This document shows positions 1-64,000 of a stretch of DNA of 64,000 bases, piece after piece. The notes below the pieces were generated by a model. The model did no database searches, was not told where the DNA came from, and saw only the letters and a list, made by a program, of their open reading frames with translations. Numbering within the stretch: position 1 is the first letter of the stretch; the number at the start of each line of letters is the position of its first letter. Where the stretch lies: NCBI GenBank assembly GCA_036655915.1, contig JAVVPE010000002.1, positions 362-64,361 of the forward strand, read 5' to 3'. The position numbers and the translations under genes were made by a program. The stretch is from Raoultibacter sp. GTDB lineage: Bacteria > Actinomycetota > Coriobacteriia > Coriobacteriales > Eggerthellaceae.

Positions 1-79
1 TGCTTTAGCCTTGAGCCCGTAAAGAAAGGGTGATCAATTTTACCCACAAAAGAGTTCATTTTCGAATAAGGAGTTCTTA

Positions 80-550
80 ATGTCTTGTGATCATAAAGCG
101 CCGGTTGTCGGCATCATCATGGGTTCGCAATCCGATATGGCGGCCATGGAACCGTGCATGAAGCAGTTGGAAGAATTTGGCGTGCCCTACGAAGTGAAGG
201 TGGCAAGCGCCCACCGCAAGCCAGCTGAAGTGCATGAATGGTCCGCAACCGCCGTCGAGCGCGGTATTCGCGTGATTATCGCAGCTGCGGGCAAAGCGGC
301 GCATTTGGGCGGGGTGGTTGCGGCATACACGCCGTGCCCCGTTATCGCGGTGCCCATGAAGACGAGCGATTTGGGCGGCCTTGATTCGCTGCTTTCCATG
401 GTGCAAATGCCCAGCGGCGTGCCGGTTGCCTGCGTGGCCATCAACGGTGCGAAAAATGCAGCTATCTTGGCCGTGCAAATGATGGGCACCAGCTGCGACG
501 GTGCCCGCCAAAAAATCGTCAAGTTCAAAGAGGATATGGCCAAAGTATAG
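80..550 (+). CDS. purE: N5-carboxyaminoimidazole ribonucleotide mutase PurE
   Basis: 156-aa ORF with PurE signatures (VGIIMGSQSD, AAGKAAHLGGVVA, PVIAVP). AAGGAG lies shortly upstream of the ATG. Confidence 0.95.
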   Translation: MSCDHKAPVVGIIMGSQSDMAAMEPCMKQLEEFGVPYEVKVASAHRKPAEVHEWSATAVERGIRVIIAAAGKAAHLGGVVAAYTPCPVIAVPMKTSDLGGLDSLLSMVQMPSGVPVACVAINGAKNAAILAVQMMGTSCDGARQKIVKFKEDMAKV

Positions 551-729
551 CGGCAGGTAAAGCAAAGGGGCGTCGCCGTTCCTGAATAAAACAGCTCAAA
601 AGGGCGTCCCTGCCGTGTGGGGGGCGCCCTTTGCGTGTATAGTGAAAGTATATGAGAGCGCTCGGAAATTTTGAGGGTGTTTTGCGGTATGCCGATGCCG
701 CTTTGCCGGCAAACGATAAGGAGCAGCAT

Positions 730-3168
730 ATGCAAAAGAAAAACTATCTATCACGGCTGGTCGCGTGTTCGTTTGCGGTGGTGTTGGCATGCGGCATGGT
801 GCCCACGGTTGCCTTGGCGCAGCCGGAAGGGGAATCTGCGTTAACGCCGCTGGTAAGCGTCGAAGAGCAGATGGCGCGCATTTCGGGGCACACGGGGCAA
901 GGTATTATTCCTTCGGCTATTGATCCCTCTTACTACAACTACCCTGAAGGGTACGCGGGCATTACGCCGCAAGCCGTTTTGCCTGAGAAATTTGACTTGC
1001 GCGATGCTGAGGGGAGAAGCTGTGTGACGCCGGTGAAGCTGCAAAACCCCTGGGGATCGTGCTGGGCGTTTTCTGCCACTGCGGCAGTAGAAAGCAACAT
1101 TCTCAACCAGGGCGTGGGCACCGCTGCCACCACGGATTTTTCCGAACGGCACCTGGCCTGGTTTTATAACCACCCCTTACCGCTGACCGCCCAAAACTCT
1201 CAAGCGGGCGAAGGAAGCTATTCGATTGTTTCGGGAGGCGATGTCATTGTGGGCGCTCCGAGTTCGGCGGCAGGATCTTTGCTTTCTGCGGGGTTTGGCG
1301 TTGAAAGCGAGAAGGCTGTTCCCTATCAAAACGATGAGGCCATTCGTGATGAAAGCGGCCTTCACTATGCAAAAAGCGGAACCTGGGCGGTGGGCGAAGA
1401 CAAGCGTTTCGATTCGCTGCACCAACTGAAGGAATCAAGTATGCTGCCCGGTACGGCGCGGATTACTGTGACAGACGGTATCCCTTCCTACACCTACAAC
1501 CCGGCGGCAACCGTAGCCATGAAGAATGCCATCATGAAAACCGGCGCGATTAGCACCTCTTATGCAGCCGACGTAAGCAAGCCCGGCGAAACGGGCGACG
1601 CAACCTTCATGAATTACAAGAACTGGGCGCAGTACACTAACACACCCATGCCGGCAAACCATGGCGTGTCCATTGTGGGATGGAATGATGATTATAAAAT
1701 TTCCAACTTCAACGCAGACAAGCAGCCGCCTGAGCCAGGTGCATGGATTGTCAAGAACAGCTGGGGCGCAGGTGAGCCTAATGTGTTTCCCAATAAGCGT
1801 GCATGGGGCATTGGTGGCACTGGCTATTTCTACTTGTCGTATTACGACCAGAGCGTCATGGACTCTGCCAGCTACGATTTGGCCACGAACGATGCAGAGA
1901 CTTACGGAATCACGCATCAATACGATTACCTGGGCAAAGCTTCAATGATCGATGGAACGTTTACCGACAGTAAGGGAGCCGGCAGCGCAAACGTGTTCAC
2001 CGCACAGAGCGATCAGACGCTGAAGGCCGCTTCGGTCAGTACTCCTGTTGCGGGCACGAAAGCTATGATTTCGGTGTACAAACTGAATGTAGGGGCCACA
2101 TCCCCGCTTGATGGTGAACTTTTAGGAATAACCGAGGCCGCCTTTGATTTCGCAGGATACCATCGTGTTCCGCTGACAGAGGCGAAAGCAAACACAACTT
2201 ACAACATTCGCGCGGGAGAAAAGTTCTCGGTCGTTGCGCAGATAACGGCTGACGACACCTATTACTCCGCTTTTGAAAGAGGAGTAACAGAGGAAGGCGC
2301 GAAAAAGAATGATCTACCGATTGCTTGCAATGCCGTCATCAATCCAGGGGAAAGCTATTTGCTTGATGGCGGTGTTTGGAAAGATGCCGCGGTGGCCTTG
2401 GCTGATCCGACTCTCACCGAAAACGGCGACTTTCCGTATGGCAACGCCATGATTAAAGCATTTGCCGATAAAGCTGAGCTTCCTCCCGTATCCGAAATAA
2501 CGGTTGCCACGGTGAAGGGTGGCGACGTGACAACGATCCCCGTGCAGACCGTGCAGAAAACTGAGGTTGTGGGCAATCTGTTTGTGGGCGCAAACCCGAG
2601 CATCGTGCTTTCAGACCTTGCGGTAGGCAGCCCTGTTCCTGCGCTGTTTGATGGCGCGCTTGCCGCTGGCGACACGCTGTTGTTTTCCTACGATGTGGCG
2701 TTTCAGGATATTACCGGGTGTAAGGGTCCTTTTAAAATGACGCTTCCTGTGGGGGATGCTTACAACGGCAAGCCGGTCAAGATGTTGCATTTAGTGAGTG
2801 CGGGTAATTTGGATAAAAGCGGAACACCCGTTGCCGCTGCTACCGTCGATGTGTACGATGGCCTTACGGTAAAAGAGGGCATGGTTACCCTTGCGGCCTA
2901 TTCGCTTTCGCCCTTCGGCGTTGCCCTTGCTGCCCCACCGACCCCGGTTGATCCGCCCACGCCGCCCACGCCACCCACGCCGGCAACCCCGGATGCAGGC
3001 AGCCCGGTGGCACAACCCCTGAACACTTCGGCTGCGAACCTGGCGCCCACCGGCGATACGCTGCCCGCAGGTCTTGTAGTGCTGGCAGTTGTGGGCGTGT
3101 GTGCGGGGTTAGCCCTGCTGATTGTCGCTGGCACCCGCATAGCCCACAGCCGCAAAGAAGAAAAATAG
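730..3168 (+). CDS. Secreted papain-like (C1 family) cysteine peptidase, cell-wall anchored via an LAPTG sorting signal
   Basis: Start moved to ATG 730: AAGGAG at 717-722, followed by signal peptide MQKKNYLSRLVACSFAVVLACGMVPTVALA. Catalytic motifs QNPWGSCWAFSA, ANHGVSIVGWNDD and KNSWG. C-terminal Pro/Thr linker (PPTPVDPPTPPTPPTPATP), then LAPTG, a hydrophobic segment and the RIAHSRKEEK tail. Confidence 0.9.
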   Translation: MQKKNYLSRLVACSFAVVLACGMVPTVALAQPEGESALTPLVSVEEQMARISGHTGQGIIPSAIDPSYYNYPEGYAGITPQAVLPEKFDLRDAEGRSCVTPVKLQNPWGSCWAFSATAAVESNILNQGVGTAATTDFSERHLAWFYNHPLPLTAQNSQAGEGSYSIVSGGDVIVGAPSSAAGSLLSAGFGVESEKAVPYQNDEAIRDESGLHYAKSGTWAVGEDKRFDSLHQLKESSMLPGTARITVTDGIPSYTYNPAATVAMKNAIMKTGAISTSYAADVSKPGETGDATFMNYKNWAQYTNTPMPANHGVSIVGWNDDYKISNFNADKQPPEPGAWIVKNSWGAGEPNVFPNKRAWGIGGTGYFYLSYYDQSVMDSASYDLATNDAETYGITHQYDYLGKASMIDGTFTDSKGAGSANVFTAQSDQTLKAASVSTPVAGTKAMISVYKLNVGATSPLDGELLGITEAAFDFAGYHRVPLTEAKANTTYNIRAGEKFSVVAQITADDTYYSAFERGVTEEGAKKNDLPIACNAVINPGESYLLDGGVWKDAAVALADPTLTENGDFPYGNAMIKAFADKAELPPVSEITVATVKGGDVTTIPVQTVQKTEVVGNLFVGANPSIVLSDLAVGSPVPALFDGALAAGDTLLFSYDVAFQDITGCKGPFKMTLPVGDAYNGKPVKMLHLVSAGNLDKSGTPVAAATVDVYDGLTVKEGMVTLAAYSLSPFGVALAAPPTPVDPPTPPTPPTPATPDAGSPVAQPLNTSAANLAPTGDTLPAGLVVLAVVGVCAGLALLIVAGTRIAHSRKEEK

Positions 3169-3180
3169 AAGGCAAACAAG

Positions 3181-3205
3181 CGCCGCCGCAGGGCGGCGTT
3201 TTTGT
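3181..3205 (+). terminator. Rho-independent terminator after the peptidase gene
   Basis: CGCCGCC-GCAG-GGCGGCG hairpin followed by TTTTTG. Confidence 0.75.
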
Positions 3206-3344
3206 TGGCACATTCTTCATGTAATTGGGTACCAAGCGCGATTTGGTGAAACGTGCGTGGGCGCTTCTTTGCTATGATAAAAACTCAAGGCGGTAGGCGG
3301 GCGCAAGGTGTCTTGCGGTGAATCGATAGAAGCGGGCGAAACCT

Positions 3345-5342
3345 ATGACTGAAAAACTTTTGATGGGCAATGAAGCCTTTGCGCATGCGGCGCTTTCTGC
3401 GGGAGTGCGTGTGGTGGCGGGGTATCCGGGCACGCCTTCTTCCGAATTGATTGAAACGATTGCAGCGTGCCATGCGGCGGGCAGTGCGCGTGGCGTGCAT
3501 GTGGAATGGTCGACGAATGAGAAGAGCGCGCTTGAACTGCTGGCGGGGGCATCTTACGCGGGTGCCCGGGTGCTGTTCACCTGCAAGCAAGTGGGTCTTA
3601 ACGTGGCAAGCGACGCGCTGATGAGCCTGAACTATGTGGGCGTAGGTGGCGGTTGCGTGCTGTTTGTGGCTGATGACCCCGGCCCCATTTCTTCGCAGAC
3701 CGAACAGGATACGCGTCGTTTTGCAGCGTTTGCCAAGCTGCCGGTGTTCGACCCGACCACGCCCGAAGAAGGTTGCGTCATGATTTCGGCTGCCTTCCGA
3801 CTTTCTGAAACCTACCATACACCGGTTATTGTGCGCCCGACCACGCGCATCTGCCACGCTTCCACGTTTTTCGATTTCCCTAAAACCACGCAAGCTCAGC
3901 CCATGCCTGCGGAAGGGTTCAAGCGCGATCCGAAGTGGATCATTTTTCCACGGCGCGCCTTTGAAGCGCACGGCGAAATCAACGAGCGCTTGCGGCAGAT
4001 GGCGCGCGAGTTTTCGGAAGGGCGGCTGGCTATGTTTAACCCTGTTGAGGAAGGTGGCATGACGCGCGAGGTGCCGCAGCTGGGCATTATGGCTGGTGGT
4101 GTTTCTGCAGCATATGCCCGCGAAGCGCTGCGCACGCTTAAGGTGCGCGCGTTGGCGGCGGGAGTTAAGCTGCCCGCTTATCGTTTCATGCAGGTGGGAA
4201 CGCCCTACCCCTTCCCCGAAGCCGCAGTTGCCCGCTTTGTGCAGGGGCTGAACAGCGTGCTGGTGTTAGAAGAACTCGACCACTTTTTGGAAGACGAACT
4301 GTTGGCTTTTTGCGGGGCGGTGCATGGCAGGTTTTCGGTGCTGGGCAAGCTGACGCAAACCACGCGCGACCGGGGCGAAAACACGGTGGATGATATTGCG
4401 ATGCGCCTGGCAGTTTATTTGGGTGTGCCGGAAGCGGCGGATGTTTCGGGTATTTCGGACGCTTTGGGCGCTTCTTCCGCAGTCACTTCCCCTGCGCCGC
4501 TTACTTACGACGCCCCATTGCCTGTGCGCCCACCCGTGTTGTGTGCGGGGTGTCCCCATCGTGGCAGCTTTTATGCGGTGCGCCGCGCGTTGGGGAAAAC
4601 GCCTGCGGTGCTGTGCGGCGATATTGGCTGCTACACCTTGGGCAACGCCCAGCCGCTTGATGCGATCGACACGTGTTTATGTATGGGTGCGGGCATCACC
4701 ATGGCACAGGGCTTTGCGGTTGCCGAGCCCGAAAAGAAGCACATTGCCTTTGTGGGGGATTCCACGTTTTTCGCCAGCGGGCTGCCCGGCATTGTCAACG
4801 CTGTTTACAACCAGCACGATATCACGGTAGCCGTGCTGGATAACGCAACCACGGCCATGACCGGGTCGCAGCCGCATCCTGGCACCGGCGTAACGCTGAT
4901 GGGGCCGAAAACTCCGCCGATTTCTATCGAGGGCGTGTTGCGTGCAGTGGGGTTTGCGTGCATCGTGCATGCCAATCCGTTCAACTTGGAAGAAAGCATC
5001 GCCGCCGCCCAGGAGGCCATCGACTTTGCGGGTCCTTCGGCCATCCTCTACGAAGCCCCCTGTGTTTCCCTGGTAAAGCCCGGTGCTCCGGTAGTTATCG
5101 ACACGCAAACCTGCACGGGCTGCAAAAAGTGCATCACCGAAATCGGTTGCCCGGCCATTGGCTTTGCTGCCGAAAGCAAGCGCGCGTTTATTGATACAAC
5201 ATTGTGCAACGGCTGTGGTTTGTGCACGCAGGTGTGCCCGTTTAGCGTGATTACGCTGCCCGCAGGCGGGGGCGTATGTGGTGTGCAAGCTGCTGCGGAA
5301 AGTCCCGCTGTTTGCGCAGGTAAGGAGGCCCCTCATGCTTAA
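3345..5342 (+). CDS. iorA: Indolepyruvate:ferredoxin oxidoreductase, alpha subunit (TPP-binding, 2x[4Fe-4S])
   Basis: 665-aa ORF. N-terminus LLMGNEAFAHAALSAGVRVVAGYPGTPSSE. TPP motif GDSTFFASG. C-terminal ferredoxin-type Cys clusters CTGCKKC...CP and CNGCGLC...CP. Confidence 0.9.
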   Translation: MTEKLLMGNEAFAHAALSAGVRVVAGYPGTPSSELIETIAACHAAGSARGVHVEWSTNEKSALELLAGASYAGARVLFTCKQVGLNVASDALMSLNYVGVGGGCVLFVADDPGPISSQTEQDTRRFAAFAKLPVFDPTTPEEGCVMISAAFRLSETYHTPVIVRPTTRICHASTFFDFPKTTQAQPMPAEGFKRDPKWIIFPRRAFEAHGEINERLRQMAREFSEGRLAMFNPVEEGGMTREVPQLGIMAGGVSAAYAREALRTLKVRALAAGVKLPAYRFMQVGTPYPFPEAAVARFVQGLNSVLVLEELDHFLEDELLAFCGAVHGRFSVLGKLTQTTRDRGENTVDDIAMRLAVYLGVPEAADVSGISDALGASSAVTSPAPLTYDAPLPVRPPVLCAGCPHRGSFYAVRRALGKTPAVLCGDIGCYTLGNAQPLDAIDTCLCMGAGITMAQGFAVAEPEKKHIAFVGDSTFFASGLPGIVNAVYNQHDITVAVLDNATTAMTGSQPHPGTGVTLMGPKTPPISIEGVLRAVGFACIVHANPFNLEESIAAAQEAIDFAGPSAILYEAPCVSLVKPGAPVVIDTQTCTGCKKCITEIGCPAIGFAAESKRAFIDTTLCNGCGLCTQVCPFSVITLPAGGGVCGVQAAAESPAVCAGKEAPHA

Positions 5343-5928
5343 TGTGTTGCTGGCAGGTGTGGGCGGGCAGGGCACGGTGCTTGCGGCCAAGATTTTGGCG
5401 CAGGCCGCGCAGGCAAAAGGCTGGCAGGTGCGCACAGCCGAAACCATCGGCATGGCGCAGCGCGGCGGCAACGTGACATCGCATCTGCGCATGGGCAACA
5501 ACGGCGAAGAAGTGTACGCGCCGCTGTTGGCACAGGGTACCGCCGATCTGATTATCGCGTTTGAGCCCGCCGAAGGCGCGCGCGTTGTGCCGTATTTGAA
5601 GCCCGAAGGCACGCTGGTGTGCGCTACGACGGCCATCCAGCCAGTTTCCGCCGCGCTTTCGCACACGCCCCATCGCGCCGAAGATGTGGTGGCACAGCTT
5701 GCCACGTGCGTGCCGCACTTCATCGCCGTTGACGATGCAGTGCTTTGTGCGCAAGTGGGAACCAGAAAAGTGCTCAACACCGTGTTGCTTGCCCGCGCGC
5801 TTGCGCAAGGCACCCTTTCCATCAGCGTCGACGATTTACGCCGCGCCATCCCCCTGTGTGTAAAATCACGCTTCGTGGAAATGAACCTACAAGCCATAGA
5901 TGTCGCGTGCGGTGATGAGAGAAAATAA
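5335..5928 (+). CDS. iorB: Indolepyruvate oxidoreductase, beta subunit
   Basis: Start set at ATG 5335 (AAGGAGG at 5322-5328), overlapping the iorA stop. N-terminus MLNVLLAGVGGQGTVLAAKILA is typical of IorB / the gamma domain of 2-oxoacid oxidoreductases. Confidence 0.88.
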   Translation: MLNVLLAGVGGQGTVLAAKILAQAAQAKGWQVRTAETIGMAQRGGNVTSHLRMGNNGEEVYAPLLAQGTADLIIAFEPAEGARVVPYLKPEGTLVCATTAIQPVSAALSHTPHRAEDVVAQLATCVPHFIAVDDAVLCAQVGTRKVLNTVLLARALAQGTLSISVDDLRRAIPLCVKSRFVEMNLQAIDVACGDERK

Positions 5929-5986
5929 GCCCAATAGCAGAAAAATCGCCCACGGGGCACTTTCTTGTGATAAAGTTGCGAACACT

Positions 5987-7222
5987 ATGAATATAACCGA
6001 CGAACAATTTGTGCTCATTAAAGAGCAATTCAAGACGTTGAAGCAGCGGTCTGCCTTTTACGCCTTAATTTTCGACGGTATTGAACTGGCTGATGTGCAA
6101 ACGCAGGCCGATTTTGAGAAGCTGCCGTTTTCCGAAAAAGACGATTTGCGCCGCGTGTACCCTTTAGGGCTCGCTGCTGTTCCGGAAGAAGAAATCGTAC
6201 GCATCCATTCTTCATCGGGCACCACGGGCACGCCGGTTATCATTCCCTACACCGCACAAGATGTGGAAGATTGGGCTATCCAATTTGCGCGCTGCTACGA
6301 AATGGCGGGCATCACCAGCCGCGATCGCATTCACATTACGCCAGGTTATGGCCTGTGGACGGCGGGCATCGGCTTCCAGCTGGGTGCCGAAAAACTGGGC
6401 GCCATGGCCATTCCGATGGGCCCGGGTAATACCGATAAACAACTGCGCATGATGGAAGATTTGCAATCCACCGTGCTGTGCGCCACCAGTTCCTACGCGC
6501 TGCTTTTGGCGGAAACTATCGCTGAACGCGGCATTCGCGACAAGTTATGCCTGACCAAGGGCGTTATCGGCTCCGAACGTTGGGGCAGCAAAATGCGTGC
6601 GCGCATCGCCGACGAACTGGGTGTTGAACTGTTCGACATCTATGGCCTCACCGAAATATACGGCCCCGGCATCGGCATTTCATGCCCCGAACACGCGGGT
6701 ATGCACTACTGGAGCGATTACATTTACTGTGAAATCATCGACCCCAAAACGGGCGCTGTGCTGCCCGACGGCGAAGTGGGCGAACTGGTTATCACGACGC
6801 TGCGCAAGCAGGGCGCGCCGCTGATTCGCTATCGCACGCACGATATGACGCGCATCATCCCCGGTCAATGTGCTTGTGGGTCGCACTTCCCCCGCATCGA
6901 CATGCTGGTGGGTCGCACCGACGACATGGTGAAGGTTAAAGGCGTCAACATGTTCCCCGCGCAGATTGAAGAGGTCATTTCGTTTACCGATGGGGCATCT
7001 TCTGAATACCAGGTGATGATCGATCATCTGTTTGGCAAAGACATCATCACGGTGTTTTTTGAAACCGCCTGCACGGGTGATGAACTCAAGCGCGCCGAAG
7101 AGGAACTTTCCTTCATATTCAAGGGGAAAATCGGCTGTACGCCGGTGGCCAAGGGCGTGCCCTTGGGCGATTTGCCGCGTTCCGAGAAAAAAACCCAACG
7201 CATTTTCGATAACCGATATTAA
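5987..7222 (+). CDS. paaK: Phenylacetate-CoA ligase family (adenylate-forming) enzyme
   Basis: AMP-binding core HSSSGTTGTPVIIPYT and YGLTE; length and C-terminal ACT-like region match the PaaK family. Start chosen at ATG 5987 (MNITDEQF); the track ORF begins upstream at 5900. Confidence 0.85.
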   Translation: MNITDEQFVLIKEQFKTLKQRSAFYALIFDGIELADVQTQADFEKLPFSEKDDLRRVYPLGLAAVPEEEIVRIHSSSGTTGTPVIIPYTAQDVEDWAIQFARCYEMAGITSRDRIHITPGYGLWTAGIGFQLGAEKLGAMAIPMGPGNTDKQLRMMEDLQSTVLCATSSYALLLAETIAERGIRDKLCLTKGVIGSERWGSKMRARIADELGVELFDIYGLTEIYGPGIGISCPEHAGMHYWSDYIYCEIIDPKTGAVLPDGEVGELVITTLRKQGAPLIRYRTHDMTRIIPGQCACGSHFPRIDMLVGRTDDMVKVKGVNMFPAQIEEVISFTDGASSEYQVMIDHLFGKDIITVFFETACTGDELKRAEEELSFIFKGKIGCTPVAKGVPLGDLPRSEKKTQRIFDNRY

Positions 7223-7224
7223 TA

Positions 7225-7276
7225 GCACACGGGCATCTGACAACCTGCAACAGCGGGCTGCCGGATGGCCGTGTGC
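7225..7276 (+). terminator. Long stem-loop downstream of paaK (possible terminator without a U-tract)
   Basis: Arm GCACACGGGCATC (7225-7237) pairs with GATGGCCGTGTGC (7264-7276), one mismatch. No T-run follows. Confidence 0.35.
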
Positions 7277-7426
7277 ACTTTCCGCAGCACCTCGCGTGTG
7301 GCAGCACAAAAGTTGCACGTGCGAGTGGCAGGGTGGCAAGGTCTTGTGCGTGTCACTCTAGGCAAGGTGAAGAATTTAATTTTGTCGGTTTTGTCGGTTG
7401 AAACCGTTGGATAGTAAGGAAATGAA

Positions 7427-8962
7427 ATGGTAGAAAAAATAATAATGGTGCTTATATTCATCGCGGTGGCGGTGGGTATTGGCATCTTTTGCAAAAAGCA
7501 TACGAAAAGTGTGGACGGGTTCATTTTGGGCGGCCGCAACGTGGGGCCGTGGTTTTCGGCCTTCGCGTATGGCACCAGCTACTTTTCGGCGGTTATCTTT
7601 GTGGGATATGCCGGGCAGTTTGGCTGGAAATACGGCATTGCCGCCGCGTGGATCGGCATTGGCAATGCGGTGTTGGGCAGCTTGCTTGCCTGGTGGGTGC
7701 TTGGGCCGCGCACGCGCGAAATGACGCAGCGTCTTAAATCGGCCACTATGCCGGAATTTTTCGGCGCGCGCTACAACAGCAAGGGGCTGCGCATCGCTTC
7801 GGCCGCCATCATCTTCGTGTTTTTGATCCCCTACACCGCGTCGGTCTACAACGGCCTCTCGCGCCTGTTCAACATGGCGTTCGGCCTGCCCTACGAGGTG
7901 TGCGTTATCGGAATGGCAGCAGTGACCTGCGCCTATGTTGTGCTTGGTGGCTACATGGCCACGGTGGTGAACGATTTTGTGCAGGGCATCGTCATGCTGT
8001 TTGGCATCGTGGCGGTTATCGTGGCCGTGCTTATCAACAACGGAGGCTTCACCGAAGCCATCACGTCGCTGTCGCTTATTCCTGCGGAAGGTTCAGCCAT
8101 GTCTGGCCCCTTTGTTTCCTTCTTCGGACCAAACCTGCCCGATCTTATCGGCGTCGTTATTCTTACTTCGCTAGGCACGTGGGGCTTGCCGCAGATGGTG
8201 CAGAAGTTCTACGCCATCAAAAGCGGTCCGGCCATCAAGCAGGGTGCCATCATTTCCACGATGTTCGCCATCGTCGTGGCGGGAGGCAGCTACTTTTTGG
8301 GCGGCTTCGGGCGCCTGTATGGCGGGCAGGTAGAATTGAGTGCTGCGGGCACGCCGGTGTATGATTCCATCATTCCCACCATGCTTTCTAGCTTGCCTGA
8401 TCTGCTGATTGGCATTGTTATCGTGCTGGTGCTTTCCGCTTCGATGTCCACGCTTTCTTCGTTGGTGCTTACCTCATCTTCTACGCTAACGCTTGACCTG
8501 ATTAAAGATAACCTGGTCAAAAACATGAGCGAGAAAAAGCAGATCGGTTTCATCCGCGTGCTCATCGTGGTGTTCGTGGCTATTTCGGCACTTATCGCGC
8601 TGTACCAGTACAATTCTTCAGTTACGTTTATTGCCCAGCTGATGAGCATTTCTTGGGGCGCGCTGGCCGGATCGTTTCTGGGGCCGTTTTTCTGGGGACT
8701 GTTTAGCGGGCGCATTTCCAAAGCGGCCGTATGGGCAAGCTTCATCATGGGCGTGGGCTTAACGGTTTCCAACATGTTCATCGGCTTCATCGCTTCGCCC
8801 ATCAACTGCGGGGCGCTGGCCATGGTGTTATCCATGGTTATTGTGCCGCTGGTAAGTTTGCTAACCCCCGCCGTGCCGTTTTGCATTGAGCCGCCGCACC
8901 AAGAAGGCGCGATCGACCGCGAATACGAACACGAAATCGAAGAAGAAGGCGCCGCTTCCTAA
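7427..8962 (+). CDS. Sodium:solute symporter (SSS family) transporter
   Basis: 511 aa, about 13 hydrophobic segments, N-terminal pattern GGRNVGPWFSAFAYGTSYFSAV typical of PutP/PanF-like SSS proteins. Substrate unknown. Confidence 0.8.
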   Translation: MVEKIIMVLIFIAVAVGIGIFCKKHTKSVDGFILGGRNVGPWFSAFAYGTSYFSAVIFVGYAGQFGWKYGIAAAWIGIGNAVLGSLLAWWVLGPRTREMTQRLKSATMPEFFGARYNSKGLRIASAAIIFVFLIPYTASVYNGLSRLFNMAFGLPYEVCVIGMAAVTCAYVVLGGYMATVVNDFVQGIVMLFGIVAVIVAVLINNGGFTEAITSLSLIPAEGSAMSGPFVSFFGPNLPDLIGVVILTSLGTWGLPQMVQKFYAIKSGPAIKQGAIISTMFAIVVAGGSYFLGGFGRLYGGQVELSAAGTPVYDSIIPTMLSSLPDLLIGIVIVLVLSASMSTLSSLVLTSSSTLTLDLIKDNLVKNMSEKKQIGFIRVLIVVFVAISALIALYQYNSSVTFIAQLMSISWGALAGSFLGPFFWGLFSGRISKAAVWASFIMGVGLTVSNMFIGFIASPINCGALAMVLSMVIVPLVSLLTPAVPFCIEPPHQEGAIDREYEHEIEEEGAAS

Positions 8963-9804
8963 GAAGACAGCGCTTTGATGCGAACGCTCATATCGATGGG
9001 TTTTACAAAAAACAAACAGCTGGTTACCAGGCCGTTGACGCCAGTCTGCGCATAGGACGCAGCGTTTCCTTCGTTGACTCCACCAGCAGCAAGCAAGGTG
9101 ATTGCGGGGTTGATGCCCCGCAATCGAGGCACCATTTCGCTCAGATCTGCTGCCGGTACCTTGTCAAACTGGATGCCGTCGATGCCCGCCTGGGCTAGAC
9201 GGGGCGCATCGGCAAGACTGGCTTCGATGATAATTTTCTTTTCACAGCAATGAGCCTTTATTTCGGGCAATTTTTCAATCAAAGCATCGATGCCGCCAAT
9301 AAAAGCAAGATGGTGGTCGAAGATGAGGATTGTTTCGGAAAGTCCCAAACGATGGGGGAAGGCGCCGCCGACGCGCGCCGCTTTGGTGGCAAACGGCTTT
9401 GTGCTGGGAATGCCTTTGCGCGTGGTAAGTACGGCGACGTGCGGGTTTTCGGCCTGAGCAGCGCGCACCATACGGTTTGTTTTCGTTGCGACGGCGGAAT
9501 AATAATCGCACATATTGAGGCATACCTTCCAGGCAGTGTGTATGCACTGGGCACTTCCGCGGGCGCATAAAAAGCTTTCGCCCGCCGCTAGGGAATCACC
9601 ACTTTTCCGATGCTCCGTGATGGACAGTCCGATTTTCTTGCACATCTGGATGGCTTCTTCAACGCCGCTTAAAAGGCAGTCTTCGCGGGTGAAGTATTCT
9701 ATTTCACCAGGTTGGTCACTGATTCCCAAAACGGATGACGTCAGATCGCCATAGGGGGCGTCTTCCAGGATGAGTGAGTCGAGCAATGGATTTGAGATAT
9801 ACAC
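8959..9804 (-). CDS. modD: ModD protein (quinolinate phosphoribosyltransferase-like)
   Basis: 281 aa, NadC/ModD fold motifs (EDAPYGDLTS..., LAAGGVN). Divergent from the modABC genes. Confidence 0.8.
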   Translation of the reverse strand: MYISNPLLDSLILEDAPYGDLTSSVLGISDQPGEIEYFTREDCLLSGVEEAIQMCKKIGLSITEHRKSGDSLAAGESFLCARGSAQCIHTAWKVCLNMCDYYSAVATKTNRMVRAAQAENPHVAVLTTRKGIPSTKPFATKAARVGGAFPHRLGLSETILIFDHHLAFIGGIDALIEKLPEIKAHCCEKKIIIEASLADAPRLAQAGIDGIQFDKVPAADLSEMVPRLRGINPAITLLAAGGVNEGNAASYAQTGVNGLVTSCLFFVKPIDMSVRIKALSS

Positions 9805-9921
9805 GGTTACCCCTTTATTCTATTGTTAGAATAATCTATAATGAGGTTAATTATAGAGCAACGTTTGCGGGATTCAAGCCACAGTCGTTGCTTTTCTTTT
9901 GGGATCAATAAAGGGGAGTCT

Positions 9922-10725
9922 ATGAAAAAGGCACTGGTTTTTTTCGTTTCAATGATGATGCTTGTTGGCGTGATGGCAGGCTGTTCTGCGCCACAGCCAG
10001 AAGCAAAGCCCGCTGAACAGGCACCGGCTACCGAGCAGAAAGCGGCGATAAACCTCGAGGGGCATACCCTGCAGATTTACTGCGGTGCCGGCATGACGAA
10101 GCCGTTTCAGGAAATCGCCGATGCCTTCAAGGCTGAAACCTCTTGCGAAATGAACACCACATTCGCCAACGCGGGGCAAATCCAATCGCAGATCAACACA
10201 ACAAAGGAAGGCGACCTGTTTGTTGCCGGGGCAAAAGAGGAAACGCAAGCCATCGAAGGGGTGATCGCTTCGAGCACAGATTTAGTGAAACATATTCCGG
10301 TTTTGGTGGCGGGCAAAGATAATCCCAAAAACATTACTGGTTTGGCTGACTTGGCAAACGAAGGCGTGACGTTCATCATGGGGGATCCCGAGTCGACGCC
10401 CATCGGGAAAATCGCCAAGAAATCCTTGGGCGATTTGGGCATTTTCGGCAAAATCAATGTTATCGCCACGACGACCACTGCGCCGCAACTTGCAACGGCA
10501 ATCGGAGCGGGGGAGGCCGATGCCTCGATCGTCTGGAAGGAAAATAGCAAGGCCGATGGCGTACAAATCGTTCAAACGACCGATTTGGATAAGTATGTGA
10601 AAACCATTCCCGCTGTATCTCTGACGTGTTCGAAGGACGCTGAAGCTTTGACTGCGTTCAGCGAATACCTCGGATCCGATGCAGCGCATGCTATTTGGGA
10701 AAAATATGGTTACGAAGTTCTCTAA
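9922..10725 (+). CDS. modA: Molybdate/tungstate ABC transporter substrate-binding lipoprotein
   Basis: Start moved to ATG 9922 (GGGGAG upstream). Lipoprotein signal MKKALVFFVSMMMLVGVMAGCS. ModA-like periplasmic binding fold (YCGAGMTKPFQEIADAF). Confidence 0.85.
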   Translation: MKKALVFFVSMMMLVGVMAGCSAPQPEAKPAEQAPATEQKAAINLEGHTLQIYCGAGMTKPFQEIADAFKAETSCEMNTTFANAGQIQSQINTTKEGDLFVAGAKEETQAIEGVIASSTDLVKHIPVLVAGKDNPKNITGLADLANEGVTFIMGDPESTPIGKIAKKSLGDLGIFGKINVIATTTTAPQLATAIGAGEADASIVWKENSKADGVQIVQTTDLDKYVKTIPAVSLTCSKDAEALTAFSEYLGSDAAHAIWEKYGYEVL

Positions 10726-11550
10726 ATGAGGGAATGTCCTTCTCAAAAGTTCGACTTCTTTTCTTGTTTCACGATTGCAATAGCGCTGCTGGTGACCTTG
10801 TTCATTGGTGGCGCTATCTGCGCAATCGTCATCGGTGGCGCGCCCAGTTTCGGTGAAGCGATTCAGTCGGAAGAAGTACATTTTGCACTCGGTTTAAGTT
10901 TGAGAACCGCCACGATTTCTTCCCTGCTCTGTTTTGCCCTGGCGATTCCCACCGCATTCGCTCTGACAAAAACGAATATGCCTTGCAAGCGGGTTGCGCA
11001 CATCTTGCTTGAGTTGACGCTTTCTTTACCCTACATTTTGCTTGGCTTGGCATTGCTCATTGTTTTTTCTTCGCCGTTTGGGGATGCGTTAAAGGCGATT
11101 GGTATCAAGTTTGTTTTTAGTCCTGCGGGCATCGTGGCTGCTCAGTTGATTGTCAATTTACCGTTTGCGATTCGGTTGTGTCGCACCGCTTTTGCCGGCG
11201 TGGATGGTCGTTTGGAATTTATCTCAAAATCTTTGGGGGCCTCAACGTTTACCGCATTTCGTACCGTTACCTTGCCCCTTGCAAAAAATTCGCTGATTAG
11301 CACGTTTATTCTTACCTGGTCGCGCGCAATCGGGGAGTTTGGTGCGACGCTCATGTTGGTAGGTATAACGCGTATGAAAACCGAAACGCTGCCGGGAAGT
11401 ATTTATCTCAATATTTCAACGGGAAACAACGATATGGCTATGGCGACAGCGATTATTATGCTGGTGGTTTCGGGCGTGGCGCTGCTGATTGCCAACGTGC
11501 TAAGTGCCCCGAAGCCAATCGATCGCTTCAGTACCGAGGAGGTTCGATGA
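10726..11550 (+). CDS. modB: Molybdate ABC transporter permease
   Basis: 274 aa, polytopic, with the EAA-type loop region (SLGAS...TFRTVTLPLA) of ABC permeases. Abuts modA and overlaps modC. Confidence 0.85.
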   Translation: MRECPSQKFDFFSCFTIAIALLVTLFIGGAICAIVIGGAPSFGEAIQSEEVHFALGLSLRTATISSLLCFALAIPTAFALTKTNMPCKRVAHILLELTLSLPYILLGLALLIVFSSPFGDALKAIGIKFVFSPAGIVAAQLIVNLPFAIRLCRTAFAGVDGRLEFISKSLGASTFTAFRTVTLPLAKNSLISTFILTWSRAIGEFGATLMLVGITRMKTETLPGSIYLNISTGNNDMAMATAIIMLVVSGVALLIANVLSAPKPIDRFSTEEVR

Positions 11551-12287
11551 ACGCGCTTGATGTGCGGAAACTTTCGTTACGGCGGGGATCGTTTACCCTG
11601 CACAACGTTTCTTTTTCCGTTTCGGAAGGAGAAATTTTTTGCCTGCTGGGCCAGACGGGCGCCGGGAAAACGATTTTATTGGAAGCGCTCGCGGGTGCTT
11701 ACAAAGTGAAGCCAGGCCAGATTCGGTTTTTTGGACAAGAGACTTGTGGGCTGAGCATTCAGGGGCGTCAGACCAGCTTCGTGTATCAGGATTACGGCCT
11801 CTTTCCCCATCTGAGTGTTTACGACAATATCGCTTACGGCCTTAAGCGCCATAAAGTGCCCCGGGCAGTGATTGCGCAAAAGGTTGCCGACATCATGGGG
11901 CTGCTTGCCATCGCGCATATTGCCAATCAGTATCCGCAAACAATCAGCGGGGGAGAACGGCAGCGTACGGCGCTTGCCCGGGCGTTTGTTTTGGAGCCGC
12001 AGCTGCTGTTGCTTGACGAACCGTTCTCGGCGCTCGACCCTTCCACCAAGGCGAAAATGTACGAAGAGGTCAAGCGCCTTCATGCGGCGTTTGGGTGTAC
12101 CATCGTTTTCGTGACCCACGATTTTGCGGAAGCGCAGCAGCTGGCCAATCGTATTGGCATCATGCTCAAGGGCGAATTACGCGAAGTGGTGCAAGCTTCC
12201 GCATTGATGGAAAAAACGTACGACACCGACGTCGCCGCCTTTCTGGGGCAGAGCTTGCCCGTGCCCGCCGAGGCATCGGCATGTTGA
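11547..12287 (+). CDS. modC: Molybdate ABC transporter ATP-binding protein
   Basis: Walker A GQTGAGKT, signature ISGGERQR, Walker B LLLLDEP. 4-nt overlap with modB. Confidence 0.88.
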   Translation: MNALDVRKLSLRRGSFTLHNVSFSVSEGEIFCLLGQTGAGKTILLEALAGAYKVKPGQIRFFGQETCGLSIQGRQTSFVYQDYGLFPHLSVYDNIAYGLKRHKVPRAVIAQKVADIMGLLAIAHIANQYPQTISGGERQRTALARAFVLEPQLLLLDEPFSALDPSTKAKMYEEVKRLHAAFGCTIVFVTHDFAEAQQLANRIGIMLKGELREVVQASALMEKTYDTDVAAFLGQSLPVPAEASAC

Positions 12288-12329
12288 GGCATAAAGATGC
12301 TTGCACTGAGGGTCGCCGGGCTTGGGTGT

Positions 12330-12980
12330 TTACGCGAAGAGCAGCTCGGGCAGCGCAATATCATGGTTTTCGCAGGGGATGTGGTCAACCTCTTGTTCGG
12401 TGAAGGCCACACCGATAATGCGGGTGCCCGGTGCTAGGCGCGGCAAAAACCGATCGTAATTGCCGCCGCCATAGCCCAAGCGCCCGCCGTGCGCATCGAA
12501 GGCCACCAAGGGCACCACCACAGCGCCAATGCGGGTAGGATCCACAACCGCAAACGGCTCAAGCGCAGGCGCATCGGGGGCGAAAGATTGCAGTGGGTGG
12601 GCAACAAACGCCGCTTGGCCGCCCGTGTAATCTTGCGGTGAAACTACGCGAAATTCCATACGGGCGGGGGATGGGCGCGCGTCGTGCGTGGGCGACGCGC
12701 TGTCCGCTTCCCAATTTGCCCCGTTTTCCATACGGGCGGAGGCTGTGCGCACCATGCAGGGGAAGCACAGCTGCACACCCTTACGGTAGGTGGCGGTAAT
12801 GAAAAGGTCCAGTGAAAGCTCGCCTTCCATCGCCGCGTACACAGCAATCAGGCCTGGCAAAGGAACGAGGGTAGATTCCAGTTGCTGGCATACCTTTTGG
12901 CTCTTCTGCCTGCGCAGAGACGCCTCAATATATCTGCGTTGCATTAAAATATATGTACGTATGTCCGATTTAGTTTTCAT
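12330..12980 (-). CDS. 5-formyltetrahydrofolate cyclo-ligase
   Basis: 216 aa with the C-terminal family signature GRLGYGGGNYDRFL. Contains a roughly 35-aa insertion (ENGANWEADSASPTHDARPSPARMEF). Confidence 0.85.
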   Translation of the reverse strand: MKTKSDIRTYILMQRRYIEASLRRQKSQKVCQQLESTLVPLPGLIAVYAAMEGELSLDLFITATYRKGVQLCFPCMVRTASARMENGANWEADSASPTHDARPSPARMEFRVVSPQDYTGGQAAFVAHPLQSFAPDAPALEPFAVVDPTRIGAVVVPLVAFDAHGGRLGYGGGNYDRFLPRLAPGTRIIGVAFTEQEVDHIPCENHDIALPELLFA

Positions 12981-13132
12981 GTTATTATTATCACACAGAG
13001 GCGTCGCTGCCCTCTCTGTTTTCCTTGTTTGCTTTACACCCTTCAGGGGTGTTTTACTTGAAATAAAACCGTAGTTGTGTGCTAGACTATGTTTTCAGGA
13101 TCGAGCTCCGCGATTAAAGGAAGAATGCCACT

Positions 13133-13597
13133 ATGCAACTAAGAGCGACAACGGATTATGCTATTCGTGCAATTTTATTCCTTACTGAAGAGGCCCGTGT
13201 TTGTTCTTCCCGCGAAATAGCCGAGGCCATGAAAATCCCCCGCGACTATTTTATCCGTCTGACAAAAGAACTGCGCGATGCTAAGCTTATCAACGCGCAT
13301 CCAGGGCGCTATGGCGGCTATAGTTTGGCGCAGCATCCTTCAAAAATTACCCTGTTCGATATTGTGTCGGCCATGGAAGATATGACAAACATCAGCGGTT
13401 CGCTGGGCAAGGAAGATCCCTGCGTTCATGGCGAAGAACACAAATGCCCCCTGCATCTTTCGTACAAGCTTATTCGAGAGGGTTTTGAAGACTCGCTGCG
13501 CAGTATTACCGTAGAAAAACTCCTGGGCGAATCTGATAGCCTAAAAGAAGCCTGCGGTGGCTTGCTGCAACCCAACGAACAACAAGAACTAGCCTAG
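13133..13597 (+). CDS. Rrf2 family transcriptional regulator
   Basis: N-terminal wHTH MQLRATTDYAIRAILFLTEE...SSREIAE. Cys/His-containing segment CVHGEEHKCPLH. Confidence 0.85.
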   Translation: MQLRATTDYAIRAILFLTEEARVCSSREIAEAMKIPRDYFIRLTKELRDAKLINAHPGRYGGYSLAQHPSKITLFDIVSAMEDMTNISGSLGKEDPCVHGEEHKCPLHLSYKLIREGFEDSLRSITVEKLLGESDSLKEACGGLLQPNEQQELA

Positions 13598-13678
13598 CCT
13601 TTCACGCTTTTTGTGATAAAATATCTCAAAAGTGGTAGTGCATTCCATATTTGAGAAGTTTTGAGATTCGAGGCAAGC

Positions 13679-14950
13679 ATGTATGTCACACGCGCTCTTG
13701 AGCCTTTAGTGAAAAGGTATGCGGAAAACTTTAAGGTTGTCGTGGTGACCGGGCCGCGGCAGGTGGGTAAAACAACCATGCTTAAGCACCTTATGGATGA
13801 AGAGGCCCAGCGAGGCATTAGGCGCATCTATGTAACACTTGACGACACCGCTGTGCTGCAAACAGCCAAAGATGACCCGGCCCTTTTTTTGCAACGCTAT
13901 CACCCTCCCGTCCTGATTGATGAAATACAAAAAGCCCCCGAGCTTCTTTCCGCCATCAAGATGATTGTTGATGCAGACGACGCTTGCGGCTCCGTTTGGC
14001 TTACGGGATCTCAGCCGTTTCACCTGATGAAGCAGGTATCTGAATCGCTAGCGGGACGGGTGGGCGTCATAGAGTTGTTGGGGCTTTCCGCCGCAGAGAT
14101 AGCGGGCGTATCCTCCGAGCCATACTGTCCAAGTGCTGATTACTTCATACGGCGTGTTGCCCAAGCCAAGCCGCTTGGCGTATCCGAGGTCTATGCACAT
14201 ATGCTGGCGGGCTCGTTTCCCGGAATTCGCGCGCTATCTGCCGATGTGCGGGCGGGTGCTTATGAATCGTATTTGGGCACCTATATTCTGCGTGATATTC
14301 GCGATTTGGCGCAAGTGGGCGATGAACTCAAATTCAGGCGGTTTATGGCAGCGTGCGCGGCTCTTACTTCCAAGCCGGTGGTCTATGCCGAATTGGCACG
14401 GCTGGCTGATATCGATCAAAAGACGGCGAAAACGTGGCTTTCGTTGCTGGTCAGTTCTTATGTGGTCAAGCTGGTCGAGCCCTACGCAAACAACCTGCTC
14501 AAACGCCTAAGCAAGCAGCCAATTATGCACTTTTTGGACACTGGTTTGGCCGCCTATCTTGCGGGTTGGAGCAGTGCCGAAACCTTGGAATTAGGGGCAA
14601 TGAGCGGTCAGATTTTTGAAACATTTGCTTTTACTGAAATTTATAAAAGCTTCCGCAACGCAGGCCAGCGCGCTCCGCTTTATTTTTTTAGAACTAACGA
14701 TAAAAAAGAAATCGATATGCTTATGGAACAAGATGGGACGCTTTATCCCATCGAAGTGAAAAAAAGCGCTTCACCAGGCAAAAAAGACACGCGCAATCTA
14801 GGTGCCCTTGATCCCGTGACCGCCGCAGATGTGCCACTGGATTTAACGACCTTCAAGCGCGCAATCGGCACGGGATGCATTCTGTGTTTGGCCGCCGACA
14901 CCTTCCCCATAAACTCTCGCGCCTGGGCCTTTCCCGTATGGGCGGTGTAG
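13679..14950 (+). CDS. AAA+ ATPase of the COG1373 / DUF4143 type
   Basis: Walker A GPRQVGKTT, Walker B LIDEIQ, C-terminal EIDMLME...PIEVKKS nuclease-like tail. ATG 13679 is preferred over the TTG at 13661 used by the ORF track. Confidence 0.8.
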   Translation: MYVTRALEPLVKRYAENFKVVVVTGPRQVGKTTMLKHLMDEEAQRGIRRIYVTLDDTAVLQTAKDDPALFLQRYHPPVLIDEIQKAPELLSAIKMIVDADDACGSVWLTGSQPFHLMKQVSESLAGRVGVIELLGLSAAEIAGVSSEPYCPSADYFIRRVAQAKPLGVSEVYAHMLAGSFPGIRALSADVRAGAYESYLGTYILRDIRDLAQVGDELKFRRFMAACAALTSKPVVYAELARLADIDQKTAKTWLSLLVSSYVVKLVEPYANNLLKRLSKQPIMHFLDTGLAAYLAGWSSAETLELGAMSGQIFETFAFTEIYKSFRNAGQRAPLYFFRTNDKKEIDMLMEQDGTLYPIEVKKSASPGKKDTRNLGALDPVTAADVPLDLTTFKRAIGTGCILCLAADTFPINSRAWAFPVWAV

Positions 14951-15015
14951 AAGCCGAAGGCAGTTGAGAGATGGAGTTTGCCGGCACCCTACGCCGCTGA
15001 TTTTGGCGCAAAAAC

Positions 15016-15038
15016 AGCCCGGGAAGGGCTTTTTGTTG
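15016..15038 (+). terminator. Weak rho-independent terminator after the ATPase gene
   Basis: AGCCC-GGGAA-GGGCT hairpin followed by TTTTTG. Confidence 0.45.
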
Positions 15039-15198
15039 TCGTTCATGTCGCTGGATTTGCTGTTCATGACAAATTGCAGACTTTTTCCGCGTAAGGTTCT
15101 AAGGTGTAGCCAGCAAGAAAACGCAGCATCTGTACCGTCTGAAACCCCGTTGCTGCACGCACGCACGCCCGCAGCGACCGACACAAAGGAGTATTACC

Positions 15199-15354
15199 AT
15201 GTGCATTATTGATTATTTGCTTATCGCCGCCATCGTCGTTTCCGCCCTTGCCTTCGGCATCACGCTTCTGTATTTGCGCAACAAGGCAAACAACGCCGAT
15301 GGTGCCACGCTTACCATCACGGGTGGTTCAGGGCTGAACACCAAAAACGACTAG
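15199..15354 (+). CDS. Unannotated 51-aa small membrane peptide; candidate precursor/signal peptide of the downstream cassette
   Basis: My own translation: MCIIDYLLIAAIVVSALAFGITLLYLRNKANNADGATLTITGGSGLNTKND. AAGGAG at 15186-15191 with a 7-nt spacer. Codon usage resembles the neighbouring genes. Too short for the ORF track. Confidence 0.55.
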   Translation: MCIIDYLLIAAIVVSALAFGITLLYLRNKANNADGATLTITGGSGLNTKND

Positions 15355-15382
15355 AGTTAGCAGCTTTTACTGCATAGCGCAA

Positions 15383-15428
15383 GAAAAGTGTGTCATACCA
15401 GCAAACCCGCTGGTCGAAAGTGTCATCC
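15383..15428 (+). promoter_or_regulatory. Imperfect direct repeat upstream of the LytTR regulator gene (candidate LytTR boxes)
   Basis: AAAGTGTGTCATACC (15385-15399) and AAAGTGTCATCC (15417-15428), about 32 bp apart, 90-130 bp upstream of the regulator start. Confidence 0.25.
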
Positions 15429-15516
15429 TTTGCTAACATAGACCCCGAACATATAAAGGTTCTTTGCTTTGCGCTGCTGCGCAATAAGGTGCAAAGAAAG
15501 AAGAGGGGTGGCAACG

Positions 15517-16245
15517 GTGATACGGCTTTGTTTGTGTGATGATGATCCACAGTTTCTTGCCGCTTGCAGAAAAAAGGCAGACAGTTTAGTTGCTCGCAAT
15601 AACTTAGAGGTGGAAACCAAAGAGTTTGAAAGTGGCGAAAGCCTGCTGTTCTTTCTGGACGAAAACGTTTCCTACTTCGATTTCATCATGATAGATATGT
15701 TGATGGGCGAACACAATGGCATCGAAACCGTGCAGATACTGCGCGATCATGGCTATGAGGGTATCGTTGTATTCCTTACTTCAAGCAAGGAATACGCTCT
15801 GGAATCCTTTAGTGTGGCACCCTTCAATTACGTGTTGAAACAAGATATGGCAACCGATGCCTTCGACAAGATATTTTTGGATGCCATCGAAGCGGTGAAG
15901 AAGGCCGAAGAACAAAAACTGGTCATTTCAACGCGGCGTTCTTCGATTGTGATGAACCTTGATGACATTATTTATATTGAAAGCAATCTGCGCAAATTGA
16001 TTTTCCACACGGTTAAAGGGAACCAAGATGCGCAATACGCCTTAGATGACGTGTTTGCCAAAACGAGAGAGCATGGTTTTTTGCGCTGCCACAAATCTTT
16101 TGTGGTCAACAGCCGCTTTGTAAAATCATGTTGCAGAACGGAGGTTGTTTTGACCACGGCTGAAACTATCCCCCTGGGTCGCACTTACGCGGATGATTTT
16201 GAGCATGGTTTGCTCAAATGTCTTCGTGAGAAGATAACGTTGTAG
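15517..16245 (+). CDS. LytTR/AlgR family response regulator
   Basis: Receiver domain (VIRLCLCDDDPQF..., DFIMIDMLM) plus C-terminal LytTR domain (IIYIESNLRKLIFHT...FLRCHKSFVVN). GTG 15517 (purine-rich AGAGGGGTGG upstream) is preferred; ATG 15469 is the alternative. Confidence 0.88.
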   Translation: MIRLCLCDDDPQFLAACRKKADSLVARNNLEVETKEFESGESLLFFLDENVSYFDFIMIDMLMGEHNGIETVQILRDHGYEGIVVFLTSSKEYALESFSVAPFNYVLKQDMATDAFDKIFLDAIEAVKKAEEQKLVISTRRSSIVMNLDDIIYIESNLRKLIFHTVKGNQDAQYALDDVFAKTREHGFLRCHKSFVVNSRFVKSCCRTEVVLTTAETIPLGRTYADDFEHGLLKCLREKITL

Positions 16246-16256
16246 GGAAGAAACCT

Positions 16257-17603
16257 ATGGAACTCGAATTCGTTTGCGTGGCGATGATGACGGTTTATAA
16301 CTGTCTTGTTATGGATTATTGCTCCAAAATTTTGGAGACGCGCCTTCCTAAGATTATCGTTTTTGCGCTGCTGCCTTTGTTGGCGGCTTTGCTATTTTTG
16401 GTGCCGATTGCCCTGGATGTGCTCATTCCCCTTATCTATGCGCTGGAATTTGCGGTCACCTTCCTGGTTATCCGCATAAGCTTTTATGGCAGATTCATCC
16501 ATATGTTTTGGGCGGCACTCAACTTTACCTTTCACACCCTTGTTATCAGGGGCATCGTGCTTGCCATTGCTTCATTGGCGGCTAACTTAAACATGTACCG
16601 CGTGATTGAAGATGGCCTGCTCAACATGCTTACACTGATCGCGACATTTTTTGTGCTGTGCCTTTTCTTGGTGGTGTTCAATGCGAAGGTTGATGTTCCC
16701 AAAGTAAAAATTCTCTTAAGCAACCCAGGGCAGCTAAAGTTTGTCTACATGCTGCAGCTGGTTATGCTTGGGTTTTTGCTGTTTTGCACCTATGCCTACT
16801 ATTACAACCTCGATCTTGTTTGGTTTACCATCTTTCACTTGCTTACCTGCGTGTTTGTGCTTATCGGGTACTACATCGCGTTTGGCATGGCGGTGCGCAC
16901 GGCGGTGTGGGTTGAAGATGAACTGAACTACCAAATTGTCGAAGCGCAGATGCAGCGCCAAATTCGTGGGTATGAAGAACAAAAAAAGCTCTACGATTTG
17001 ATGCGCCAATACAAGCACGATTTCAAAAGAATCCTTAACACCGCAAACGGCCTTTTGGCGACGGGCAACGTTGAGGAAGCCCAGGAACTTTTGGGCGAAA
17101 CGGTTACCTATGCCGATGTTAACCTGGCGCCGCGGCCAGAATACTCCAACATTCTAATCGTTGATATTGTTTTGGACGAACTGGCGGATAACTGCGATAA
17201 AAACGACATCGAACTAAGCGCTCAGTGCTTCATTTCAGAAGATGTAACCCTAACTTCGTTGCAGCTGTGCCGCATGTTCAACAATTTGGCGGCCAACGCA
17301 CTGGAGGCCTGCCAACGGCAAGCTGAGGGCAGCAAGCGTTGGATTGACATTAAAGGCCGCCTGCAAAAGGACAAATCCGTTATCGTAATGCGCAATTCCT
17401 TCGATGGAAAAGTGGTTATGGCCGGCGAAAACGAACTGGCTACCCGCAAAACAAACAAGGAATACCACGGTCTTGGCGTGCGCAATATCAAGGCCATCGT
17501 TGAAAAGAATCAGGGATTTTCCGAAATCACCATTTCCAAAAATCCCAACGTGTTTGAATTCTTCATCGCGTTGCCCCTGCAAGAAAAGCAAGGCGAGGAA
17601 TAA
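16257..17603 (+). CDS. Polytopic sensor histidine kinase, AgrC/ComD-like (peptide-sensing HPK10 type, GHKL ATPase)
   Basis: About 6-7 N-terminal TM helices. H-box QYKHDFKRILN, N-box FNNLAANALEA, G-boxes RNSFDG and HGLGVRNIK. Confidence 0.85.
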   Translation: MELEFVCVAMMTVYNCLVMDYCSKILETRLPKIIVFALLPLLAALLFLVPIALDVLIPLIYALEFAVTFLVIRISFYGRFIHMFWAALNFTFHTLVIRGIVLAIASLAANLNMYRVIEDGLLNMLTLIATFFVLCLFLVVFNAKVDVPKVKILLSNPGQLKFVYMLQLVMLGFLLFCTYAYYYNLDLVWFTIFHLLTCVFVLIGYYIAFGMAVRTAVWVEDELNYQIVEAQMQRQIRGYEEQKKLYDLMRQYKHDFKRILNTANGLLATGNVEEAQELLGETVTYADVNLAPRPEYSNILIVDIVLDELADNCDKNDIELSAQCFISEDVTLTSLQLCRMFNNLAANALEACQRQAEGSKRWIDIKGRLQKDKSVIVMRNSFDGKVVMAGENELATRKTNKEYHGLGVRNIKAIVEKNQGFSEITISKNPNVFEFFIALPLQEKQGEE

Positions 17604-18223
17604 TGAAGTGGGGGGTGGCAGGAGTACTCGTATTCTTTGCCATTAACGCCGTGCTCCTTTTTTTCAGCGTTATCAACCCTGTAACGTTTACTCAGCTTGC
17701 TCAAGATCCCGCAGCTACCATGGCAAAATATCAGGATGTTTGGAATGACACGACGGTGCACGAAGCCCCCGTCAGGGAAAAGATATATGCTGTGGGCGAT
17801 GTGGTGGGCACCGTCACAATCCCCAAGCTTGAAATTTATGAGATGCCCATTTACTACGGCACGACCGACGAAAACAAAAACTGGCAAATAACAACGCCGG
17901 GCTATGCGGGCAACTGGCAGCTGTTTGGGGAAAAGGGGATGGCGGCGCTGGGTGCCCACAACTACCAACTTTTCAGCAAGTTGGAAAAGTTGGGTGTGGG
18001 GGAAAAAGTTATCGTGGAAACCATCGATGACATCTACGTTTATGTGGTGCAGGAAGCGGGCGTCTACGATCACACCAAGCAGGATTGGGCCGATGCTGTC
18101 TATACGGGCAAGGAACCCTACTCAATCGACCTGCTTACCTGCTATCCCGCAGACGTGCTTGACACGCAAGACCGCTACGTTGTGTATGCCACCATGCAAA
18201 AAGGCACCATTTTTGTGAACTAG
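17603..18223 (+). CDS. Sortase family transpeptidase (class not assignable by eye)
   Basis: N-terminal TM anchor. Sortase pattern VGTVTIPKLEIYEMPIYYGT. Catalytic His (LGAHN), Cys in DLLTCYP (TLxTC-like), Arg in DRYVVYA. Its ATG overlaps the kinase stop (TAATG). Confidence 0.8.
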   Translation: MKWGVAGVLVFFAINAVLLFFSVINPVTFTQLAQDPAATMAKYQDVWNDTTVHEAPVREKIYAVGDVVGTVTIPKLEIYEMPIYYGTTDENKNWQITTPGYAGNWQLFGEKGMAALGAHNYQLFSKLEKLGVGEKVIVETIDDIYVYVVQEAGVYDHTKQDWADAVYTGKEPYSIDLLTCYPADVLDTQDRYVVYATMQKGTIFVN

Positions 18224-18244
18224 GGCAGCGCTTGGTCCTCTTCC

Positions 18245-19540
18245 TTACTGGATGCCCAGCACCTGCATAACCAGCAGTATTGCGGTTAGCAGCGTCACGA
18301 TTCCTACCGATACCCAGAGGATAATCTTTGACAGGGGCTTGCTGCAGTAGGCACCCATGATATGTTTGTCGGCGGCGATGATGGCCATGAAAATCAGCAG
18401 CACGGGCAAAATGATGCCGTTTACAAACTGTGCGGTTAACATGACGCCCATAAGGTCAATGTTGGGCACCAGCACCACGACGGCCGAAAAGGCAATGACG
18501 AAGGTGAAGATGCTCTTGAACAGCGGCGCTTCCTTCCATTTGAACGACACGCCCGCTTCCCAGCCAAACGCTTCGCAGATAACAAATGATGTGGTTAAGG
18601 GCAACACGCACGCAGCCAAAAATGATGCGGCGATAAGCCCTACAGCAAACAGCGCTTCGGCGTAATGGCCGGCAAACGGTGCCAGTGCGCTGGCGGCATC
18701 GGCTGCACTGGTGATTTCGATGCCCTGGGGAAACAGCACGGCGCCCGTGGTAACGATGATGAACCAGGCCACCAGGCAGGCGGCCACGGTGCCTGCTATA
18801 ACATCAACTTTTTGCGAAAAGAAATCTTTGATGCCCACACCTTTTTCCACCACGTTGCTTTGCGCGAAAAACATCATCCAGGGCGCAATGGTGGTGCCTA
18901 TCATGGCTATGACCAGCGAAACGAAGCTCTGATCTTGCACAACGTGCGGCACGACGGTGCTGCTAAGGGCGGCGCCCCAATCGGGGGTGGCCATAAACGC
19001 TGCGATGGCGTAGGTTACAAACACCAGCGACAGTATCAAAAATACCTTTTCCACGCGCTTATAGCTGCCGCCTACCACCAGCAGCCATACGGCAATGGCG
19101 GCGATGGGCACCGAAATGTAGCGGGAAACGCCAAACATTTCCATGCCTGAAGCAATGCCGGCAAATTCCGAAAAGGTGGTGGCAATGTTGCCCACCAGCA
19201 GGGCTAACATAGCCAGCGCGGTAAGGCGGATGCCAAAGCGTTCGCGGATGAGTGCTGCAAAGCCTTTGCCGGTAACGGCACCCATGCGCGCCGCCGTCAT
19301 CTGCACCACAATCAGCAGCACGCACATAACCGGTATAACCCACAGTGCCGTGAACCCGAATTTGGCGCCCACAGTGGAATAGGTTGAAATGCCGCCGGCA
19401 TCGTTGCCCGCCATCGCGGTCACAATGCCCGGGCCCATGGCGGCCAGCAACAACCACATTTTGCCGCGCTGCTTTTTTTCCGGCGCGAGGGTGGCAAGTT
19501 CGTCTGTGGCGGGGGATAGGTCGGTAAGTTTTTCAGTCAT
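18245..19540 (-). CDS. Nramp (SLC11) family transporter with NRMT-like (Mg2+-type) site substitutions
   Basis: Start set at ATG 19540 (GGAGG upstream). TM1 motif is DAGG (19391-19402) instead of DPGN. TM6 motif is IAPW instead of (A/V)MPH. Confidence 0.85.
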   Translation of the reverse strand: MTEKLTDLSPATDELATLAPEKKQRGKMWLLLAAMGPGIVTAMAGNDAGGISTYSTVGAKFGFTALWVIPVMCVLLIVVQMTAARMGAVTGKGFAALIRERFGIRLTALAMLALLVGNIATTFSEFAGIASGMEMFGVSRYISVPIAAIAVWLLVVGGSYKRVEKVFLILSLVFVTYAIAAFMATPDWGAALSSTVVPHVVQDQSFVSLVIAMIGTTIAPWMMFFAQSNVVEKGVGIKDFFSQKVDVIAGTVAACLVAWFIIVTTGAVLFPQGIEITSAADAASALAPFAGHYAEALFAVGLIAASFLAACVLPLTTSFVICEAFGWEAGVSFKWKEAPLFKSIFTFVIAFSAVVVLVPNIDLMGVMLTAQFVNGIILPVLLIFMAIIAADKHIMGAYCSKPLSKIILWVSVGIVTLLTAILLVMQVLGIQ

Positions 19541-19554
19541 GATTTGCCTCCGTC

Positions 19555-20913
19555 CTAGCCGTAGGGGTGAAACCCGATAATTTGAAAGAGGATAAGGGTG
19601 TAGAAAACCAGAAACATGAGGGCGGCCATGCACGCGCCGACCACCTTGATCCAGCGCATCTTCGTTTCGCTTCCTTCGCTATCTTCTTCGATAACATCCA
19701 GAGCGTCGTCGAAGGTGACCAGCCCTAACATGCGCCCGTGTTCATCCACGACAGGCATGGCCAACAGGTCGTATTTTGAAATGTCGGCGGCTACTTCCTC
19801 TTCCGTTTCGTCGGGCAGCGCCATGATCAAATCGGCATACATCACTTCGGCAATGGTGGTGTTGTTGTGCGCCAACACCAGCGTGCGCAGCGAAAGCACG
19901 CCCACCAGTTTTTCGTATTCGTCTAACACGTAAACATAGTGCACGGTGGGATGTTCTTCGGGCAGTTCGCGCAGCACTTCGATGGCTTGGCCCACCGTGT
20001 CGGTTTCGCATACCGAAACGAATTGCGTTGTCATCATGCCGCCAGCGGTTTCATCCTTGTAGCCCAAAAGCGAGCGAATTTCTGCCGCATCTTCAACGCC
20101 CATCAGGCGCAACAGCGTTTCGGCTTTTTCGTAGGAAAGGCCGCGCACAATATCGGCGGCATCGTCGGGGTCCATTTGGCCCAGCAACTTAGAAGCGCGT
20201 GCATCGTCCAAATCGTCAAACACGTCGGCCTGGTATTCGTCTTCCATTTCGGAAATGGCATCGCCGGCCTGGGCATCATCGAGGTGCTGAAACACATTTT
20301 GGCGCTGCTGTGGGTCGAGCTGTTCCAAAATGTCGGCCACGTCGGCGGGGTGCAGTTCGTCCAAACGCTTATGGGAAACGGAAAGCTGCACATCGGAAAG
20401 GTCGCGGTCGAGCAAATCCATATAGTTCCAGGCAATAATTTGCTCGTTGATCTTTTTGCCAAAGGCCTTTGCTACGGCGCATACGGCCGTTTCAAGCCAG
20501 GGGGCAAGCCCGCGCAAAATGCCGCGGAATCCCACTTCAGCGCCTAAAAGTCGCAATTGGCTGCCCGAAGCGGAAAGCTTCAAATCGTTGACGCGCACCA
20601 CTTTCATGCCCTGCGTATCGACAATCTGACGGTTCAGCAAATCGCGCGCAAGCAAAACTTCGTCAGGTTGCAGATAGCTAAAGCGGATGGCGGAAGCGTC
20701 AACTTGCAGCGTGATGCCTTCGTCTTCGTCGAAATCTTCGACATACTTGCGCCATGAAATCATGAAGGGTGTTTTGCCCGGCCCGCGAAATGCAAGGCTG
20801 GTGATGCGGGGGAAGACCTCGCCCGTGGAAATGGCCAGGTCAGAAATGGTGCCGATTTTTTCGCCGGTAGCATCGGTAACCGGCTTGCCCAGTAGGGCGG
20901 AAAGATAAAGCAT
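19555..20913 (-). CDS. PRC-barrel + MgtE N-terminal domain + tandem CBS protein with a single C-terminal TM helix (no MgtE pore domain)
   Basis: N-terminal PRC-like LLGKPVTDATGEKIGTISDL. MgtE_N acidic helices (LHPADVADILEQLDPQQRQ...). Two CBS motifs. Ends in one hydrophobic helix, WIKVVGACMAALMFLVFYTLILF. Confidence 0.8.
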   Translation of the reverse strand: MLYLSALLGKPVTDATGEKIGTISDLAISTGEVFPRITSLAFRGPGKTPFMISWRKYVEDFDEDEGITLQVDASAIRFSYLQPDEVLLARDLLNRQIVDTQGMKVVRVNDLKLSASGSQLRLLGAEVGFRGILRGLAPWLETAVCAVAKAFGKKINEQIIAWNYMDLLDRDLSDVQLSVSHKRLDELHPADVADILEQLDPQQRQNVFQHLDDAQAGDAISEMEDEYQADVFDDLDDARASKLLGQMDPDDAADIVRGLSYEKAETLLRLMGVEDAAEIRSLLGYKDETAGGMMTTQFVSVCETDTVGQAIEVLRELPEEHPTVHYVYVLDEYEKLVGVLSLRTLVLAHNNTTIAEVMYADLIMALPDETEEEVAADISKYDLLAMPVVDEHGRMLGLVTFDDALDVIEEDSEGSETKMRWIKVVGACMAALMFLVFYTLILFQIIGFHPYG

Positions 20914-21157
20914 GGTGGATTCCCTTTTCGTCTTCCCTTGAAAGAGACAGCGATTATAACGTGCAAAAACGCAAGCCGAAGCCGTGCAGGTGTAAAATCT
21001 GTGTCAATACCGAGGGTGATGTGCCGCAGTCGTGTGCCCCGACCGCCGCAAAGGAAGCCGAGGACTAGTTACTGTGAGGTTTCGGTTTTCGAACCTTCAA
21101 GAACTGTCCTTTCCTCGATTGCCGGATGTGTGTTTTCGACTTTCTGCGAGCAGTGCT

Positions 21158-21186
21158 ACAAACAAAAAGCGCCCTTGAGGGCGGTC
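21158..21186 (-). terminator. Probable terminator downstream of tRNA-Arg
   Basis: On the minus strand, a CGCCC-TCAA-GGGCG hairpin followed by CTTTTTGTTTG. Confidence 0.5.
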
Positions 21187-21211
21187 GAAAAACAAAAATG
21201 CTGCAATTAAA

Positions 21212-21288
21212 TGGTGCGCCGTGAGGGATTCGAACCCCCGACGTACTGATTCGTAGTCAGTCCCTCTATCCAGCTGAGGTAACGGCGC
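21212..21288 (-). tRNA. tRNA-Arg (anticodon ACG)
   Basis: Reverse complement folds as a cloverleaf: acceptor GCGCCGT/ACGGCGC, D-arm CCTCAGCTGGATAGAGG, anticodon loop CTACGAA, T-arm GGGGGTTCGAATCCCTC, encoded CCA. Confidence 0.92.
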
Positions 21289-21469
21289 ACGTCAAATGCA
21301 GCAGAAACGATTTTCCCCGAAAACCCCCCGCATGTCAACGGCTAATTTTGAAAGCGCACATTTCCCCAACAAGCACAGCGCTAGCAAGGCGCTTTCTGCC
21401 GAGTTGTGTGTGTGCTTGCCGACAAAACAAGGTATGATACAAAAACGAGTCGGAAAGGTAAGGTGTTTT

Positions 21470-22837
21470 ATGGAAAAGCAGCTCACTCAAGAAGAGCGCA
21501 AAATCGCACTCTACGATCAGTTCAATGACATCAATGCAATCGACCCCTCTTTCTACGAACAATACGATGTGAAGCGCGGCCTGCGCAATAGTGATGGCAC
21601 GGGCGTTGTCGCCGGGGTTACAAACATTTCAAATGTGCACGGCTATGTGCTTTCCGATGGCGATAAAAAGCCTGATGAAGGCATACTTTCTTTTCGCGGC
21701 TACAACGTTTCCGACCTGTTGGCCGCCGCCCCGTTTGAAGGGCGCTTTGGTTTTGAAGAGGTGGCGTATCTGTTGCTTATGGGCGAATTGCCCACGGCCA
21801 CCCAGCTGCGTCAGTTTGTCGCGGTGCTTGATGCCCAGCGCGAACTGCCCGATGGTTTTACCGCATCACGCCTGATGAAGGATACTCCGCATGATTTAAT
21901 GAACACGCTTTCGCGTTCGGTTTTGCTGCTGTATGCCGATGACCCCGATGCGGAAGATCGCTCTCCCGCCCACGAAATTCATACGGCAATTTCGCTGATT
22001 TCGCGCCTGCCGCGCATCATGGTGTTGGCCTATTATGCCAAGCGCGCCGCTTTCTTCAACGAATCCATGATCATGCATCGCTTTGTTCCCGGCCAAACCA
22101 CGGCGGAAACCATTTTATCCATGCTGCGTCCCGATCGTGGGTTTTCTGCCGAAGAAGCGCGCATGCTCGATATCATGCTGTGCCTGCACGCCGAACACGG
22201 CGGCGGCAACAATTCCACATTCACGTGCCGCGTGCTTTCCTCTTCCGATACCGATCCGTATTCCACGTATGCAGCGGCCATTGGCTCGCTGAAGGGCAGC
22301 AAGCACGGCGGCGCAAACCACCAGGTGTTGGCCATGCAGCAGGATTTCAAAGCGAATATCCAGCACTGGGATAACGATGGCGAAGTGGCCGATTATCTTG
22401 CGCGCGTCGTGAACAAGGAAGCCTACGACCGCACCGGCCTTATTTATGGCATGGGGCATGCCGTGTATACAAAGTCGGATCCGCGCGCCATCATCTGCAA
22501 GGATTTCGCCGAACGCCTTGCGGCGGGCACCGAATTTGAGGCCGAACTCAACTTGCTGAAAAGCATCGAGCGTTTGGCACCCGAGGTCATTTTGAAGGAA
22601 AAAGGTACGAAGAAAGATATGTGTGCCAACGTCGATATGTATTCGGGTTTCGTGTATTCCATGATGGGCATTCCGGAAGATTTGTTCACGCCCCTGTTTG
22701 CCTGCGCACGTATGACCGGCTGGGCGGCGCACCGCTTCGAGGAAATAGTGTCGGGCAAGCGCATCATTCGCCCTGCCTACAAATCCACTCGTGCCCAAAA
22801 GCGCCCCTTCATCCCCATGGACGCCCGCCAAGATTAA
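21470..22837 (+). CDS. Citrate synthase
   Basis: Start at ATG 21470 (MEKQLTQEER). Family signatures LHAEHGGGNNSTF and GSLKGSKHGGANHQV. The track ORF extends upstream to 21296 across the tRNA flank. Confidence 0.88.
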   Translation: MEKQLTQEERKIALYDQFNDINAIDPSFYEQYDVKRGLRNSDGTGVVAGVTNISNVHGYVLSDGDKKPDEGILSFRGYNVSDLLAAAPFEGRFGFEEVAYLLLMGELPTATQLRQFVAVLDAQRELPDGFTASRLMKDTPHDLMNTLSRSVLLLYADDPDAEDRSPAHEIHTAISLISRLPRIMVLAYYAKRAAFFNESMIMHRFVPGQTTAETILSMLRPDRGFSAEEARMLDIMLCLHAEHGGGNNSTFTCRVLSSSDTDPYSTYAAAIGSLKGSKHGGANHQVLAMQQDFKANIQHWDNDGEVADYLARVVNKEAYDRTGLIYGMGHAVYTKSDPRAIICKDFAERLAAGTEFEAELNLLKSIERLAPEVILKEKGTKKDMCANVDMYSGFVYSMMGIPEDLFTPLFACARMTGWAAHRFEEIVSGKRIIRPAYKSTRAQKRPFIPMDARQD

Positions 22838-22910
22838 CCCCGCCCCACCCGCAGCCCAGCCAACCCGTAGCCCGACTGGCTAAAGAGAGGGTAGGGTTGG
22901 TAAAAACATC

Positions 22911-22946
22911 CAGTGCATCCACGAAAGCGGGTGCACTGCTTTTTCG
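22911..22946 (+). terminator. Rho-independent terminator after citrate synthase
   Basis: CAGTGCATCC / GGGTGCACTG 10-bp stem (one G-U pair) followed by CTTTTTCG. Confidence 0.7.
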
Positions 22947-22950
22947 TTCG

Positions 22951-24246
22951 CTAATTGCTGCACGCCCGATATATCCTGCTTCTGCCTTCGCCCCGGGCTT
23001 CTATCAGGCCTTCGTCGATCATGCTGTTGAGAAGACGTATGGTGCTTGACTGGGATGATCCGAGTTCTTCCTGGATAAGACGGCGTCCCCTAGGTGCATT
23101 TTCTAGCAGGGAAAGTACTCGCTGCATTTCTTCGCTTGGTTCGCTTTGAGGCTTGGGGCTGTTGTTGAGATTGGGCAAAAATACCGTGAAGGTGTTGGGG
23201 GTTTGAGAGAGGCGTGCGCTTGTGCCGGAGCTCGTATAGCTTTTCATGATGCGCCGGATTCCCGTGCCATAAGCTTCTATCAACTCAAGGCGGAAAAACA
23301 CGTTGGCCAAAAGACGGTTGCGAGGCATTGAGACATGAGCGGAAAGATCGGCTGCTGTCAAGCCTATAGGCAATCCTCCAAGCGAGACAATTTCTACACC
23401 ACTTTGCATCACAGAGATAAGTGTTGGTCCGGAAAGGGCGTATTCTCGATGGACAACGGCATTGAGTAGTGCCTCGCGTAGGGCAACTTCAGGATAATCA
23501 CGATGATCGGTGCGGGTCAGTCCTTTGAATGTGGTTACGTAGTGATTGCGTTGTTCAAGATAGTCAAATGCCTCATCCATTTGCCTAAGAAGGGACCCAG
23601 AAAATTCCGCGCGGTCGGTGAAAGTATCGCGATCGGCTCCTTCAAAAGAAGCTGCCTTGATGGTGGGTGGACACTGGTCGGACAAAAGTCGCGCCAGGTT
23701 AGTGAATAGCCCGTCGGAATTGATAAGCCCAAGCGTGCGTTTCTCGGCATCTCCAAAAGCAAGTTTCTTCTTTGCAAACCACGCACAGGCATATTCGAAA
23801 GAAAGGTTCTGCTCAAAAGACCTCATTGTTTCAAATGCATCGCCATCGGTTGCCTTAATCATGGAGACGATAGCGCTTTCGCCTGCTGGCACACTGGCTG
23901 CGCCACTCCGAACATAAACCCCTTCGGGACGCAGGCCTTTTGCGGCAAGGTAGTAGGGGCGCTTTGTGCCTTTGGCTACGCGAGCAATTACGACGGGCAT
24001 CCCCTCGATCTGCTCTGTAGAAACATGGGTCATCATCACGACATCGGGCTTGATAGCCATTTGCATCTTGTTGGTCAGTTTGAGCATTTCGGCATCACTA
24101 TCTTTGACGCCGACAACTTTACCGCAATCAGCAACTCCGACAAACAAAGAGCCTCCCTCGGTATTGGCGAAGGCCGCTATTGTTTTTATCGCGCTATCAT
24201 TTACCTGTAGCTTGTACTCTGTGGTCATATCTTCTTGGCCCAGCAT
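22951..24246 (-). CDS. AlbA_2 (Schlafen-like) DNA-binding + HATPase_c_4 + C-terminal wHTH protein ('RecG-like' putative transcriptional regulator, COG2865 type)
   Basis: N-terminus EYKLQVNDS...IAAFANTEGGSLFVGV is typical of the AlbA_2 domain. Central REALLNAVVHREY. C-terminal wHTH (RRLIQEELGSSQSSTIRLLNSMIDEGLIE). Confidence 0.8.
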   Translation of the reverse strand: MLGQEDMTTEYKLQVNDSAIKTIAAFANTEGGSLFVGVADCGKVVGVKDSDAEMLKLTNKMQMAIKPDVVMMTHVSTEQIEGMPVVIARVAKGTKRPYYLAAKGLRPEGVYVRSGAASVPAGESAIVSMIKATDGDAFETMRSFEQNLSFEYACAWFAKKKLAFGDAEKRTLGLINSDGLFTNLARLLSDQCPPTIKAASFEGADRDTFTDRAEFSGSLLRQMDEAFDYLEQRNHYVTTFKGLTRTDHRDYPEVALREALLNAVVHREYALSGPTLISVMQSGVEIVSLGGLPIGLTAADLSAHVSMPRNRLLANVFFRLELIEAYGTGIRRIMKSYTSSGTSARLSQTPNTFTVFLPNLNNSPKPQSEPSEEMQRVLSLLENAPRGRRLIQEELGSSQSSTIRLLNSMIDEGLIEARGEGRSRIYRACSN

Positions 24247-24265
24247 GGGTGCCTCCCTGAAATCT

Positions 24266-24304
24266 TTCTAACCAGATTTCTAACCATTCTAACCATTCTA
24301 ACCA
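24266..24304 (-). repeat. Four direct copies of TGGTTAGAA (minus-strand reading) upstream of the AlbA_2 gene
   Basis: Plus strand TTCTAACCA at 24266-24274, 24278-24286, 24287-24295 and 24296-24304. An inverted partial copy GTTAGAA at 24322-24328. Confidence 0.85.
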
Positions 24305-24377
24305 AGATTGTGAATAGAATAGTTAGAATTGAAGGCGGTAAGCTCTGCCCGCCCGTTTACCCGGTTCGGGTGGGCTT

Positions 24378-27300
24378 TTAAACTTCGGAAAGGTCGGCGC
24401 TGTTGATGAGGCAGGCCTTTTCGTTATCAAGCCAGTCAATCCATGAAGTGGTGACCTTAAACCGCACATCCGCTTCGGGGCTGTAACGCGTGATCGTATA
24501 GAGCGGTCCCCCGTTTTTTTCCAGGCTTTGCATGGGGCAGTTGGGGCAAGGTTTATCGTTGTTCCACAGCGCCTTGTGGCACACATCCCCCACGCCTGCC
24601 GAAGGGATGTTTGTGCGGGTTTTGTCGTTTACAAACAGCAGCCTATGCGTGCGCGGATTGCACATGTAAGCGTAGGAATCAAGGTTGTTTATCAGCGAAA
24701 ACGCAACGTCGCTTGTGGCTTGCAGCTGCTCAAATGCGCGCATTTCCGTAATGAAAACGCTTAAGATGTTGGCGAAGTTGCGGTAATCGTTGAGCTCTTC
24801 TGCTTCCGGCGCACGTTGTTGCACGCATTCATCGAAGCCGATAAAGCCCGCGAAGTGCCCCTTGCGCATGATGGAAAACTGCAGCGTCGTTTTAGCATGC
24901 TGCGCTTGAAAGATTTTTTCAAGCGGTGTTTTTGCGGCGGCGGAGTTGGTTAAAAGGAACATGCCTTCCTGGCCAAAGTTGGCGCTATAATCGCCCAGGT
25001 CGGCGTAGGTTAATCCCAGGTTTTCAAGCTGCAGCGGCGCAATGCCTTCGTTGTGCCATTCAAAGGTGCAGCGCGCATGGGTGCCATCTTTGGAATTTTC
25101 CACAACGTAGGCGCGACTGATATGGTAATGCTTGCCTATCAGCTCTAACACCGACTTGATGGCACGCTGCTTGTCTTGTGATTCGAATAGTATGCGAAAC
25201 ACATATTCGCCGATATGGCTTTTTAAGGTGTGTGTCTTGCCTAGTTGCTGGGAATCAATGCGCGAAGGAGGTGCCGTGCTGATCTGCATTGTTGCATCGT
25301 AAAGAGAAAACTGGCTGCGGCCTTTTTGCTTCGCATCATATAAAGCCGTATCCGAATTGCGATACAGCTCGTCGTAGGTGGTGCCGTGCTTGTCGTACAG
25401 GGCAATGCCGACGCTTGTGGTAAGAGTGCGCTCTATTGTGCCTTGCGCGTAGGTTTCCGTTAAGGCGTCGCATATTTCCTGCGCCTTCAAAAACGCTATT
25501 TGCTCGCTGCTGACATTTTTCATGAACACGACAAATTCGTCGCCACCAATGCGCCCTAAAACATCGCCTGTGCGGAAGAGTTCTTTGATTTTTTCGGCGG
25601 ATTGGGATATGACGGCATCGCCGAAAGCGTGCCCAAACTGATCGTTGACTTCCTTGAAATAGTCCAGGTCAACGATAAGAAAAATATGTGTTTCTGTGCC
25701 GCATTCCGTGGATTCCAAGATCTCGTTAATTTTTTCTTCCGTTGTGGCCTTGTTGTAAAAGCCCGTCATTAAATCGTGTTGCGCGTTGTAGCGCAGCGCC
25801 AGTTCCTCCCGCTTTTCTATGTCGATATCTTCAATGTAGGCATAGCACATAAGGTCGTGGGTTTGCACATCTTCAAAAAGCTGCAGCGCGCAGCGAAACC
25901 AACGGTAGTTGTCTTCCGCGTCAAGGCGGCGGTATTCATGTTCCAGATTGTTCACGCCCAAGGTGTAGGCCTGTTTTAGGCTGGCATAGGAAAGAAACGC
26001 GTTCATTGCAGCCCTGTCCTGCGGATGGATTTTTTTCAAAACCTCGGACAGCGTGCTTTCGATGTGGTTCTTTTCGGACGTGACACCCAGCGTCGAGCGC
26101 AGTTGGTCGTATCCGAGCGCCATTGTGTCCTGCGTTATATTGAGTTCATAAATCGTCGTTGCTTTTGAAAGCGTCAGTTCATAGTGCTTGCGTTCTGCCG
26201 CAGCCTGCAGTTCATTTTTTTTGCGTTCGTCTATGTTGAGAGTGTATGCCCTGATATTGATGTCGTTGGTTATTTCGTCTTGCACAATGTTGATTTTTAC
26301 TTCAAACCACAGATAGCCCTTGTTGCGCACCCAGCGGCGATATTCGAATGTGACCAGGCGTTCCCCGTTATGGAAGGCCTCAAGAAGGAAGGTTTGTGAT
26401 TGGCGGGTAGAAAACAGCGCGCGGTCCTCTGGGGCAATGCGCGATTCGCAGATAAGGTGCACAAGTTCTGAAAAAGTGGCCGGTGGATTGATTTCGGCAT
26501 CTTGCGCCCACGAAGAGTTGTGGTAGAGAACTTTATCCTGAGTCACGTTGGCCTCGTATATAAACATGCGCTCGGAAAGCAGCTGGCTGCTGTACTCTTT
26601 TTCCTGATTGAACAGCCGCGTTTCTGTCACGTCTTTGCGCACCCCGATGGCGTAGGCGGGCTTGCCGTCGTTGCCTAAAATGCTGACCATTTGCAGTTCA
26701 AGCGTGCGTTCTGAGCCGTTTACGTCAATGGCGTAGATAGTGGTGGATGCCGCAACAGCACCTTCATCTATTTCCTGATAAAGCTTGCGCAGATTGTTTT
26801 TGCTTCGTGGCGCGATGATGCCAGAATCAATGATGGATTCGATGCCGTTTTCGATAATATTGGGCATGCGATAGGCGTCAAAATCACTGTCTTGGGTGCG
26901 GATCATCTTCGTTTTGATATTGTATTCAAACACGGTCACATCAGAAAAGCTGAGGGCGAGTTCGTTGCGCTTTTGGCTAACCCGCAAGGCTTCCTCAGTA
27001 TTTTTCTGTGCAGATATATCGAGGGTGACGCTTTGGATGACCACCGTTCCGTCTTCTTGTGTCACAAGTGTGCCGCTGTCGAGCACCCAAATAAGGGATC
27101 CATCTTTCCTGGTTAGCTGATAGTCTACCTGGAAGTGTCCCTGGGCGGCGTGTTGGGCATTGATTTCCTTCTGAAGGTTTGCGTGGTCTTCGGGGCGCAT
27201 AACGCACAGGTAATCGCTACCAATAAGTTCGCTGCGCGTGTATCCTGTCAGGGCGGCGGTGCCGTCGTTGGCGTAGAGGATGCGGCACCCTTTGTCGTAT

Positions 27301-27392
27301 TCGCACAGCTTAACACCCACCGCAGTATTGTGGTCAAGTGCTTCAAGCAGCATTAATCCATATGCTTGAGGTGGGCCGCTATTTTCCTGCAT
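24378..27392 (-). CDS. Multi-PAS / GGDEF diguanylate cyclase with C-terminal GAF and Cys-motif PAS-like domains
   Basis: 1004 aa. Several PAS repeats, GGDEF active site RIGGDEFVVF, GAF-like segment (SRAYVVENSKDG...FIGFDEC). Terminal module carries CHKALWNNDKPCPNCP. Confidence 0.85.
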   Translation of the reverse strand: MQENSGPPQAYGLMLLEALDHNTAVGVKLCEYDKGCRILYANDGTAALTGYTRSELIGSDYLCVMRPEDHANLQKEINAQHAAQGHFQVDYQLTRKDGSLIWVLDSGTLVTQEDGTVVIQSVTLDISAQKNTEEALRVSQKRNELALSFSDVTVFEYNIKTKMIRTQDSDFDAYRMPNIIENGIESIIDSGIIAPRSKNNLRKLYQEIDEGAVAASTTIYAIDVNGSERTLELQMVSILGNDGKPAYAIGVRKDVTETRLFNQEKEYSSQLLSERMFIYEANVTQDKVLYHNSSWAQDAEINPPATFSELVHLICESRIAPEDRALFSTRQSQTFLLEAFHNGERLVTFEYRRWVRNKGYLWFEVKINIVQDEITNDINIRAYTLNIDERKKNELQAAAERKHYELTLSKATTIYELNITQDTMALGYDQLRSTLGVTSEKNHIESTLSEVLKKIHPQDRAAMNAFLSYASLKQAYTLGVNNLEHEYRRLDAEDNYRWFRCALQLFEDVQTHDLMCYAYIEDIDIEKREELALRYNAQHDLMTGFYNKATTEEKINEILESTECGTETHIFLIVDLDYFKEVNDQFGHAFGDAVISQSAEKIKELFRTGDVLGRIGGDEFVVFMKNVSSEQIAFLKAQEICDALTETYAQGTIERTLTTSVGIALYDKHGTTYDELYRNSDTALYDAKQKGRSQFSLYDATMQISTAPPSRIDSQQLGKTHTLKSHIGEYVFRILFESQDKQRAIKSVLELIGKHYHISRAYVVENSKDGTHARCTFEWHNEGIAPLQLENLGLTYADLGDYSANFGQEGMFLLTNSAAAKTPLEKIFQAQHAKTTLQFSIMRKGHFAGFIGFDECVQQRAPEAEELNDYRNFANILSVFITEMRAFEQLQATSDVAFSLINNLDSYAYMCNPRTHRLLFVNDKTRTNIPSAGVGDVCHKALWNNDKPCPNCPMQSLEKNGGPLYTITRYSPEADVRFKVTTSWIDWLDNEKACLINSADLSEV

Positions 27393-27552
27393 ACGATGTT
27401 CGCTCCTTAGTTATCAAGCCGAACCCGATTGTAACAGCTGACCCGCTTGATTCACGTGTGGGTTGGGAAACTGTTACCCAATGAGACAAAGCTGGAAGCA
27501 TATAAACTGTGTAGGGAAAAGAAAAAACGAACACCCTTGGAGGGAAACCCGA

Positions 27553-27584
27553 CTTTTGGTTTGTCTGGCGGAGGAGGTAGGATT
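27553..27584 (-). repeat. Orphan duplicate of the tRNA-Ser(TGA) 3' end plus its 3' flank
   Basis: CTTTTGGTTTGTCTGGCGGAGGAGGTAGGATT matches 27668-27698 (the true tRNA 3' end and about 12 nt of flank) apart from one extra T. Confidence 0.8.
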
Positions 27585-27643
27585 CCGTACTTTGTTGGGA
27601 GGCTGATTTTGGTTGGGACAACGCAATCCTAGCTGCTCCTTCG

Positions 27644-27670
27644 ACAAAAAAAGACATGCAAGCATGTCTT
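27644..27670 (-). terminator. Rho-independent terminator of tRNA-Ser(TGA)
   Basis: On the minus strand, an AAGACATGC-TT-GCATGTCTT hairpin followed by TTTTTTTG. Confidence 0.8.
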
Positions 27671-27679
27671 TGGTTTGTC

Positions 27680-27770
27680 TGGCGGAGGAGGTAGGATTTG
27701 AACCCACGGGACGGGGTTACCGCCCAACGGTTTTCAAGACCGCCGCCTTAAGCCACTCGACCACTCCTCC
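27680..27770 (-). tRNA. tRNA-Ser (anticodon TGA)
   Basis: Reverse complement GGAGGAGTGGTCGAGTGGCTTAAGGCGGCGGTCTTGAAAACCGTTGGGCGGTAACCCCGTCCCGTGGGTTCAAATCCTACCTCCTCCGCCA. Long variable arm, anticodon loop CTTGAAA. Confidence 0.92.
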
Positions 27771-27838
27771 GTTATGTTGATGCGCTGCGGCGTGTAGGCC
27801 TGCGAAGCGCTTGGAAAAGGATAGCATATAATAGGGGC

Positions 27839-28291
27839 ATGAATGATGAATACTATATGCAGATGGCACTTTCTGAAGCGCGCTTGGCGGGCGCCATCGA
27901 TGAAGTTCCGATTGGGGCCGTCGTTGTCAGGCACGGCGAAGTGCTTGCGCGTGCCCATAATCGGCGCGAAATCGACCGCGATCCGGCTGGTCATGCTGAA
28001 TTTCTGGCAATGAAGGCGGCGGCTGTGGCGCTGGATGCGTGGCGGCTTTCTGGCTGCACCGTGTATGTGACGCTGGAGCCCTGCATCATGTGTGCCGGGC
28101 TTATGCACCAAGCGCGCATTGACCGCTGCGTGTACGGGGCGCCCGACCCCAAAGCGGGCGCGCTGGGTACCTTGTATGCCATCAACGCTGATGAGCGCCT
28201 TAACCACACCTTTGAAGTGACCGGCGGAGTGCTGCAAGAAGCCTGCGGTGGATTGCTCAGCGAGTTTTTCAGAAGAAAGCGAAAGAAATGA
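27839..28291 (+). CDS. tadA: tRNA adenosine(34) deaminase
   Basis: Deaminase zinc motifs HAEFLAM and PCIMCAG. 150 aa. Confidence 0.92.
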   Translation: MNDEYYMQMALSEARLAGAIDEVPIGAVVVRHGEVLARAHNRREIDRDPAGHAEFLAMKAAAVALDAWRLSGCTVYVTLEPCIMCAGLMHQARIDRCVYGAPDPKAGALGTLYAINADERLNHTFEVTGGVLQEACGGLLSEFFRRKRKK

Positions 28292-29301
28292 CCGAAAACG
28301 CACAGGGCGCTTTGCCAAAAAATGAAGTGGTCGATTTGATCGCCCAGGCGGTGGCGACCGATGCCGCTTCTCGGGGGCACGCCCGAACGAATGCCCTCAA
28401 GCTTATCGCGCCCGCAAAAGTTAACCTTGCGTTGGCCATTGGGGGCACGCGCCCCGACGGCTTTCACGATGTCGATACGGTGTTGCATGCCCTGACTTTG
28501 CACGATGTGCTCTATATGCGCCTTTTGCCCGCTGCGGGGGAACAGGAGCGCTTGCAGGTCGATTTGGTGTGCAGTGCCCGTGCTGGCATCGAAGCTTTGA
28601 CCATCGATGCCCAGGATAATCTTGTGGTGCGTGCGGTGAAACTTTTGGCGCATAAGCTGGGGCGCACCAACAACGAACGCATGCAGATTGAGCTTGAAAA
28701 ACACATTCCCGCCATGGCCGGCCTGGGGGGTGGATCTTCTGATGCAGCGGCTGCCCTCTTGGGCGCGGCGCAGCTTTGGGGTGTTGCGCCTGACGCTGCC
28801 CAAGTGCATCAAGCGGCGGCAGAACTGGGCAGTGACGTGCCCTTTTTCCTGCAGGGAGGGTGCGCGCACATGACGGGTCGCGGTGGTGATTTCGTCGCAG
28901 CACTTGAACCGATGAAGTGCCCCGTTGTGCTGGTGAAGCCCGCACAGGGGGTTTCGACGGCGCAGGCCTATCGGGAATTCGATGCAAACCCAGCGCCCAT
29001 TTCTGGGCGGATATCCACGGATTTGCAGCGCGCGGCTAGCGCCGATGAAGTTCCTTCGTTCAACAACCTGACGCAGGCAGCTGAAGTGCTGCTGCCAGAA
29101 TTAGCGACTATTCGTGCGTGGGCGCAGGGTTGCAGCGGTGTGCGCGCGGTGTTGTTGTGCGGCAGCGGATCGGCCACGTTTGTGGTGTGCGAAAACGTCG
29201 ACGCCGCCCTGGCTCTTGCCAGCGAGGCAAAGAAGCGTGGATGGTGGGCGCGTGCGACCTCGTTTTCCACAACGCGCGCCGCCTTGGTGCCCGCGCACTA
29301 G
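28288..29301 (+). CDS. ispE: 4-diphosphocytidyl-2-C-methyl-D-erythritol kinase
   Basis: GHMP kinase motifs KVNLALAIGGTRPDGFH and PAMAGLGGGSSDAAA. ATGA overlap with tadA. Confidence 0.88.
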   Translation: MTENAQGALPKNEVVDLIAQAVATDAASRGHARTNALKLIAPAKVNLALAIGGTRPDGFHDVDTVLHALTLHDVLYMRLLPAAGEQERLQVDLVCSARAGIEALTIDAQDNLVVRAVKLLAHKLGRTNNERMQIELEKHIPAMAGLGGGSSDAAAALLGAAQLWGVAPDAAQVHQAAAELGSDVPFFLQGGCAHMTGRGGDFVAALEPMKCPVVLVKPAQGVSTAQAYREFDANPAPISGRISTDLQRAASADEVPSFNNLTQAAEVLLPELATIRAWAQGCSGVRAVLLCGSGSATFVVCENVDAALALASEAKKRGWWARATSFSTTRAALVPAH

Positions 29302-29353
29302 AGTGCTCGCGTGCGCACCAATCCTCACTATTCATAGCCCAATCTATGAGTAA

Positions 29354-29389
29354 CTTTACGATTTGGCTCGTTTCTGCTTTACGATTTGG
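29354..29389 (+). promoter_or_regulatory. 13-bp perfect direct repeat upstream of lemA
   Basis: CTTTACGATTTGG at 29354-29366 and at 29377-29389 (23-bp period), 60-95 bp upstream of the lemA ATG. Confidence 0.3.
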
Positions 29390-29448
29390 TAGCTACTGAA
29401 TGCGCCAAAGGGTGGTAAAATACCCTCATCTACGGCGATGGGAGAAAT

Positions 29449-30003
29449 ATGAGTATCGGCATTATTATTGTTCTTGTAATTGTGGTTGTTTTGGTTGTTG
29501 CAGCTATTGCGCTGTATAACAACCTGGTCAAGCTGCGCAACATGGTGGATAACGCCTGGGCGCAGATCGACGTGCAGCTGCAGCGGCGCATCGATTTGAT
29601 TCCCAATTTGGTGGAAACGGTCAAAGGGTATGCGGCGCACGAATCGGGCACGCTGCAAAAGGTGACCGAGGCGCGCACAGCCTGCATGAACGCCACAACG
29701 CCCGAAGGCAAGATGGCGGCCGACAACATCTTGACCGACGCGCTGAAAAGCCTTTTTGCGGTTTCTGAAGCTTACCCCGATTTGAAGGCAAGCCAAAATT
29801 TCCAGCAGTTGCAAACGGAATTGGCCAACACCGAAGACAAAATTTCCTACATGCGCCAAAGCTTCAACGATACGGTGATGAAGTTCAACACCGCCATCCA
29901 AACGTTTCCTGCCGTGTTGTTTGCGGGCATGATGGGCTTTAAGCCGCGTGAAAGCTTCGATGCGCAAGCGGGTGCCGAAGTGGCACCTCAGGTGCAGTTC
30001 TAA
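29449..30003 (+). CDS. lemA: LemA family protein
   Basis: N-terminal TM helix, then LYNNLVKLRN...AWAQIDVQLQRRIDLIPNLVETVKGYA, characteristic of LemA. Confidence 0.9.
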   Translation: MSIGIIIVLVIVVVLVVAAIALYNNLVKLRNMVDNAWAQIDVQLQRRIDLIPNLVETVKGYAAHESGTLQKVTEARTACMNATTPEGKMAADNILTDALKSLFAVSEAYPDLKASQNFQQLQTELANTEDKISYMRQSFNDTVMKFNTAIQTFPAVLFAGMMGFKPRESFDAQAGAEVAPQVQF

Positions 30004-30020
30004 CATTTTGGGCAAAGAAA

Positions 30021-30040
30021 AAGCCCCCGTAAGGGGGCTT
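30021..30040. terminator. Bidirectional hairpin terminator between lemA and tRNA-Ser(GCT)
   Basis: AAGCCCCC-GTAA-GGGGGCTT stem, with an A-run before it and a T-run on the minus strand. Confidence 0.7.
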
Positions 30041-30050
30041 GGGGATTACG

Positions 30051-30141
30051 TGGCGGAGAGCTGGGGATTTGAACCCCAGATACGCTTGTGGCGTATACTC
30101 GCTTAGCAGGCGAGCACCTTCGGCCGCTCGGTCAGCTCTCC
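30051..30141 (-). tRNA. tRNA-Ser (anticodon GCT)
   Basis: Reverse complement GGAGAGCTGACCGAGCGGCCGAAGGTGCTCGCCTGCTAAGCGAG...GGGGTTCAAATCCCCAGCTCTCCGCCA. Long variable arm, anticodon loop CTGCTAA. Confidence 0.92.
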
Positions 30142-30278
30142 GTAAAAATAAGTGCGGTTTGCAATGATACCGTGATAAAGACCATCTTGCAAGGAGGACA
30201 ACCGTGCAAAACATAGGGCATCCGCAAATGCGTGGTGAACATCGAGTATTTCAGGGGTTTTTACCCCACCATTCCCGT

Positions 30279-32243
30279 ATGCGGCAGGCATTTTTCTTGT
30301 TTGTGGTGTGTCTGTGCGTAAGCATTGTGGCGCTTGCGGTGCAACCCGGGGCGGCCTATGCCAAAAGTTACGACATGTCGCAGGTGGATATTGCGGCGCA
30401 GGTGAATACGGACGGGTCGCTGCACGTAACCGAACAGCGCACCTTTGAATTCAAAGGTGATTTTACGGCGGTATGGTTTGTGGTCAACCCGCCTTTCGGG
30501 GGCGAACTCAAGGTAAATTCGGTTCAGGTATCCGACCCGGCTTTGGCTGCGGCGGGGCAGGCGGCAGCCCCTGTTGCCCTGAAAGAAACCTCCTTTGACC
30601 TTAAGTGGCGCGATGCGGGCGGCCCTGGTTTTGATAGCTATTCGGTCGATGCGCCCAAAAACACCACCTACGTCTTTTTTAATGTATCGGACGCCTCGCG
30701 CGTTATCACCATCGATTACACCGTCACAAACGCCATCGGCGCCTACAAAGATGTGGGGGAATTGTACTGGCAATATGTGGGCACGGCCTGGGAAGAAGCT
30801 TCCCACAATGTTGCGATGACGGTCAGTTTGCCCGTGCCGGTGAACACGGTGGTAACGCCGGGCGAAAATGTGCGCGCCTGGGGGCACGGACCGCTTGATG
30901 GCAAGATCGCCGTGGGCACCGATGGTGTGCTTTCCTATCAGGTGGCGCAGGTAAATGCGGGGCAGTACGCCGAAGCGCGTGCGGTTTTCCCCGTGGCCTG
31001 GCTGACGAATATCCCAGCGAAAACCAAGGCGCTGCATCAGGACGAAATGCATCTTGATCAGGTGCTTGCAGATGAAAAAAACTGGGCTGACCAGGCAAAT
31101 CAGCAACGCACTACCTCGCTTGTCTTCGTGATTGCCTGCGGCATTATTGCGGTTTTGGTGCTGGTGTGGGCGCTGCTTATGTTTGCGCGTCATGGCAGGG
31201 AACACAAGCCGACCTTTAGCAATCCGTATTGGCGCGATGTGCCTTCGCCCGCGCATCACCCGGCCGAAATGGGCCGGCTGTGGCGCTGGGATAAGGAAAG
31301 CCAGGATGATTTTGTGGCGACGATCATGCATCTGTCGCATGTGGGTGCCCTACAGATCAACCAGGGCAGCTACCAGGTGAAAAAGGCGTTTGGCACCACA
31401 AAAACGGTGGATGATTATTCCCTGACACGCGTGGCTTCTGTGGCCAATGCGCTTCAAAGTCCCCTTGATGTGCAGGCGATGGAGCTGCTGTTTGGCACCA
31501 TTTCAAGCGATGGCGAATCGCTGTGGATGGGGTCGATCAAAGAATACGGCAAAGATAACCCCGAAGCATTTTTGGAAGCCATGAGTGCGTGGCAAGGCGC
31601 GCTTTCCGCGGCTATTATGAAGGATGATTTCTTCGAAGCGAAGGGGCAAAAACTACAGCTTACCATGGCGATTGTGGCGGCAGTTTTGCTGGTGTGCGGC
31701 GTGGGTGCTTTCTTCTTCATGGGCAATTTCCTCCCGCTTATTTTTGCTGCGCCCGTGGCGGTTATCGTGTTTGTGCTATCCAACTTTATGCCACGCAGAA
31801 GCCAAGGCGGTGTCGATCTAAACGCGCGTTGCGAAGCGCTACGCGACTGGTTGAAGGATTTTTCAAGCCTGGATGAACGCCCGCCAACCGATGTGAAAGT
31901 GTGGGGCGAATTCATGGTGTACGCCTATTTGTTTGGCGTTGCCGACCAAGCTATCAAGAATCTTAAAAATACGGTGCCTGAAATTTTTGAAGCCGACGGC
32001 ACCATGGCAAGCAGTGTTACCTATGTGCCCTGGTGGTTCTGGTATAGCCCGGCTTACGGCGCCAGTGGATCGGTCATGCCGGCAGCCAGTGATTTTCTGG
32101 GGTCGGCCATGGAAAGCACGGCCTCCACGGCTGCGGCGGCGCTTTCTGCGGCGCAGGACAACTTCAGCAGCGGCGGCGGCATGGGTGGCGGCTTTTCCAT
32201 GGGCGGCGGTGGTGGTTTCGGCGGCGGCGGCGGCGCCCGGTAA
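30279..32243 (+). CDS. DUF2207-type membrane protein (LemA partner) with a Gly-rich C-terminus
   Basis: Start at ATG 30279 gives signal/anchor MRQAFFLFVVCLCVSIVALAVQPGAAYA. Central TM segments. C-terminus SGGGMGGGFSMGGGGGFGGGGGAR. Its position after lemA is the usual pairing. Confidence 0.8.
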   Translation: MRQAFFLFVVCLCVSIVALAVQPGAAYAKSYDMSQVDIAAQVNTDGSLHVTEQRTFEFKGDFTAVWFVVNPPFGGELKVNSVQVSDPALAAAGQAAAPVALKETSFDLKWRDAGGPGFDSYSVDAPKNTTYVFFNVSDASRVITIDYTVTNAIGAYKDVGELYWQYVGTAWEEASHNVAMTVSLPVPVNTVVTPGENVRAWGHGPLDGKIAVGTDGVLSYQVAQVNAGQYAEARAVFPVAWLTNIPAKTKALHQDEMHLDQVLADEKNWADQANQQRTTSLVFVIACGIIAVLVLVWALLMFARHGREHKPTFSNPYWRDVPSPAHHPAEMGRLWRWDKESQDDFVATIMHLSHVGALQINQGSYQVKKAFGTTKTVDDYSLTRVASVANALQSPLDVQAMELLFGTISSDGESLWMGSIKEYGKDNPEAFLEAMSAWQGALSAAIMKDDFFEAKGQKLQLTMAIVAAVLLVCGVGAFFFMGNFLPLIFAAPVAVIVFVLSNFMPRRSQGGVDLNARCEALRDWLKDFSSLDERPPTDVKVWGEFMVYAYLFGVADQAIKNLKNTVPEIFEADGTMASSVTYVPWWFWYSPAYGASGSVMPAASDFLGSAMESTASTAAAALSAAQDNFSSGGGMGGGFSMGGGGGFGGGGGAR

Positions 32244-32244
32244 C

Positions 32245-32392
32245 CAACCTGACGGCGGGCTGTGGCGGCCAGCTAGGCGTTCAAGCCTTTCGCGGCTTTC
32301 GTGCGCGTACGTGAGTACGCTTACTTCAAGCAGCTCGGTCTTTCACGCCTATCTGACTCACCACAGACCGCCTGTCGTTGCCGTTGTTGCTT
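32245..32392 (+). repeat. Copy A of a ~148-nt structured intergenic repeat
   Basis: Starts CAACCTGACGGCG two nt after the DUF2207 stop. Shares the core TTCAAGCC..TTTCGTGCGCGTAC..GAGTACGCTTACTTCAAGC..GTCTTTCACGC with copies B and C. Confidence 0.85.
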
Positions 32393-32540
32393 CAACCTGA
32401 CGGCGCGCCCTGGTGGGCATATAACCGTTCAAGCCTCTCGTTGCTTTCGTGCGCGTACAGGGAGTACGCTTACTTCAAGCTCCTCGGTCTTTCACGCTTA
32501 TCTGCTCCGCCAGGACGTGCCTGCCTCTGTCATCGTTGCT
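32393..32540 (+). repeat. Copy B of the ~148-nt structured repeat (tandem to A)
   Basis: Starts with the same CAACCTGACGGCG. Nearly identical to copy C at 41207. A third CAACCTG boundary lies at 32541. Confidence 0.85.
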
Positions 32541-32644
32541 CAACCTGCGGGCGCGCGTGACCGGCGCTGCGCGCGGGCGGGCGGGGGTTGTGTGTTTGTG
32601 CTGCGGTGGGGGGTTTTCGGCGGTGGGGGGCTGCTTTATACTGA

Positions 32645-33580
32645 GTGGCTATGGCTGCGCGGACACACATATTTGCTGAAATTCCCGCATGGGTGTATAA
32701 GGTCATGCTGCTTAGTGCGGCGGCCATCTGGGGTTTAAGCTTTATCACTATGAAGGATGCCGTGGGTATTATGCCTCCGGCTTATCTGATTGGCGTGCGG
32801 TTTTTAGCCACGGGTGTTATTTTGGCGCTTGTGTTTCAAAAGCGGCTGCGCGCCCATTTTAATAAGCAGCATTTGGCGGCGGGCGCTACCTTGGGCGTGT
32901 TTTTGTTTCTGGGTTTTTGGGTGCAAACGATTGGGCTGGCCGATACAACGCCCGGGAAAAACGCGTTTTTAACGGCAACGTATTGCGTGTTAGTGCCCTT
33001 CTTTTTCTGGCTCATTATGCGCAAGCGGCCCAGCGTTTACAACGTAATCGCGGCGGCGCTGTGCATCGGCGGCATTGGTTTGGTGTCGCTGCAAGGGTCG
33101 CTGGCCATAGGGTTCGGCGATTTTATGACGCTGGTTAGCGCCATCTTCTTTGCCATTCACATCGTGTATGTGTCGAAGCTTTCCCAAAAAAACGACATCT
33201 TGGTTATGACGGTGTATCAGTTTTTGGTGGGCGGCGCCTGCGGCATGCTCATGGGCGCAAGCTTTGAAGTGTGGCCGGCGGCTTCGGCGTTCACGCTCGA
33301 TTTTTTCTGGGACATGGCCTACATCGTACTCTTGGCATCCTGTGTGGCGCTGGTGTTCCAAAACGTCGGCTTGGCTCACGTGCCGCCGGCGCAGGGCGCG
33401 CTTTTCCTTAGCCTGGAATCGGTGTTTGGCGTGGCGTTTTCCGTGATGCTTTATGGTGAAGAATTGAGCCTTCAACTCATTTTTGGTTTCCTACTGATTT
33501 TTGTTGCTATAGTGGTCAGCGAAACATTTCCGTTGAAGGAGGTTCCATGGCATCGCAAAAAGGTAACATCATCCTCATAG
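32645..33580 (+). CDS. EamA/DMT family transporter
   Basis: About 10 TM helices and two EamA-like halves. GTG 32645 or ATG 32651 as start. TATACT at 32637-32642 suggests a very short leader or none. Confidence 0.8.
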   Translation: MAMAARTHIFAEIPAWVYKVMLLSAAAIWGLSFITMKDAVGIMPPAYLIGVRFLATGVILALVFQKRLRAHFNKQHLAAGATLGVFLFLGFWVQTIGLADTTPGKNAFLTATYCVLVPFFFWLIMRKRPSVYNVIAAALCIGGIGLVSLQGSLAIGFGDFMTLVSAIFFAIHIVYVSKLSQKNDILVMTVYQFLVGGACGMLMGASFEVWPAASAFTLDFFWDMAYIVLLASCVALVFQNVGLAHVPPAQGALFLSLESVFGVAFSVMLYGEELSLQLIFGFLLIFVAIVVSETFPLKEVPWHRKKVTSSS

Positions 33581-34056
33581 GCATGCCCGGTGCGGGCAAA
33601 TCCACGCTGGGTATCGTGCTGGCGAAGATTCTTAACTACAACTTTATCGATGCCGACCTGGTCATTCAAAACCAGTGCGACAAGACGCTGCAAAAGTTGA
33701 TTGATGCCTGCGGTCCTGAGGGCTTCATCGAAGTGGAAAACAATATCCTGTGCGATTTGCAGGCGGAACACAGCATCGTCGCCACGGGCGGGTCCGCCGT
33801 GTATTCCGACGCCGCCATGGCGCATTTGACCGAAATCGGCACGGTGGTGTACCTGAAAATATCGTACAAGCAGCTGGTGCAACGCTTGAGCGACTTACAG
33901 CAGCGCGGCGTGGTCATGAAAGAGGGCATCGGCATGAGCCTGCAAGACCTCTACGACGAACGCCGCCCCCTCTACGAAAAATTTGCCGAAATCACTATCG
34001 ACGTGGACGACCTGTCCATCACGGCAGCCGCCAGAAAAGTCGCTGACGCCCTGTAA
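33547..34056 (+). CDS. aroK: Shikimate kinase
   Basis: P-loop GMPGAGKSTLG, FIDADLVIQ, and ATGGSAVY in place of the usual GGG motif. 169 aa. Confidence 0.88.
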   Translation: MASQKGNIILIGMPGAGKSTLGIVLAKILNYNFIDADLVIQNQCDKTLQKLIDACGPEGFIEVENNILCDLQAEHSIVATGGSAVYSDAAMAHLTEIGTVVYLKISYKQLVQRLSDLQQRGVVMKEGIGMSLQDLYDERRPLYEKFAEITIDVDDLSITAAARKVADAL

Positions 34057-34059
34057 GGC

Positions 34060-35565
34060 CTAGCGCTTATCCAATGCGTCGATGGGCGGGGTGTCCCAGT
34101 CGTCTCCGGGCAGGCGTGGGTCCATGGCTTCTTCGTTGCCATCGGCGGCACGCAGGCGTGCGAAGTAGTCGCGCGTTTCCTGCACAACCACGCCCGAAAG
34201 CGCAATAAGTGCAATCATATTGGGAATGGCCATAAGGCCGTTGAAGATGTCGGCGATGGTCCACACGGCGGCCACGGTCATATATGGCCCGATGAACACG
34301 GCGGCAATGTAGAGCCAGCGGTAAACCTGCACGCTTTTCATATTACCGTTGCTGAAGTATTCCAGGCAGCGTTCGCCGTAATAATCCCAGCCCAAAATGG
34401 TGGTAAAGCCAAACAGCACCAGGCACAGCATTAAAATAAACGCCACAATATCGGCGGGGATGAAGGGCAGCCCTGCTTGGAAGGCTGCGGTGGTGATGGC
34501 GGCACCTTCCAGCCCGGGCGTCAGATAGGCACCCGTCATAACCAACGCCAGGCCGGTCATCGAACACACGACGATGGTGTCCAAAAAGGTGCCCGTCATA
34601 GAAACAAGACCCTGGCGCACCGGTTCTTTTGTTTGAGCGGCCGCCGCGGCGATAGGGGCTGATCCCAGGCCGGCTTCGTTGGAAAAGATGCCGCGGGCGA
34701 TACCTTTCTGCATGGCAATCATGATAGCTCCCAGCGCACCGCCCGCAACTGCCTGCAGGCCAAAGGCGCTTTGGAAAATGGTGGCAAAGGCGCCGGGCAA
34801 CTTGTCTAGGTTGAAGAAGATAAGCATGAGCGAAAAGCCCACGTAAAGCACGACCATCAAGGGGATGATGCGCTCAGAAACGCTTGCGATGCGCTTGAGC
34901 CCGCCGATAACCACCAGGCCAACGGTAACAGCTAGCACCAGGCTGCCGATGACAGTGGCCAGGGAATAATCCATGCCCAGAAGCGAAACGGTGGCAGCTT
35001 TGTCGGGGTCGAAAAAGCCGGTGATGGCGCCCGAAATGGAATTTACCTGCGTAAACGTGCCGATGCCAAACAGCCCCACGCACATGCCGAAAAAGGCAAA
35101 CACCTTGGCAAGCCAGCGCCACTTTATGCCCATGCCGCGCTCGATGTAGTAAAACGGTCCGCCCAAAACGTGGCCGGTTTCTTTATTCAAACTGCGATAT
35201 TTTACCGCCAACAGGCCTTCAGAATACTTGGTAGCCATGCCAAACAGCGCCGCCAACCACATCCAAAACAGGGCGCCCGGGCCGCCCGCACACACGGCGG
35301 TTGCCACGCCCACAATGTTTCCCGTGCCGATGGTGGCCGAAAGCGCCGTGCACAGCGCAGCGAAACTGGTCACTTCGCCCGTGCCGTCCTTTTCATTTTT
35401 CAGCATATAGCGCAGCGCACGCGGCAGCTGGCTAAACTGCATACCACGCAGGCGCACGGTCAGCAAAATGCCGCCGCATAAAATCAAAGCGATAAGGGGA
35501 ATGCCCCAGATAAAATCATCGATTGCTACTAAAAAAGTGTTGATGGCGCCAAAAACCGATTCCAC
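34060..35565 (-). CDS. Alanine/glycine:cation symporter (AGCS family)
   Basis: 501 aa, polytopic. Family motifs TSFAALCTALSATIGTGNIVGVATAV and GGPGALFWMW. Confidence 0.88.
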   Translation of the reverse strand: MESVFGAINTFLVAIDDFIWGIPLIALILCGGILLTVRLRGMQFSQLPRALRYMLKNEKDGTGEVTSFAALCTALSATIGTGNIVGVATAVCAGGPGALFWMWLAALFGMATKYSEGLLAVKYRSLNKETGHVLGGPFYYIERGMGIKWRWLAKVFAFFGMCVGLFGIGTFTQVNSISGAITGFFDPDKAATVSLLGMDYSLATVIGSLVLAVTVGLVVIGGLKRIASVSERIIPLMVVLYVGFSLMLIFFNLDKLPGAFATIFQSAFGLQAVAGGALGAIMIAMQKGIARGIFSNEAGLGSAPIAAAAAQTKEPVRQGLVSMTGTFLDTIVVCSMTGLALVMTGAYLTPGLEGAAITTAAFQAGLPFIPADIVAFILMLCLVLFGFTTILGWDYYGERCLEYFSNGNMKSVQVYRWLYIAAVFIGPYMTVAAVWTIADIFNGLMAIPNMIALIALSGVVVQETRDYFARLRAADGNEEAMDPRLPGDDWDTPPIDALDKR

Positions 35566-35591
35566 AGGAAAGCCTTTCGTTCATGGTTAAG

Positions 35592-35667
35592 TGGTGCCCC
35601 CGAGCCGATTCGAACGGCCGGCACATGGTTTAGGAAACCATTGCTCTATCCCCTGAGCTACGGAGGC
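35592..35667 (-). tRNA. tRNA-Arg (anticodon CCT)
   Basis: Reverse complement GCCTCCGTAGCTCAGGGGATAGAGCAATGGTTTCCTAAACCATGTGCCGGCCGTTCGAATCGGCTCGGGGGCACCA. Anticodon loop TTCCTAA. Confidence 0.9.
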
Positions 35668-35734
35668 ACTGCAGACAAGCGCATACGCGCACGGGTTATT
35701 CTACCATTGCCGAAGCCCCCGTGAGGAAGAAATC

Positions 35735-37228
35735 CTAAGCAACCGGCTTGGCGGGGTATTCCATCAGTTCGTCGATGGTGATGAAGCGGTAGCCTTGTTC
35801 GGTCAATGTGGGCAGCGCGGTTTTAAGTGCTGCGAGCGTTTGGCTGCGATCGCCGCCGCCGTCGTGGCACAAAATCACGTCGCCGGGCGACACGTTGGTA
35901 AGGGCGCTTGTCACGCGTTCAACACCCGGTTGCCGCCAGTCGCCCGAGTCGATATTCCAGCCAATTTCGGCAGTTATCTGGGGTTCTATGGTTTGCCATA
36001 CGCTAAGGGGGAAATTTCCGCCGGGTGCGCGAAATACTTTGTTCGCTTCTGCGCCTGTGGCATTGGCGATAACTTCTTGACCTTTGGCCACTTCGGCCAC
36101 CTGTTCTTCGGGGGTCATATAGCTCATGTTTACACCTTGGCCCGACCCGCGCGCGTGATCAAACGAATGCGTGCACACCTGGTGGCCTTCATCAAAGGCG
36201 CGCTTGACCAGCTTGACGCCTTCGCCTTCGATGCGTTCGCCTACGGTGAAAAATGTCGCCTTGGCATTGTTTTGCTTGAGCACATCGAGTATGCCTTCGG
36301 TTGAGCCTGGCCAAGGACCATCATCAAAGGTGAGCGCCACCACTTTGTCGCCCTGGGTGTCGACGGCATATTTTTCATAGATGCGCGGCTGCATTTGGGC
36401 GGTGTCTTTCGTGACGGTTTTGCCCGACATCTTGCCGGTTAGGGTCGACCGCGTGCCGTTTTGGCCCAGCTGTGTCACCCGGTGAATTGCTCCGACGCCC
36501 TGCTCAATGGCTTGGGTGGGGATGACTTCTTCGGCGCTGGTGGCCTCTTCGGTCATGTTGTCGCCGTCGGTGATTTCAATGATGGCACCCTGGGGCAAAG
36601 GCTTTTTGCTATCGCTAACAGCTTCTCCGTTGACGGTTGCCGAAAACGGGTGACCTGAACCTTCTTCAAGCAGCGAATCATCAACGGCGATAAGGTTGCC
36701 GGGCTTGGGCGACGCGAAGCTTTCCGCAAACACGGTGTCCAAGTTTTTTTCACCACCCAATTGATGCTCAAGCCCGTTGACGGTTACGGTGATGGGCTGA
36801 GCTTGTACGAAGCCCCACAAGCCGAAGGCGCAAACAGCAGCAACACCTACCACTAGCAGCGGCTTTACAAAAGAGCGGTGTTTTTTGGGAGCCGGGTTAT
36901 TGCGGTTGCGGTAACGGTTGCTATCGCGGTAAGCGGCAGATTCGTTGCGGGGGTGACTTTGCGGCGGGCGGTTTTGCGCTGTTTGGCGAGCCGCTTCCTC
37001 GCGCGCGTTGTAGTGGGTGCGGGGTTGCGCACCGCGCGCGATGCGGGTGGTTGCGCGCTGGGATGATGGACCTTGTGTGGTATAGCGATCCCGCGCATAG
37101 GGATTTTCCCCCTGCGGGCGCGTGGGCGTTTCACGGCGATTGCGCGTTGTACCCGAGGGGGGTGTGCGATCGTTATGTGTATAGGGTTTCGTCACAGAGT
37201 CTCCGGGTTCGCTTTGTGCGTGGCGCAT
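35735..37228 (-). CDS. Membrane-anchored polysaccharide (peptidoglycan) deacetylase, NodB family
   Basis: Disordered basic N-terminus and one TM helix. NodB motifs VALTFDDGPWPG and HSFDH, plus LCHDGG. Confidence 0.85.
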   Translation of the reverse strand: MRHAQSEPGDSVTKPYTHNDRTPPSGTTRNRRETPTRPQGENPYARDRYTTQGPSSQRATTRIARGAQPRTHYNAREEAARQTAQNRPPQSHPRNESAAYRDSNRYRNRNNPAPKKHRSFVKPLLVVGVAAVCAFGLWGFVQAQPITVTVNGLEHQLGGEKNLDTVFAESFASPKPGNLIAVDDSLLEEGSGHPFSATVNGEAVSDSKKPLPQGAIIEITDGDNMTEEATSAEEVIPTQAIEQGVGAIHRVTQLGQNGTRSTLTGKMSGKTVTKDTAQMQPRIYEKYAVDTQGDKVVALTFDDGPWPGSTEGILDVLKQNNAKATFFTVGERIEGEGVKLVKRAFDEGHQVCTHSFDHARGSGQGVNMSYMTPEEQVAEVAKGQEVIANATGAEANKVFRAPGGNFPLSVWQTIEPQITAEIGWNIDSGDWRQPGVERVTSALTNVSPGDVILCHDGGGDRSQTLAALKTALPTLTEQGYRFITIDELMEYPAKPVA

Positions 37229-37419
37229 CCTACTAATATAGCAGCTATTTTATGTGCCGAAAAAAGAGACGGACATTTTCCATATCTGTCTTTTCAGGTC
37301 ATCATTCTACCTGAAATCTGTATGAAAGCCTAGTGTCCTTTATAAGAGGGCGTCGCGCAACGGGTATACTGGATAAAATCTTGTGTCGGGTCGGCTGGGA
37401 AAGCGTGAAGGGAAGTGCA

Positions 37420-38781
37420 ATGGGTGTTCGAAAGGTGTGTGCTGAAGGCATCAGCGCTGCAAGCACGTGGGTGCTGAAAAACGTGTTTCATCGCCCAGCG
37501 GCGAATTTCCCCGGAAAGATTGCGCTTTATGTTGACCCGCGCATAATCGCCGATCTGGCACCTAAGTTGCGGAAGGGATCCCTTGTCGTGTGTGGCACAA
37601 ACGGCAAAACAACCACGTGTAATCTGTTGGCGGATGCTTTGGAAACCGCAGGTGAAGCAGTCATTTGTAACCGCACCGGTGCCAACTTGGATTCGGGTGT
37701 GGCAAGCGCGCTTTTGCATGGCACTGCAGCCGACTGGGGCGTGTTTGAAAGCGACGAATTGTGGCTGGCCAAAATTTTGCCGCAGCTGCGTTCCCGCTAT
37801 CTGGTGTTGCTTAACCTGTTTCGCGATCAGCTTGATCGCTGTGGCGAAATCGACCGCATTCAGGAAAGCATCATCGGGGCCTTGGCAGCGTCGCCTGAAA
37901 CGGTGCTGGTCTATAACGCCGATGATCCGCTGTGCGCCGCTATTGCCCTGAAGGCGCCCAATAAAACCATCGCCTTTGGTATTGGGGAAGATTTGCACCT
38001 GGAGCAAAACACGGTGGCCGATGCCCAGATGTGCCAGATGTGCGCGAGCATGCTGGGCTATACCTATCGCCAGTACGGTCAGCTGGGGGATTTTGCTTGC
38101 CCCACCTGCGGGTTCAAGCGGGCGCAGCTCGATTTTGCCGCACGGGATGTGCGTGTGGGCAAAGAGGGGCTTGCCTTCGCAGTGGAAACGACTATTGCCG
38201 AAAAGCCGCACAAAGTGGCTGCCATTCAGTCGCGCTACAGCGGTGCTTACATGGTATATAACCTGTTGGCTACGTTTACTGCGGCGCATCTTGCCGGGTG
38301 TTCGTGCGAAAACTTCCAAAAAGCGGTTGATGCCTACGATCCGCAAAACGGGCGCTTGCAAGATTTTGTGGTGGCCGGCCGCTCGGTTTTGCTGAACTTG
38401 GCAAAAAATCCCACCGGATTCAACCAGAACATGAAACTGATTATTCAAGATGATGCGCCGTGTGCGGTTGCCTTTTTTGTGAACGATAAAGAGGGCGACG
38501 GCCACGATGTTTCCTGGTTGTGGGATGTTGATTTTGAAGAGCTGGCCGCACAGCCCGACGTCATGGTTTTTGCGGGTGGCCTGCGAAAAAACGATGTTCA
38601 GGTGCGGCTGAAATATGCAGGGATCACTTCGGTTTTGGTCGAGGGCGCCGCCGACGTGTTTGCCCACATTTCTGAAACGCCCAGCGCGCGCAGCGTGTAC
38701 CTGATTGCAAACTATACGGCGTTGCCACCCGTGCATGCTGAATTGACGCAGATGACGGCGCCCGCCGTAAAGGAGGATTAA
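37420..38781 (+). CDS. murT: Lipid II isoglutaminyl synthase, Mur-ligase-like subunit MurT
   Basis: GTNGKTTT P-loop, Cys4 ribbon (CQMC...CPTCG), DUF1727-type C-terminus. ATG 37420 chosen by comparison with typical MurT N-termini; the track ORF begins at 37333. Confidence 0.85.
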   Translation: MGVRKVCAEGISAASTWVLKNVFHRPAANFPGKIALYVDPRIIADLAPKLRKGSLVVCGTNGKTTTCNLLADALETAGEAVICNRTGANLDSGVASALLHGTAADWGVFESDELWLAKILPQLRSRYLVLLNLFRDQLDRCGEIDRIQESIIGALAASPETVLVYNADDPLCAAIALKAPNKTIAFGIGEDLHLEQNTVADAQMCQMCASMLGYTYRQYGQLGDFACPTCGFKRAQLDFAARDVRVGKEGLAFAVETTIAEKPHKVAAIQSRYSGAYMVYNLLATFTAAHLAGCSCENFQKAVDAYDPQNGRLQDFVVAGRSVLLNLAKNPTGFNQNMKLIIQDDAPCAVAFFVNDKEGDGHDVSWLWDVDFEELAAQPDVMVFAGGLRKNDVQVRLKYAGITSVLVEGAADVFAHISETPSARSVYLIANYTALPPVHAELTQMTAPAVKED

Positions 38782-38784
38782 GCG

Positions 38785-39540
38785 ATGCAAGCGACGCAAC
38801 TAACGCAGCCGACGCAAACGCTCAAAATTGCCTACCTGTTTCCCGATTTGCTCAACCTCTACGGCGATGGCGGCAATGTCACTTGCCTGCGTAAACGCTG
38901 CGAATGGCGTGCTATTCCCGTTGAGGTTGTCATGGTGCGCCACGGCGAACACATTGATTTTTCGCAGGTTGACATCGTGTTTTTGGGGGGCGGCCCCGAC
39001 CGCGAACAACGCCTTGCCGCCGAAGAGCTTTTGCGCATGAAGGAAGATTTGCGTGCCTATGTGGAAGATGATGGCGTGCTGTTGGCCATTTGCGGTGGCT
39101 ACCAACTGTTGGGCACCGAGTGGCTTTTGGGCAGCGAAAGCGTGGAAGGTCTGGGTATCATCGACATGGCTACCCGTCCGGGGGGCGCCGATCGCTTGAT
39201 CGACAATATCGTAGTGGAAACCACGGTGTGCAAAAGCCCGGTGGTGGGCTACGAAAACCACGCAGGACGCACGGTGTTGGGCGCTGGCATGCTGCCTTTC
39301 GGTAAAGTCGTTTCCAAAACAGGCCATGGTAACAACGACGAAAGCGGCTGCGACGGCGTGCTCTACCGTAATCTTATCGGGTCGTATCTTCACGGACCGC
39401 TGCTAGGGAAAAACCCAGAAGTGGCTGACTACCTGCTGAAATGCGCGCTTGAAAAGCGTCAGGGATCTCCCGTAACCCTGGCTGCCCTCGATGATTCCGT
39501 GGAAGCTGCCGCCAATGCCTTTGTCTGCGAGCATTGCTAG
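38785..39540 (+). CDS. gatD: Lipid II isoglutaminyl synthase, glutaminase subunit GatD (CobQ-like amidotransferase)
   Basis: Begins 4 nt after murT. Catalytic AICGGYQLLG and YLHGP motifs. Confidence 0.85.
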   Translation: MQATQLTQPTQTLKIAYLFPDLLNLYGDGGNVTCLRKRCEWRAIPVEVVMVRHGEHIDFSQVDIVFLGGGPDREQRLAAEELLRMKEDLRAYVEDDGVLLAICGGYQLLGTEWLLGSESVEGLGIIDMATRPGGADRLIDNIVVETTVCKSPVVGYENHAGRTVLGAGMLPFGKVVSKTGHGNNDESGCDGVLYRNLIGSYLHGPLLGKNPEVADYLLKCALEKRQGSPVTLAALDDSVEAAANAFVCEHC

Positions 39541-39701
39541 CATACAGCTTGGATGATTCCGCTTCGTCACAAGCGCCCGCCTGCCATCTGTGGGGTGGCG
39601 CACATTTCGCCGCAGCCTAGCCCGGGTGATTTAGTGGTGTTTTACAAGAAAAACAGCCGGTGGCTTGTGTCGGGGGCAGCATTTCAGGCACAATAGCGCT
39701 T

Positions 39702-41204
39702 ATGGATGAGAAAAATCGCAACACGCAATCACGTCCCACGCGGCCTCGATTAACCGACCCCGGCTACGGCCGCTCTCGCATCGAGGATACGTCGCGCGGC
39801 GCAAACGCTGAAGACGAACGCTATTCGCGTCGCGCTTCTTCGGCTCAATATGCCCAGCAGCGTCAGCAGCAGAAGAGAAAAAAGCGTACGCGCATCGTGC
39901 TTATTGTCGCAGCGGTGCTGCTTGCGGTGGTGCTGGGTTCGGTTGGTGCCGCCTTCGCCTACTATAATGGCATTTCAAACAACCTGCATGAAGGCCTTTC
40001 TGACGACTTAAAAGATGTGCTGGTAAAATCCGAGATTACAAAAGAGCCGTTTTACATGGTGCTTATGGGCACCGATAAATCGAACGAACGCGAGGCGTCG
40101 GGCGATTTTGGCGAATCTTACCGTTCTGATTCCCTGATGCTGGCTCGCATCGACCCGGTAAGCAAAAAAGTCACGCTGGTTTCCCTGCATCGGGATACCC
40201 TTATTGACATGGGCAAAAACGGCAAGCAAAAGCTCAATGCCGCCTATTCTATCGGTGGGCCGGCCTATACGGTTGAAACGGTTTCCAAGCTGGCAGGCGT
40301 GCCCATTTCCCATTATGCAGAAATCAACTTCAACGGCTTCAAAGATATCGTTGATGCCTTAGGGGGCATCGAGGTCGATGTGCCGATGGAAATTGATGAT
40401 GCGGATGCGGGGGGTCATGTGTCGGCTGGCATGCAGACACTCAATGGTGACCAGGCGCTCATTTTGTGCCGCGCCCGGCATGCCTACGACGAATACGGCG
40501 ATGGCGACGTGTATCGCGCCGCCAACCAACGCCTGGTTATTGGGGCTATTGCGAAGAAGATTCTCAGTGCCGATTTGGCCACTATGGCCAACACCGTTTC
40601 GGCATTTTCCCAGTACATGACCACCGATTTGGAAGTGACTGATGTGGTGGCGCTGGCTCAGGCCTTGCGGGGGCTTGATACGTCCAAAGACATTTATTCC
40701 GCCATGGAACCGACAACTTCAGAATATATCGAAGGTGACGGATGGTATGAATACTGTAATACGGCCGCCTGGCAAGCGATGATGAAGCGTGTCAATGAGG
40801 GTCTGCCGCCCACGACCGAAGATGAAGTGGATACGCTTTCGGGCACAGTGTTGGCCAATACGGGCGACGGCAAGGCGGGTACGGCTTCGCCTGCAGGTGG
40901 ATCAAGTGGGCAAACAGCAGGAGCCAAGAAGACGGGCAGTGTTATTGTGAAAAATGGCAGCGGCGCCGATGGTGTGGCTGCGGCGGCGGCAGCCAAGTTG
41001 ACGCCCCAGGGCTACACCGTCGAAACCGGCAACGCCGACGGCTTTGACTACACGCAGACTATCGTTGTGTACAATTCCAGCCATCAAGCTAACGAAGCCA
41101 AAGAAATCGCCACGGCTTTGGGTATAGGAAAAGCGCAGGTAAACGACGGCAGCTTTGCGTTTACGGGGGATTTTTTGGTTGTGGTCGGCTCCGACTTCCT
41201 GTAG
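39702..41204 (+). CDS. LCP (LytR-CpsA-Psr) family cell-wall glycopolymer transferase with a LytR_C domain
   Basis: Basic cytoplasmic tail and one TM helix. LCP core FYMVLMGTD...RSDSLMLARIDP...SLHRD. C-terminal LytR_C-like VIVKNGSGADGVAA. ATG 39702 is preferred over GTG 39660. Confidence 0.85.
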   Translation: MDEKNRNTQSRPTRPRLTDPGYGRSRIEDTSRGANAEDERYSRRASSAQYAQQRQQQKRKKRTRIVLIVAAVLLAVVLGSVGAAFAYYNGISNNLHEGLSDDLKDVLVKSEITKEPFYMVLMGTDKSNEREASGDFGESYRSDSLMLARIDPVSKKVTLVSLHRDTLIDMGKNGKQKLNAAYSIGGPAYTVETVSKLAGVPISHYAEINFNGFKDIVDALGGIEVDVPMEIDDADAGGHVSAGMQTLNGDQALILCRARHAYDEYGDGDVYRAANQRLVIGAIAKKILSADLATMANTVSAFSQYMTTDLEVTDVVALAQALRGLDTSKDIYSAMEPTTSEYIEGDGWYEYCNTAAWQAMMKRVNEGLPPTTEDEVDTLSGTVLANTGDGKAGTASPAGGSSGQTAGAKKTGSVIVKNGSGADGVAAAAAAKLTPQGYTVETGNADGFDYTQTIVVYNSSHQANEAKEIATALGIGKAQVNDGSFAFTGDFLVVVGSDFL

Positions 41205-41206
41205 TA

Positions 41207-41355
41207 CAACCTGACGGCGCGCCCTGGTGGGCATATAACCGTTCAAGCCTTTCGCGGCTTTCGTGCGCGTACAGGGAGTACGCTTACTTCAAGCAGCTCT
41301 GTCTTTCACGATTATCTGCTCCGCCAGGACGTGCCTGACATTGTCGTTGTTGATT
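41207..41355 (+). repeat. Copy C of the ~148-nt structured repeat
   Basis: Starts CAACCTGACGGCG 3 nt after the LCP stop and ends at a second CAACCTG (41356). Nearly identical to copy B. Confidence 0.85.
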
Positions 41356-41368
41356 CAACCTGTGGCGG

Positions 41369-42235
41369 CTATCTGGCTTTTAGGCCTTGCGTGATTTGTT
41401 GGAAGAAATCTGCGCTCCACAGGCGTAGGGAGGCTGTGTCGTTAAGGAAGGGTGCGACGTCGCGCTTGGCGTCTTCGTAGTCAATCGCATTGAATCTTTG
41501 GCACAGCATGTCTTGTACGTCGTTTATTCCCAGCGCTGTTCCCTCTTCAATAAACTTGGTTTGTACAAGCTTTGCGCTTAGATGTGCTACATTTACGCTT
41601 GTGCTGCGGGAAAGATAGAATACATAGTCGTAGAGGTCGCGCCCCTTTACGCGATTTTTCCATCCCCGGCATAATACGGCGTGGATTTTCCCCGCAAAAA
41701 GCGATGCCTGATCATAGAGGTTAATCTCGTAGGGTGCGGGCAGTAGTCTGTAGTGACGCTTAAAGGTTGCGCCTTGAGCGGGATGTGTATCGATTTCAAA
41801 TTTTATCTTTATTTTTTCTTCACGTGAGACGCTGCTTACTACCGCGTCTTCTGCATAGAAAAGCAGCATATGCTCAAGCGTATTCGCTTTGAGGAAAGCC
41901 GAACAAATGGCGGAATCGTTGGTCTTCTCTTTCTTCTCAATTGTCATGTTAAGGCCAAAAGAGCGCACTTCTTTTTCAAGCACAGGAAAGAATGTGGCGA
42001 GCTCAAACGACTGATTGGGCACCGTGAGCGAGAAGTCAAGGTCTTCCGAAAAGCGATCCAAGCCGTAGAATATTCGTAAGGCTGTTCCGCCGTAAAAGGC
42101 TGCATAATCAAAAAATCCTGCACGCGATAGACCACATAGTACAATTTCTTGCATAACTTCTTTGACGGCGTTTTTTTGGTCGTTCAGCGTTTTGGCACTC
42201 TGTGCCCGTATCATGGTTTCGAAGGGTGCGCTCAT
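41369..42235 (-). CDS. AbiEii/AbiGii family nucleotidyltransferase toxin (type IV TA)
   Basis: DUF1814-type NTase pattern (FYGGTALRIFYGLDRFSEDLDF). ATG 42235 is preceded by GAGGAGG and overlaps the AbiEi stop (ATGA). The alternative ATG is 42253. Confidence 0.8.
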   Translation of the reverse strand: MSAPFETMIRAQSAKTLNDQKNAVKEVMQEIVLCGLSRAGFFDYAAFYGGTALRIFYGLDRFSEDLDFSLTVPNQSFELATFFPVLEKEVRSFGLNMTIEKKEKTNDSAICSAFLKANTLEHMLLFYAEDAVVSSVSREEKIKIKFEIDTHPAQGATFKRHYRLLPAPYEINLYDQASLFAGKIHAVLCRGWKNRVKGRDLYDYVFYLSRSTSVNVAHLSAKLVQTKFIEEGTALGINDVQDMLCQRFNAIDYEDAKRDVAPFLNDTASLRLWSADFFQQITQGLKAR

Positions 42236-42816
42236 GGGAGCCTCCTCAGACACTGGTCAAGCAGTTTGACGTTTGTGCAGCGGTACTTGTTTTTAAAAGA
42301 GTGGATTTTTTGGGCATCGAGTTTTTCGAAGTCGCTTTTGTCAATGCGCAGGTGGTCGAAAATCAAAGGCAGCAACGCTCGTTGGCTAGTCACAGGCGGT
42401 AATGTGTAGAGCTGGTCGCACAAGGCCTTTTCGGGGCAGGCCATGCGGAAGGAATAATCGCCCTCTTTGCAAACGTCTATACCCAAGGGGAAGGCGGCGG
42501 TTGGCACATCGCGGTAGGTGAAGCGGCCAAACGGTGTTTCATATTCCTTTTTCTTTTTCTTTTCAAATGTCGCGCAGGTGATGGCCGACACGCGCTCGGG
42601 AATGAGCCCATGCCAACTCAGCGCAAATTGGAACGAGATGTACGATGGCCCGTAGATACTGCCCGCTAAAAGATAGGGCGATGTCGCCCGGTCGGTTTCG
42701 TAAAGGCCTTTGACAAGGGGAAAAATCTGCCCAGCCTTGACCATGCGGGCAAGCTTGTTCGCAGGCGCACGGTAGTCTGATAACTGTTCTAGCAGCATAG
42801 CATGAGTTTGAATCAT
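42232..42816 (-). CDS. AbiEi family antitoxin/transcriptional regulator
   Basis: N-terminus LARMVKAGQIFPLVKGLYE and the pattern SIYGPSYISFQFALSWHGLIPE are typical of AbiEi. Confidence 0.8.
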   Translation of the reverse strand: MIQTHAMLLEQLSDYRAPANKLARMVKAGQIFPLVKGLYETDRATSPYLLAGSIYGPSYISFQFALSWHGLIPERVSAITCATFEKKKKKEYETPFGRFTYRDVPTAAFPLGIDVCKEGDYSFRMACPEKALCDQLYTLPPVTSQRALLPLIFDHLRIDKSDFEKLDAQKIHSFKNKYRCTNVKLLDQCLRRLP

Positions 42817-43153
42817 CTATTTTCACCTCAAAATTGCATTATAGTCAATTAAGTGGTGAAAATCAATAATAATGGGGGGGAAGCCACGTGGATTATTCTT
42901 CCAAAGCGCACACGTGACCAATCCTTTATGCCCTGGGTTTTGAATATGAGATTCCCGCGTAACCTTTAGCCGAAAAGCTTAAAACGCCACGACGCGTAGG
43001 CTCCTAGCAAGAACGACAAAGCTGCCAAGCTAAGAGTTGCATAGAGAGGGTCGTACACTGGCTTTGAACAGGAAAAATATAAAGAAATGGGCAAAATTTT
43101 CAGGGAGTATATCTATAAAAATAGAGGGAAAAATGCTATACTATTTGAAGGAA

Positions 43154-43618
43154 TTAGCAAGGTATCTGGTGCCTACAAAAGCTTGAAATCAGGGTCTGTT
43201 TTAAGTCAGCGAAAAACTTCATCACAGGCGTTTCAAAGCAGGTTTTTGGCACATACAACACCTTCAAGAACGGCGGTAAAAAATGAGCAACCCCTACAAG
43301 CTCGACACCTTCCCCGATGACAAAACGCTCGAACGTGAAGCGCGCAGATGTTCCATGCTTGCGTATTGCCCTGATCGCACCTTTTCCTTTTGCTTGAAAA
43401 AGTGGGTAAATGTGAATCACGAATTGATGTTTCGCAAAGTAACCTTCAAGCACTGCTACGAATGCCAACACGAAGTAGACTAATCGCGCAAGTCGCGCAT
43501 AAGCCGCAAGCAGGCCATCTTCCAAGGTGGTCTTTTCTTTTGGCTGTGCCGCAGAACTATCTTCTCGCGAAGCTAAGTAGGGGTGCGAGGTTGCCGTAGG
43601 TGTCATATGCTCCCGCAT
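43154..43618 (-). CDS. Hypothetical ORF; coding status doubtful
   Basis: 154-aa ORF in low-GC DNA. It overlaps the 3' end of the Fic gene by 62 nt. No motif recognised, and a competing + strand ORF lies at 43283-43483. Confidence 0.2.
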   Translation of the reverse strand: MREHMTPTATSHPYLASREDSSAAQPKEKTTLEDGLLAAYARLARLVYFVLAFVAVLEGYFAKHQFVIHIYPLFQAKGKGAIRAIRKHGTSARFTFERFVIGEGVELVGVAHFLPPFLKVLYVPKTCFETPVMKFFADLKQTLISSFCRHQIPC

Positions 43619-44177
43619 ATTCTAAAGCTGCGATGTAGTCACTACGCACCGACCCTTCACGGATAAGGGCTTCATCACTCCAGGAAAACGGAGGATGTCC
43701 AAATGAAGCCAAAATAAGGTCGGCCATCTGACGCGTTTGACGACCATTGCCGTTAGGGAAGGGGTGGATGCATACAAGTCTCCAATGAAACCAGATGGCA
43801 AACGATTCGATTGCATCGTCGCTTTCGTTAAGATAGCGCGCCCTCACCTTCGCATCTTCAAGCAGATTTCTTACCTCGACACTTATCCGCTCGAAAAAGA
43901 TTCCAATACTGGTGTCGTGTGTGCGATATGTTCCTGCCCATGACCAGACATCGCCAAACATACGCCGATGGACATCACGCACGCAGGTGTCGCTTAAGAG
44001 GTAGGCAAGGTCGCAATAGCGTTTCTGGTGTGTTTTGAAATACAGCTTGGCCTGTGCTATGTTGCCCGACTCGACCCAGTTTAGGTCTTCGCGCGTCATA
44101 ACTCCTTTAATTTTAAGGCCTTTGTAGTCTTGGTCGTCAAGGGGCGTGGCACCGATAGGCAAGGTGTCGGACGTCAT
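43557..44177 (-). CDS. Fic family protein ('mobile mystery protein B' type)
   Basis: Fic active-site motif HPFPNGNGRQTR. 206 aa. Overlaps the upstream HTH gene by 1 nt. Confidence 0.85.
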   Translation of the reverse strand: MTSDTLPIGATPLDDQDYKGLKIKGVMTREDLNWVESGNIAQAKLYFKTHQKRYCDLAYLLSDTCVRDVHRRMFGDVWSWAGTYRTHDTSIGIFFERISVEVRNLLEDAKVRARYLNESDDAIESFAIWFHWRLVCIHPFPNGNGRQTRQMADLILASFGHPPFSWSDEALIREGSVRSDYIAALEYAGAYDTYGNLAPLLSFARR

Positions 44178-44671
44178 TATCTGCTCCAGAGAGAATAGTG
44201 GCGCAGTAAGCTTTGTTTTGCCTGTTCTCTATCGAGAAAGTCTTCTGATTGTTGGTCTTCGAGCGCCATGGTCGTATCGGTTTGTGCGGCGATTGTTCCG
44301 ACTACTTTGTCCACTTGGCGCTCAAAGGTTTCTTCAAGGCTGGTATGGGGAACAAAGGCATAGACAAGCTGGCAATCAAGCGCTTCAGCAGCACGGGCAA
44401 GGGAAGAAAGCGTAATGCCCCCAGAAACTTCTCCTCGCTCCATTGAGCGCACGGAGGTTTCGGTAATACCGAGATGCTGGTTGCCATTTTTAGCGCGGGC
44501 AGCACCGGGTGCTATACGGGCACCAAGCTGTTGGGCACTCATGCCTAAAGACTGTCTAATCGTGCGAATCCAGCCCTCTTCTGGCACGCCAAGAAAAGGG
44601 AGATTTTTGAGAGAAGCGAGGTTTTTGTCCAGCAATTTACGGGTCAATGCCAGTCCTTGGATTCTATCCAT
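44177..44671 (-). CDS. HTH (XRE-like) protein, 'mobile mystery protein A' type
   Basis: EEGWIRTIRQSLGMSAQQLGARI helix-turn-helix. Conserved pairing with the Fic partner. Confidence 0.75.
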   Translation of the reverse strand: MDRIQGLALTRKLLDKNLASLKNLPFLGVPEEGWIRTIRQSLGMSAQQLGARIAPGAARAKNGNQHLGITETSVRSMERGEVSGGITLSSLARAAEALDCQLVYAFVPHTSLEETFERQVDKVVGTIAAQTDTTMALEDQQSEDFLDREQAKQSLLRHYSLWSR

Positions 44672-44780
44672 CGATACTCCTCTAGCGTTGAAAATAATAT
44701 GATAGGTAATATATTAGCGAAAGCATAGAGTTACAGCAATAGTAAAGTAGCGATTATTGTAGCTTTTAGTGAAACTTCAT

Positions 44781-44821
44781 TTGCACGTTTCTAAGGTTTA
44801 GCAGCACTATCTTTGGGTGAT
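44781..44821 (-). repeat. 41-bp direct repeat, copy 1 (contains the 19-bp motif TTGCACGTTTCTAAGGTTT)
   Basis: 40/41 identical to 46965-47005. Lies upstream of the mobile-mystery operon (minus strand). Confidence 0.9.
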
Positions 44822-44840
44822 CTAGGGGCTATAACTCCTC

Positions 44841-45110
44841 TTAGCTGGCTGTTCGCTGCAAAATGAGGGCTTCGATATGCGCGGTGTCGGTATCGAGTTC
44901 ATAGGTGTAGACAAGATCGAAGGGGTTTGTGGCCACCTTGCGTACTGCATCCCCAAATCTTTGCTTGATGGAGTCTGGCACATTGCTGCTGCCAAAAGCG
45001 CCGAAGGCTTCAATGTTGTCCAGGTTTTCATAGATGCGCTTTTCCACCTGGGCAGACGTGACGCGGGCTAAGTCGTCGGCAAAGCGATAGGAATACTCCA
45101 ATTTAGGCAT
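44841..45110 (-). CDS. RelE/ParE family toxin (probable)
   Basis: Start at ATG 45110 (MPKLEYSYRFADDLARV...), 89 aa. Overlaps the upstream antitoxin gene by 8 nt. The C-terminal FDLVYTYELDTDTAHIEALILQR pattern resembles ParE. Confidence 0.6.
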   Translation of the reverse strand: MPKLEYSYRFADDLARVTSAQVEKRIYENLDNIEAFGAFGSSNVPDSIKQRFGDAVRKVATNPFDLVYTYELDTDTAHIEALILQRTAS

Positions 45111-45393
45111 GCGCCGCGCGCTTTTCGGCAACGGCTGCCACAAGATCAGCGCGCGAAGTATAGCTGCGCCCTTGGGCAAAATCTGAGCGGGATTGACGCA
45201 GGGCATCGGCCATCCTCGCTTCATAGAGGGCAGCTTCTACTGCGTTGTCAATTTCGCGCTTAAGCACCTTTTCGGATACGAAAGCATACTTGCCACGACC
45301 GTTTTCGGTGATGTGCACGATTTCTCGGTCGGCTATCGCCTTGATTTCGCGCTGCTGGTTTTTCAAAGCTGTCGAAGGATAGATTGCCGGCAT
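45103..45393 (-). CDS. Phd/YefM-type antitoxin (probable)
   Basis: Start at ATG 45393 (GGAGGAG upstream). MPAIYPSTALKNQQREIKAIADREIVHITENGRGKYAFVSEKVL fits the prevent-host-death fold pattern. Confidence 0.6.
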   Translation of the reverse strand: MPAIYPSTALKNQQREIKAIADREIVHITENGRGKYAFVSEKVLKREIDNAVEAALYEARMADALRQSRSDFAQGRSYTSRADLVAAVAEKRAAHA

Positions 45394-45487
45394 AAAAAAC
45401 TCCTCCCTAGCAAAGACCGTAATTGCGGTCTTATTTAGGTATGATTCTAACACAGATTGCTCGCACTCGTTCTTCTTGCTCTAGCAT

Positions 45488-46846
45488 TTATAGGCAAAAC
45501 GACATGTAGAGGGGGAGAAATTCTCTTTCTTGTTCGCTTCGGTACTGCTTGGGCGACACGACATACTCAAGGCCTACGCGGCTTTTGAACTTGGTCTTGA
45601 ACTTGTCGAGAGAAACCGTAGAATAACGCTTGCCCGATTTAACCTCAAGGGGGCTTATCCTTGGTTTCATGGCCGCGTTGGGGCAAGGGCAAACGATCAA
45701 GAAATCTATCTCCATCCGTTCTGCCTTATCGGGGGAGAGTTTCGAGTAAAAATACAAATCATGGCCACTGGCAACCAGCTGTTGTGCGACAGCATTTTCC
45801 GCCAACATACCCTCATTTACCGATACGTCACCTAGCAACACCTGCCGATACACTTCGGGAATGGCGGTGCCGCCAGCCGAGAATGCCATGCTTGAAAGAA
45901 GGCCCGTATCGGCCATGTAGCACTTTACACTGGCGTCATCTGCGCTCAGCGCCAGACCGAGGGAGGGATCGGTGCTTGAAGTGCACAGATTCACCGTTGC
46001 CGCTTCCCTCATCCAGGAAAACGCGGTCATGAAATCGCGCGAACGAGAGCCATTTTCAATCTGTGTATACACGATTTTCTTCTCGTGTTTTGAAAGCTGG
46101 CCAGGGATTGCATCGAACACCGCCTTTATTCTCTTCGCTGCAAAGCCACCGTATTTTTCTATGTCATCGCGGTAGAGCTTAAGAACGAGGCGTTTCGCCC
46201 TGTCGGCTGCTACCATATCTCGCTTTGGTGCGTAAGCCGCCACGGCTTGAGGCATTCCGCCCACTAGCACATATTCGCGCCAGAGAAGGGACGCTTTGCG
46301 ATGCAGCTCTTCTGGCAAAGCCTTGTGTTTATCAAACGATTGGCGAATTGCGTCGGCAAGGGGTTTTTCCTGCATCGCCCAAAGAAATTCTTCAAAGTCC
46401 ATTGGGTTCATGCGCAGGGAATCTTCTTCAGAAGGAATGAGGATGTCTTTGACATTACTTTTGAGGGAGATAAGCGAGCCTGTTTCCAAATAGTCGTAGC
46501 GACCATCAGCAACAAGATGTTTGATAAATTCCCTGGCCTGAGGGAATAGCTGCACTTCATCGAAGATAACAAGTGAGGCGCGTCGCTTGAGCGAAACTCC
46601 CGCCATGGCCGACAAGTAGAGAAAGAAACTATCTAAGTCGTTTCTTGTATCGAGCAGTGTTTGCTTGAACTCTTTTGCTACCTTCGTGAAATCAACAAGC
46701 ACGTATGATTCATATTCATTTTTCGCAAACTCTTCAGCGACGGTCGATTTCCCGACGCGCCTTGCTCCTTCGACAAGCATTGCACTTGTGCCCTTGCTCG
46801 TTTTTTTCCATGCGAGAAGCTTGTCATATGCTTTTCTGTTAAACAT
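45488..46846 (-). CDS. AAA+ ATPase of the COG1373 / DUF4143 type (second copy in the window)
   Basis: Walker A GARRVGKST, Walker B VIFDEVQ, C-terminal EIDFLIV...PLEVKSGKRYS. Confidence 0.8.
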   Translation of the reverse strand: MFNRKAYDKLLAWKKTSKGTSAMLVEGARRVGKSTVAEEFAKNEYESYVLVDFTKVAKEFKQTLLDTRNDLDSFFLYLSAMAGVSLKRRASLVIFDEVQLFPQAREFIKHLVADGRYDYLETGSLISLKSNVKDILIPSEEDSLRMNPMDFEEFLWAMQEKPLADAIRQSFDKHKALPEELHRKASLLWREYVLVGGMPQAVAAYAPKRDMVAADRAKRLVLKLYRDDIEKYGGFAAKRIKAVFDAIPGQLSKHEKKIVYTQIENGSRSRDFMTAFSWMREAATVNLCTSSTDPSLGLALSADDASVKCYMADTGLLSSMAFSAGGTAIPEVYRQVLLGDVSVNEGMLAENAVAQQLVASGHDLYFYSKLSPDKAERMEIDFLIVCPCPNAAMKPRISPLEVKSGKRYSTVSLDKFKTKFKSRVGLEYVVSPKQYRSEQEREFLPLYMSFCL

Positions 46847-46897
46847 AGCGCTTGCCCTTCGGTTGTTGTATCGTTTCCCTAGCGAAGTATAGCACTA

Positions 46898-47005
46898 TTT
46901 GCACATTTCTAAGGTTTACAACAGGGTAAAATTGCACGTTTTTAAGGTTTCAGAAATAGCAAAATTGCACGTTTCTAAGGTTTAGCAGCACTATCTTTAG
47001 GTGAT
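46898..47005 (-). repeat. Three iteron-like copies of the 19-bp motif; the last is embedded in copy 2 of the 41-bp repeat
   Basis: TTTGCACATTTCTAAGGTTTA (46898-46918), TTGCACGTTTTTAAGGTTT (46932-46950) and TTGCACGTTTCTAAGGTTT (46965-46983, extending to 47005). The period is 33-34 bp. Confidence 0.9.
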
Positions 47006-47064
47006 TTTTGGGCGCTAGTTGGGTGGGCTTGCGCTATACTTCATGCATGTGAGAAAGGAATTTT

Positions 47065-47724
47065 ATGAGCAATGTTATCGTCGTTGGGTGCGGACGCGTG
47101 GGGTCGCAGTTGGCCAGCATGCTTTCCGAAAACGACAGCAATGTATGCGTTATCGATCGGCGCGCCGAAGCGTTTATCAATCTGGGGCGCGATTTCAACG
47201 GCTCGACGCTGCAAGGCGTTGGCTTCGATGAAGAAACGCTGCTGAAGGCCGGTGTTGAAGAGTGCGATGTTGTCGCCGCCGTCACGCAGTTGGACAACAC
47301 GAACCTGATGGTGGCAGAAGTTGCCAGCCGTCTTTTTGGCGTGCCGCACGTTATTGCGCGCTTGTACAATCCCGGCCACGAACGCGCCTATATGCAGTTG
47401 GGGCTTGATTACGTGTGCGGCACCTCGCTGGTTGCCGAAGATGTATTTTCCAAGATTATGGCAGGGCACGGCAGCCATTTGGATTCATTTGGTGAATTTG
47501 AAGTGTTGCGTTTTTCCCTCAACCTTAACCCCGTGGAAAAAAGAACGATCCGCGTGGCCGATCTTGAACGCACGCACGATATTCGCATCGCAGCCTTTGA
47601 GCGGGCCGATGGTTCGGCCAGTTCTATCCCCACCAGCGAAAGCATCCTGTATCACGGCGACACCGTGCTGGCTTGCGTGCGTCACGACTTGATCACATCG
47701 TTCTCGAAATATATGCAGGATTAG
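47065..47724 (+). CDS. trkA: Trk/Ktr potassium uptake system, RCK (NAD-binding) subunit
   Basis: Rossmann motif VVGCGRVGSQLA plus an RCK_C domain. 219 aa. Confidence 0.85.
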   Translation: MSNVIVVGCGRVGSQLASMLSENDSNVCVIDRRAEAFINLGRDFNGSTLQGVGFDEETLLKAGVEECDVVAAVTQLDNTNLMVAEVASRLFGVPHVIARLYNPGHERAYMQLGLDYVCGTSLVAEDVFSKIMAGHGSHLDSFGEFEVLRFSLNLNPVEKRTIRVADLERTHDIRIAAFERADGSASSIPTSESILYHGDTVLACVRHDLITSFSKYMQD

Positions 47725-47734
47725 GGGTGTCTTT

Positions 47735-48406
47735 ATGTATATCGTAATCGCCGGTGGCGGAAAAATCGGAGAATATCTGGCCAGCACGCTTCTGGCCAGC
47801 GATAACGATGTGGCCATCATCGAAGAAGACCTGACAACCGCCGACCGCCTTTCTGTCGAATTAAGCGGCCGCTACATGGTTATTTGTGGCGACGGCTGCA
47901 ATTCGCGCTACCAGGAAGATGCGGGTATTCGCAAGGCCGATGTGTTTGTGGCCACAACGGGGCAAGATGATGACAACCTGGTTTCGTGCGAAATTGCGCA
48001 ACGCGTTTTCAATGTGCCGCGTTGTATCGCGCGCGTGAACAGTCCCAAAAATCTGCGCATCTTCCGTGAGGTCGGCATCGAATGCGTTTCCTCCACGACG
48101 CTTATCGCTAAACTTATCGAAGAGGAAGCCATGCTGGGATCCATCAGTGTGGTGTCGTCGCTGACGCACGGCAACGTGGCTCTTTCCGAAATAAAGGTGC
48201 CGAAAATGCGCTACCACGACAACGCGAAAGGCATGTTGGCTCACGAAGTTGTTATGCCCGAAGGCGCAATGCTCGTGGCCATTTCCACAAAGGATGATGT
48301 GGAAGTGGTGAGCTCGCAAACAATGATGGTGCCCGGCAACACCGCCATTGTCGCTTCGGATTCCTCTATGCTCGACAGCGTGCGTGCGGTTTTCAAGGCA
48401 CTCTAG
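47735..48406 (+). CDS. trkA: Trk/Ktr potassium uptake system, second RCK subunit
   Basis: IAGGGKIGEYLA Rossmann motif plus RCK_C. 223 aa. Confidence 0.85.
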   Translation: MYIVIAGGGKIGEYLASTLLASDNDVAIIEEDLTTADRLSVELSGRYMVICGDGCNSRYQEDAGIRKADVFVATTGQDDDNLVSCEIAQRVFNVPRCIARVNSPKNLRIFREVGIECVSSTTLIAKLIEEEAMLGSISVVSSLTHGNVALSEIKVPKMRYHDNAKGMLAHEVVMPEGAMLVAISTKDDVEVVSSQTMMVPGNTAIVASDSSMLDSVRAVFKAL

Positions 48407-48484
48407 CTCTGCACCAATCGCACCAGCAGCAACAATGCGATTCAATCCCATCCGCCACCAAACTACGAACAAGGAGACACACCG

Positions 48485-49828
48485 ATGATCGATCGCTACA
48501 CGCGCCCTAAGATGGGGGCCATCTGGGAAATGCAGAACAAGTTTTCCATCTGGAAGGAAATCGAGGTGCTGGCCTGCGAAGCCCAGGCTGAACTGGGAAA
48601 ATCAGGCATCACCAAGCAGGAAGCTCAGTGGATTCGTGACCACGCCAATTTCACCGTTGCGCGTATCGACGAAATCGAAAAGGTGACCAATCACGATGTT
48701 ATCGCGTTTACCACCAGCATGGCGGAATATATAGACGCCGATGTACCCGCAGGTGAAGAGCCCCCTTCGCGTTGGGTGCACTACGGCATGACCTCTTCGG
48801 ATTTGGGCGATACCGCGCTAAGCTATCAGATCACCCAGGCCATCGACCTTATTTTGGAAGATGTGGCGGCCCTGGGCGAAACCTGCAAGCGTCGTGCCTT
48901 TGAATTCCAAAATGTGCTGTGCGTGGGGCGCACTCATGGCATCCACGCAGAACCCATGACCTTTGGCATGAAGTTCGGTTCGTGGGCCTGGGCGCTCAAG
49001 CGCGCGCAGACGCGCTTGCAGCAGGCGCGCGAAGTGGCGGCAACGGGTGCGATTTCGGGGGCGGTGGGCACGTATTCCAGCATCGACCCCTTCGTTGAAC
49101 AGTATGTATGCGAAAAGTTGGGTCTTAGCCCCGATCCGCTTTCGACGCAGGTGCTGGCGCGCGATCGCCACGCGCAGGTGTTTACGGCGCTGGCCGTGTG
49201 CGCGGCCACCTTGGAGTCCATCGCGCTGCAGGTGCGCCTGCTGCAGCAATCCGACGTGATCGAAGCCGAAGAGCCCTTTGCCAAGGGGCAGAAGGGTTCT
49301 TCGGCCATGCCGCACAAGCGCAACCCCATCACGGCCGAACGCGTCTGCGGCCTGGCGCGCGTTGTAAAAGCGAACGCCCAGGTGGGCCTTGATGATGTGG
49401 CGCTGTGGTTTGAACGTGATATCTCGCATTCCGGCGCCGAACGCGTGGCGCTATCCGATAGCTTCATCACGCTTGATTATATGTTTGGCAAGATGCAGTG
49501 GATGCTTGATGGTTTGCAAACCTATCCCGCGAAGATGGAAGCAAATCTCAATCGCTGCCGTGGCCTCATTTTCTCATCGAAGGTGCTGCTGGCCTTGGTG
49601 GATACCGGTATTTCGCGCGAAGATGCCTATGTTATCGTGCAGCGCAACGCGATGAGCGTGTGGGAAGATATTCAAAATGCTGTGGCTGGCCCCAGCTACA
49701 GAGAACGCCTGGAAGCCGACCCTGAAGCGCGTTTATCAGCAGAAACACTCGACACCATTTTTGATCCCTGGGATTTTTTGGCACGCAAAGATGTTGTGTT
49801 CGACAAGTTGGAAAAACTGACGTTTTAG
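48485..49828 (+). CDS. purB: Adenylosuccinate lyase
   Basis: Fumarate-lyase signature GSSAMPHKRNP. N-terminus MIDRYTRPKMGAIW is typical of PurB. Confidence 0.93.
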   Translation: MIDRYTRPKMGAIWEMQNKFSIWKEIEVLACEAQAELGKSGITKQEAQWIRDHANFTVARIDEIEKVTNHDVIAFTTSMAEYIDADVPAGEEPPSRWVHYGMTSSDLGDTALSYQITQAIDLILEDVAALGETCKRRAFEFQNVLCVGRTHGIHAEPMTFGMKFGSWAWALKRAQTRLQQAREVAATGAISGAVGTYSSIDPFVEQYVCEKLGLSPDPLSTQVLARDRHAQVFTALAVCAATLESIALQVRLLQQSDVIEAEEPFAKGQKGSSAMPHKRNPITAERVCGLARVVKANAQVGLDDVALWFERDISHSGAERVALSDSFITLDYMFGKMQWMLDGLQTYPAKMEANLNRCRGLIFSSKVLLALVDTGISREDAYVIVQRNAMSVWEDIQNAVAGPSYRERLEADPEARLSAETLDTIFDPWDFLARKDVVFDKLEKLTF

Positions 49829-49836
49829 GCTTGTGG

Positions 49837-49893
49837 CCAGGCAGGGGGTGATGTCTGGATCACCGGGCGGACACCCCTTGCCTGGGGTTTTGG
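49837..49893. terminator. Long hairpin between convergent purB and the Tat-signal protein gene
   Basis: CCAGGCAGGGGGTG (49837-49850) pairs with CACCCCTTGCCTGG (49872-49885), followed by GGTTTTGGTT. Confidence 0.6.
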
Positions 49894-49909
49894 TTGCACC
49901 TGGCTGCGC

Positions 49910-51424
49910 CTAGGCCAAAGGAGCCCAGGTGCGCACGCGGCAGAGTTTCTTCGCTTCACCGGCGGTGGTGGTCATGTTGATATTCATGAAGGTGATGATG
50001 TGCGTGTTTGTGCCGGTCGAGGCCAGGTAATCGCCCCAATCTTCACAACCGCTTTCGGTGCCGCAGGAAAAATAGGTCTTATTCGCCAGGTCAACGCCGC
50101 TTACTGCGCGCGTCGATTTTACCATGAAGAAATTGCCGCACCACGCCGGGGGCGCTGAGGGCACCTTGTCGAAGTGAAACCACGGCAGGCCCTGGTAGTT
50201 GTTAGGGTCGTGGGCGGTTTGGGGGGCATAGGTGCCCAGGTTGGCAATACCGTCGCCATAATTGTAGCGGCCTTCAAAAGAAAACGTGAAGCCCGTTGCG
50301 CCATAGCCCGCTTCCAGCGGCTTCATGGCCGGGGGCAGCACCAGCGCATCCATCGTGCTGCCATCGCTGGCTTTTATGCGTGTGAGCTGGTGATACACGT
50401 TGCTTGTATCAACGCGCGGCGTGATGACGACGCTATCGGCCAGCGGATAGATAGGGGTGGACATGCGCCCCGAAGACGTGTAGAGCACGCTGGCCTGTCC
50501 GCCGCCAAAATCGGCTCGCTTCAAAAGGGAGTTTTCCGTGGCAGCCCTGCCCTTCACCTTGGGAAGGCATTGCCAGAAGGCCGCTGCACCCACCGCGGCA
50601 ATCGAAGGCGCTTCCCACTGATCATCGCCCTGGTCAAGCAAGGTGGGCGCACCCAGCGCAAGGCCCGCAAGCGGCGCGGCGTAGATGCGCCATAGACCTT
50701 CCAATATATTGGCTTCGGTCCACACTAAGCCCGCTTCACTTGCGCGCACATCGTAAACCTCAAAGCCTTCGGCCTGCCCCACGGCGGCTTCCAGCACCGT
50801 GGTGGCTTCGCCGCTGGCAAGGGTGATGATGCCCACCTGCACCAGGGGCTTTGCTGTTTCGGTGGGCAGAAGGCAGGCGGCATTTGTGTCGTTGTTGGAC
50901 CAGATGAGGGTTCCGTAAGGGAATTCGTAGCTGCCCGTTAATTGCAGCGCCTGATCAAGGGGTATTTCGCTGCAGTCGGCAAGCGAGAAAACCGCCTGTT
51001 CGGGCACTTCAAGATACGTGATGGTGTCGCGCTTTTCGGCGGCGCTTTGCAGGGCGCTTCCCCCTGCAGCGGCCGCAGCAAGGGCTCCGACGCCCAAGGC
51101 GCCGTACAAAAAGTGGCGCCGCGTCAGTAGAATTTCACCATTGCTGGTGGGGATGTGGATGCCCGTCTGCGATGTGCCCTTTGGCGCATGGGCAGTGGCC
51201 GTGCGTTTTGCGACGGGCCTTGTGTGCTTATGGGGCGGGCGACGCTGTGTCAAAGGGGTGCTTCCTCCGGTATTTCCAGGGCCAATTTCTTGTTGGGTAC
51301 CGATTGTAAGGGATTGCGCCACCCTGCGGCAATCATCCCCACGCAGGACACATGATTGTAGCGAATCGGTTGCTTGGCCGCCGCAAAGGTGCCCGTGTGG
51401 CACATAAGTTGTGGAGGCCTCCAC
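49910..51424 (-). CDS. Hypothetical exported protein with a twin-arginine signal
   Basis: LTRRHFLYGALGVGALAAAAAGG Tat-like motif about 100 aa into the ORF. There is no in-frame ATG between the ORF start and the motif, so the true start is unresolved. No catalytic motif recognised. Confidence 0.6.
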   Translation of the reverse strand: MEASTTYVPHGHLCGGQATDSLQSCVLRGDDCRRVAQSLTIGTQQEIGPGNTGGSTPLTQRRPPHKHTRPVAKRTATAHAPKGTSQTGIHIPTSNGEILLTRRHFLYGALGVGALAAAAAGGSALQSAAEKRDTITYLEVPEQAVFSLADCSEIPLDQALQLTGSYEFPYGTLIWSNNDTNAACLLPTETAKPLVQVGIITLASGEATTVLEAAVGQAEGFEVYDVRASEAGLVWTEANILEGLWRIYAAPLAGLALGAPTLLDQGDDQWEAPSIAAVGAAAFWQCLPKVKGRAATENSLLKRADFGGGQASVLYTSSGRMSTPIYPLADSVVITPRVDTSNVYHQLTRIKASDGSTMDALVLPPAMKPLEAGYGATGFTFSFEGRYNYGDGIANLGTYAPQTAHDPNNYQGLPWFHFDKVPSAPPAWCGNFFMVKSTRAVSGVDLANKTYFSCGTESGCEDWGDYLASTGTNTHIITFMNINMTTTAGEAKKLCRVRTWAPLA

Positions 51425-51625
51425 AACTCGCGTTTCCCCCGCATACAGGCCTATACCACCTGCGGCTTACTTTGCTGCGTTTATTGTGTCATTTCACCTT
51501 CAAATTTCAAGCACTTCGCCCTCACTTGCTACAATAGGCGCAAACGCGAAGACCCACAGCGGTCCGCACAACGAAGTTTCGCCCATACGGGCGGGCTACG
51601 ACACGACAAGCTTGAGGAGATTTCC

Positions 51626-52339
51626 ATGAGCAATGAAACACGACGGATTTTGTTGGTTGAAGATGAAAAGGCCATCCGCGATGCGGTAGCGGCCTATCTT
51701 GAACGTGAAAATTATTGGGTCACCGCCGTTGGTGACGGTCAAGAAGCGCTTGAGGAATTTTCGAAGCACCATTTCGATTTGGTTATTCTCGACCTTATGT
51801 TGCCGCGCGTTCCGGGCGAACGCGTCTGCCGCGCCATCCGCGATAATTCCGATGTGCCCATCATTATGTTAACGGCCAAAGGCGAAGTGGAAGATCGCAT
51901 TATCGGCCTGGAACTGGGCGCCGATGACTATTTGGTCAAGCCCTTTTCCCCGCGCGAACTGGTTGCCCGCGTGCGTGCTCTGCTGCGCCGCGTGCATGCC
52001 GATTCCGAACCGCAGCGCGAAGTACTTGAATTTGGCGAGCTTACCATCGATGTTTCTGGCCACAAAGTGCTGGTCAACGGTGAAGAAATCGATTTAACCG
52101 CAAGCGAATTCAAGCTGCTTACCACGCTTTCTCGCTATCCTGGCCGTGTGTATTCGCGTATGGAACTGGTGGAAAAAGTGCTGGGCTACGATTTTGAAGG
52201 CTACGAGCGCACCATCGATTCTCACGTGAAAAATCTGCGAGCCAAAATCGGCGACAATCCGCGTAGCCCCAAGTGGCTTCACACGGTGCATGGCGTGGGC
52301 TATCGTTTTGAAGATCCCACGAAGGTGCCGCAGCAGTAA
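51626..52339 (+). CDS. OmpR/PhoB family response regulator
   Basis: Start at ATG 51626 (GAGGAG upstream). Receiver ILLVEDEKAIRD...DLVILDLMLP. Winged-helix C-terminus (HTVHGVGYRF). Confidence 0.9.
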   Translation: MSNETRRILLVEDEKAIRDAVAAYLERENYWVTAVGDGQEALEEFSKHHFDLVILDLMLPRVPGERVCRAIRDNSDVPIIMLTAKGEVEDRIIGLELGADDYLVKPFSPRELVARVRALLRRVHADSEPQREVLEFGELTIDVSGHKVLVNGEEIDLTASEFKLLTTLSRYPGRVYSRMELVEKVLGYDFEGYERTIDSHVKNLRAKIGDNPRSPKWLHTVHGVGYRFEDPTKVPQQ

Positions 52340-52378
52340 TAATGCGGGTACCCGCGCGCCTAGTCGAAGGGGATCTGC

Positions 52379-53896
52379 GTGAGCTCAAAAAAGCCTAAAG
52401 AAACCGAACCAGAGGTATATGGAGAAGCATCAGGAACCAGGAAGCGCAAGCATGCCTGGTTCAACTTTTCCTATACCACGCGCGTCACCGCATCGTTTGC
52501 CCTGATCGCGGCCATGACCGCCCTGGTGGCTATCGGCGTGCTTTCCTTCGTGTGGGAACAGCACTTCCAGGCCTACACACGCGACAACCTGCAAAAGCAG
52601 GCCGACAACGTGGCGACATCCATCGCCACAAAATACGTCAACAACGGTGGCGATCTGCGCCGTGATGGCGTGCTTACCCCGGCTGAATCGGCCACAAGCC
52701 TCAACCCTGGCCTGGGCATTCAGGTTATGGCGGCGGGTACCGATGGTGTGAACGAGAGCATTCTTTACGACAACACGCGTTCGGCCAATGGCGAAGGCGG
52801 CGTTTCGCTGGCTCCTTCCAACCGCTCAAATATCGTGTCTTCTTCCATTGTGGTGGAAGGTAAGGTGGTGGGCACCGTGCGCATGTGGGTGCCCGGGTCC
52901 GAGCTGATGTTAAGCAAGGGCGATGTGCTGTTCCGAGAACAATCCTACCAGGCGATGATTTTTGCGGCGGCGCTGGCTATTGTGCTGGCCTTGGGCATCG
53001 GCTTCTTGTTCGCGCGCGGCCTGGTCAACCCTATAAACCGCATGACAAGCACCGCAAAAGACATCAAGAAGGGCGATCTTTCTGCCCGCACGGGGCTTAC
53101 GGGCGACGACGAAGTGTCGCGTCTGGGCGAAACCTTTGACGAAATGGCCGAATCCATCGAAAAGGATCGTGAGCTTGAACGCCGCCTTACCACCGATGTG
53201 GCGCACGAACTGCGCACGCCGCTTATGGCCATCCAATCCACCGTCGAAGCGATGGTCGATGGCGTATTTGAGCCCAACGCCGAACGCTTAGAAACGGTCA
53301 ATTCCGAAGTGCAACGCCTTGGACGCCTGGTGGAAGCGTTGTTGAAACTTTCCCGCTTAGAAAACCGCTCTTCCCCTATGAGCAAGGAAGTCATCAACGT
53401 CGGCGATCTTATTTCGGGCATCGTCGCCACCCATGAAGCCTTTGTGGCCGATTCGGGGCTGTCGCTGCGCTACGAACGGGAAAACGATGTGTTCGTGTGC
53501 GGCGATGCCGATATGCTGCGCCAGGCTACGGCCAACCTTATTTCCAATGCGGTGCGCTACACGCCCGAAGGCGGCGTTATCACGGTGAAGGTGACCAAGG
53601 GCGACCTGATGGCGCGCATTATGGTGCAAGATACGGGCATTGGCCTTTCGCCCGAAGATATCAAGATGGTGTTCTCGCGTTTCTGGCGCGCCGACGCCGG
53701 ACGCGACAGGGCAAGCGGCGGTTTGGGCATCGGCCTTGCCGTGGTCAAAGAAATCGTCGATCGCCATGGTGGATGGGTGCGCGTGGAAGGCAAGCTTGAT
53801 GAAGGTGCCTGTTTCACCATCTATGTGCCGCTTTATAATGAAGAAACGGCTAAGAACCGCGAAAAGATGAAGTTCAAGAACAAAAATGCTTCATAA
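52379..53896 (+). CDS. Sensor histidine kinase (2 TM, HAMP, HisKA, HATPase_c)
   Basis: H-box DVAHELRTPL, N-box LISNAVRYT, G-boxes DTGIGL and GGLGIGLAVV. GTG start. Confidence 0.88.
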   Translation: MSSKKPKETEPEVYGEASGTRKRKHAWFNFSYTTRVTASFALIAAMTALVAIGVLSFVWEQHFQAYTRDNLQKQADNVATSIATKYVNNGGDLRRDGVLTPAESATSLNPGLGIQVMAAGTDGVNESILYDNTRSANGEGGVSLAPSNRSNIVSSSIVVEGKVVGTVRMWVPGSELMLSKGDVLFREQSYQAMIFAAALAIVLALGIGFLFARGLVNPINRMTSTAKDIKKGDLSARTGLTGDDEVSRLGETFDEMAESIEKDRELERRLTTDVAHELRTPLMAIQSTVEAMVDGVFEPNAERLETVNSEVQRLGRLVEALLKLSRLENRSSPMSKEVINVGDLISGIVATHEAFVADSGLSLRYERENDVFVCGDADMLRQATANLISNAVRYTPEGGVITVKVTKGDLMARIMVQDTGIGLSPEDIKMVFSRFWRADAGRDRASGGLGIGLAVVKEIVDRHGGWVRVEGKLDEGACFTIYVPLYNEETAKNREKMKFKNKNAS

Positions 53897-53918
53897 TACC
53901 CAGTGATGAGTAAATGAA

Positions 53919-53953
53919 CCCCTCGCACCCGACATTTCGGCGGGTGCGAGGGG
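53919..53953 (+). terminator. Perfect 13-bp stem-loop between the kinase gene and purC
   Basis: CCCCTCGCACCCG / CGGGTGCGAGGGG with a 9-nt loop. The U-tract is weak (CTTGTGTGG). Confidence 0.55.
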
Positions 53954-53984
53954 CTTGTGTGGTAATAACCAAGGAGGAATCGCA

Positions 53985-54866
53985 ATGGCAGGAATCGATA
54001 TCAAGCCTGATGCTCAGGGAAAAGTGCGCGATTTGTATGATTTGGGGGACAAGCTGCTGTTAGTCGCCACCGACCGCATTTCAGCATTCGACTTTATTTT
54101 GGAAGACGAAATACCCTACAAGGGTCAGGTGCTCACGCAGCTTTCGTGCTTCTGGTTCGACCTTTTGTCCGATGTGGTGGAAAATCACCTGATTTCGGCC
54201 GACGTGGAAGATTTGCCGGAACAGTTCAAGCCCCATGCTCAATATCTTGCCGGGCGTTTTATGCTGGTGAAAAAGGCTGAAATGTACCCGGTTGAATGCA
54301 TCGTGCGCGGCTATCTTGCCGGCAGCGGTTTGAAGGAATACAACAAGCAGGGTACCGTGTGCGGCATTCAGCTTCCCGCTGGTTTGCAAAATTCTTCCAA
54401 ACTTCCCCAGCCCATTTTCACACCTTCCACCAAGGCCGCCATTGGCGATCACGATGAAAATATTAGCTTTGAGCGTTGTTCCGAGCTCATTGGCGCAAGC
54501 GATGCGAAAACTATCAGCGACCTGACGCTGGCCGTGTATACGAAGGCGAGCGAACACGCTGCAGCCCAGGGCATCATCATTGCCGATACAAAGTTCGAGT
54601 TTGGGCGTTTGGGCACCACCACTATTTTGGCCGACGAAGTTTTGACGCCGGATTCTTCTCGCTTTTGGGCGGTTGATGATTACAGCGAAGGGCGCGACCA
54701 GCCCAGCTTCGACAAGCAATTTGTGCGCGACTGGCTGGATGCCAATTGGGATCGCCAGGGCACGCCGCCGCGCCTGCCGCAAGACATCATCGACAAGACC
54801 AGCGCCAAATATATCCAGGCCTACGAAAAGATTACCGGGAAACCGTTCGTGAAAGCTCACGCATAA
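53985..54866 (+). CDS. purC: Phosphoribosylaminoimidazole-succinocarboxamide (SAICAR) synthase
   Basis: Start at ATG 53985 (AAGGAGG upstream). GKVRDLYDLGDKLLLVATDRISAFD and ADTKFEFG motifs. Confidence 0.92.
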   Translation: MAGIDIKPDAQGKVRDLYDLGDKLLLVATDRISAFDFILEDEIPYKGQVLTQLSCFWFDLLSDVVENHLISADVEDLPEQFKPHAQYLAGRFMLVKKAEMYPVECIVRGYLAGSGLKEYNKQGTVCGIQLPAGLQNSSKLPQPIFTPSTKAAIGDHDENISFERCSELIGASDAKTISDLTLAVYTKASEHAAAQGIIIADTKFEFGRLGTTTILADEVLTPDSSRFWAVDDYSEGRDQPSFDKQFVRDWLDANWDRQGTPPRLPQDIIDKTSAKYIQAYEKITGKPFVKAHA

Positions 54867-54911
54867 TCGCCCGCAAGGGCCGCCCGTACGCAACAACGCA
54901 AGGAGACAAGC

Positions 54912-55652
54912 ATGACCCAGCGCAACCCCATGAACGATCGATACCAAAGTGACGAAATAAAAGGTCAGACGCGCAAAAGCGCCGCATCCGCCAAACCGAA
55001 AACCAAGGCTGCTTCCAGCGTGCATGTGGAAGAGTTGCATCCGCCCAAGAAAAAAGGATTGTTTTCCAAAGCGGCTGCTCCGGCAAAATCTGACGGCAAA
55101 AAAAGCAGTTCCTCGGGCAATGCGGGTTCTTCAAACGGACGCATAAAAAGCGAGTACTACAATCCTCCCACGGCGGAATACAAGCGCATGCGCCGCATTT
55201 GGTGGGTGCTGCTTGTGGGTGCCATTGCCATGACGGCAGCTTCTTGGGCTTTGCGCTCGCTGCTGCCTTCGGCCGAAACAGTCAGCATGGTCACGCTGGT
55301 GCTGGCCTATGCCATGATTATCGGTGCACTCTATGTTGATTTCAGCAAAATCCGCAAGATTCGTCGCGCGTATCAAAATGAAATGGAATCCAAAAAAACG
55401 AAGGCATCCAAGGCAGAAGCGAAGAAGCTTGCCGCCGAAGAAGAAGAAGCCGCTGCCGCACGGGCTGCCGCTGCCGCCGCCAAGAAGGGCGAGAAGAGCT
55501 CTATCCTGTCGCGCATTACCGGAGGCAAGAACAAAACGGCAAGTGAACAGGCCGAAGAAGTTGTGGACAGCACGGTGGAGGCCGATGCTGCCGCCAAACC
55601 AGCTGCCGATGCCGCTGCCAAACCAGCCATGAGCGAAGAAAAGGGGAAGTAG
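54912..55652 (+). CDS. Hypothetical membrane protein, Lys/Ala/Ser-rich tails flanking two TM helices
   Basis: 246 aa. Central WWVLLVGAIAMTAASWAL and MVTLVLAYAMIIGALYV helices with low-complexity charged N- and C-termini. It abuts purS, whose ATG follows its stop codon directly. Confidence 0.65.
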   Translation: MTQRNPMNDRYQSDEIKGQTRKSAASAKPKTKAASSVHVEELHPPKKKGLFSKAAAPAKSDGKKSSSSGNAGSSNGRIKSEYYNPPTAEYKRMRRIWWVLLVGAIAMTAASWALRSLLPSAETVSMVTLVLAYAMIIGALYVDFSKIRKIRRAYQNEMESKKTKASKAEAKKLAAEEEEAAAARAAAAAAKKGEKSSILSRITGGKNKTASEQAEEVVDSTVEADAAAKPAADAAAKPAMSEEKGK

Positions 55653-55883
55653 ATGAAACGCTACGATATTTTCGTCACCAACAAAGAAGGTATTTTTGAT
55701 CCTGCGGGCGAAACGTCTAAAAAGGCGCTGGCCAATCTGGGCTACACCGGCATTGTCGATGTGAGCATCGGCAAGTTTATCCAGGTCGAAGTCGAAGACA
55801 GCGTGCCGCGCGCGCAGGTTGAAGAAATGTGCGAAAAGCTGTTGGCTAATCCCGTCATCGAAGATTACGAAATCAAAGAGTAG
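55653..55883 (+). CDS. purS: FGAM synthase subunit PurS
   Basis: 76 aa. KEGIFDPAGETSKKALANLGY is typical of PurS. Confidence 0.9.
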   Translation: MKRYDIFVTNKEGIFDPAGETSKKALANLGYTGIVDVSIGKFIQVEVEDSVPRAQVEEMCEKLLANPVIEDYEIKE

Positions 55884-55891
55884 GGGATCTT

Positions 55892-56575
55892 ATGAAATTC
55901 GGTGTTATCAGGTTCCCCGGCACCAATTGCGAACAGGATGCCGTGCACGCTTTGACCCACATGGGCTACGAGGCCGCTTACGTGTGGCATCAAGAATCCA
56001 GCTTGGAAGGGTTTGACGCCATCGTGTTGCCGGGCGGTTTTTCCTACGGCGATTATCTGCGCAGTGGGGCTATCGCGCGTTTTTCTCCCGTCATGAACGC
56101 CGTGGTGCACTTCGCCGAAGCGGGCAATCCCGTTATCGGCATCTGCAACGGCTTTCAGGTGTTAACCGAAGCACACTTGCTTCCCGGTGCGCTTATTCGC
56201 AATGCGAAGCTGAAGTTTTTGTGTCAGACGGTGCATGTGCAGGTGCAAGATTCGGTGTGCCAGTGGCTTGATGCCCCCGCGGGCGCCACCTTTGACATTC
56301 CGATTTCGCACCACGACGGCAACTATACCTGCAGCGCCGATGATCTGTGCCGCCTGCAAGAGGGCAACCAGATTGTGCTGCGTTATTGTGACGCTGATGG
56401 GCAGGTGCGCCCCGGCAGCGCCCCGAATGGATCGCTTGAAAATATTGCGGGCATTTGCAACGCTGCAGGCAACGTATTTGGCCTGATGCCGCACCCCGAA
56501 CGCGTGGTTGATGGCGTATCCGGCACCACCCAGGGCCAGGCATTTTTCCAGGCCATCGCCCAGCGGTTTGAATAA
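55892..56575 (+). CDS. purQ: FGAM synthase glutaminase subunit PurQ
   Basis: Class I amidotransferase triad region GICNGFQ and MPHPER. Confidence 0.92.
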   Translation: MKFGVIRFPGTNCEQDAVHALTHMGYEAAYVWHQESSLEGFDAIVLPGGFSYGDYLRSGAIARFSPVMNAVVHFAEAGNPVIGICNGFQVLTEAHLLPGALIRNAKLKFLCQTVHVQVQDSVCQWLDAPAGATFDIPISHHDGNYTCSADDLCRLQEGNQIVLRYCDADGQVRPGSAPNGSLENIAGICNAAGNVFGLMPHPERVVDGVSGTTQGQAFFQAIAQRFE

Positions 56576-56596
56576 AGCTATCGAAAGGCAACCGAC

Positions 56597-58891
56597 ATGA
56601 CTGATATTGCAAAACCGGTATGCGATAACGTGGAAATGCTTGATCCGCAGCTTGCCGCCCAGGTGGCGGGCGAACTGGGCCTGGCTTCCGACGAATACGA
56701 AAACGTGGTCAAAACGCAGGGTCGCGTGCCCTCTTTGACCGAACTCTATATTTACTCGCTTATGTGGTCCGAACACTGTTCTTACAAGCATTCTAAAGAA
56801 CAGCTGCGCAAGTTTTCTAGCGAAGGCGCATGCGTGTTGCAGGGTCCCGGCGAAAACGCGGGCGTTATTTCGGTGGGCGACGGCTGGGCGGTGGCCTTTA
56901 AAATGGAAAGCCACAACCATCCTTCCGCCATCGAGCCCTACGAAGGCGCAGCCACCGGTGTGGGCGGCATCATCCGCGACATCTTCACCATGGGCGCGCG
57001 CCCCATTGCTTCCATGAACAGTTTGCGTTTCGGCACGCTTGATAAACCGCGACAGCGCTATCTGCTTGACGGCGCGGTGGCGGGCATTGGCGGCTACGGC
57101 AATTGCCTGGGCGTACCCACCGTGGGTGGCGAAATTTATTTCGACAAGGCCTATGAAGGCAACTGCCTGATCAACGCGTTTTCGTTGGGTATTATGCGCG
57201 AAAAAAACCTGACGCGCGCCGTGGGCAGCGGACCGGGCAACCCCGTTGTGCTTATCGGCAATTCAACCGGGCGCGATGGCATCGGTGGCGCCAGTGTTTT
57301 GGCCAGCCAAGAATTTGACGAAGCCGCAGAAAACAAGCGCCCCGCCGTACAGGTGGGCGATCCATTTGAAGAAAAGTTGCTGATCGAAGTGTGCCTTGAG
57401 CTGCTTGAACGTGGCAAATTTGTGGCCTTGGGCGATTTGGGCGCAGCGGGTTTGACCAGTTCGGCCAGCGAAATGGCAAGCCGTGGCGGCGTGGGCATCG
57501 ACATTGATGTGCGTCAGGTGCCGCAGCGCGAAACGGCGATGAAGCCCTTTGAGATTATGGTGTCCGAAAGCCAGGAACGCATGTTGGCCGTCGTGACGCC
57601 GCAAGATGTGGCCGACGTGGCCGAAGCCTGCGAGCGCTGGGGCGTGAAGTGTTCGGTTATCGGGCAGATTACCGATACCGGTCGTTTCGTGGTGCGCGAT
57701 ACTGATTTGCCCGAAGGCCACCAAATCGTGGCCGATATGCCCGCCGAACAGCTGGCCGAAGATGCGCCGCTGTATCATCCTGAAAGCCGTCGACCGGCCT
57801 ATTTGGATGAAGCCGCCGCCTTTGACCCCTACAGCCTGGGGCTTCCGACCGATCGTGCAGCTTGGTCGCGCAACCTGATTGACCTGCTGGCAAGCCCGAA
57901 TATCTGCTCGCGTGCATGGGTGTGGCGCCAGTACGACCATCAGGTGCAGGCTTCCACGGCCTTGCTGCCGGGCGGCGATGCAGCGGTGGTGCGCGTGGGC
58001 ATGCCCGGGCGCGACGATATTAGCCAGCGCGGCATTGCGATGACGACGGATTGCAATGGGCGTTACTGTTGGCTTAACCCAGAACAGGGCGCAAAAATCG
58101 CCGTTGCGGAAAGCGTGCGCAATTTGGCCTGCGTGGGGGCAACCCCGGCTGCGGCCACGGATTGCCTGAACTTTGGCAACCCTGAAAAGCCCGAGGTGTT
58201 CTACACCTTTGAGCACGCCATCGACGGTATGGCGCAGGCCTGCAAATATTTCGGCATCCCTGTAATTTCTGGCAACGTCAGCTTCTACAACGAAAGCTTT
58301 GGCAGCGCCATTTATCCCACGCCCGCAATCGGCACGGTCGGCGTGATGGAAGATTACACGAAATACGCTACCCCCGCGTTCAAACACGAGGGCGACACCA
58401 TTTTCCTTATTGGCGAAACCGCTGATGAATTGGGTGGCAGCGAATACATCCACGTATTTTACGACGAAAACCGTGGCGCGTGCCCCGCGTGCGATTTAGA
58501 GCTGGAACGCGATACGAGCGCGCTGGTGCGCGATGCCGTGCGCGATGGCGTGCTTGCCAGTGCCCACGACATCAGCGAAGGTGGTGCCGCGGTGGCTTTG
58601 GCTGAATGCTGCATCGCCGGCGCGCTGGGTGCGGCCGTTGCCTTTGATGACGATTTGCCCGCAGTGGCAAGCCTGTTTGCCGAAACGCAGGCGCGCTTCA
58701 TCGTCAGCGTTGAAAACTCTCAGGCGCAGCACCTGATCGAACGCCTGATTGCCGCAGAAGTTCCCTATGCCGTTATCGGTGAAGTTGTAAGTGCTGCCGA
58801 AGGCATCACTATTGAAGACAAGATTCAGGTGAGCCTGGACCAGGCAAGCAGTGCCCATCGTGATGGTTTGGAGATTGCTCAGGCAGGCTAA
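56597..58891 (+). CDS. purL: FGAM synthase subunit PurL
   Basis: 764 aa. WSEHCSYKHS, ESHNHPS, GAATGVGGIIRD motifs. Confidence 0.93.
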   Translation: MTDIAKPVCDNVEMLDPQLAAQVAGELGLASDEYENVVKTQGRVPSLTELYIYSLMWSEHCSYKHSKEQLRKFSSEGACVLQGPGENAGVISVGDGWAVAFKMESHNHPSAIEPYEGAATGVGGIIRDIFTMGARPIASMNSLRFGTLDKPRQRYLLDGAVAGIGGYGNCLGVPTVGGEIYFDKAYEGNCLINAFSLGIMREKNLTRAVGSGPGNPVVLIGNSTGRDGIGGASVLASQEFDEAAENKRPAVQVGDPFEEKLLIEVCLELLERGKFVALGDLGAAGLTSSASEMASRGGVGIDIDVRQVPQRETAMKPFEIMVSESQERMLAVVTPQDVADVAEACERWGVKCSVIGQITDTGRFVVRDTDLPEGHQIVADMPAEQLAEDAPLYHPESRRPAYLDEAAAFDPYSLGLPTDRAAWSRNLIDLLASPNICSRAWVWRQYDHQVQASTALLPGGDAAVVRVGMPGRDDISQRGIAMTTDCNGRYCWLNPEQGAKIAVAESVRNLACVGATPAAATDCLNFGNPEKPEVFYTFEHAIDGMAQACKYFGIPVISGNVSFYNESFGSAIYPTPAIGTVGVMEDYTKYATPAFKHEGDTIFLIGETADELGGSEYIHVFYDENRGACPACDLELERDTSALVRDAVRDGVLASAHDISEGGAAVALAECCIAGALGAAVAFDDDLPAVASLFAETQARFIVSVENSQAQHLIERLIAAEVPYAVIGEVVSAAEGITIEDKIQVSLDQASSAHRDGLEIAQAG

Positions 58892-60423
58892 GCGTCCGCC
58901 GCTTTGCGAGCGGCTTCCACCAGATCGATAACCTCTTGTTTGCTATGCACGTCAAGCTTCGTATACAGATGCTTGACGTGCATTTTTATGGTGTTGCGCG
59001 AAAGCATGAACTTTGTTTCCATAAAGCTTAAATCGCGCCCGCGCGCCAGCTGTTCTAACACTTCGGTTTCGCGCGGGGTTAGCTGATAGGTTTGTGCCAC
59101 ATAGGCGCAGGGCTGTTCCCAATACGGTGAGCTGCTGGGTTCTTCCTCCCGCGTTTGTGCCGCCTGATCTGCGGGGGAAGGCGCCTGCTCGGGTGGCGTC
59201 AAAGGGGCATTTTCCGCATTCTCAAAAACTTCTTGGGTGGCGACCGCAGAATCTTCAAGATCGTCGAAAGTCTGCGGAAAGAAGGGCAAGTGAAGCGAAT
59301 TGTTCCTGAACAAGAATACCAGCATGACGATATAGAGGAAAACGATGATGAGCGAGCTTTCCTGGAAGGCCAGTTGTGCGCCGAAAACCATCAGTGATGC
59401 TTGCGCCATCAGGGCACCGCATAAATGGCCGGTAATCACGGCAAGTAGTCCGCCGGCGGCGCCACGCAAGGGGTCGCTGCCGTTGCGGGTGACCCACACC
59501 ACCAAGGTGAGCATCACCGTTTCAAACAGGGTGGACCCGATGCCGCACAGCACGGCGGGCGCATCGTAGATGATAAGGGCAAGGCTTGGCCCAAGTAGGA
59601 ATCCTGCAGCCGTAAACAGTGCCGCCCCATTGAAAATCCAAGGGATACTCACACGCAGCCGCGACCCTAAAATGATAATAATGACCAAGGTGAATACGAC
59701 CAAGCGCAAGGCGTGGGGATCTTGCCCGGCAATGCCGCTGCGCAGATATCCTAGCAGCATACTGGCAGCAATCATGCCGAATATCAGGCTGGGAGTGAGC
59801 AATTGTTTGGTGGGACGCAAGATGGAGCCCAGGGGCAGATTTTCTTGTTCGGTTTGCTGTGTTCCGAAAAATGTTTCATTGGCATAGTTGAAGGGAAGAA
59901 TGCATACAAAGAAGGAAACGACCACCAGTGTGCAGGAAACAAGAAGGATGCCCGAAGGTTCAGCGAACCCTTTGCTGATGGTCCACAACAAAAACGCCTT
60001 GAGAACAAAGGCGCACAAAAGCCCCAACAGCGCCACGCGCGGGAAATCGTCGCGGTTGATAGCCGCGCATAGGCACATGAGGCCAACGCTTAAGGGGGCG
60101 CCCAAAGTTTTGGTTAACACCAGGCCGATGATCAGGGTGGATGGGGCACCGCTTAAAAGCAAGACGATGCCGGTACCGTAAAGGGCAAGAACTATCAGGC
60201 AGGAAACCATAATAAAACGCCGGTCATTGCGGTGAGCCCGTCGGCTAAAAAGCACGACGATGCCGAAAAAGAGCAGGTAGAACACAAAGGTGATAATGCG
60301 CATGTCGAAGTCGGTCGCGGGCTGCTGGGGAAGGGCAAGTGCCAGGGAATCGCCCGCCCAAAGGCCACCGAAGAGGCAGGCAATGCCAAACCCCGCATAA
60401 AGGCGCATAGTTGATTGAATCAT
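58888..60423 (-). CDS. Polytopic membrane LuxR-family transcriptional regulator
   Basis: About 10-12 TM helices, then a cytoplasmic linker and the LuxR HTH (LTPRETEVLEQLARGRD...NTIKMHVKHLYTKLDV). Start set at ATG 60423 (GGGAGG upstream); the track ORF continues to 60639. Confidence 0.8.
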   Translation of the reverse strand: MIQSTMRLYAGFGIACLFGGLWAGDSLALALPQQPATDFDMRIITFVFYLLFFGIVVLFSRRAHRNDRRFIMVSCLIVLALYGTGIVLLLSGAPSTLIIGLVLTKTLGAPLSVGLMCLCAAINRDDFPRVALLGLLCAFVLKAFLLWTISKGFAEPSGILLVSCTLVVVSFFVCILPFNYANETFFGTQQTEQENLPLGSILRPTKQLLTPSLIFGMIAASMLLGYLRSGIAGQDPHALRLVVFTLVIIIILGSRLRVSIPWIFNGAALFTAAGFLLGPSLALIIYDAPAVLCGIGSTLFETVMLTLVVWVTRNGSDPLRGAAGGLLAVITGHLCGALMAQASLMVFGAQLAFQESSLIIVFLYIVMLVFLFRNNSLHLPFFPQTFDDLEDSAVATQEVFENAENAPLTPPEQAPSPADQAAQTREEEPSSSPYWEQPCAYVAQTYQLTPRETEVLEQLARGRDLSFMETKFMLSRNTIKMHVKHLYTKLDVHSKQEVIDLVEAARKAADA

Positions 60424-60640
60424 GTTCCTCCCTGTTCTCGTTGCCCCAATTATAGGCGATATCGCAGCAAAACGCCCTCCGTGAGTGTAGGCAATACAAA
60501 GCGCGATTTCTAACCTGAAAAGGCTGTTTGTGCTTTTCCAGGAGGGGGAAGCGCGCAAAATTATCTTTGCAAGCATAGGCGTGCAAAGAACGGAAGGACA
60601 AATATGACCGAAAAGAACATAATTAGTGAGCCCCTGCACA

Positions 60641-60700
60641 TTTCACGCCTATCTGACGCAGCACAGACCGCCTGACTTTGTTGTTGTTGAATTCCACCTG
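60641..60700 (+). repeat. Truncated (3'-half) copy D of the structured repeat
   Basis: TTTCACGCCTATCTGACGCAGCACAGACCGCCTGAC resembles the copy A 3' arm (TTTCACGCCTATCTGACTCACCACAGACCGCCTGTC). The 5' half is absent. Confidence 0.7.
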
Positions 60701-60841
60701 CAACCCCGGGCGCGTGCCTGGGGTTGCGATTCGTTGGTGGCGGATTGGTGACAAAGGTCAGGGTTTCTTTCCCTCTTGCGGTACAATAAAATAACTGCGA
60801 AAACATAATCCCGCGCTGCGTGCGGGGGAATAGAGGCTGGG

Positions 60842-61285
60842 ATGAATTACACCGAACTGCATGAAGAAATTAAAACGGCCATGAGGGCGCACGACAAAAT
60901 TCGTTTGTCTATCTTGCGTCAGGTGCACGGCGAAATCAAAAACATTGAAGTCAACGAACGGCGTGATGTTACCGATCAAGATGTCGATGATATGCTTAAG
61001 CGCACCATCAAGCAAACGCGCGAAACGCTTGAAGGCTCAATCAAGGCGGGCAACAATCAAGAACGCACTGATTTGTTGACCGAACAGGTTGCCATTTTGG
61101 AAGGCTATCTGCCCCAGCAGGTTTCAGGGGATGCCCTGGTGGCTTTAATCGACCAGGTTGTTGCCGAAACGGGCGCAGCAACGAAGAAGGATATGGGACG
61201 CGTTATGGGCGCGCTTACGAAGGCGACCGGCGGCAATTTCGATAAGGCGGCTGCGGCCAAAGAAGTGGGCGCACGCCTGGTATAA
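60842..61285 (+). CDS. GatB/YqeY domain protein
   Basis: 147 aa. LRQVHGEIKNIEVNERR and GKVMGALTKATGGNFD-like motifs are typical of YqeY. Confidence 0.85.
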   Translation: MNYTELHEEIKTAMRAHDKIRLSILRQVHGEIKNIEVNERRDVTDQDVDDMLKRTIKQTRETLEGSIKAGNNQERTDLLTEQVAILEGYLPQQVSGDALVALIDQVVAETGAATKKDMGRVMGALTKATGGNFDKAAAAKEVGARLV

Positions 61286-61311
61286 GGGCACCTCAGCGCA
61301 AGGCGAAAAGG

Positions 61312-61806
61312 ATGTGTATGAAAGAATTACCAAAGAATCAATTGAATCCCAAGGTTAAAAATGTATGGCGCATCAATGATGCTGTGTGGATTACCGTCAC
61401 GTTTTTGTGCTGCTTTGTGCCCTTCGTTATTATGTCGGTGGTCAATCCTGCACCGTGGTACGTCATTGTGCTTGTGGGCGAAGCGGTCGTGTTCGTGTTG
61501 GCGCTTATCCTGTGGCTGGTTGTGCTGCCGCCGATTCGCTTTGCCCGCTGGCGCTACGAACTCACGCAAGATTATCTGGACATCGCGCGCGGTATCGTGT
61601 GGCGCAAGCGCATCATCATTCCGTTTATTCGCGTGCAAAACACCGACACGCGCCAAGGGCCGATTCTGCGCGCTTTTGCCCTTGCCAGCGTAACGGTTTC
61701 TACGGCTGCGGGTGAACATGCAATCCCTGGTCTTGAGGCTGAAGTTGCCGAATCTCTGCGCGATAGGGCAGCGGAATTGGCGCGCATGGCTCAAGAGGAC
61801 GTGTAG
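61312..61806 (+). CDS. Bacterial PH domain (bPH_2) membrane protein, YdbS-like
   Basis: Two TM helices, then RWRYELTQDYLDIARGIVWRKRIIIPFIRVQNTDTRQGPI. Confidence 0.8.
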   Translation: MCMKELPKNQLNPKVKNVWRINDAVWITVTFLCCFVPFVIMSVVNPAPWYVIVLVGEAVVFVLALILWLVVLPPIRFARWRYELTQDYLDIARGIVWRKRIIIPFIRVQNTDTRQGPILRAFALASVTVSTAAGEHAIPGLEAEVAESLRDRAAELARMAQEDV

Positions 61807-61809
61807 GCC

Positions 61810-63690
61810 ATGATGTCAGAAACGCAAAAAGAAGCACAAGCGGAAGCAAAAGACCCGGCTACGGACCTTGTAAAGCACCAGGTCAACCATAGCTATATCT
61901 GGCTGGGAGCCATTCGCCTTGTCTTCCCTATTCTAGCCGTCATGCTGATAACTACGGCGGGATCGTTTATGCGGGCTGCCAACGCCGCCGCAGCGGGCGA
62001 AGCATTTAGTATTGCCACCCTTGCCACCGGGGGCATTCTGTTCGCCTACCTTATCTGCGCGACGATTTACCAGATTATTTCCTACAAGCACCTGTATTAC
62101 GAACTGGGACCACAAGAATTCAACCTGTATTCGGGTATTCTTAATAAAAAGCGCGTGCACGTGCCTTATCAGCGCGTGCAATCCGTCAACGAACAGGCCA
62201 GCGTGCTGCAGCGCCTTGCCGGCGTGTGCACGGTGCATATCGACACGGCGGGTGGCGCAGACAACAAGGCCATCGTCGTGCCCTACCTGCGCAACACCGA
62301 TGCCGAAATATTGCGCCACGAACTCTACGCGCGCAAGCAAACTATTTTGGGGCAAGAAAATGTCGCGGCGGCGACGCCGCAGGCAACGGCAGCGACATCG
62401 GCAACGGCAACGGGTGCCTCCAATATTTTGGACGCACCGGCCGAAATCATGGGTGATATGCGCGGCATCTTCGGTGGGCAGCAGGTCGATACCGGCCAGG
62501 TAAGCTACGAATATGGCCTGACCAATAAAGAATTGCTTTTAGCGGGGGCTTCCAATAACACCGCTTTCGTCATCATCGTGATTTCCTTGGTGGCCGGCGT
62601 GGCGCAGATTGCGGGGCAGCTGGCACCCCTGCTGCTTGGTGCCGCCCAGCCCGTTGCCACGCGCGTGGTGCAATCCGGCGCGCAACTGTTTGGCGGCAAC
62701 GTATTTGCTGCCGGCGCGGCGTTCGCGCTTGGCTTGCTTTTCGTGCTGTGGGTGGGGTCCATCATCGGTTCGTGCATTTCCTACGGCGGCTTTCATGCGT
62801 GTCGCCGCGACAGGCGCATCGAAGTCGAACAAGGTCTGCTGCAACGGCGTTTTCATGGGGTCGATATCGATCGCGTGCAATCCATCATCATCAAGCAGGG
62901 CTTCATTCGCCGCTGTTTTGGCTACTGCGAACTTTCCTTGGGCAAAATAGATTCGACATCGGAAGAATCTTCCGAAGCGCAGGAAAGTTCCACGCAAAAT
63001 CACGGCCTGATCGTTCACCCTTTTGTAAAGCTTGCGCGCGTGCCTTCCCTTTTGGAAGGCCTTGTGCCCGAATACGCCGCTATGCCCACCAAAGCCATTC
63101 CCGTTGCACCGGTGGCTTTGCGCCGGGCGCTTATTCGCCGCTGCACGTGGCAGGGCTTTGGCATGTGGCTCATACTTTTTGTGGCTATCGTACAAATCGT
63201 GTTTAACATGATGGTGCCCGTCGGCGATGCGTTCGTTTTTTTGAACCCACAACAAGAGGGTATTTCGGTCAGTGTGGGAAGTGCTGCGGCGCTGGTAGCA
63301 GCGGATCCTGGCATATCTGCCACTATTGATGGGCACAGCGTGCTCAACGGAGCCTGTTTTGTGCTCTATGCTATCGGCGTGCTGTTCGTTATCATCGATG
63401 CCGTGGGTGCCGTGCTGTGGTATAAGGGTTCAAGTTTTGCCTACAACGCGCACTTCATGCAGGTGACAAACGGGGGTCTTTCGCGTGAGAGCATCAGCTT
63501 TCCGCGCAAGAAAATCCAGTATGGCAGTCTGCGCACCAATCCCTTCCAGCGCGCCGCCAAAGTGGCGACAATCGATGCGCGCACGGCGGCGGGTGTGGGT
63601 GGCACCACGATGCGCCTCATGGATGTTTGTGATGAAGATGCCCGAAACTGGCTGGAATGGGTGCGCCCCAAGGGAAATGTGGTACAGTAG
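61810..63690 (+). CDS. Triple bPH_2 domain membrane protein, YdbT-like
   Basis: 626 aa with repeated TM pairs plus PH modules (YELGPQEFNLYSGILNKKRVHVPYQRVQSV...). Usual partner of ydbS. Confidence 0.8.
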   Translation: MMSETQKEAQAEAKDPATDLVKHQVNHSYIWLGAIRLVFPILAVMLITTAGSFMRAANAAAAGEAFSIATLATGGILFAYLICATIYQIISYKHLYYELGPQEFNLYSGILNKKRVHVPYQRVQSVNEQASVLQRLAGVCTVHIDTAGGADNKAIVVPYLRNTDAEILRHELYARKQTILGQENVAAATPQATAATSATATGASNILDAPAEIMGDMRGIFGGQQVDTGQVSYEYGLTNKELLLAGASNNTAFVIIVISLVAGVAQIAGQLAPLLLGAAQPVATRVVQSGAQLFGGNVFAAGAAFALGLLFVLWVGSIIGSCISYGGFHACRRDRRIEVEQGLLQRRFHGVDIDRVQSIIIKQGFIRRCFGYCELSLGKIDSTSEESSEAQESSTQNHGLIVHPFVKLARVPSLLEGLVPEYAAMPTKAIPVAPVALRRALIRRCTWQGFGMWLILFVAIVQIVFNMMVPVGDAFVFLNPQQEGISVSVGSAAALVAADPGISATIDGHSVLNGACFVLYAIGVLFVIIDAVGAVLWYKGSSFAYNAHFMQVTNGGLSRESISFPRKKIQYGSLRTNPFQRAAKVATIDARTAAGVGGTTMRLMDVCDEDARNWLEWVRPKGNVVQ

Positions 63691-63696
63691 GCCATT

Positions 63697-64000
63697 ATGA
63701 AACAACCCAACACATCCGATTCAAAGGGCGGTCGAAGTACGAATTTGGTACCTCGGGCCTGGACGCCTTCGCAATTCAAGCCGAAAACGCTTGCCCATGC
63801 CCGTGCGCTGGCGGATGAACCCGCCGCAACGCAGGCCAATGCCGAAAACAAAAAACATAAGGTGCGCGAATACACGCTGGGCGAAGAAATCGCCAACTCC
63901 GTCACGCACGGTGTGGGCGCTCTGCTTTCCGTGGCGGCCATCCCTGTTCTTGCGGTAAAAGCGCTTGATGATGGCGGTGGCATATACCTGTTTGCGGCGC
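63697..64000 (+). CDS. Hemolysin III / PAQR family membrane protein (5' part; runs off the window)
   Basis: My own translation from ATG 63697: ...KVREYTLGEEIANSVTHGVGALLSVAAIPVL. EEIANSxTHGxG is the family N-terminal signature. Confidence 0.7.
   Translation, partial: MKQPNTSDSKGGRSTNLVPRAWTPSQFKPKTLAHARALADEPAATQANAENKKHKVREYTLGEEIANSVTHGVGALLSVAAIPVLAVKALDDGGGIYLFAA

Follow-up and report, generated by a model that had tools for sequence, protein, structure and literature searches.

Sortases take Thr or Ser at position 4 of the sorting signal, and a hydrophobic residue at this position is unprecedented (PMC8225981). In oral streptococci, SrtB and AbpA represent a class B sortase/substrate locus with an atypical signal (PMC4974636). 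In S. gordonii, sortase processing is connected to a sensor: a histidine kinase senses the transmembrane (TM) remnant of sortase-cleaved adhesins (PMC11502775, PMC11326707, citing Hall 2019). In this SGO_1180/1181 "C-pep" circuit, as these two papers summarise it, the TM remnant is the proposed intramembrane signal and the output is adhesin expression (PMC11502775, PMC11326707).

A locus comparable to these systems is found in a stretch of 64,000 nucleotides from Raoultibacter sp. (contig JAVVPE010000002.1; the whole stretch is referred to as the window). It consists of four co-directional genes on the forward strand, which encode a 51-aa membrane protein, a LytTR response regulator (RR), a polytopic histidine kinase (HK) and a sortase (Table 1). 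A first-pass annotation had described these genes at the positions that the ORF calls also give, together with the TAATG overlap of the HK stop and the sortase ATG (17601-17605), which is present in the sequence, as are all the residues it pointed to (QYKHDFKRILN, LGAHN, DLLTCYP, DRYVVYA). The cassette is best read as a core that provides regulation and processing for a self-contained, autoregulated adhesin-display module, not as a pheromone circuit (estimated probability about 0.6).

Table 1. Features of the sortase/kinase locus; positions refer to the window
Feature	Position	Strand	Basis	Remarks
Upstream hairpin, terminator-like	15016..15030	+	Terminator scan	Closes the DUF4143 ATPase gene and parts it from the promoter of the module
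LytTR-type operator, predicted	15041..15070	+	Repeat search, conservation	GTTCATGTC, 12-nt spacer, GTTCATGAC (9-12-9, 21-bp period)
-10-like TAAGGT and deletion junction	15090..15106	+	Window aligned to L036 and L033	
51-aa membrane protein, "C-pep-like" stand-alone paralogue of the adhesin C-terminal anchor	15199..15354	+	Homology, topology	RBS AAGGAG upstream
Inverted repeat	15460..15499	+	Repeat search	Directly 5' of the RR start, beside the RR RBS
RR, receiver domain and LytTR DNA-binding domain	15517..16245 (alternative start 15508)	+	Pfam	
HPK10-type HK	16257..17603	+	Pfam, alignments, hydropathy	Polytopic sensor, residues 1-215; YYYNLDLVWF, 16797-16826; phospho-acceptor His254, 17016-17018; then HATPase_c_5
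Membrane-anchored sortase, unclassified clade	17603..18223	+	Pfam, family alignment, AF2 model	His119, 17957-17959; Cys180, 18140-18142; Arg191, 18173-18175

The RR matched the Pfam families Response_reg and LytTR (59.8 bits, cut-off 22.6), and among NCBIfam models it showed only weak similarity to BtsR/LytR/AgrA. The kinase has the features of the HPK10 group, namely a HATPase_c_5 domain (57.3 bits, cut-off 22) and an H-box His in QYKHDF that follows a polytopic sensor. Hydropathy gave at least six hydrophobic segments in this sensor, in line with the six to seven TM helices first reported. No solved homologue of the kinase was found. Over 10 kb to each side, the Pfam annotation (identical contig) contains neither an AgrB nor a C39-peptidase ABC exporter, as had been noted from the sequence; the only ABC genes there form one SBP_bac_11/BPD_transp_1/ABC_tran importer set.

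The fourth protein scored 67.8 bits against Pfam PF04203 (cut-off 26.6) and thus belongs to the sortase superfamily. Its AF2 model (pLDDT 75) has the eight-stranded beta-barrel sortase fold: Foldseek matched it to SrtA, SrtC, SrtD and SrtE structures (target TM-scores up to 0.78), favouring no single class. The closest solved relative by sequence is of class D (2LN7, E 2.5e-11). All NCBIfam class models scored it under their cut-offs: SrtD (57 vs 140 bits), class E (54.6 vs 160), class D (52.5 vs 165), class C (42.3 vs 160) and class F (19.8 vs 166); class B is absent from the NCBIfam sortase models that matched at E <= 0.01. The Arg of DRYVVYA holds for the window sortase but not as a feature of the family, since roughly half of the members have Met or Thr in this column. 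In one member (P0005) the His and Cys are missing as well, so some members may not be transpeptidases. The family is rare (15 clusters among 5.8 billion proteins; 13 loci among 185,579 species genomes) and is therefore not a housekeeping enzyme.

This unclassifiable sortase adjoins one family of 6-TM kinases in 16 loci of Coriobacteriia and Firmicutes, nearly all of the compared sequences being MAGs or metagenome contigs. The kinase family is marked by the TM motif YYYNLDLxWF, which is retained in all 16 members. Every sortase homologue with enough flanking sequence has an RR/HK or HK-like gene of this family beside it, in two phyla and in differing flanking contexts. In the reverse direction, a search that took Y[YF]NLD[LF][IV]W of the kinase as query led back to the sortase in 4/4 loci. 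Sortase identity and HK-TM identity are strongly correlated (Mantel r 0.83; reached in 0 of 5000 permutations). The linkage of sortase and kinase is more than chance. The coupling of the sortase to the kinase/LytTR pair, which the first-pass annotation had drawn from a single locus, proves genuine and specific. The trio turns up again amid unrelated flanking genes; this is clearly not the picture of a housekeeping sortase that happens to lie beside unrelated genes.

Of the 11 kinases that have an RR next to them, 9 keep the H-box His; all five that have no RR beside them lack it. Such pseudokinase versions without an adjacent RR are found in loci L009, L012, L021/23/24 and L030/31. The partners that lack the H-box, and sometimes also the G-box, still adjoin the sortase and keep YYYNLDLxWF. 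The membrane domain therefore has a sortase-linked role that is independent of phosphotransfer.

Secreted LRR or BspA-type proteins adjoin the sortase in L008, L012, L026/L028, L029, L036 and L037; no adhesin adjoins it in the Firmicute loci L021, L023, L024, L025, L030 and L031. Where their C-terminus is present, the sortase-neighbour adhesins carry a tripartite signal there: [DE]xPx[FYL]G is separated by 5-10 residues from a TM helix, which is followed by a K/R patch. The motifs seen are NPAFG, NPALG, QPEYG, KPDFG and RPEYG, each in the order motif, TM, K/R. A motif scan of all loci and the window matched solely the adhesins beside the sortase in L026/L028, L029 and L036, and detected no adhesin with this signal in the window itself. 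KPDFG of the L037 adhesin lies outside the scanned pattern and was read directly from the sequence, and a profile search added three further examples. The motif is derived from about seven C-terminal signals in about five lineages, among which only the Pro and Gly columns are invariant. Position 4, where LPXTG-type signals have Thr or Ser, is Phe, Tyr or Leu, with the motif-TM-K/R order kept. Judged by these sequence features, the large adhesins with the [DE]xPx[FYL]G-TM-K/R signal are likely substrates of the sortase.

The predicted operator is the sole direct-repeat family in 14950-15530. Its exact 9-12-9 pattern occurs nowhere else in the window, and none of 100 shuffles reached it. Both 5' of the small ORF in L033/L034 and 5' of the adhesin genes in L036 and L029, the block recurs almost unchanged. 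Conservation of the 9-12-9 repeat extends to four promoters, and the L037 adhesin is also preceded by a repeat with 21-bp spacing. A LytTR regulator with 9-bp repeats and a 12-bp spacer at an autoregulated promoter is the agr-type arrangement, with which the predicted site agrees. The geometry and conservation of the site point to the RR as its probable ligand.

The full gene order behind the operator is adhesin, small ORF, RR, HK, sortase. Alignments show that in the window's strain the adhesin gene was deleted, so that the operator is followed by the 51-aa gene, RR, HK and sortase. GTTCTAA (15096-15102) corresponds to the final codons, with the stop, of the adhesin gene still present in L036; the exact deletion junction is ambiguous, probably because of microhomology. 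The adhesin gene was lost repeatedly, with the sensor, sortase and small gene kept, which suggests adhesin turnover in gut Eggerthellaceae.

The 51-aa protein matched no Pfam family. It is predicted to have an N-out TM helix (residues 6-24), an RNK patch and a cytoplasmic tail, and this N-out, tail-in topology resembles that of a cleaved anchor. Its homologues share 75-84% identity, are syntenic with the RR and keep a length of exactly 51 aa. Within Raoultibacter the gene is under purifying selection (pN/pS ~0.2). The protein is 55% identical (E 4e-10) to the last 40 aa of the LRR adhesin that adjoins the sortase in L029, a sister strain, and the matching region is the C-terminal TM helix and cytoplasmic tail of the adhesin. 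In the L036 adhesin the TITxGGSG tail is missing. Most loci, among them the Firmicute loci with the same sortase/HK/RR trio, have no small ORF; a single distant relative was found in 1.84 billion representative proteins, and the ORF is nearly confined to Raoultibacter. The conservation that the first-pass annotation would have needed is therefore only half there: the gene is kept and selected in the genus but absent across the wider range of the module. If it has a sensing role, this role is not general to the module. By its similarity to the adhesin tail, the gene appears to copy the membrane stub that such adhesins would leave, and not to be a pheromone precursor.

The headline of the first-pass annotation put the sortase in the slot of the peptide-processing enzyme. 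In a model of this kind the sortase replaces AgrB: a 51-aa precursor would be cut at an LTITG-like site, and the peptide, released or cyclised, would be sensed by the AgrC-like kinase as a quorum signal. The agr-like order (LytTR/HPK10 pair preceded by a small ORF), the autoregulatory type of operator, the lack of an AgrB or C39 exporter within 10 kb and the invariance of TLTITGGSG among the small-ORF homologues speak for it, as does the thioester acyl-enzyme common to sortases and AgrB. However, the motif lies behind the TM helix and RNK patch; this puts it, by prediction, on the cytoplasmic side, whereas an outside location is predicted for the sortase domain. The small ORF also lacks the xPx[FYL]G motif common to the adhesins, is homologous to the membrane anchor of one adhesin and is missing from the Firmicute loci. 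Its TM helix, followed by a basic patch and tail, does not by eye fit the AgrD layout of amphipathic leader, ring Cys/Ser and acidic tail. Likewise by eye, its invariant GG follows the TM helix, with no double-glycine leader of the LSxxELxxIxGG type. These observations do not support the proposal, which is very improbable. The two alternatives that the annotation had also offered, a surface-signal circuit and a circuit with sortase expression as output, are favoured by the evidence, but its reading as a sortase-dependent peptide system is unsupported.

In the preferred reading, an adhesin-display module, a single promoter with the LytTR-type 9-12-9 operator would ancestrally have driven the LRR adhesin, the 51-aa gene, RR, HK and sortase. 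The sortase would be a dedicated extracellular cysteine transpeptidase that cleaves adhesins at the C-terminal [DE]xPx[FYL]G motif. The RR, phosphorylated by the kinase, would bind the operator and activate the adhesin, the sortase and its own genes together. The kinase would read the sorting state inside the membrane through contact with the TM stub that cleavage leaves behind; such a role is deduced from the co-evolution of the 6-TM domain with the sortase and from the linkage kept after loss of the His. The 51-aa protein would be a free-standing copy of the stub that feeds the same sensor as a feedback element.

A simpler coupling is also conceivable, in which the kinase senses an unrelated cue (host, environmental or a peptide made elsewhere) and switches on the sortase and adhesin operon with no feedback from sorting, the 51-aa protein being unrelated or a decaying piece of an adhesin. 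It is the simplest reading of the order operator, adhesin, RR-HK-sortase, and the ligand is not deducible from sequence. It has a precedent in basI-srtC of B. anthracis, a sortase and substrate in one operon with a dedicated activator, SctR (PMC3208642). Nevertheless, it is rather unlikely, as H-box-less kinase partners stay beside the sortase with YYYNLDLxWF kept, the sortase and HK-TM domain diverge tightly together, and purifying selection and an exact length of 51 aa are not expected of a decaying fragment. Alternatively, the 6-TM protein could be mainly a structural subunit of sorting, which recruits substrates or lipid II or positions the sortase, with kinase signalling as a secondary add-on shed in some lineages. 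The pseudokinases without an adjacent RR fit this, as do the invariant kinase motif (in a short loop that is predicted to lie on the outer side of the membrane, the side on which sortases act), the conserved juxtamembrane segment of the sortase family (NPxTFTQxxQNPEKTMEKY) and the dedicated signal peptidase I that is a frequent neighbour of the module. Against it, most members, including that of the window, retain the H-box intact, as well as the ATPase domain and their cognate LytTR RR, and no sortase is known to need a 6-TM partner. A mainly structural role is therefore improbable.

If the adhesin-display reading is true, the locus would represent a new sortase clade with a different recognition motif. 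This would affect surface-proteome prediction for gut anaerobes, because LPXTG-based predictors would miss such adhesins, and would be relevant to sortase-based protein ligation tools. AgrC/LytTR hardware, which is usually taken to mean peptide quorum sensing, would here supervise the anchoring of surface proteins, so that a quorum-sensing label for each HPK10/LytTR pair would call for caution. The one case known so far of a kinase that senses sortase remnants would also be generalised, and a natural stand-alone remnant gene would be at hand to test it. More tentatively, and with less than an even chance, the module could be a seventh kind of sortase system, with a hydrophobic-position signal ([DE]xPx[FYL]G), an obligate AgrC-like 6-TM partner that reads cleaved anchors and, in Raoultibacter, an anchor-peptide gene that tunes the sensor, amounting to hard-wired C-pep signalling on quorum-sensing hardware.

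With agr, fsr and com (AgrBDCA; ComCDE with ComAB) the module shares the HPK10 polytopic kinase with HATPase_c_5, the LytTR regulator, the 9-bp direct repeats with a 12-bp spacer and their autoregulatory placement. In contrast to these systems it has no AgrB or C39/ABC exporter within 10 kb, and its constant third gene is a sortase. Like class B loci (NPQTN/NPKTG signals), it has a specialised sortase beside one or a few adhesins, whose signal differs from LPXTG and has Pro at position 2; position 4 in the module, however, is Phe, Tyr or Leu and not Thr/Ser, and the kinase partner is obligatory. The class D locus basI-srtC of B. anthracis likewise encodes a dedicated sortase with its substrate and its own regulator, SctR (PMC3208642). 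Class D sortases, however, take LPNTA, with Thr at position 4, and the window sortase falls under the class D cut-offs. SctR and SctS form a two-component pair; the partner in Raoultibacter differs in being an AgrC-like 6-TM kinase, paired with a LytTR regulator. The C-pep circuit is similar in that a kinase is tied to sortase processing of adhesins. By analogy with it, and also considering the co-divergence, the linked pseudokinases and the stub-like small ORF, the TM remnant may bind the membrane domain of the kinase in the Raoultibacter module and change its activity. S. gordonii uses the housekeeping SrtA on LPXTG, genetically unlinked to the kinase, whereas the module has a dedicated, unclassified sortase that is syntenic and co-diverging with the HPK10/LytTR pair, a non-LPXTG motif and a stand-alone stub-like gene.

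All four genes of the cassette were found, co-directional, as the first-pass annotation had described them, and the kinase stop does overlap the sortase start in TAATG. The residues it had quoted are all present, but roughly half of the sortase homologues carry Met or Thr in place of the Arg of the DRY motif. Its report that AgrB and a C39/ABC peptide exporter are absent nearby held for 10 kb on each side in the precomputed annotation of an identical Raoultibacter sp. MAG contig. An Rfam search of 14500-18800 gave no match. No terminator-like site was detected between the small ORF and the regulator in a terminator scan, and this is consistent with a single autoregulated transcript. An inverted repeat beside the RBS of the regulator could regulate translation or attenuate the RR-HK-sortase portion of the transcript. 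Farther downstream, at 5-9 kb from the cassette, are two genes for a multi-PAS GGDEF protein and a SLFN_AlbA_2/HATPase_c_4 protein.

Features of the window and of loci encoding sortase homologues (L numbers)
Locus	Feature	Coordinates	Orientation	Remarks
Window	AAA_14/DUF4143 ATPase gene	13661-14950		between Rrf2 regulator and operator
Window	Operator	15041-15070		direct repeat GTTCATGTC, 12 nt, GTTCATGAC; upstream of small ORF
Window	51-aa ORF	15199-15354	co-directional	Pfam: no family
Window	Inverted repeat	15460-15499		TTCTTTGC...GCAAAGAA, 23-nt loop; ends ~18 nt 5' of regulator GTG
Window	Response regulator	15517-16245	co-directional	Pfam Response_reg + LytTR, above curated thresholds
Window	Kinase	16257-17603	co-directional	Pfam HATPase_c_5, above curated threshold
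Window	Sortase	17603-18223	co-directional	Pfam Sortase, above curated threshold
Window	SLFN_AlbA_2/HATPase_c_4 protein	22951-24246	minus strand	
Window	Multi-PAS GGDEF protein	24378-27392	minus strand	1004 aa
L036	Degenerate small-ORF copy	6581-6700		IDYLCIIVIILSVIVFGFTIRY..NTITVTGTNG; in-frame stop, no start codon
L037	Sigma-70-region protein	3127-4464		
L028	Sigma-70-region protein	8095-9432		
L025	Set after RR-HK pair	6151-7727		
L037	Set after RR-HK pair	7278-9700		
L039	Set after RR-HK pair	6403-8919		
L018	Set after RR-HK pair	3837-4613		
L031	spoIIAA-, spoIIAB- and sigF-like genes	6700-8181		
L007	S26 signal peptidase	5572-6117		125 bits on TIGR02227
L012	S26 signal peptidase	5826-6392		
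L023	S26 signal peptidase	11043-12244		
L028	S26 signal peptidase	3-722		
L030	S26 signal peptidase	7879-8397		
L031	S26 signal peptidase	8192-8716		

The sortase family is rare: 5.8 billion proteins contained 15 clusters of it, and 185,579 species genomes yielded 13 loci. Its hosts include Raoultibacter, Oscillospiraceae, Lachnospiraceae, Tyzzerella, other Clostridia and Erysipelotrichales, with Anaerorhabdus furcosa ATCC 25662 as a cultured host. Wherever the flank suffices, the sortase is adjoined by a LytTR regulator and kinase, or by a kinase-like gene that belongs to that kinase family. L020 alone seems to depart from this, but its LytTR-type regulator is truncated where the contig ends. 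Some arrangements are co-directional and others divergent, with unrelated genes on the flanks. A metagenome scan seeded with the kinase motif alone recovered four loci, all with the sortase, and pairwise identities of sortases and kinase membrane domains are correlated (Mantel r 0.83; none of 5000 permutations was as high). The possibility that this is a housekeeping sortase found beside unrelated genes, raised in advance as a refutation, is therefore contradicted by the recurrent linkage, the reverse scan and the correlation. The sortase and kinase pair is one unit.

The module belongs to the sortase superfamily and the HPK10/LytTR families, and by the membership tests of the described sortase classes the enzyme falls into none of them. 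In NCBIfam it lies under every class cut-off; the class D and class E models match it best, each with roughly a third of the score needed. The AlphaFold model is a sortase barrel (pLDDT 75), for which class A, C, D and E structures score similarly in Foldseek; the nearest solved structure by sequence is the Bacillus anthracis class D sortase (E 2.5e-11). A juxtamembrane segment, NPxTFTQxxQNPEKTMEKYxxVWND, is kept across the family. One homologue with 60% identity, P0005, has Tyr for the catalytic His and Asn for the catalytic Cys (SAYNYQLF, LITNYP) and looks like a pseudo-sortase.

Large secreted LRR, BspA or internalin-like proteins adjoin the sortase in six lineages. Pfam and NCBIfam searches of these adhesins detected no LPXTG or other CTERM sorting domain. 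Where their C-termini lie on the contig the layout is uniform: an acidic residue leads into x-P-x-[F/Y/L]-G, and after 5-10 residues come a TM helix and then a K/R patch. The signals are DNPAFG in L029 (the sister strain), ENPALG in L036, DQPEYG in L026/L028 and, as read from the ORF listing, QKPDFG in L037. A six-frame scan for [NQ]Px[LFY...]G followed by a TM helix and basic residues, run over the window and every locus, matched only the L026/L028, L029 and L036 adhesins, and a profile built from the four signals found three more examples (ENPALG, EQPEYG, ERPEYG). The parts stand in the order of a canonical sortase signal, with a hydrophobic residue at position 4; this position is Thr or Ser in the six described sortase classes (PMC8225981). 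Judging from sequence, the adhesins would be cleaved at the xPx[FYL]G signal. A TITxGGSG tail was also considered as a general sorting signal and was dropped in favour of the pre-TM motif because it is confined to Raoultibacter and missing from the L036 adhesin.

Conservation of a small ORF upstream of the regulator, which the first-pass annotation had proposed to check, holds within Raoultibacter but not beyond: in the Firmicute loci L007, L008, L009, L012, L014, L017 and L018 no conserved small ORF, with or without [LP]xxTG, was found upstream of the regulator. The gene is maintained in Raoultibacter: its homologues there all have a length of exactly 51 aa and lie directly 5' of the regulator, at 75-84% identity. 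Between the window and locus L033, synonymous sites are saturated (~29/38 differ) and only ~17/115 non-synonymous sites differ; a random deletion scar was rejected on the resulting pN/pS of ~0.2. Among 1.84 billion representative proteins, a profile search found nothing beyond the ORF's own cluster and one 42-aa relative of like layout, P0020. L029, whose sortase has 94% identity, encodes directly 3' of the sortase a secreted LRR protein of 690 aa, the end of which consists of a TM helix, then a basic patch and finally STITIAGGSGLRP. Its C-terminal region is 55% identical to the small ORF over 40 residues (E 4e-10). The small protein looks like the adhesin piece that stays in the membrane after sorting. 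TLTITGG as a double-glycine leader was rejected by eye, and no C39 exporter is present within 10 kb. A second, degenerate copy of the small ORF upstream of Rrf2 in L036 is probably a pseudogene relic.

The operator is the only direct-repeat family in the region; its pattern is unique in the window and was reached in none of 100 shuffles. The 9-12-9 geometry is that of AgrA/ComE-type LytTR regulators. The block is near-invariant at four promoters, those of the small ORF in the window and in L033/L034 and those of the adhesin genes in L036 and L029. A -10-like TAnGGT downstream of it is common to the aligned promoters, as seen from the alignment alone; a sigma-70 promoter scan gave no match. L036 has the operator first, followed by adhesin, small ORF and regulator. 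In L033 and L034 the operator persists along with the final 37 nt of the adhesin gene, of which the window has only ~7 nt (GTTCTAA), with a different junction. By these sequence remnants the adhesin gene was therefore lost at least twice, with the operator, small ORF, two-component system and sortase kept. The AAA_14/DUF4143 gene of the window is missing from L033, L034 and L036, where the operator or adhesin directly follows Rrf2, and the interval from Rrf2 to the operator looks like a rearrangement hotspot. In L037 the repeat that precedes the adhesin differs from the operator of the window and is spaced at 21 bp.

What stays constant in the kinase family is the membrane domain: YYYNLDLxWF occurs in all 16 members. 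Scored by alignment column, 9 of the 11 kinases that lie next to a LytTR regulator have the phospho-acceptor His, and the other two, in L027 and L039, have Arg there. The His is missing from all five kinase-like genes that have no adjacent regulator, some of which also have no G-box. The invariant YYYN/LD sits in the short loop preceding the last TM helix and should face outward, since that helix runs into the cytoplasmic domain. A PDB sequence search with the kinase gave no match.

Other genes recur around the Firmicute modules. A protein of 440-456 aa, with sigma-70 regions 2 and 4 at its N-terminus followed by a long extension, occurs in L018, L020, L025, L028, L037 and L039 (by Pfam in L028 and L025, by precomputed annotation in L018, otherwise by sequence similarity), often between adhesin and sortase. 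The RR-HK pair is followed in four loci by a conserved set of a ~355-aa cytoplasmic kinase-like protein and a ~170-aa protein ending ...DCWAKGDRVCRF, joined in L037, L039 and L018 by an EAL-type protein (Pfam call for L018 only). Two GGDEF genes (Pfam) lie 3' of the sortase in L017, and such genes suggest a possible tie between c-di-GMP and the adhesin module. The sortase often has a type I signal peptidase (S26) as its neighbour; in L007 and L012 the two are separated by a DivIVA-like coiled-coil protein of 142-157 aa. In L031, an Erysipelotrichales MAG, three genes resembling by eye an anti-anti-sigma factor, an anti-sigma kinase and a sigma factor directly precede the signal peptidase, kinase-like gene and sortase.

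The whole locus is probably an autoregulated adhesin-display module, in which the LytTR regulator would act at the operator, the dedicated sortase would process [DE]xPx[FYL]G adhesins and the kinase membrane domain would be coupled to sorting. In the most specific proposal the kinase would read the TM stub left after adhesin cleavage, and the 51-aa protein would be a stub made on its own that acts on this sensor too; adhesin-tail homology, the retained pseudokinases and the Streptococcus gordonii precedent point to this. Two rivals concern the kinase: it could be coupled to sortase and adhesin expression as an output only, or the 6-TM protein could be a structural partner. The pseudokinases retain both the membrane motif and the place beside the sortase, and the membrane domain therefore has a sortase-linked role of its own. 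The pheromone model of the first-pass annotation, with a sortase in place of AgrB maturing the 51-aa product, is the least compatible with the data. Hydropathy and charge predict the small protein to have its N-terminus outside and its tail inside, and the sortase is predicted to have the usual N-in anchor with the catalytic domain outside; the LTITG-like motif would therefore lie across the membrane from where this sortase acts.

By the tests for agr-type and com-type quorum sensing, the module is neither. The literature searched gave no description of a sortase paired with AgrC/LytTR, of the xPx[FYL]G motif or of such an Eggerthellaceae module. In how it would work, the module resembles an operon that joins a dedicated sortase to its substrate, as basI-srtC does under SctR (PMC3208642). 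In S. gordonii C-pep sensing, as outlined in PMC11502775 and PMC11326707 after Hall 2019, a kinase senses the TM remnant of sortase-cleaved adhesins, and the present module may work in the same way.

Follow-up and report, generated by a model that had tools for sequence, protein, structure and literature searches.

In Escherichia coli, the small membrane proteins MgrB and SafA modulate the histidine kinase PhoQ, MgrB acting through its periplasmic part. Peptide precursors of the double-glycine type follow another scheme, with a non-membrane leader of about 15–25 residues that ends in GG, a mature peptide behind it, and a C39-peptidase ABC exporter. Promoters controlled by LytTR regulators such as AgrA and ComE carry 9-bp repeats separated by a 12-bp spacer. 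Among sortase loci, the class D sortase operon of Bacillus anthracis consists of basI-srtC under the control of SctR (PMC3208642). In Streptococcus gordonii, the C-terminal remnant of an LPxTG adhesin cleaved by sortase A (C-pep) binds the transmembrane domain of a histidine kinase and signals (Hall et al., 2019, as referred to in PMC11502775).

The locus described here has features in common with several of these systems. It lies in a stretch of 64,000 nucleotides of Raoultibacter sp. DNA (the window) and comprises four plus-strand genes in the order peptide, LytTR response regulator, AgrC-like kinase and divergent sortase, the peptide gene being the first. The latter (15199–15354) encodes a 51-aa single-pass membrane peptide, MCIIDYLLIAAIVVSALAFGITLLYLRNKANNADGATLTITGGSGLNTKND, with homology to the anchors of LRR adhesins, and is preceded on the same strand by the Shine-Dalgarno sequence AAGGAG (15186–15191), located 7 nt before the ATG. 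The response regulator (15517–16245, with the start taken at GTG 15517) combines a receiver domain (PF00072) with a LytTR DNA-binding domain (PF04397) and shows weak similarity to BtsR/LytR/AgrA. The histidine kinase gene (16257–17603) encodes a protein of the AgrC/ComD type. As judged by hydropathy, about 225 residues make up its membrane part, which is polytopic and whose loops are short, and a GHKL domain (PF14501, HATPase_c_5; weak SPOB_a match) comes next. Its stop codon overlaps the start of the sortase gene (17603–18223) in the sequence ATGA. The four-gene order is retained in two related loci (L021, L022) and in part in three others (L003, L036, L047).

Upstream of the operon, a gene encoding an AAA_14/DUF4143 ATPase (13661–14950) separates it from an Rrf2 gene. 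This gene is missing in the relatives, where the operator and operon come straight after Rrf2, and therefore it looks like an insertion in this genome. The AAA_14/DUF4143 gene is divided from the peptide operon by a terminator-like hairpin with a T-run on the plus strand (15016–15040; stem at 15016–15030, then TTTTTGTTGTC), which ends the upstream gene and is also kept in the sister genome G004. A second, small hairpin, CCAGC-AAACCC-GCTGG (15398–15413, +), is situated in the spacer between the peptide and regulator genes. Four of its pairs are kept in all four sequences compared, one of them with a two-sided (compensatory) change, and its overall folding energy is weak (−8.9 kcal/mol). The same spacer (15355–15516) contains the partly conserved words AAAGTGYGTC and GAAAGYGTCA. 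Hairpin and words might represent an attenuator, a processing element or a second operator, which we mention only as a lead, an operator before the peptide gene (see below) having the stronger evidence.

The peptide begins with MCIIDY, continues with a helix formed by residues 6–24, the triplet RNK, a variable linker and the block TLTITGGSG, and finishes with a short charged end. Residues 6–24 make up the single membrane-length hydrophobic segment found in a hydropathy scan, behind which the chain is polar throughout. In the stand-alone peptides the N-terminal MCIIDYLLIAA and the tail block TLTITGGSG are invariant, while the linker (NKANNADGA vs. NKETRNEGT) and the last six residues vary among lineages. 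The GG pair occupies residues 42–43, past the full transmembrane helix, and just 8 residues follow it. From this layout, the short N-terminus is predicted to face the outside and the tail of about 25 residues, with TLTITGGSG, to reside in the cytoplasm. The sequence-only reading of the window had described this ORF, its ribosome-binding site with the 7-nt spacer and its product in the same way, as one hydrophobic helix with a polar tail, and all of this was borne out. It had also called the ORF unannotated, which is correct for the 60-aa ORF track, where it is absent, but not for related MAGs, whose NCBI annotation includes a 51-aa hypothetical protein.

We found the peptide ORF to be a real gene under purifying selection. 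A 51-codon frame with identical start and stop is present in five lineages of one uncultured genus, labelled by NCBI as 'Raoultibacter sp.' MAGs, and the upstream alignment shows an RBS (AAAGGAG or AAAGGAA) in all five. As frame, start, stop and RBS are shared across these lineages and the changes fall mostly at codon position 3, the conservation goes beyond chance. At the protein level, the peptide is 96% identical to that of G004 and 75% to that of G001, both genomes of the same genus. Compared with G001, there are 11, 7 and 28 differences at codon positions 1, 2 and 3, respectively; compared with G004, 12 codon changes are synonymous and 2 are non-synonymous. The flanks of the gene are 56–79% identical across lineages, with the RBS conserved. 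The check suggested from the sequence alone, namely of relatives for frame conservation, synonymous bias and the motif, is answered in the affirmative by the 51 codons common to five lineages, by Nei-Gojobori dN/dS values of 0.04–0.18 for divergent pairs and by the invariance of TLTITGGSG. In the two shifted frames dN/dS is mostly 0.8–2.5 (lowest values 0.33–0.36). On the strength of dN/dS and of the conserved start and RBS, we also rejected the idea that the ORF is no more than the dead remains of the 3′ part of an adhesin gene.

The distribution of the peptide is narrow. A word-indexed search of a large protein collection assigned it to four clusters, all from this one genus, two of which correspond to NCBI entries 'hypothetical protein [Raoultibacter sp.]' derived from MAGs. 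Pfam and NCBIfam searches with the peptide gave nothing above noise, and a metagenome scan with the peptide profile gave no match. A profile search of 1.84 billion representatives added one distant peptide, P0024, the other two matches being repeat artefacts. P0024, a 42-aa protein (MCILDYILFAAIIVSCIVIGFVVMHEKAKQKERLGETIIIVQ) encoded on a 10.7 kb Logan contig, has the MCI[IL]DY start and the helix in common with the peptide and is devoid of TITGGSG.

Some relatives contain a degenerate second copy of the peptide sequence (L020:4554–4778; also L004:119–343 and L005/L017), which in some of them sits between GH25 and Rrf2 genes. This copy, TIDYLCIIVIILSVIVFGFTIRYH*IIYCEDNTITVTGTNG, lacks an ATG and is interrupted by an in-frame TAG. 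By all appearances a duplicate in decay, it indicates that the peptide module can duplicate and decay.

The kinship of the peptide sequence becomes apparent when it is compared with surface proteins of the sister genome. G004 encodes two LRR adhesins of 691–695 aa with a TITGG tail, each starting with a signal peptide, behind which come LRR and Ig-like domains, a Pro-rich spacer and a single C-terminal helix. Their ends read ...ENP[VA]FGAKSLNG-LLLAAIAVS[IL]FAFGGVTLYFL-GK[SA]RQPK-[AD]STITI[TA]GGSGLR[LP]. The peptide is 51% identical to the adhesin helix and tail over 43 residues (E 7e-8 and 2e-7 in a search within one genome), and an HMM profile matches the adhesin anchors with E 3e-9; T-x-T-I-x-G-G-S-G is invariant in the peptide and adhesin tails. 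Within the peptide's own genome, no other helix is similar to it at E ≤ 10. These alignments establish the peptide as a stand-alone homolog of the adhesin membrane helix and its predicted cytoplasmic tail. In the adhesins, TITGGSG is placed in the cytoplasm because the single C-terminal helix and a run of basic residues come before it. The alignment starts just past the ENPxxGA position of the adhesins, a motif that the peptide does not contain; given this start and the homology, the peptide has the shape of the membrane fragment that cleavage at ENPxxGA would leave behind. TITGG-tailed adhesins were not detected in the own genome, and elsewhere the search returned only the sister genome's own protein. 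One of the two TITGG-tailed adhesin genes of G004 is located directly 3′ of the sortase gene, with a copy of the operator between them.

ENPxxGA belongs to a candidate sorting signal, undescribed so far, which LRR and Ig-like adhesins carry in gut Coriobacteriia. In this signal, [LP]ENP[AV][FL]GA[QK] is followed first by a hydrophobic segment and then by a basic tail, so that the motif is on the outer side of the adhesin helix. In the own genome it occurs in two adhesins (C5:1250–1411 and C75:2358–2516), in G004 at 16 ORF ends, and further at L020:7565–7909 and partly in G001. The tail is a different one, lacking TITGGSG, in the majority of ENPxxGA adhesins, among them the two of the own genome. 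The signal was absent from 36/36 other genera searched, and all genomes in which it was seen encode the divergent sortase as well. ENPxxGA may be the recognition motif of this enzyme. This co-distribution, drawn essentially from one lineage of MAGs that are 69–87% complete, counts as one evolutionary event and not as a statistic, since the genomes are kin and incomplete.

The sortase encoded by the fourth gene is membrane-anchored and divergent. It matches PF04203 (E 9e-19), retains His119, Cys180 (LLTCYP) and Arg191, and has by hydropathy an N-terminal anchor with the catalytic domain facing outward. It scores below every class cut-off of NCBIfam, the best being class D (57 bits vs. a cut-off of 140), and its nearest solved structure by sequence is SrtD of B. 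anthracis (2LN7, E 1e-5). The AlphaFold model (pLDDT 83.5) superposes on class A, C, D and E sortases with TM-target values of 0.5–0.8. As modelled, the protein has a sortase fold with a His-Cys-Arg triad and is not assignable to any of the classes A–F. We detected it in G000 and G004 by genome search and in other MAG lineages of the genus through the protein collection, and a contig scan of genomes with the sortase returned close relatives only. A second sortase (C41), likely the housekeeping enzyme for LAxTG-type signals, is present in 41/41 relatives.

Homologs of the divergent sortase, 41–67% identical, are also encoded on low-to-mid-GC (24–47% G+C) Firmicutes-like contigs. A HATPase_c_5 kinase gene lies beside the sortase gene in six of these loci (L028, L031, L032, L033, L043, L046), in five of which (all but L028) a LytTR regulator accompanies the pair; L045 has the sortase and no called kinase or regulator domain. 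LRR or Ig-like adhesins adjoin the cassette in three loci (L031, L043, L046). Identity across phyla amounts to 59–63% for the sortase, 31–45% for the kinase and 33–40% for the regulator. No peptide homologs were found in the seven sortase-cassette loci of other phyla that we examined. As the Firmicutes-like regulator-kinase-sortase cassettes are without such a peptide, the latter appears to be a lineage-specific add-on.

Several further observations were made on these loci and on the sortase family. L031, whose sortase is 41% identical, contains at 728–838 a 36-aa single-helix ORF, MINFFCNLDLLALATLIVVAVLFAIQEHNHKKRISK, directly after the end of a surface-protein gene and about 1.5 kb before the kinase gene. 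The layout is analogous, and the similarity of this ORF to the peptide is not significant (E 0.27). In L032 (5154–6117) and L043 (5363–6392), the sortase gene is followed by genes for a coiled-coil protein and a type I signal peptidase (S26), the coiled-coil protein having a faint DivIVA match in L043 and no Pfam match in L032, an arrangement that suggests a wider secretion and processing module. In the family alignment (A5), the position of R191 (DRYVVY) is occupied by Met or Thr in 7/15 members, and in P0010 the His and Cys are missing too. High conservation is nonetheless seen in a juxtamembrane block (TFTQ..Q....T...Y...W) and in ENKNWQITTPGY. Such a pattern, with a variable catalytic Arg and a conserved juxtamembrane block, is unusual for sortases.

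The operon is preceded by a LytTR-type operator on the plus strand (15041–15079), GTTCATG-N14-GTTCATG, with repeats at 15041 and 15062, a 21-bp period and ACAAATTGCAG behind them. We regard it as the putative autoregulated promoter of the operon. The spacing being typical of LytTR sites, the regulator encoded by the second gene would be expected to bind these repeats. A Sigma-70 consensus scan of the region gave no match, the consensus being uninformative for this phylum. A near-identical 39-bp element occurs at three further sites of the 1.6-Mb own genome. The copy in C53 (8756–8794) precedes an LRR adhesin gene, that in C34 is at a contig end, and that in C32 (minus strand, about 16102–16161 counted on that strand) has three tandem repeats and precedes the gene of a 1042-aa GGDEF-type protein. 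In the relatives, the element precedes the peptide gene in L002 and L003 and an LRR adhesin gene in L017 and L020, the peptide gene following next in L020; in G004 it stands before both TITGG-tailed adhesin genes. Since the element is common to the peptide operon and adhesin genes, these, with the GGDEF-type gene, look like one small regulon. A related repeat, TGTCGTTCATG ... TGTCGTTTGTG, 21 bp apart, was found between the sortase and adhesin genes in a locus of an Oscillospiraceae MAG.

In our opinion, the function most compatible with these data, although we put it at somewhat less than an even chance, is that the peptide acts as a gene-encoded look-alike of the membrane C-pep fragment, addressing the adjacent intramembrane kinase. 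Its sequence is that of the helix and tail of a sortase-type sorting signal, as carried by the two LRR adhesin anchors, and the kinase, being polytopic with short loops, has an architecture consistent with intramembrane sensing. As the peptide copies an adhesin anchor and opens an operon for a kinase, a regulator and a sortase, a membrane signal for the kinase is likelier than a piece cut by sortase. It does not originate from sortase cleavage, having its own ATG, RBS and promoter-proximal position. According to the mechanism we propose, the peptide would sit in the membrane beside the kinase and modulate it by helix-helix contact and/or through the cytoplasmic TITGGSG tail, which would provide a built-in feedback on a circuit coupling adhesin production to sortase processing. 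In its favour are also the operator shared with adhesin genes, the co-distribution with the sortase and ENPxxGA, and the fact that AgrB and C39 peptidase, as other processing routes, were not found in the genome. Against it weigh the sortase cassettes of Firmicutes-like loci, which do without such a peptide, the different tail of most ENPxxGA adhesins, TITGG tails being limited to one genome, and a kinase membrane part that is not hypervariable. The support for an action on the kinase is architectural only; the topology, the binding to the kinase and the direction of the feedback are what we infer from it.

A less probable alternative, to which we still attach some weight, is that the peptide is an accessory protein of the membrane and takes no part in signalling. 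It might, for instance, assist the sortase as structural partner or chaperone, perturb membranes or act in the manner of a type I toxin, or be simply a 3′ fragment of an adhesin gene that was captured recently and kept for some other reason. By size and by its N-terminal helix with a charged tail, the peptide resembles many small membrane proteins, and both its narrow distribution and the duplication and decay of the module would fit such a role. Strong purifying selection and an invariant cytoplasmic motif are harder to reconcile with it, as is the fixed first place in an operon of a two-component system and a sortase under a shared operator. As regards a toxin, nothing among the features described above pointed to a type I toxin-antitoxin arrangement.

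Somewhat less probable again, and in our view unlikely, is that the gene encodes the exported pheromone precursor of a three-component loop formed by a peptide, an HPK10-type kinase and a LytTR regulator. The hydrophobic N-terminus would then serve as a leader or tether, a fragment near or after GG (e.g., SGLNTKND) would be released and sensed outside by the kinase, and the sortase would possibly take over the processing for which other loci have AgrB or ComA. The arrangement speaks for this, as the peptide gene comes first behind a LytTR-type direct-repeat promoter, with an AgrC/ComD-type kinase and a LytTR regulator downstream, just as is classic for agr, com, blp and pln loci; moreover, lineages differ in the linker and in the residues behind GG but agree in the motif. 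Yet, in the type I membrane adhesins the homologous module forms the cytoplasmic tail, and the N-terminus is a full transmembrane helix rather than a double-glycine leader or an amphipathic AgrD helix. A search of the own genome, 87% complete, yielded neither AgrB (PF04647) nor a C39 peptidase (PF03412). Also, the kinase sensor domain does not exhibit divergence of the specificity type: its membrane part is 0.78–0.83 identical across lineages and the cytoplasmic part 0.82–0.88, and no hypervariability of the former was seen among the three sequences compared. Finally, the closest cassettes in other phyla have no peptide gene.

The sequence-only reading had proposed a quite different role, in which the sortase cuts LTITG between T and G and either frees GGSGLNTKND or loads the helix peptide onto the enzyme. 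This we consider improbable. The L-x-x-T-G spacing is indeed there, all five stand-alone peptides keep TLTITGG unchanged, and the sortase gene belongs to the same operon. The stretch in question, ADGATLTITGGSGLNTKND, is nevertheless unlikely to be a sortase site, as TITGG is placed inside the cell by homology to the adhesins and by the positive-inside rule and as one adhesin copy has Ala in place of T. Indeed, a conserved L/P...T-G core with a scissile Thr is not retained, LTITGG of the stand-alone peptides corresponding to ITITGG and ITIAGG in the adhesin tails. The peptide has no N-terminal signal peptide that would expose the motif outside, its sole hydrophobic segment preceding RNK and the motif, and no hydrophobic or basic segment follows. 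The canonical order of motif, hydrophobic segment and positive tail is seen in the same genome in the LAPTG, MPKTG, LATTG and candidate ENPALGAQ signals, among them the peptidase at 652/730–3168, for which the LAPTG end with its hydrophobic segment and basic tail was confirmed; in the peptide, helix and basic residues come before the motif and an acidic/polar end after it, the inverted architecture that had been noted from the sequence. Equally right was the caveat that RNK predicts a cytoplasmic tail, as the adhesin tails show the same charge pattern. In the adhesins, ENPxxGA, separate from this motif and outside the helix, is the better-placed candidate. What survives of the proposed tie to the sortase is the shared operon and the adhesin-anchor homology, while LTITG as a recognition site finds no support.

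Least probable, by a small step, is that the peptide is a sortase acceptor, whose outward-facing N-terminal Cys, once Met is removed, would attack the sortase-adhesin thioester and so ligate LRR adhesins to the peptide with its cytoplasmic TITGGSG tail, a notion prompted by the invariance of the MCI[I/L]DY start, kept even in the one distant homolog, and by Rosetta-stone logic, according to which the product would be like the single-gene LRR-helix-TITGGSG proteins of the sister genome, so that, if true, the sortase would build transmembrane adhesins able to signal into the cell.

The look-alike of an adhesin remnant, our preferred reading, would, if true, apparently be the first case of a bacterium that encodes the membrane remnant of a sortase substrate as a gene of its own, grouped in one operon with those of an intramembrane kinase and of a sortase specific to the system. 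To our knowledge, signalling by sortase remnants has so far been demonstrated experimentally in one streptococcus, and a compact four-gene module with a defined operator would make its generality testable. The analysis also indicates a conserved regulator-kinase-sortase cassette that is shared with Firmicutes, and a small regulon, with adhesins and a GGDEF-type protein as its members, by which an uncultured gut genus could control its attachment. Among the results listed by full-text literature searches, none dealt with a LytTR-kinase-sortase cassette or with this peptide. The components are of known kinds, and it is their combination that appears to be new.

Compared with the AgrBDCA and ComCDE systems, the locus shares the small peptide gene next to genes for a LytTR regulator and a kinase of the HPK10 type (HATPase_c_5), as well as the promoter repeats with a 21-bp period. 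It differs from them in that no AgrB or C39 transporter was found, the fourth slot being taken by the sortase, and in that the peptide, instead of being secreted or cyclised, forms a true transmembrane helix whose tail is probably in the cytoplasm. Unlike in double-glycine precursors of the ComC/BlpC type, a helix precedes GG. As for MgrB and SafA, the peptide resembles them as a single-pass protein of about 50 residues that is apparently expressed under the control of the very two-component system which it would modulate, in a feedback manner. Yet, the sequences are unrelated, nothing there corresponds to the link with sortase substrates and, in contrast to MgrB, the peptide has its conserved motif on the side predicted to be cytoplasmic. 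The basI-srtC operon of B. anthracis is similar in encoding a specialised sortase together with its substrate under the control of a dedicated transcriptional regulator, whereas its sequence similarity is weak, the regulator family and substrate motif are other ones and a small membrane peptide is missing. The closest parallel in kind is offered by the C-pep of S. gordonii as outlined in the source cited above, with which the locus has in common an adhesin-derived helix with a short cytoplasmic tail, a membrane-embedded kinase and an adhesin-sortase circuit. In contrast to that system as described there, the putative motif is ENPxxGA and not LPxTG, the contact with the kinase is one that we infer, the kinase is AgrC-like with a LytTR partner, and the peptide has its own gene, start and RBS, in an operon that also encodes a dedicated divergent sortase.

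Follow-up and report, generated by a model that had tools for sequence, protein, structure and literature searches.

The window, that is, the whole 64,000-nt stretch of Raoultibacter DNA that was analysed, carries an array of repeats between two genes on the plus strand. The upstream gene (30204-32243, from the ORF list) encodes a DUF2207 membrane protein with a Gly-rich C-terminus, and its product matched the Pfam domains DUF2207 and DUF2207_C with E values of 1e-30 and 6e-52, respectively. The downstream gene (32645-33580) encodes an EamA-family transporter (Pfam EamA, E 1e-32). The 401-nt spacer that separates them is mostly taken up by the array, the first unit of which begins 1 nt after the TAA stop codon of the DUF2207 gene, the TAA being at position -4 relative to nt 1 of the unit. 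Two long (L) units of about 148 nt, copy A at 32245-32392 and copy B at 32393-32540, follow one another head to tail on the plus strand; these are the units recognized in an earlier note on this DNA, and they agreed exactly with the sequence, with a resemblance far beyond chance. Tandem Repeats Finder reported a period of 148, 2.1 copies and 80% matches at 32245-32556, and the covariance model assigned 175 bits to copy A on the plus strand and 158.7 bits to copy B. Copy A, with A-type arms, consists of the head CAACCTGACGG (32245-32255), a rod at about 32254-32372, an apical hairpin (32305-32320) and a T-rich tail (32373-32392), and copy B has the B-type arms GGCGCGCCCTGGTGG and CCGCCAGGACGTGCC. 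The arms that had been paired by eye, 32254-32265 with 32361-32372 in copy A and 32402-32416 with 32507-32521 in copy B, the latter including two G-U pairs, were exact, as was the apical hairpin, GCGTAC-GTGA-GTACGC in copy A and kept with an AGGGA loop in copy B. The single-mismatch bulge said to be common to both copies is a conserved 1x1 mismatch, columns 15 and 126 of the alignment being unpaired.

A third CAACCTG boundary is indeed present at 32541. It heads a decayed short (S) unit (32541-32590, plus strand), made up of the CAACCTG head, a hairpin remnant (GCGCGTGACCGGCGCT..GCGCGCGG) and a GGGGGTTG tail, to which the S consensus could be matched by BLAST with 96% identity over 24 nt (C2:32914-32937, positions 32553-32576 of the window). 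The proposal that the CAACCTG boundaries are target-site duplications had to be abandoned for this boundary as for the others; each is the conserved 5' head of the next module in the series. Two more copies, both on the plus strand, were found elsewhere in the window. A full B-type L unit, identified by BLAST and alignment at 41207-41355 (C2:41568), begins 2 nt past the TAG of an LCP (LytR_cpsA_psr) gene (39660-41204) and ends 13 nt short of the stop of the convergent gene. At 60641-60693, BLAST detected what is left of an L unit's 3' half, TTTCACGCCTATCTGAC..CACAGACCGCCTGACTTTGTTGTTGTTGAATT, with 88% identity to unit positions 97-145; behind it come a CCACCTG that resembles a head and a short hairpin.

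The aligned copies share the order head (Y)YAACCTGACGG, long imperfect hairpin, about 6 variable nt and tail GTTGTTG(A/C)TT. In the L unit, the head CAACCTGACGG is followed by an imperfect rod of ~60 bp, which is closed by an apical hairpin, and then by the T-rich tail GTTGTTGATT. Sequences near its ends are inverted with respect to one another (CAAC...GTTG and GACGGCGG...CCGCC(T)GTC) and form the base of a rod that spans the whole unit, and the junction of tail and following head reads as a small palindrome, GTTGA(a/t)TCAAC. The length of 148 nt is not a multiple of three, and a coding signal is absent. The arms exist as subtypes A and B, the pair in the window being one of each, and several further copies are more divergent. 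In the genome from which the window was taken (G000), other B-type copies are found at C5:46396, C29, C45 and C2:41568, and the subtype also occurs in the sister genomes G003 and G004. Most L copies are followed by another CAACCTG, which usually heads a different, shorter hairpin module. Six S units and two T units, each behind a long unit, were present in G000, with intact S units behind the L units at C5:36193, C5:46556, C6:8683 and C25, and solo heads were present as well.

The fold of each unit is a rod of ~60 bp capped by one apical hairpin, and it contains no repeated 20-40-nt REP sub-unit. The claim that the arms co-vary and that the structure is under selection was upheld in two alignments. 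The first (A2) contained 46 distinct copies from five species of the genus; 96.5% of the cells in the rod were paired, and compensatory changes on both sides were seen in 20 of 31 pairs. None of 500 column shuffles reached the observed values, and when the partners were slid by 1-3 columns, pairing fell to 30-45%. The second alignment (A4), 22 sequences from eleven genomes across genera, gave compensatory changes in 26 of 37 pairs and also revealed conserved unpaired blocks, namely CCTGACGG, GTGGCGG, TTCGCAC, CGCTTAGCTC and CACCAC. The rod, at about 31-37 pairs over nearly the whole unit, is much longer than the arms originally described.

The argument that G-U pairs identify the plus strand as the one that is read proved indecisive. 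G-U exceeded A-C when counted by cells (53 vs 22) and did not when counted by columns (6 vs 7), and the folding energy was lower on the minus strand in 44 of the 46 copies. No strand was assigned on these grounds, the folding-energy and wobble-pair signals being in conflict. The covariance model itself is asymmetric, one copy (A) scoring 175 bits on the plus strand and 37 bits on the minus strand. In the genus of the window, the plus strand is indicated by the orientation of the neighbouring genes, not by G-U pairs.

G000 is a genome of 1.61 Mb in 98 contigs, 87% complete, and contains about 22-24 long units on 17 contigs as counted by BLAST and the covariance model. The window pair gave 28 BLAST matches in it, about 22 of them full-length, and the units were 75-100% identical, so that the additional genomic copies anticipated by the earlier note do exist. 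The covariance model recovered 22-23 units in G000 and 24 matches in G004.

The copies are placed at the ends of genes. A census was made with a strict head pattern, which had 55 matches compared to 6 in a reversed-sequence control; a looser pattern (228 vs 192 in the control) did no better and was not used. Among the 29 gene-end heads, 21 lay between -10 and +5 nt from the stop of an open frame of at least 149 codons on the same strand, a placement expected for 1.5% under the null (P ~3e-32). The remaining copies were placed behind the T-tract of a canonical terminator or the 3' end of a tRNA. In at least eight G000 genes, the TAA or TGA of the head itself is the stop codon (C5_36043, C7_5306, C25, C28, C16, C4, C18 and C59), and head-supplied stops were also found in other genera (L146, L148, L156, L161, L162 and L184). 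The upstream genes are long housekeeping genes (DUF2207, LCP, groEL, tyrS-like) or a tRNA. Every copy in the genus of the window is oriented along its upstream gene, which would occur by chance with a probability of about 0.002 given at least nine tandem-gene contexts. A simple terminator scan of positions 31900-32900 found no canonical terminator in the unit, and no promoter-like site was seen on the plus strand of the same interval. Since the units are placed at gene ends, they would be co-transcribed with the upstream gene as the first bases of its 3' UTR or of the intercistronic spacer, a reading taken from their position. The unit most likely acts there as a gene-end stem-loop, and the acts that may be envisaged are protection of the 3' end, transcript processing, partial transcription termination and stalling of the ribosome at termination. 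Some copies lie inside the groES-groEL operon, so a role as a full terminator is impossible at that site.

To follow the history of individual copies, 22 sites in G000 were located in four sister genomes by means of their 300-nt upstream flanks, and the regions were compared. The flanks in G000 and G004 were 92-98% identical, and the elements between them differed in several ways. At sites 06, 15 and 18, one genome had A-type and the other B-type arms; at sites 02 and 12, a full unit in one corresponded to a solo head of 15-17 nt in the other, the difference at site 12 being a precise 141-nt indel; and at site 13 a solo B head was accompanied by an A unit in truncated form. The gene at site 12 is about 10 codons longer in three outgroup species and is followed by a spacer of about 150 nt; in G000 and G004 the element stands in place of both and abuts the stop of the convergent gene. 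The end of the LCP gene carries a species-specific variant in G001 and only a solo head in G004. More distant species had their own variants at the shared sites, solo heads whose arm type was that of the species (site 17), or no element at all (site 09 in G001). The tree groups the B-type copies of G000 with those of G003, and the A and B subtypes thus predate the species.

One clean empty site was found, site 09 in G001 (GGGTAA|ATTGTCG). No duplicated bases surround the G000 insert at this site, and a TA duplication is unsupported there. The 5' junctions are imprecise; sites 03 and 17 are joined at differing positions of the head, and the head at site 03 is without its first five bases. The genomes of the genus are fragmented short-read MAGs in which contigs frequently stop at the repeat, and the genes found downstream of the repeats are not the same in G000 and G004. 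The differing neighbours were dropped as evidence of rearrangement, since a 148-nt repeat is a place where contigs of MAGs break or may be joined wrongly. With imprecise junctions and no clear combination of terminal inverted repeat and target-site duplication, the expansion could come from recombination alone, and turnover would proceed by recombination or templated repair between the common head and core sequences.

An exact-pattern scan of 185,579 species genomes identified carriers only among MAGs of the genus of the window (Raoultibacter sp.), and BLAST found the unit only in five species of this genus. Both methods are too insensitive, and the wider family is therefore visible only with a covariance model. 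When such a model (R1) was run on 121 genomes from 64 genera of Eggerthellaceae, it matched 54 of the genomes and 34 of the genera, at up to 135 bits and usually with 1-12 copies in each. A class of about 125 nt was matched in 20 of 27 genomes of a second Coriobacteriia family, where the copies likewise begin at or just past stop codons, and R1 had no matches in 18 other sampled families of the class. In G112 and G108, a class of about 127 nt with a GTTCCG..CGGAAC hairpin matched R1 at 35-60 bits. Its arms and core can be aligned with those of the 148-nt class; the 148-nt class differs in an extra inner segment of about 22 nt, in having the head CAACCTGACGG instead of CGACGCTGCGG and in lacking a leading 28-nt hairpin.

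The groES-groEL spacer is occupied in the sense orientation in four genera, and the spacer between a gene X and tkt (transketolase) is occupied in G112 and G108 with compensatory differences in the arms. In the tree, copies cluster by site across genera (the groES-groEL sense copies; the X-tkt copies with support 100/99), which argues for long retention. G112, an E. lenta-like genome with a complete chromosome of 3,632,260 bp and 8-11 hits, has a groES-groEL copy of another lineage in the antisense orientation, and three of the seven 148-nt copies in G112 and G108 together run antisense to the genes on either side. The family as a whole consequently cannot have an RNA role that is both sequence-specific and limited to the sense orientation. 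The groES-groEL spacer of G000 is short and without the element, and G000 has a copy behind groEL instead. Taken across the family, most Eggerthellaceae have retained a few copies for a long time at fixed sites, and the genus of the window has undergone an expansion to ~22-24 copies in 1.6 Mb. Copies in this genus swap subtype at a site, shrink to solo heads and duplicate in tandem.

The earlier note recognized no known RNA family in the unit, and this judgement stands. In Rfam (release 15), nothing matched the unit at E<=10 over the interval 31900-32900, and nothing matched the 148-nt or ~125-nt class at E<=1 at 12 loci from three genome groups. A search of the literature found no account of such repeats in Eggerthellaceae or Coriobacteriia, and to judge from Rfam 15 and the literature that could be searched, interspersed repeats of Coriobacteriia are undescribed.

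Several classes of bacterial repeats offer points of comparison. The ERIC or IRU elements of Enterobacteriaceae are reportedly imperfect palindromes of about 127 bp. The present repeats resemble them in their 125-150-nt size class, the single long imperfect hairpin, the location in transcribed intergenic regions and operons, strong conservation of sequence across a bacterial family with a copy number that varies widely by genus, occurrence in either orientation family-wide and the lack of their own transposase. They differ in that the sequence is unrelated and from another phylum, the head is on or next to the stop codon and may supply it, the copies are co-oriented in the genus of the window, the arrays are modular, with L followed by S or T under a common head, and no TA duplication is evident. 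BOX of Streptococcus pneumoniae has the composition boxA-(boxB)n-boxC. It is likewise a modular composite with tandemly variable inner modules, strong predicted RNA structure, a location near genes and no known transposase; the modules and their order are different here, each module starts with the same heptamer head and the first abuts a stop codon. The MIRUs of Mycobacterium are said to be direct repeats of 46-101 bp with small ORFs for translational coupling. They share with the present family the character of an Actinobacterial intergenic repeat in operons, co-oriented with genes, tandem and with ends overlapping the upstream stop codon, in contrast to which the present repeat has a long hairpin and a 148-nt unit that is not a multiple of three and has no coding signal. 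Many E. coli REPs reportedly lie <=15 nt from the stop codon and affect translation termination. Like the REP, BIME and REPIN sequences (PMC3116915, PMC3733652), the present repeats are extragenic palindromes mostly downstream of genes, with compensatory changes in the hairpin, mosaic clusters and master-like sequences in within-genome families. Unlike REPs and REPINs, they form a continuous 60-bp rod with conserved internal loops rather than two REPs of 20-40 nt, have no GTAG/CGTC tag with 8-9-bp stems and have no linked or co-occurring RAYT.

The array probably belongs to a family of interspersed palindromic repeats in Coriobacteriia that are non-coding and non-autonomous, of the same general kind as ERIC, REP, BIME, BOX and MITE-like elements. 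The defining features of the ERIC-like class, which is a functional grouping and not one of homology, were all found: an imperfect palindrome of 100-150 nt, an intergenic location that would be transcribed, family-wide occurrence, a varying number of copies and, among the transposases sought, none of its own. Of the three identities put forward in the earlier note, a REP- or MITE-like element and a 3'-UTR element both fit this explanation. One point that counts against it is that the conserved unpaired blocks and the retention at the level of genera look more like the result of host selection than like junk.

These same observations form the core of an alternative that seems rather unlikely but deserves the most weight among the rivals, in which the unit is above all a cis-acting RNA module selected by the host, its repeat nature being secondary. 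Such a module would set the 3' ends of mRNAs or the relative stability of operon segments such as groES and groEL, or would affect translation termination, and would be recognized by a conserved protein via the conserved internal loops. Orthologous groES-groEL and X-tkt spacer copies have been kept across genera with compensatory changes, the unpaired blocks are conserved, the model is strongly strand-asymmetric and most genomes have a low copy number (1-12). Host selection of an RNA is harder to reconcile with both orientations in G112 and G108, even in the groES-groEL spacer, with the element-free groES-groEL spacer of G000 and the absence of the element from about half of the genomes of the family, and with the rapid gain, loss and swapping of types in the genus of the window, which is typical of selfish repeats.

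A more speculative proposal must be regarded as unlikely. The unit would be an ancient gene-end module of Coriobacteriia serving translation or transcription termination, supplying stop codons and a rod whose conserved loops are recognized by a host factor, and it would spread by repair with no transposase involved. A break at a head-like sequence by a stop codon would be repaired from another copy, the head acting as both landing pad and boundary. If true, this would constitute a new, repair-driven route by which a structured non-coding element can propagate and reshape the ends of genes.

The spread of the family could alternatively have depended on a dedicated enzyme, and the search for one covered the Y1 and GIY-YIG families. 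No dedicated transposase was found among them. Y1_Tnp (PF01797) was not found in G000 (87% complete), G003, G112 and G108 (both complete), G043 or G044, and among the 121 genomes it co-occurred with the element in 24, compared to 23.7 expected. The genus has two Y1 matches, an AT-rich IS200 TnpA and a RAYT-like gene, neither of which is beside a 148-nt unit. The RAYT-like gene is on a low-GC contig of 506 nt that carries another, GTAG REP-like repeat. An RAYT or IS200 partner was rejected, both matches being unrelated to the unit, the phyletic association absent and the copy-rich genomes without the gene.

The architecture of the unit also departs from that of the repeats on which such enzymes act. 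A REPIN consists of two short inverted REP palindromes in a hairpin and is accompanied by a single-copy RAYT (a Y1 HUH protein) flanked by repeats (PMC3116915); the unit forms a continuous rod of 31-37 pairs and has no linked RAYT, and the REPIN/RAYT identity was discarded. The GTAG/CGTC REPs are palindromes of 20-40 bp with an 8-9-bp stem, a loop of 4-5 nt and a terminal tetranucleotide (Di Nocera 2013, PMC3733652), an architecture that does not fit a 148-nt unit, though the base of the rod reads GACG...C(T)GTC. The SRM repeats of the Ssn system are hairpins of 20-50 nt with the pattern HGTCWYN(0-2)YYVSBRHN(0-5)WNVSBRGN(0-2)RNCYNB that flank ssnA, a small single-domain GIY-YIG gene (PMC11893778). 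This pattern had no match on either strand of window positions 32201-32660 and 6 matches in the whole of G000. A GIY-YIG gene is present in G000 (C6:38344-38559), but no L, S, T or GTAG module was found within C6:36801-40100, and the Ssn/GIY-YIG system was set aside on account of the repeat-free flanks and the absence of the SRM pattern from the unit. The tail-head junction resembles the R' and R'' boxes of integrons (GTTGAAT / ATTCAAC); an attC identity was rejected, as the copies follow long housekeeping genes on 17 contigs, with a spacing of 9 and 19 kb in the window and no cassettes.

The idea that the unit is a relic of a single-stranded DNA transposon or the recombination site of a specific enzyme (REPIN/RAYT, IS200/IS605, Ssn or attC-like) is improbable. 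The head would then be the cleavage or crossover core, which would explain paired heads, solo heads and tandem copies alike; many copies do have a head at both ends, solo heads and tandem units occur, the tail-head junction forms the palindrome GTTGA(a/t)TCAAC, the long hairpin is typical of systems acting on single-stranded DNA, and a RAYT-like gene and a GTAG REP-like repeat exist in the genus. However, the second head usually belongs to a different, short module, Y1_Tnp is unassociated with the element and missing from the genomes listed above, the RAYT-like gene is accompanied by the GTAG repeat instead, and neither the GIY-YIG flanks nor the SRM pattern implicates the unit. Moreover, the copies are dispersed behind long housekeeping genes on many contigs rather than gathered in cassette arrays, and their 5' junctions are imprecise. 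The remaining identity suggested in the earlier note, here a family of small-RNA genes of ~150 nt that are transcribed on their own, is very hard to credit in spite of a stable covarying structure and a defined strand, because units that lie 0-10 nt past the upstream stop or overlap it leave no room for a promoter, and tandem and truncated copies, solo heads and, in other genera, antisense copies are also found.

The family of non-autonomous palindromic repeats that is the preferred explanation is well supported as a structured element by dozens of compensatory pairs and by its conservation in at least two bacterial families. Its rule of position is unusually strict, in that the copies overlap or adjoin a stop codon and in some cases take its place. 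It offers a concrete system in which to ask why palindromic repeats gather at stop codons, a question open since the bias of the E. coli REPs was noticed. Eggerthella lenta and Collinsella, both common in the human gut and of medical interest, belong to the Coriobacteriia. The repeats offer markers for strain typing, since close relatives differ in them at many sites, and they account for the recurrent breaks of short-read assemblies at the same positions in these gut genomes. For annotators, it is relevant that several genes in these genomes end in codons derived from the repeat.

Many contigs of the window's own genome (G000) and of the sister species G004, the latter assembled in 380 contigs, terminated within or beside the 148-nt repeat. 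The G000 contig ends at the repeat were C58:148, C82:31-55, C89:1-67, C5:46396-46543, C29:21562-21710 and C36:15197-15345. The repeat family ranks among the main reasons why the assemblies of these two metagenome-assembled genomes break, and joins that span the repeat are not to be trusted.

A 189-nt variant of the long unit in G112, an Eggerthellaceae genome of another genus (L156, C1:3375330-3375518), had an additional hairpin of ~40 nt inserted at the apical loop, and its head supplied the TAA at which an amidinotransferase-like gene (...GGLSCLSLRF*) terminates; the same site was likewise occupied in G062. At L120 on G004 contig C65, the orthologue of the G000 locus at C48:7809, the stop codon of the upstream gene was changed from TAA to TAT. 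If the reading frame in G004 is the same as that in G000, the open reading frame would continue into the repeat unit, which could then encode a C-terminal extension of the protein in G004. The spacer between groES and groEL in G000 was only ~45 nt and lacked the 148-nt repeat, which was present at this position in four other genera; a canonical CIRCE operator (TTAGCACTC-N9-GAGTGCTAG) was located upstream of groES at C5:44300-44327, outside the window.

The sister class of ~127 nt (CGACGCTGCGG...CCTCGCTGAC), represented by L158-L160 in G112, L164-L168 in G108 (also of another genus) and L188 in the second family, usually had a separate 28-nt hairpin, GTTCCGTCGGCTTGCCAGCCGACGGAAC, on its 5' side.

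A second repeat in G000, GTAGGGGCGGATTC(C/T)ATATCCGCCCG, was unrelated to the 148-nt unit and consisted of a GTAG tag and a hairpin with an 8-bp stem, the typical appearance of a REP. Its 11 copies were distributed over C26, C28, C29:21710-21736, C33, C39:529-555, C59, C76, C82 and C94, with none in the window, and three of them lay directly 3' of a CAACCTGACG head located at a stop codon. Actinobacteria were not among the sources of GTAG REPs in Di Nocera 2013 (PMC3733652). A RAYT-like Y1 transposase gene was found on a 506-nt contig of low GC content in the sister species G001 (L144, C74:1-506), and two near-copies of the GTAG sequence were present in opposite orientations within its coding sequence. 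The gene and the repeat may constitute a REP/RAYT pair of the GTAG family, or else the contig may represent binning contamination. The Y1 gene at L143 (G004 C140:3776-4006) encoded an ordinary IS200-type TnpA (MEYKSNNNIVYSCKYHVVWCPKYRRR...) in an AT-rich element truncated by the contig end; this TnpA was not found in G000.

On C23 (L021, C23:18324-18577, with orthologues in G001-G004), divergent tandem copies of the unit were preceded by a conserved segment ending ...GCGAGCACCCACCTTTTAAGGTGGGTTCATCCTG. No Rfam family matched this segment at gathering thresholds. The sequence was 80-98% identical among all five species and had no long open reading frame, which could point to an unannotated RNA gene or to a terminator.
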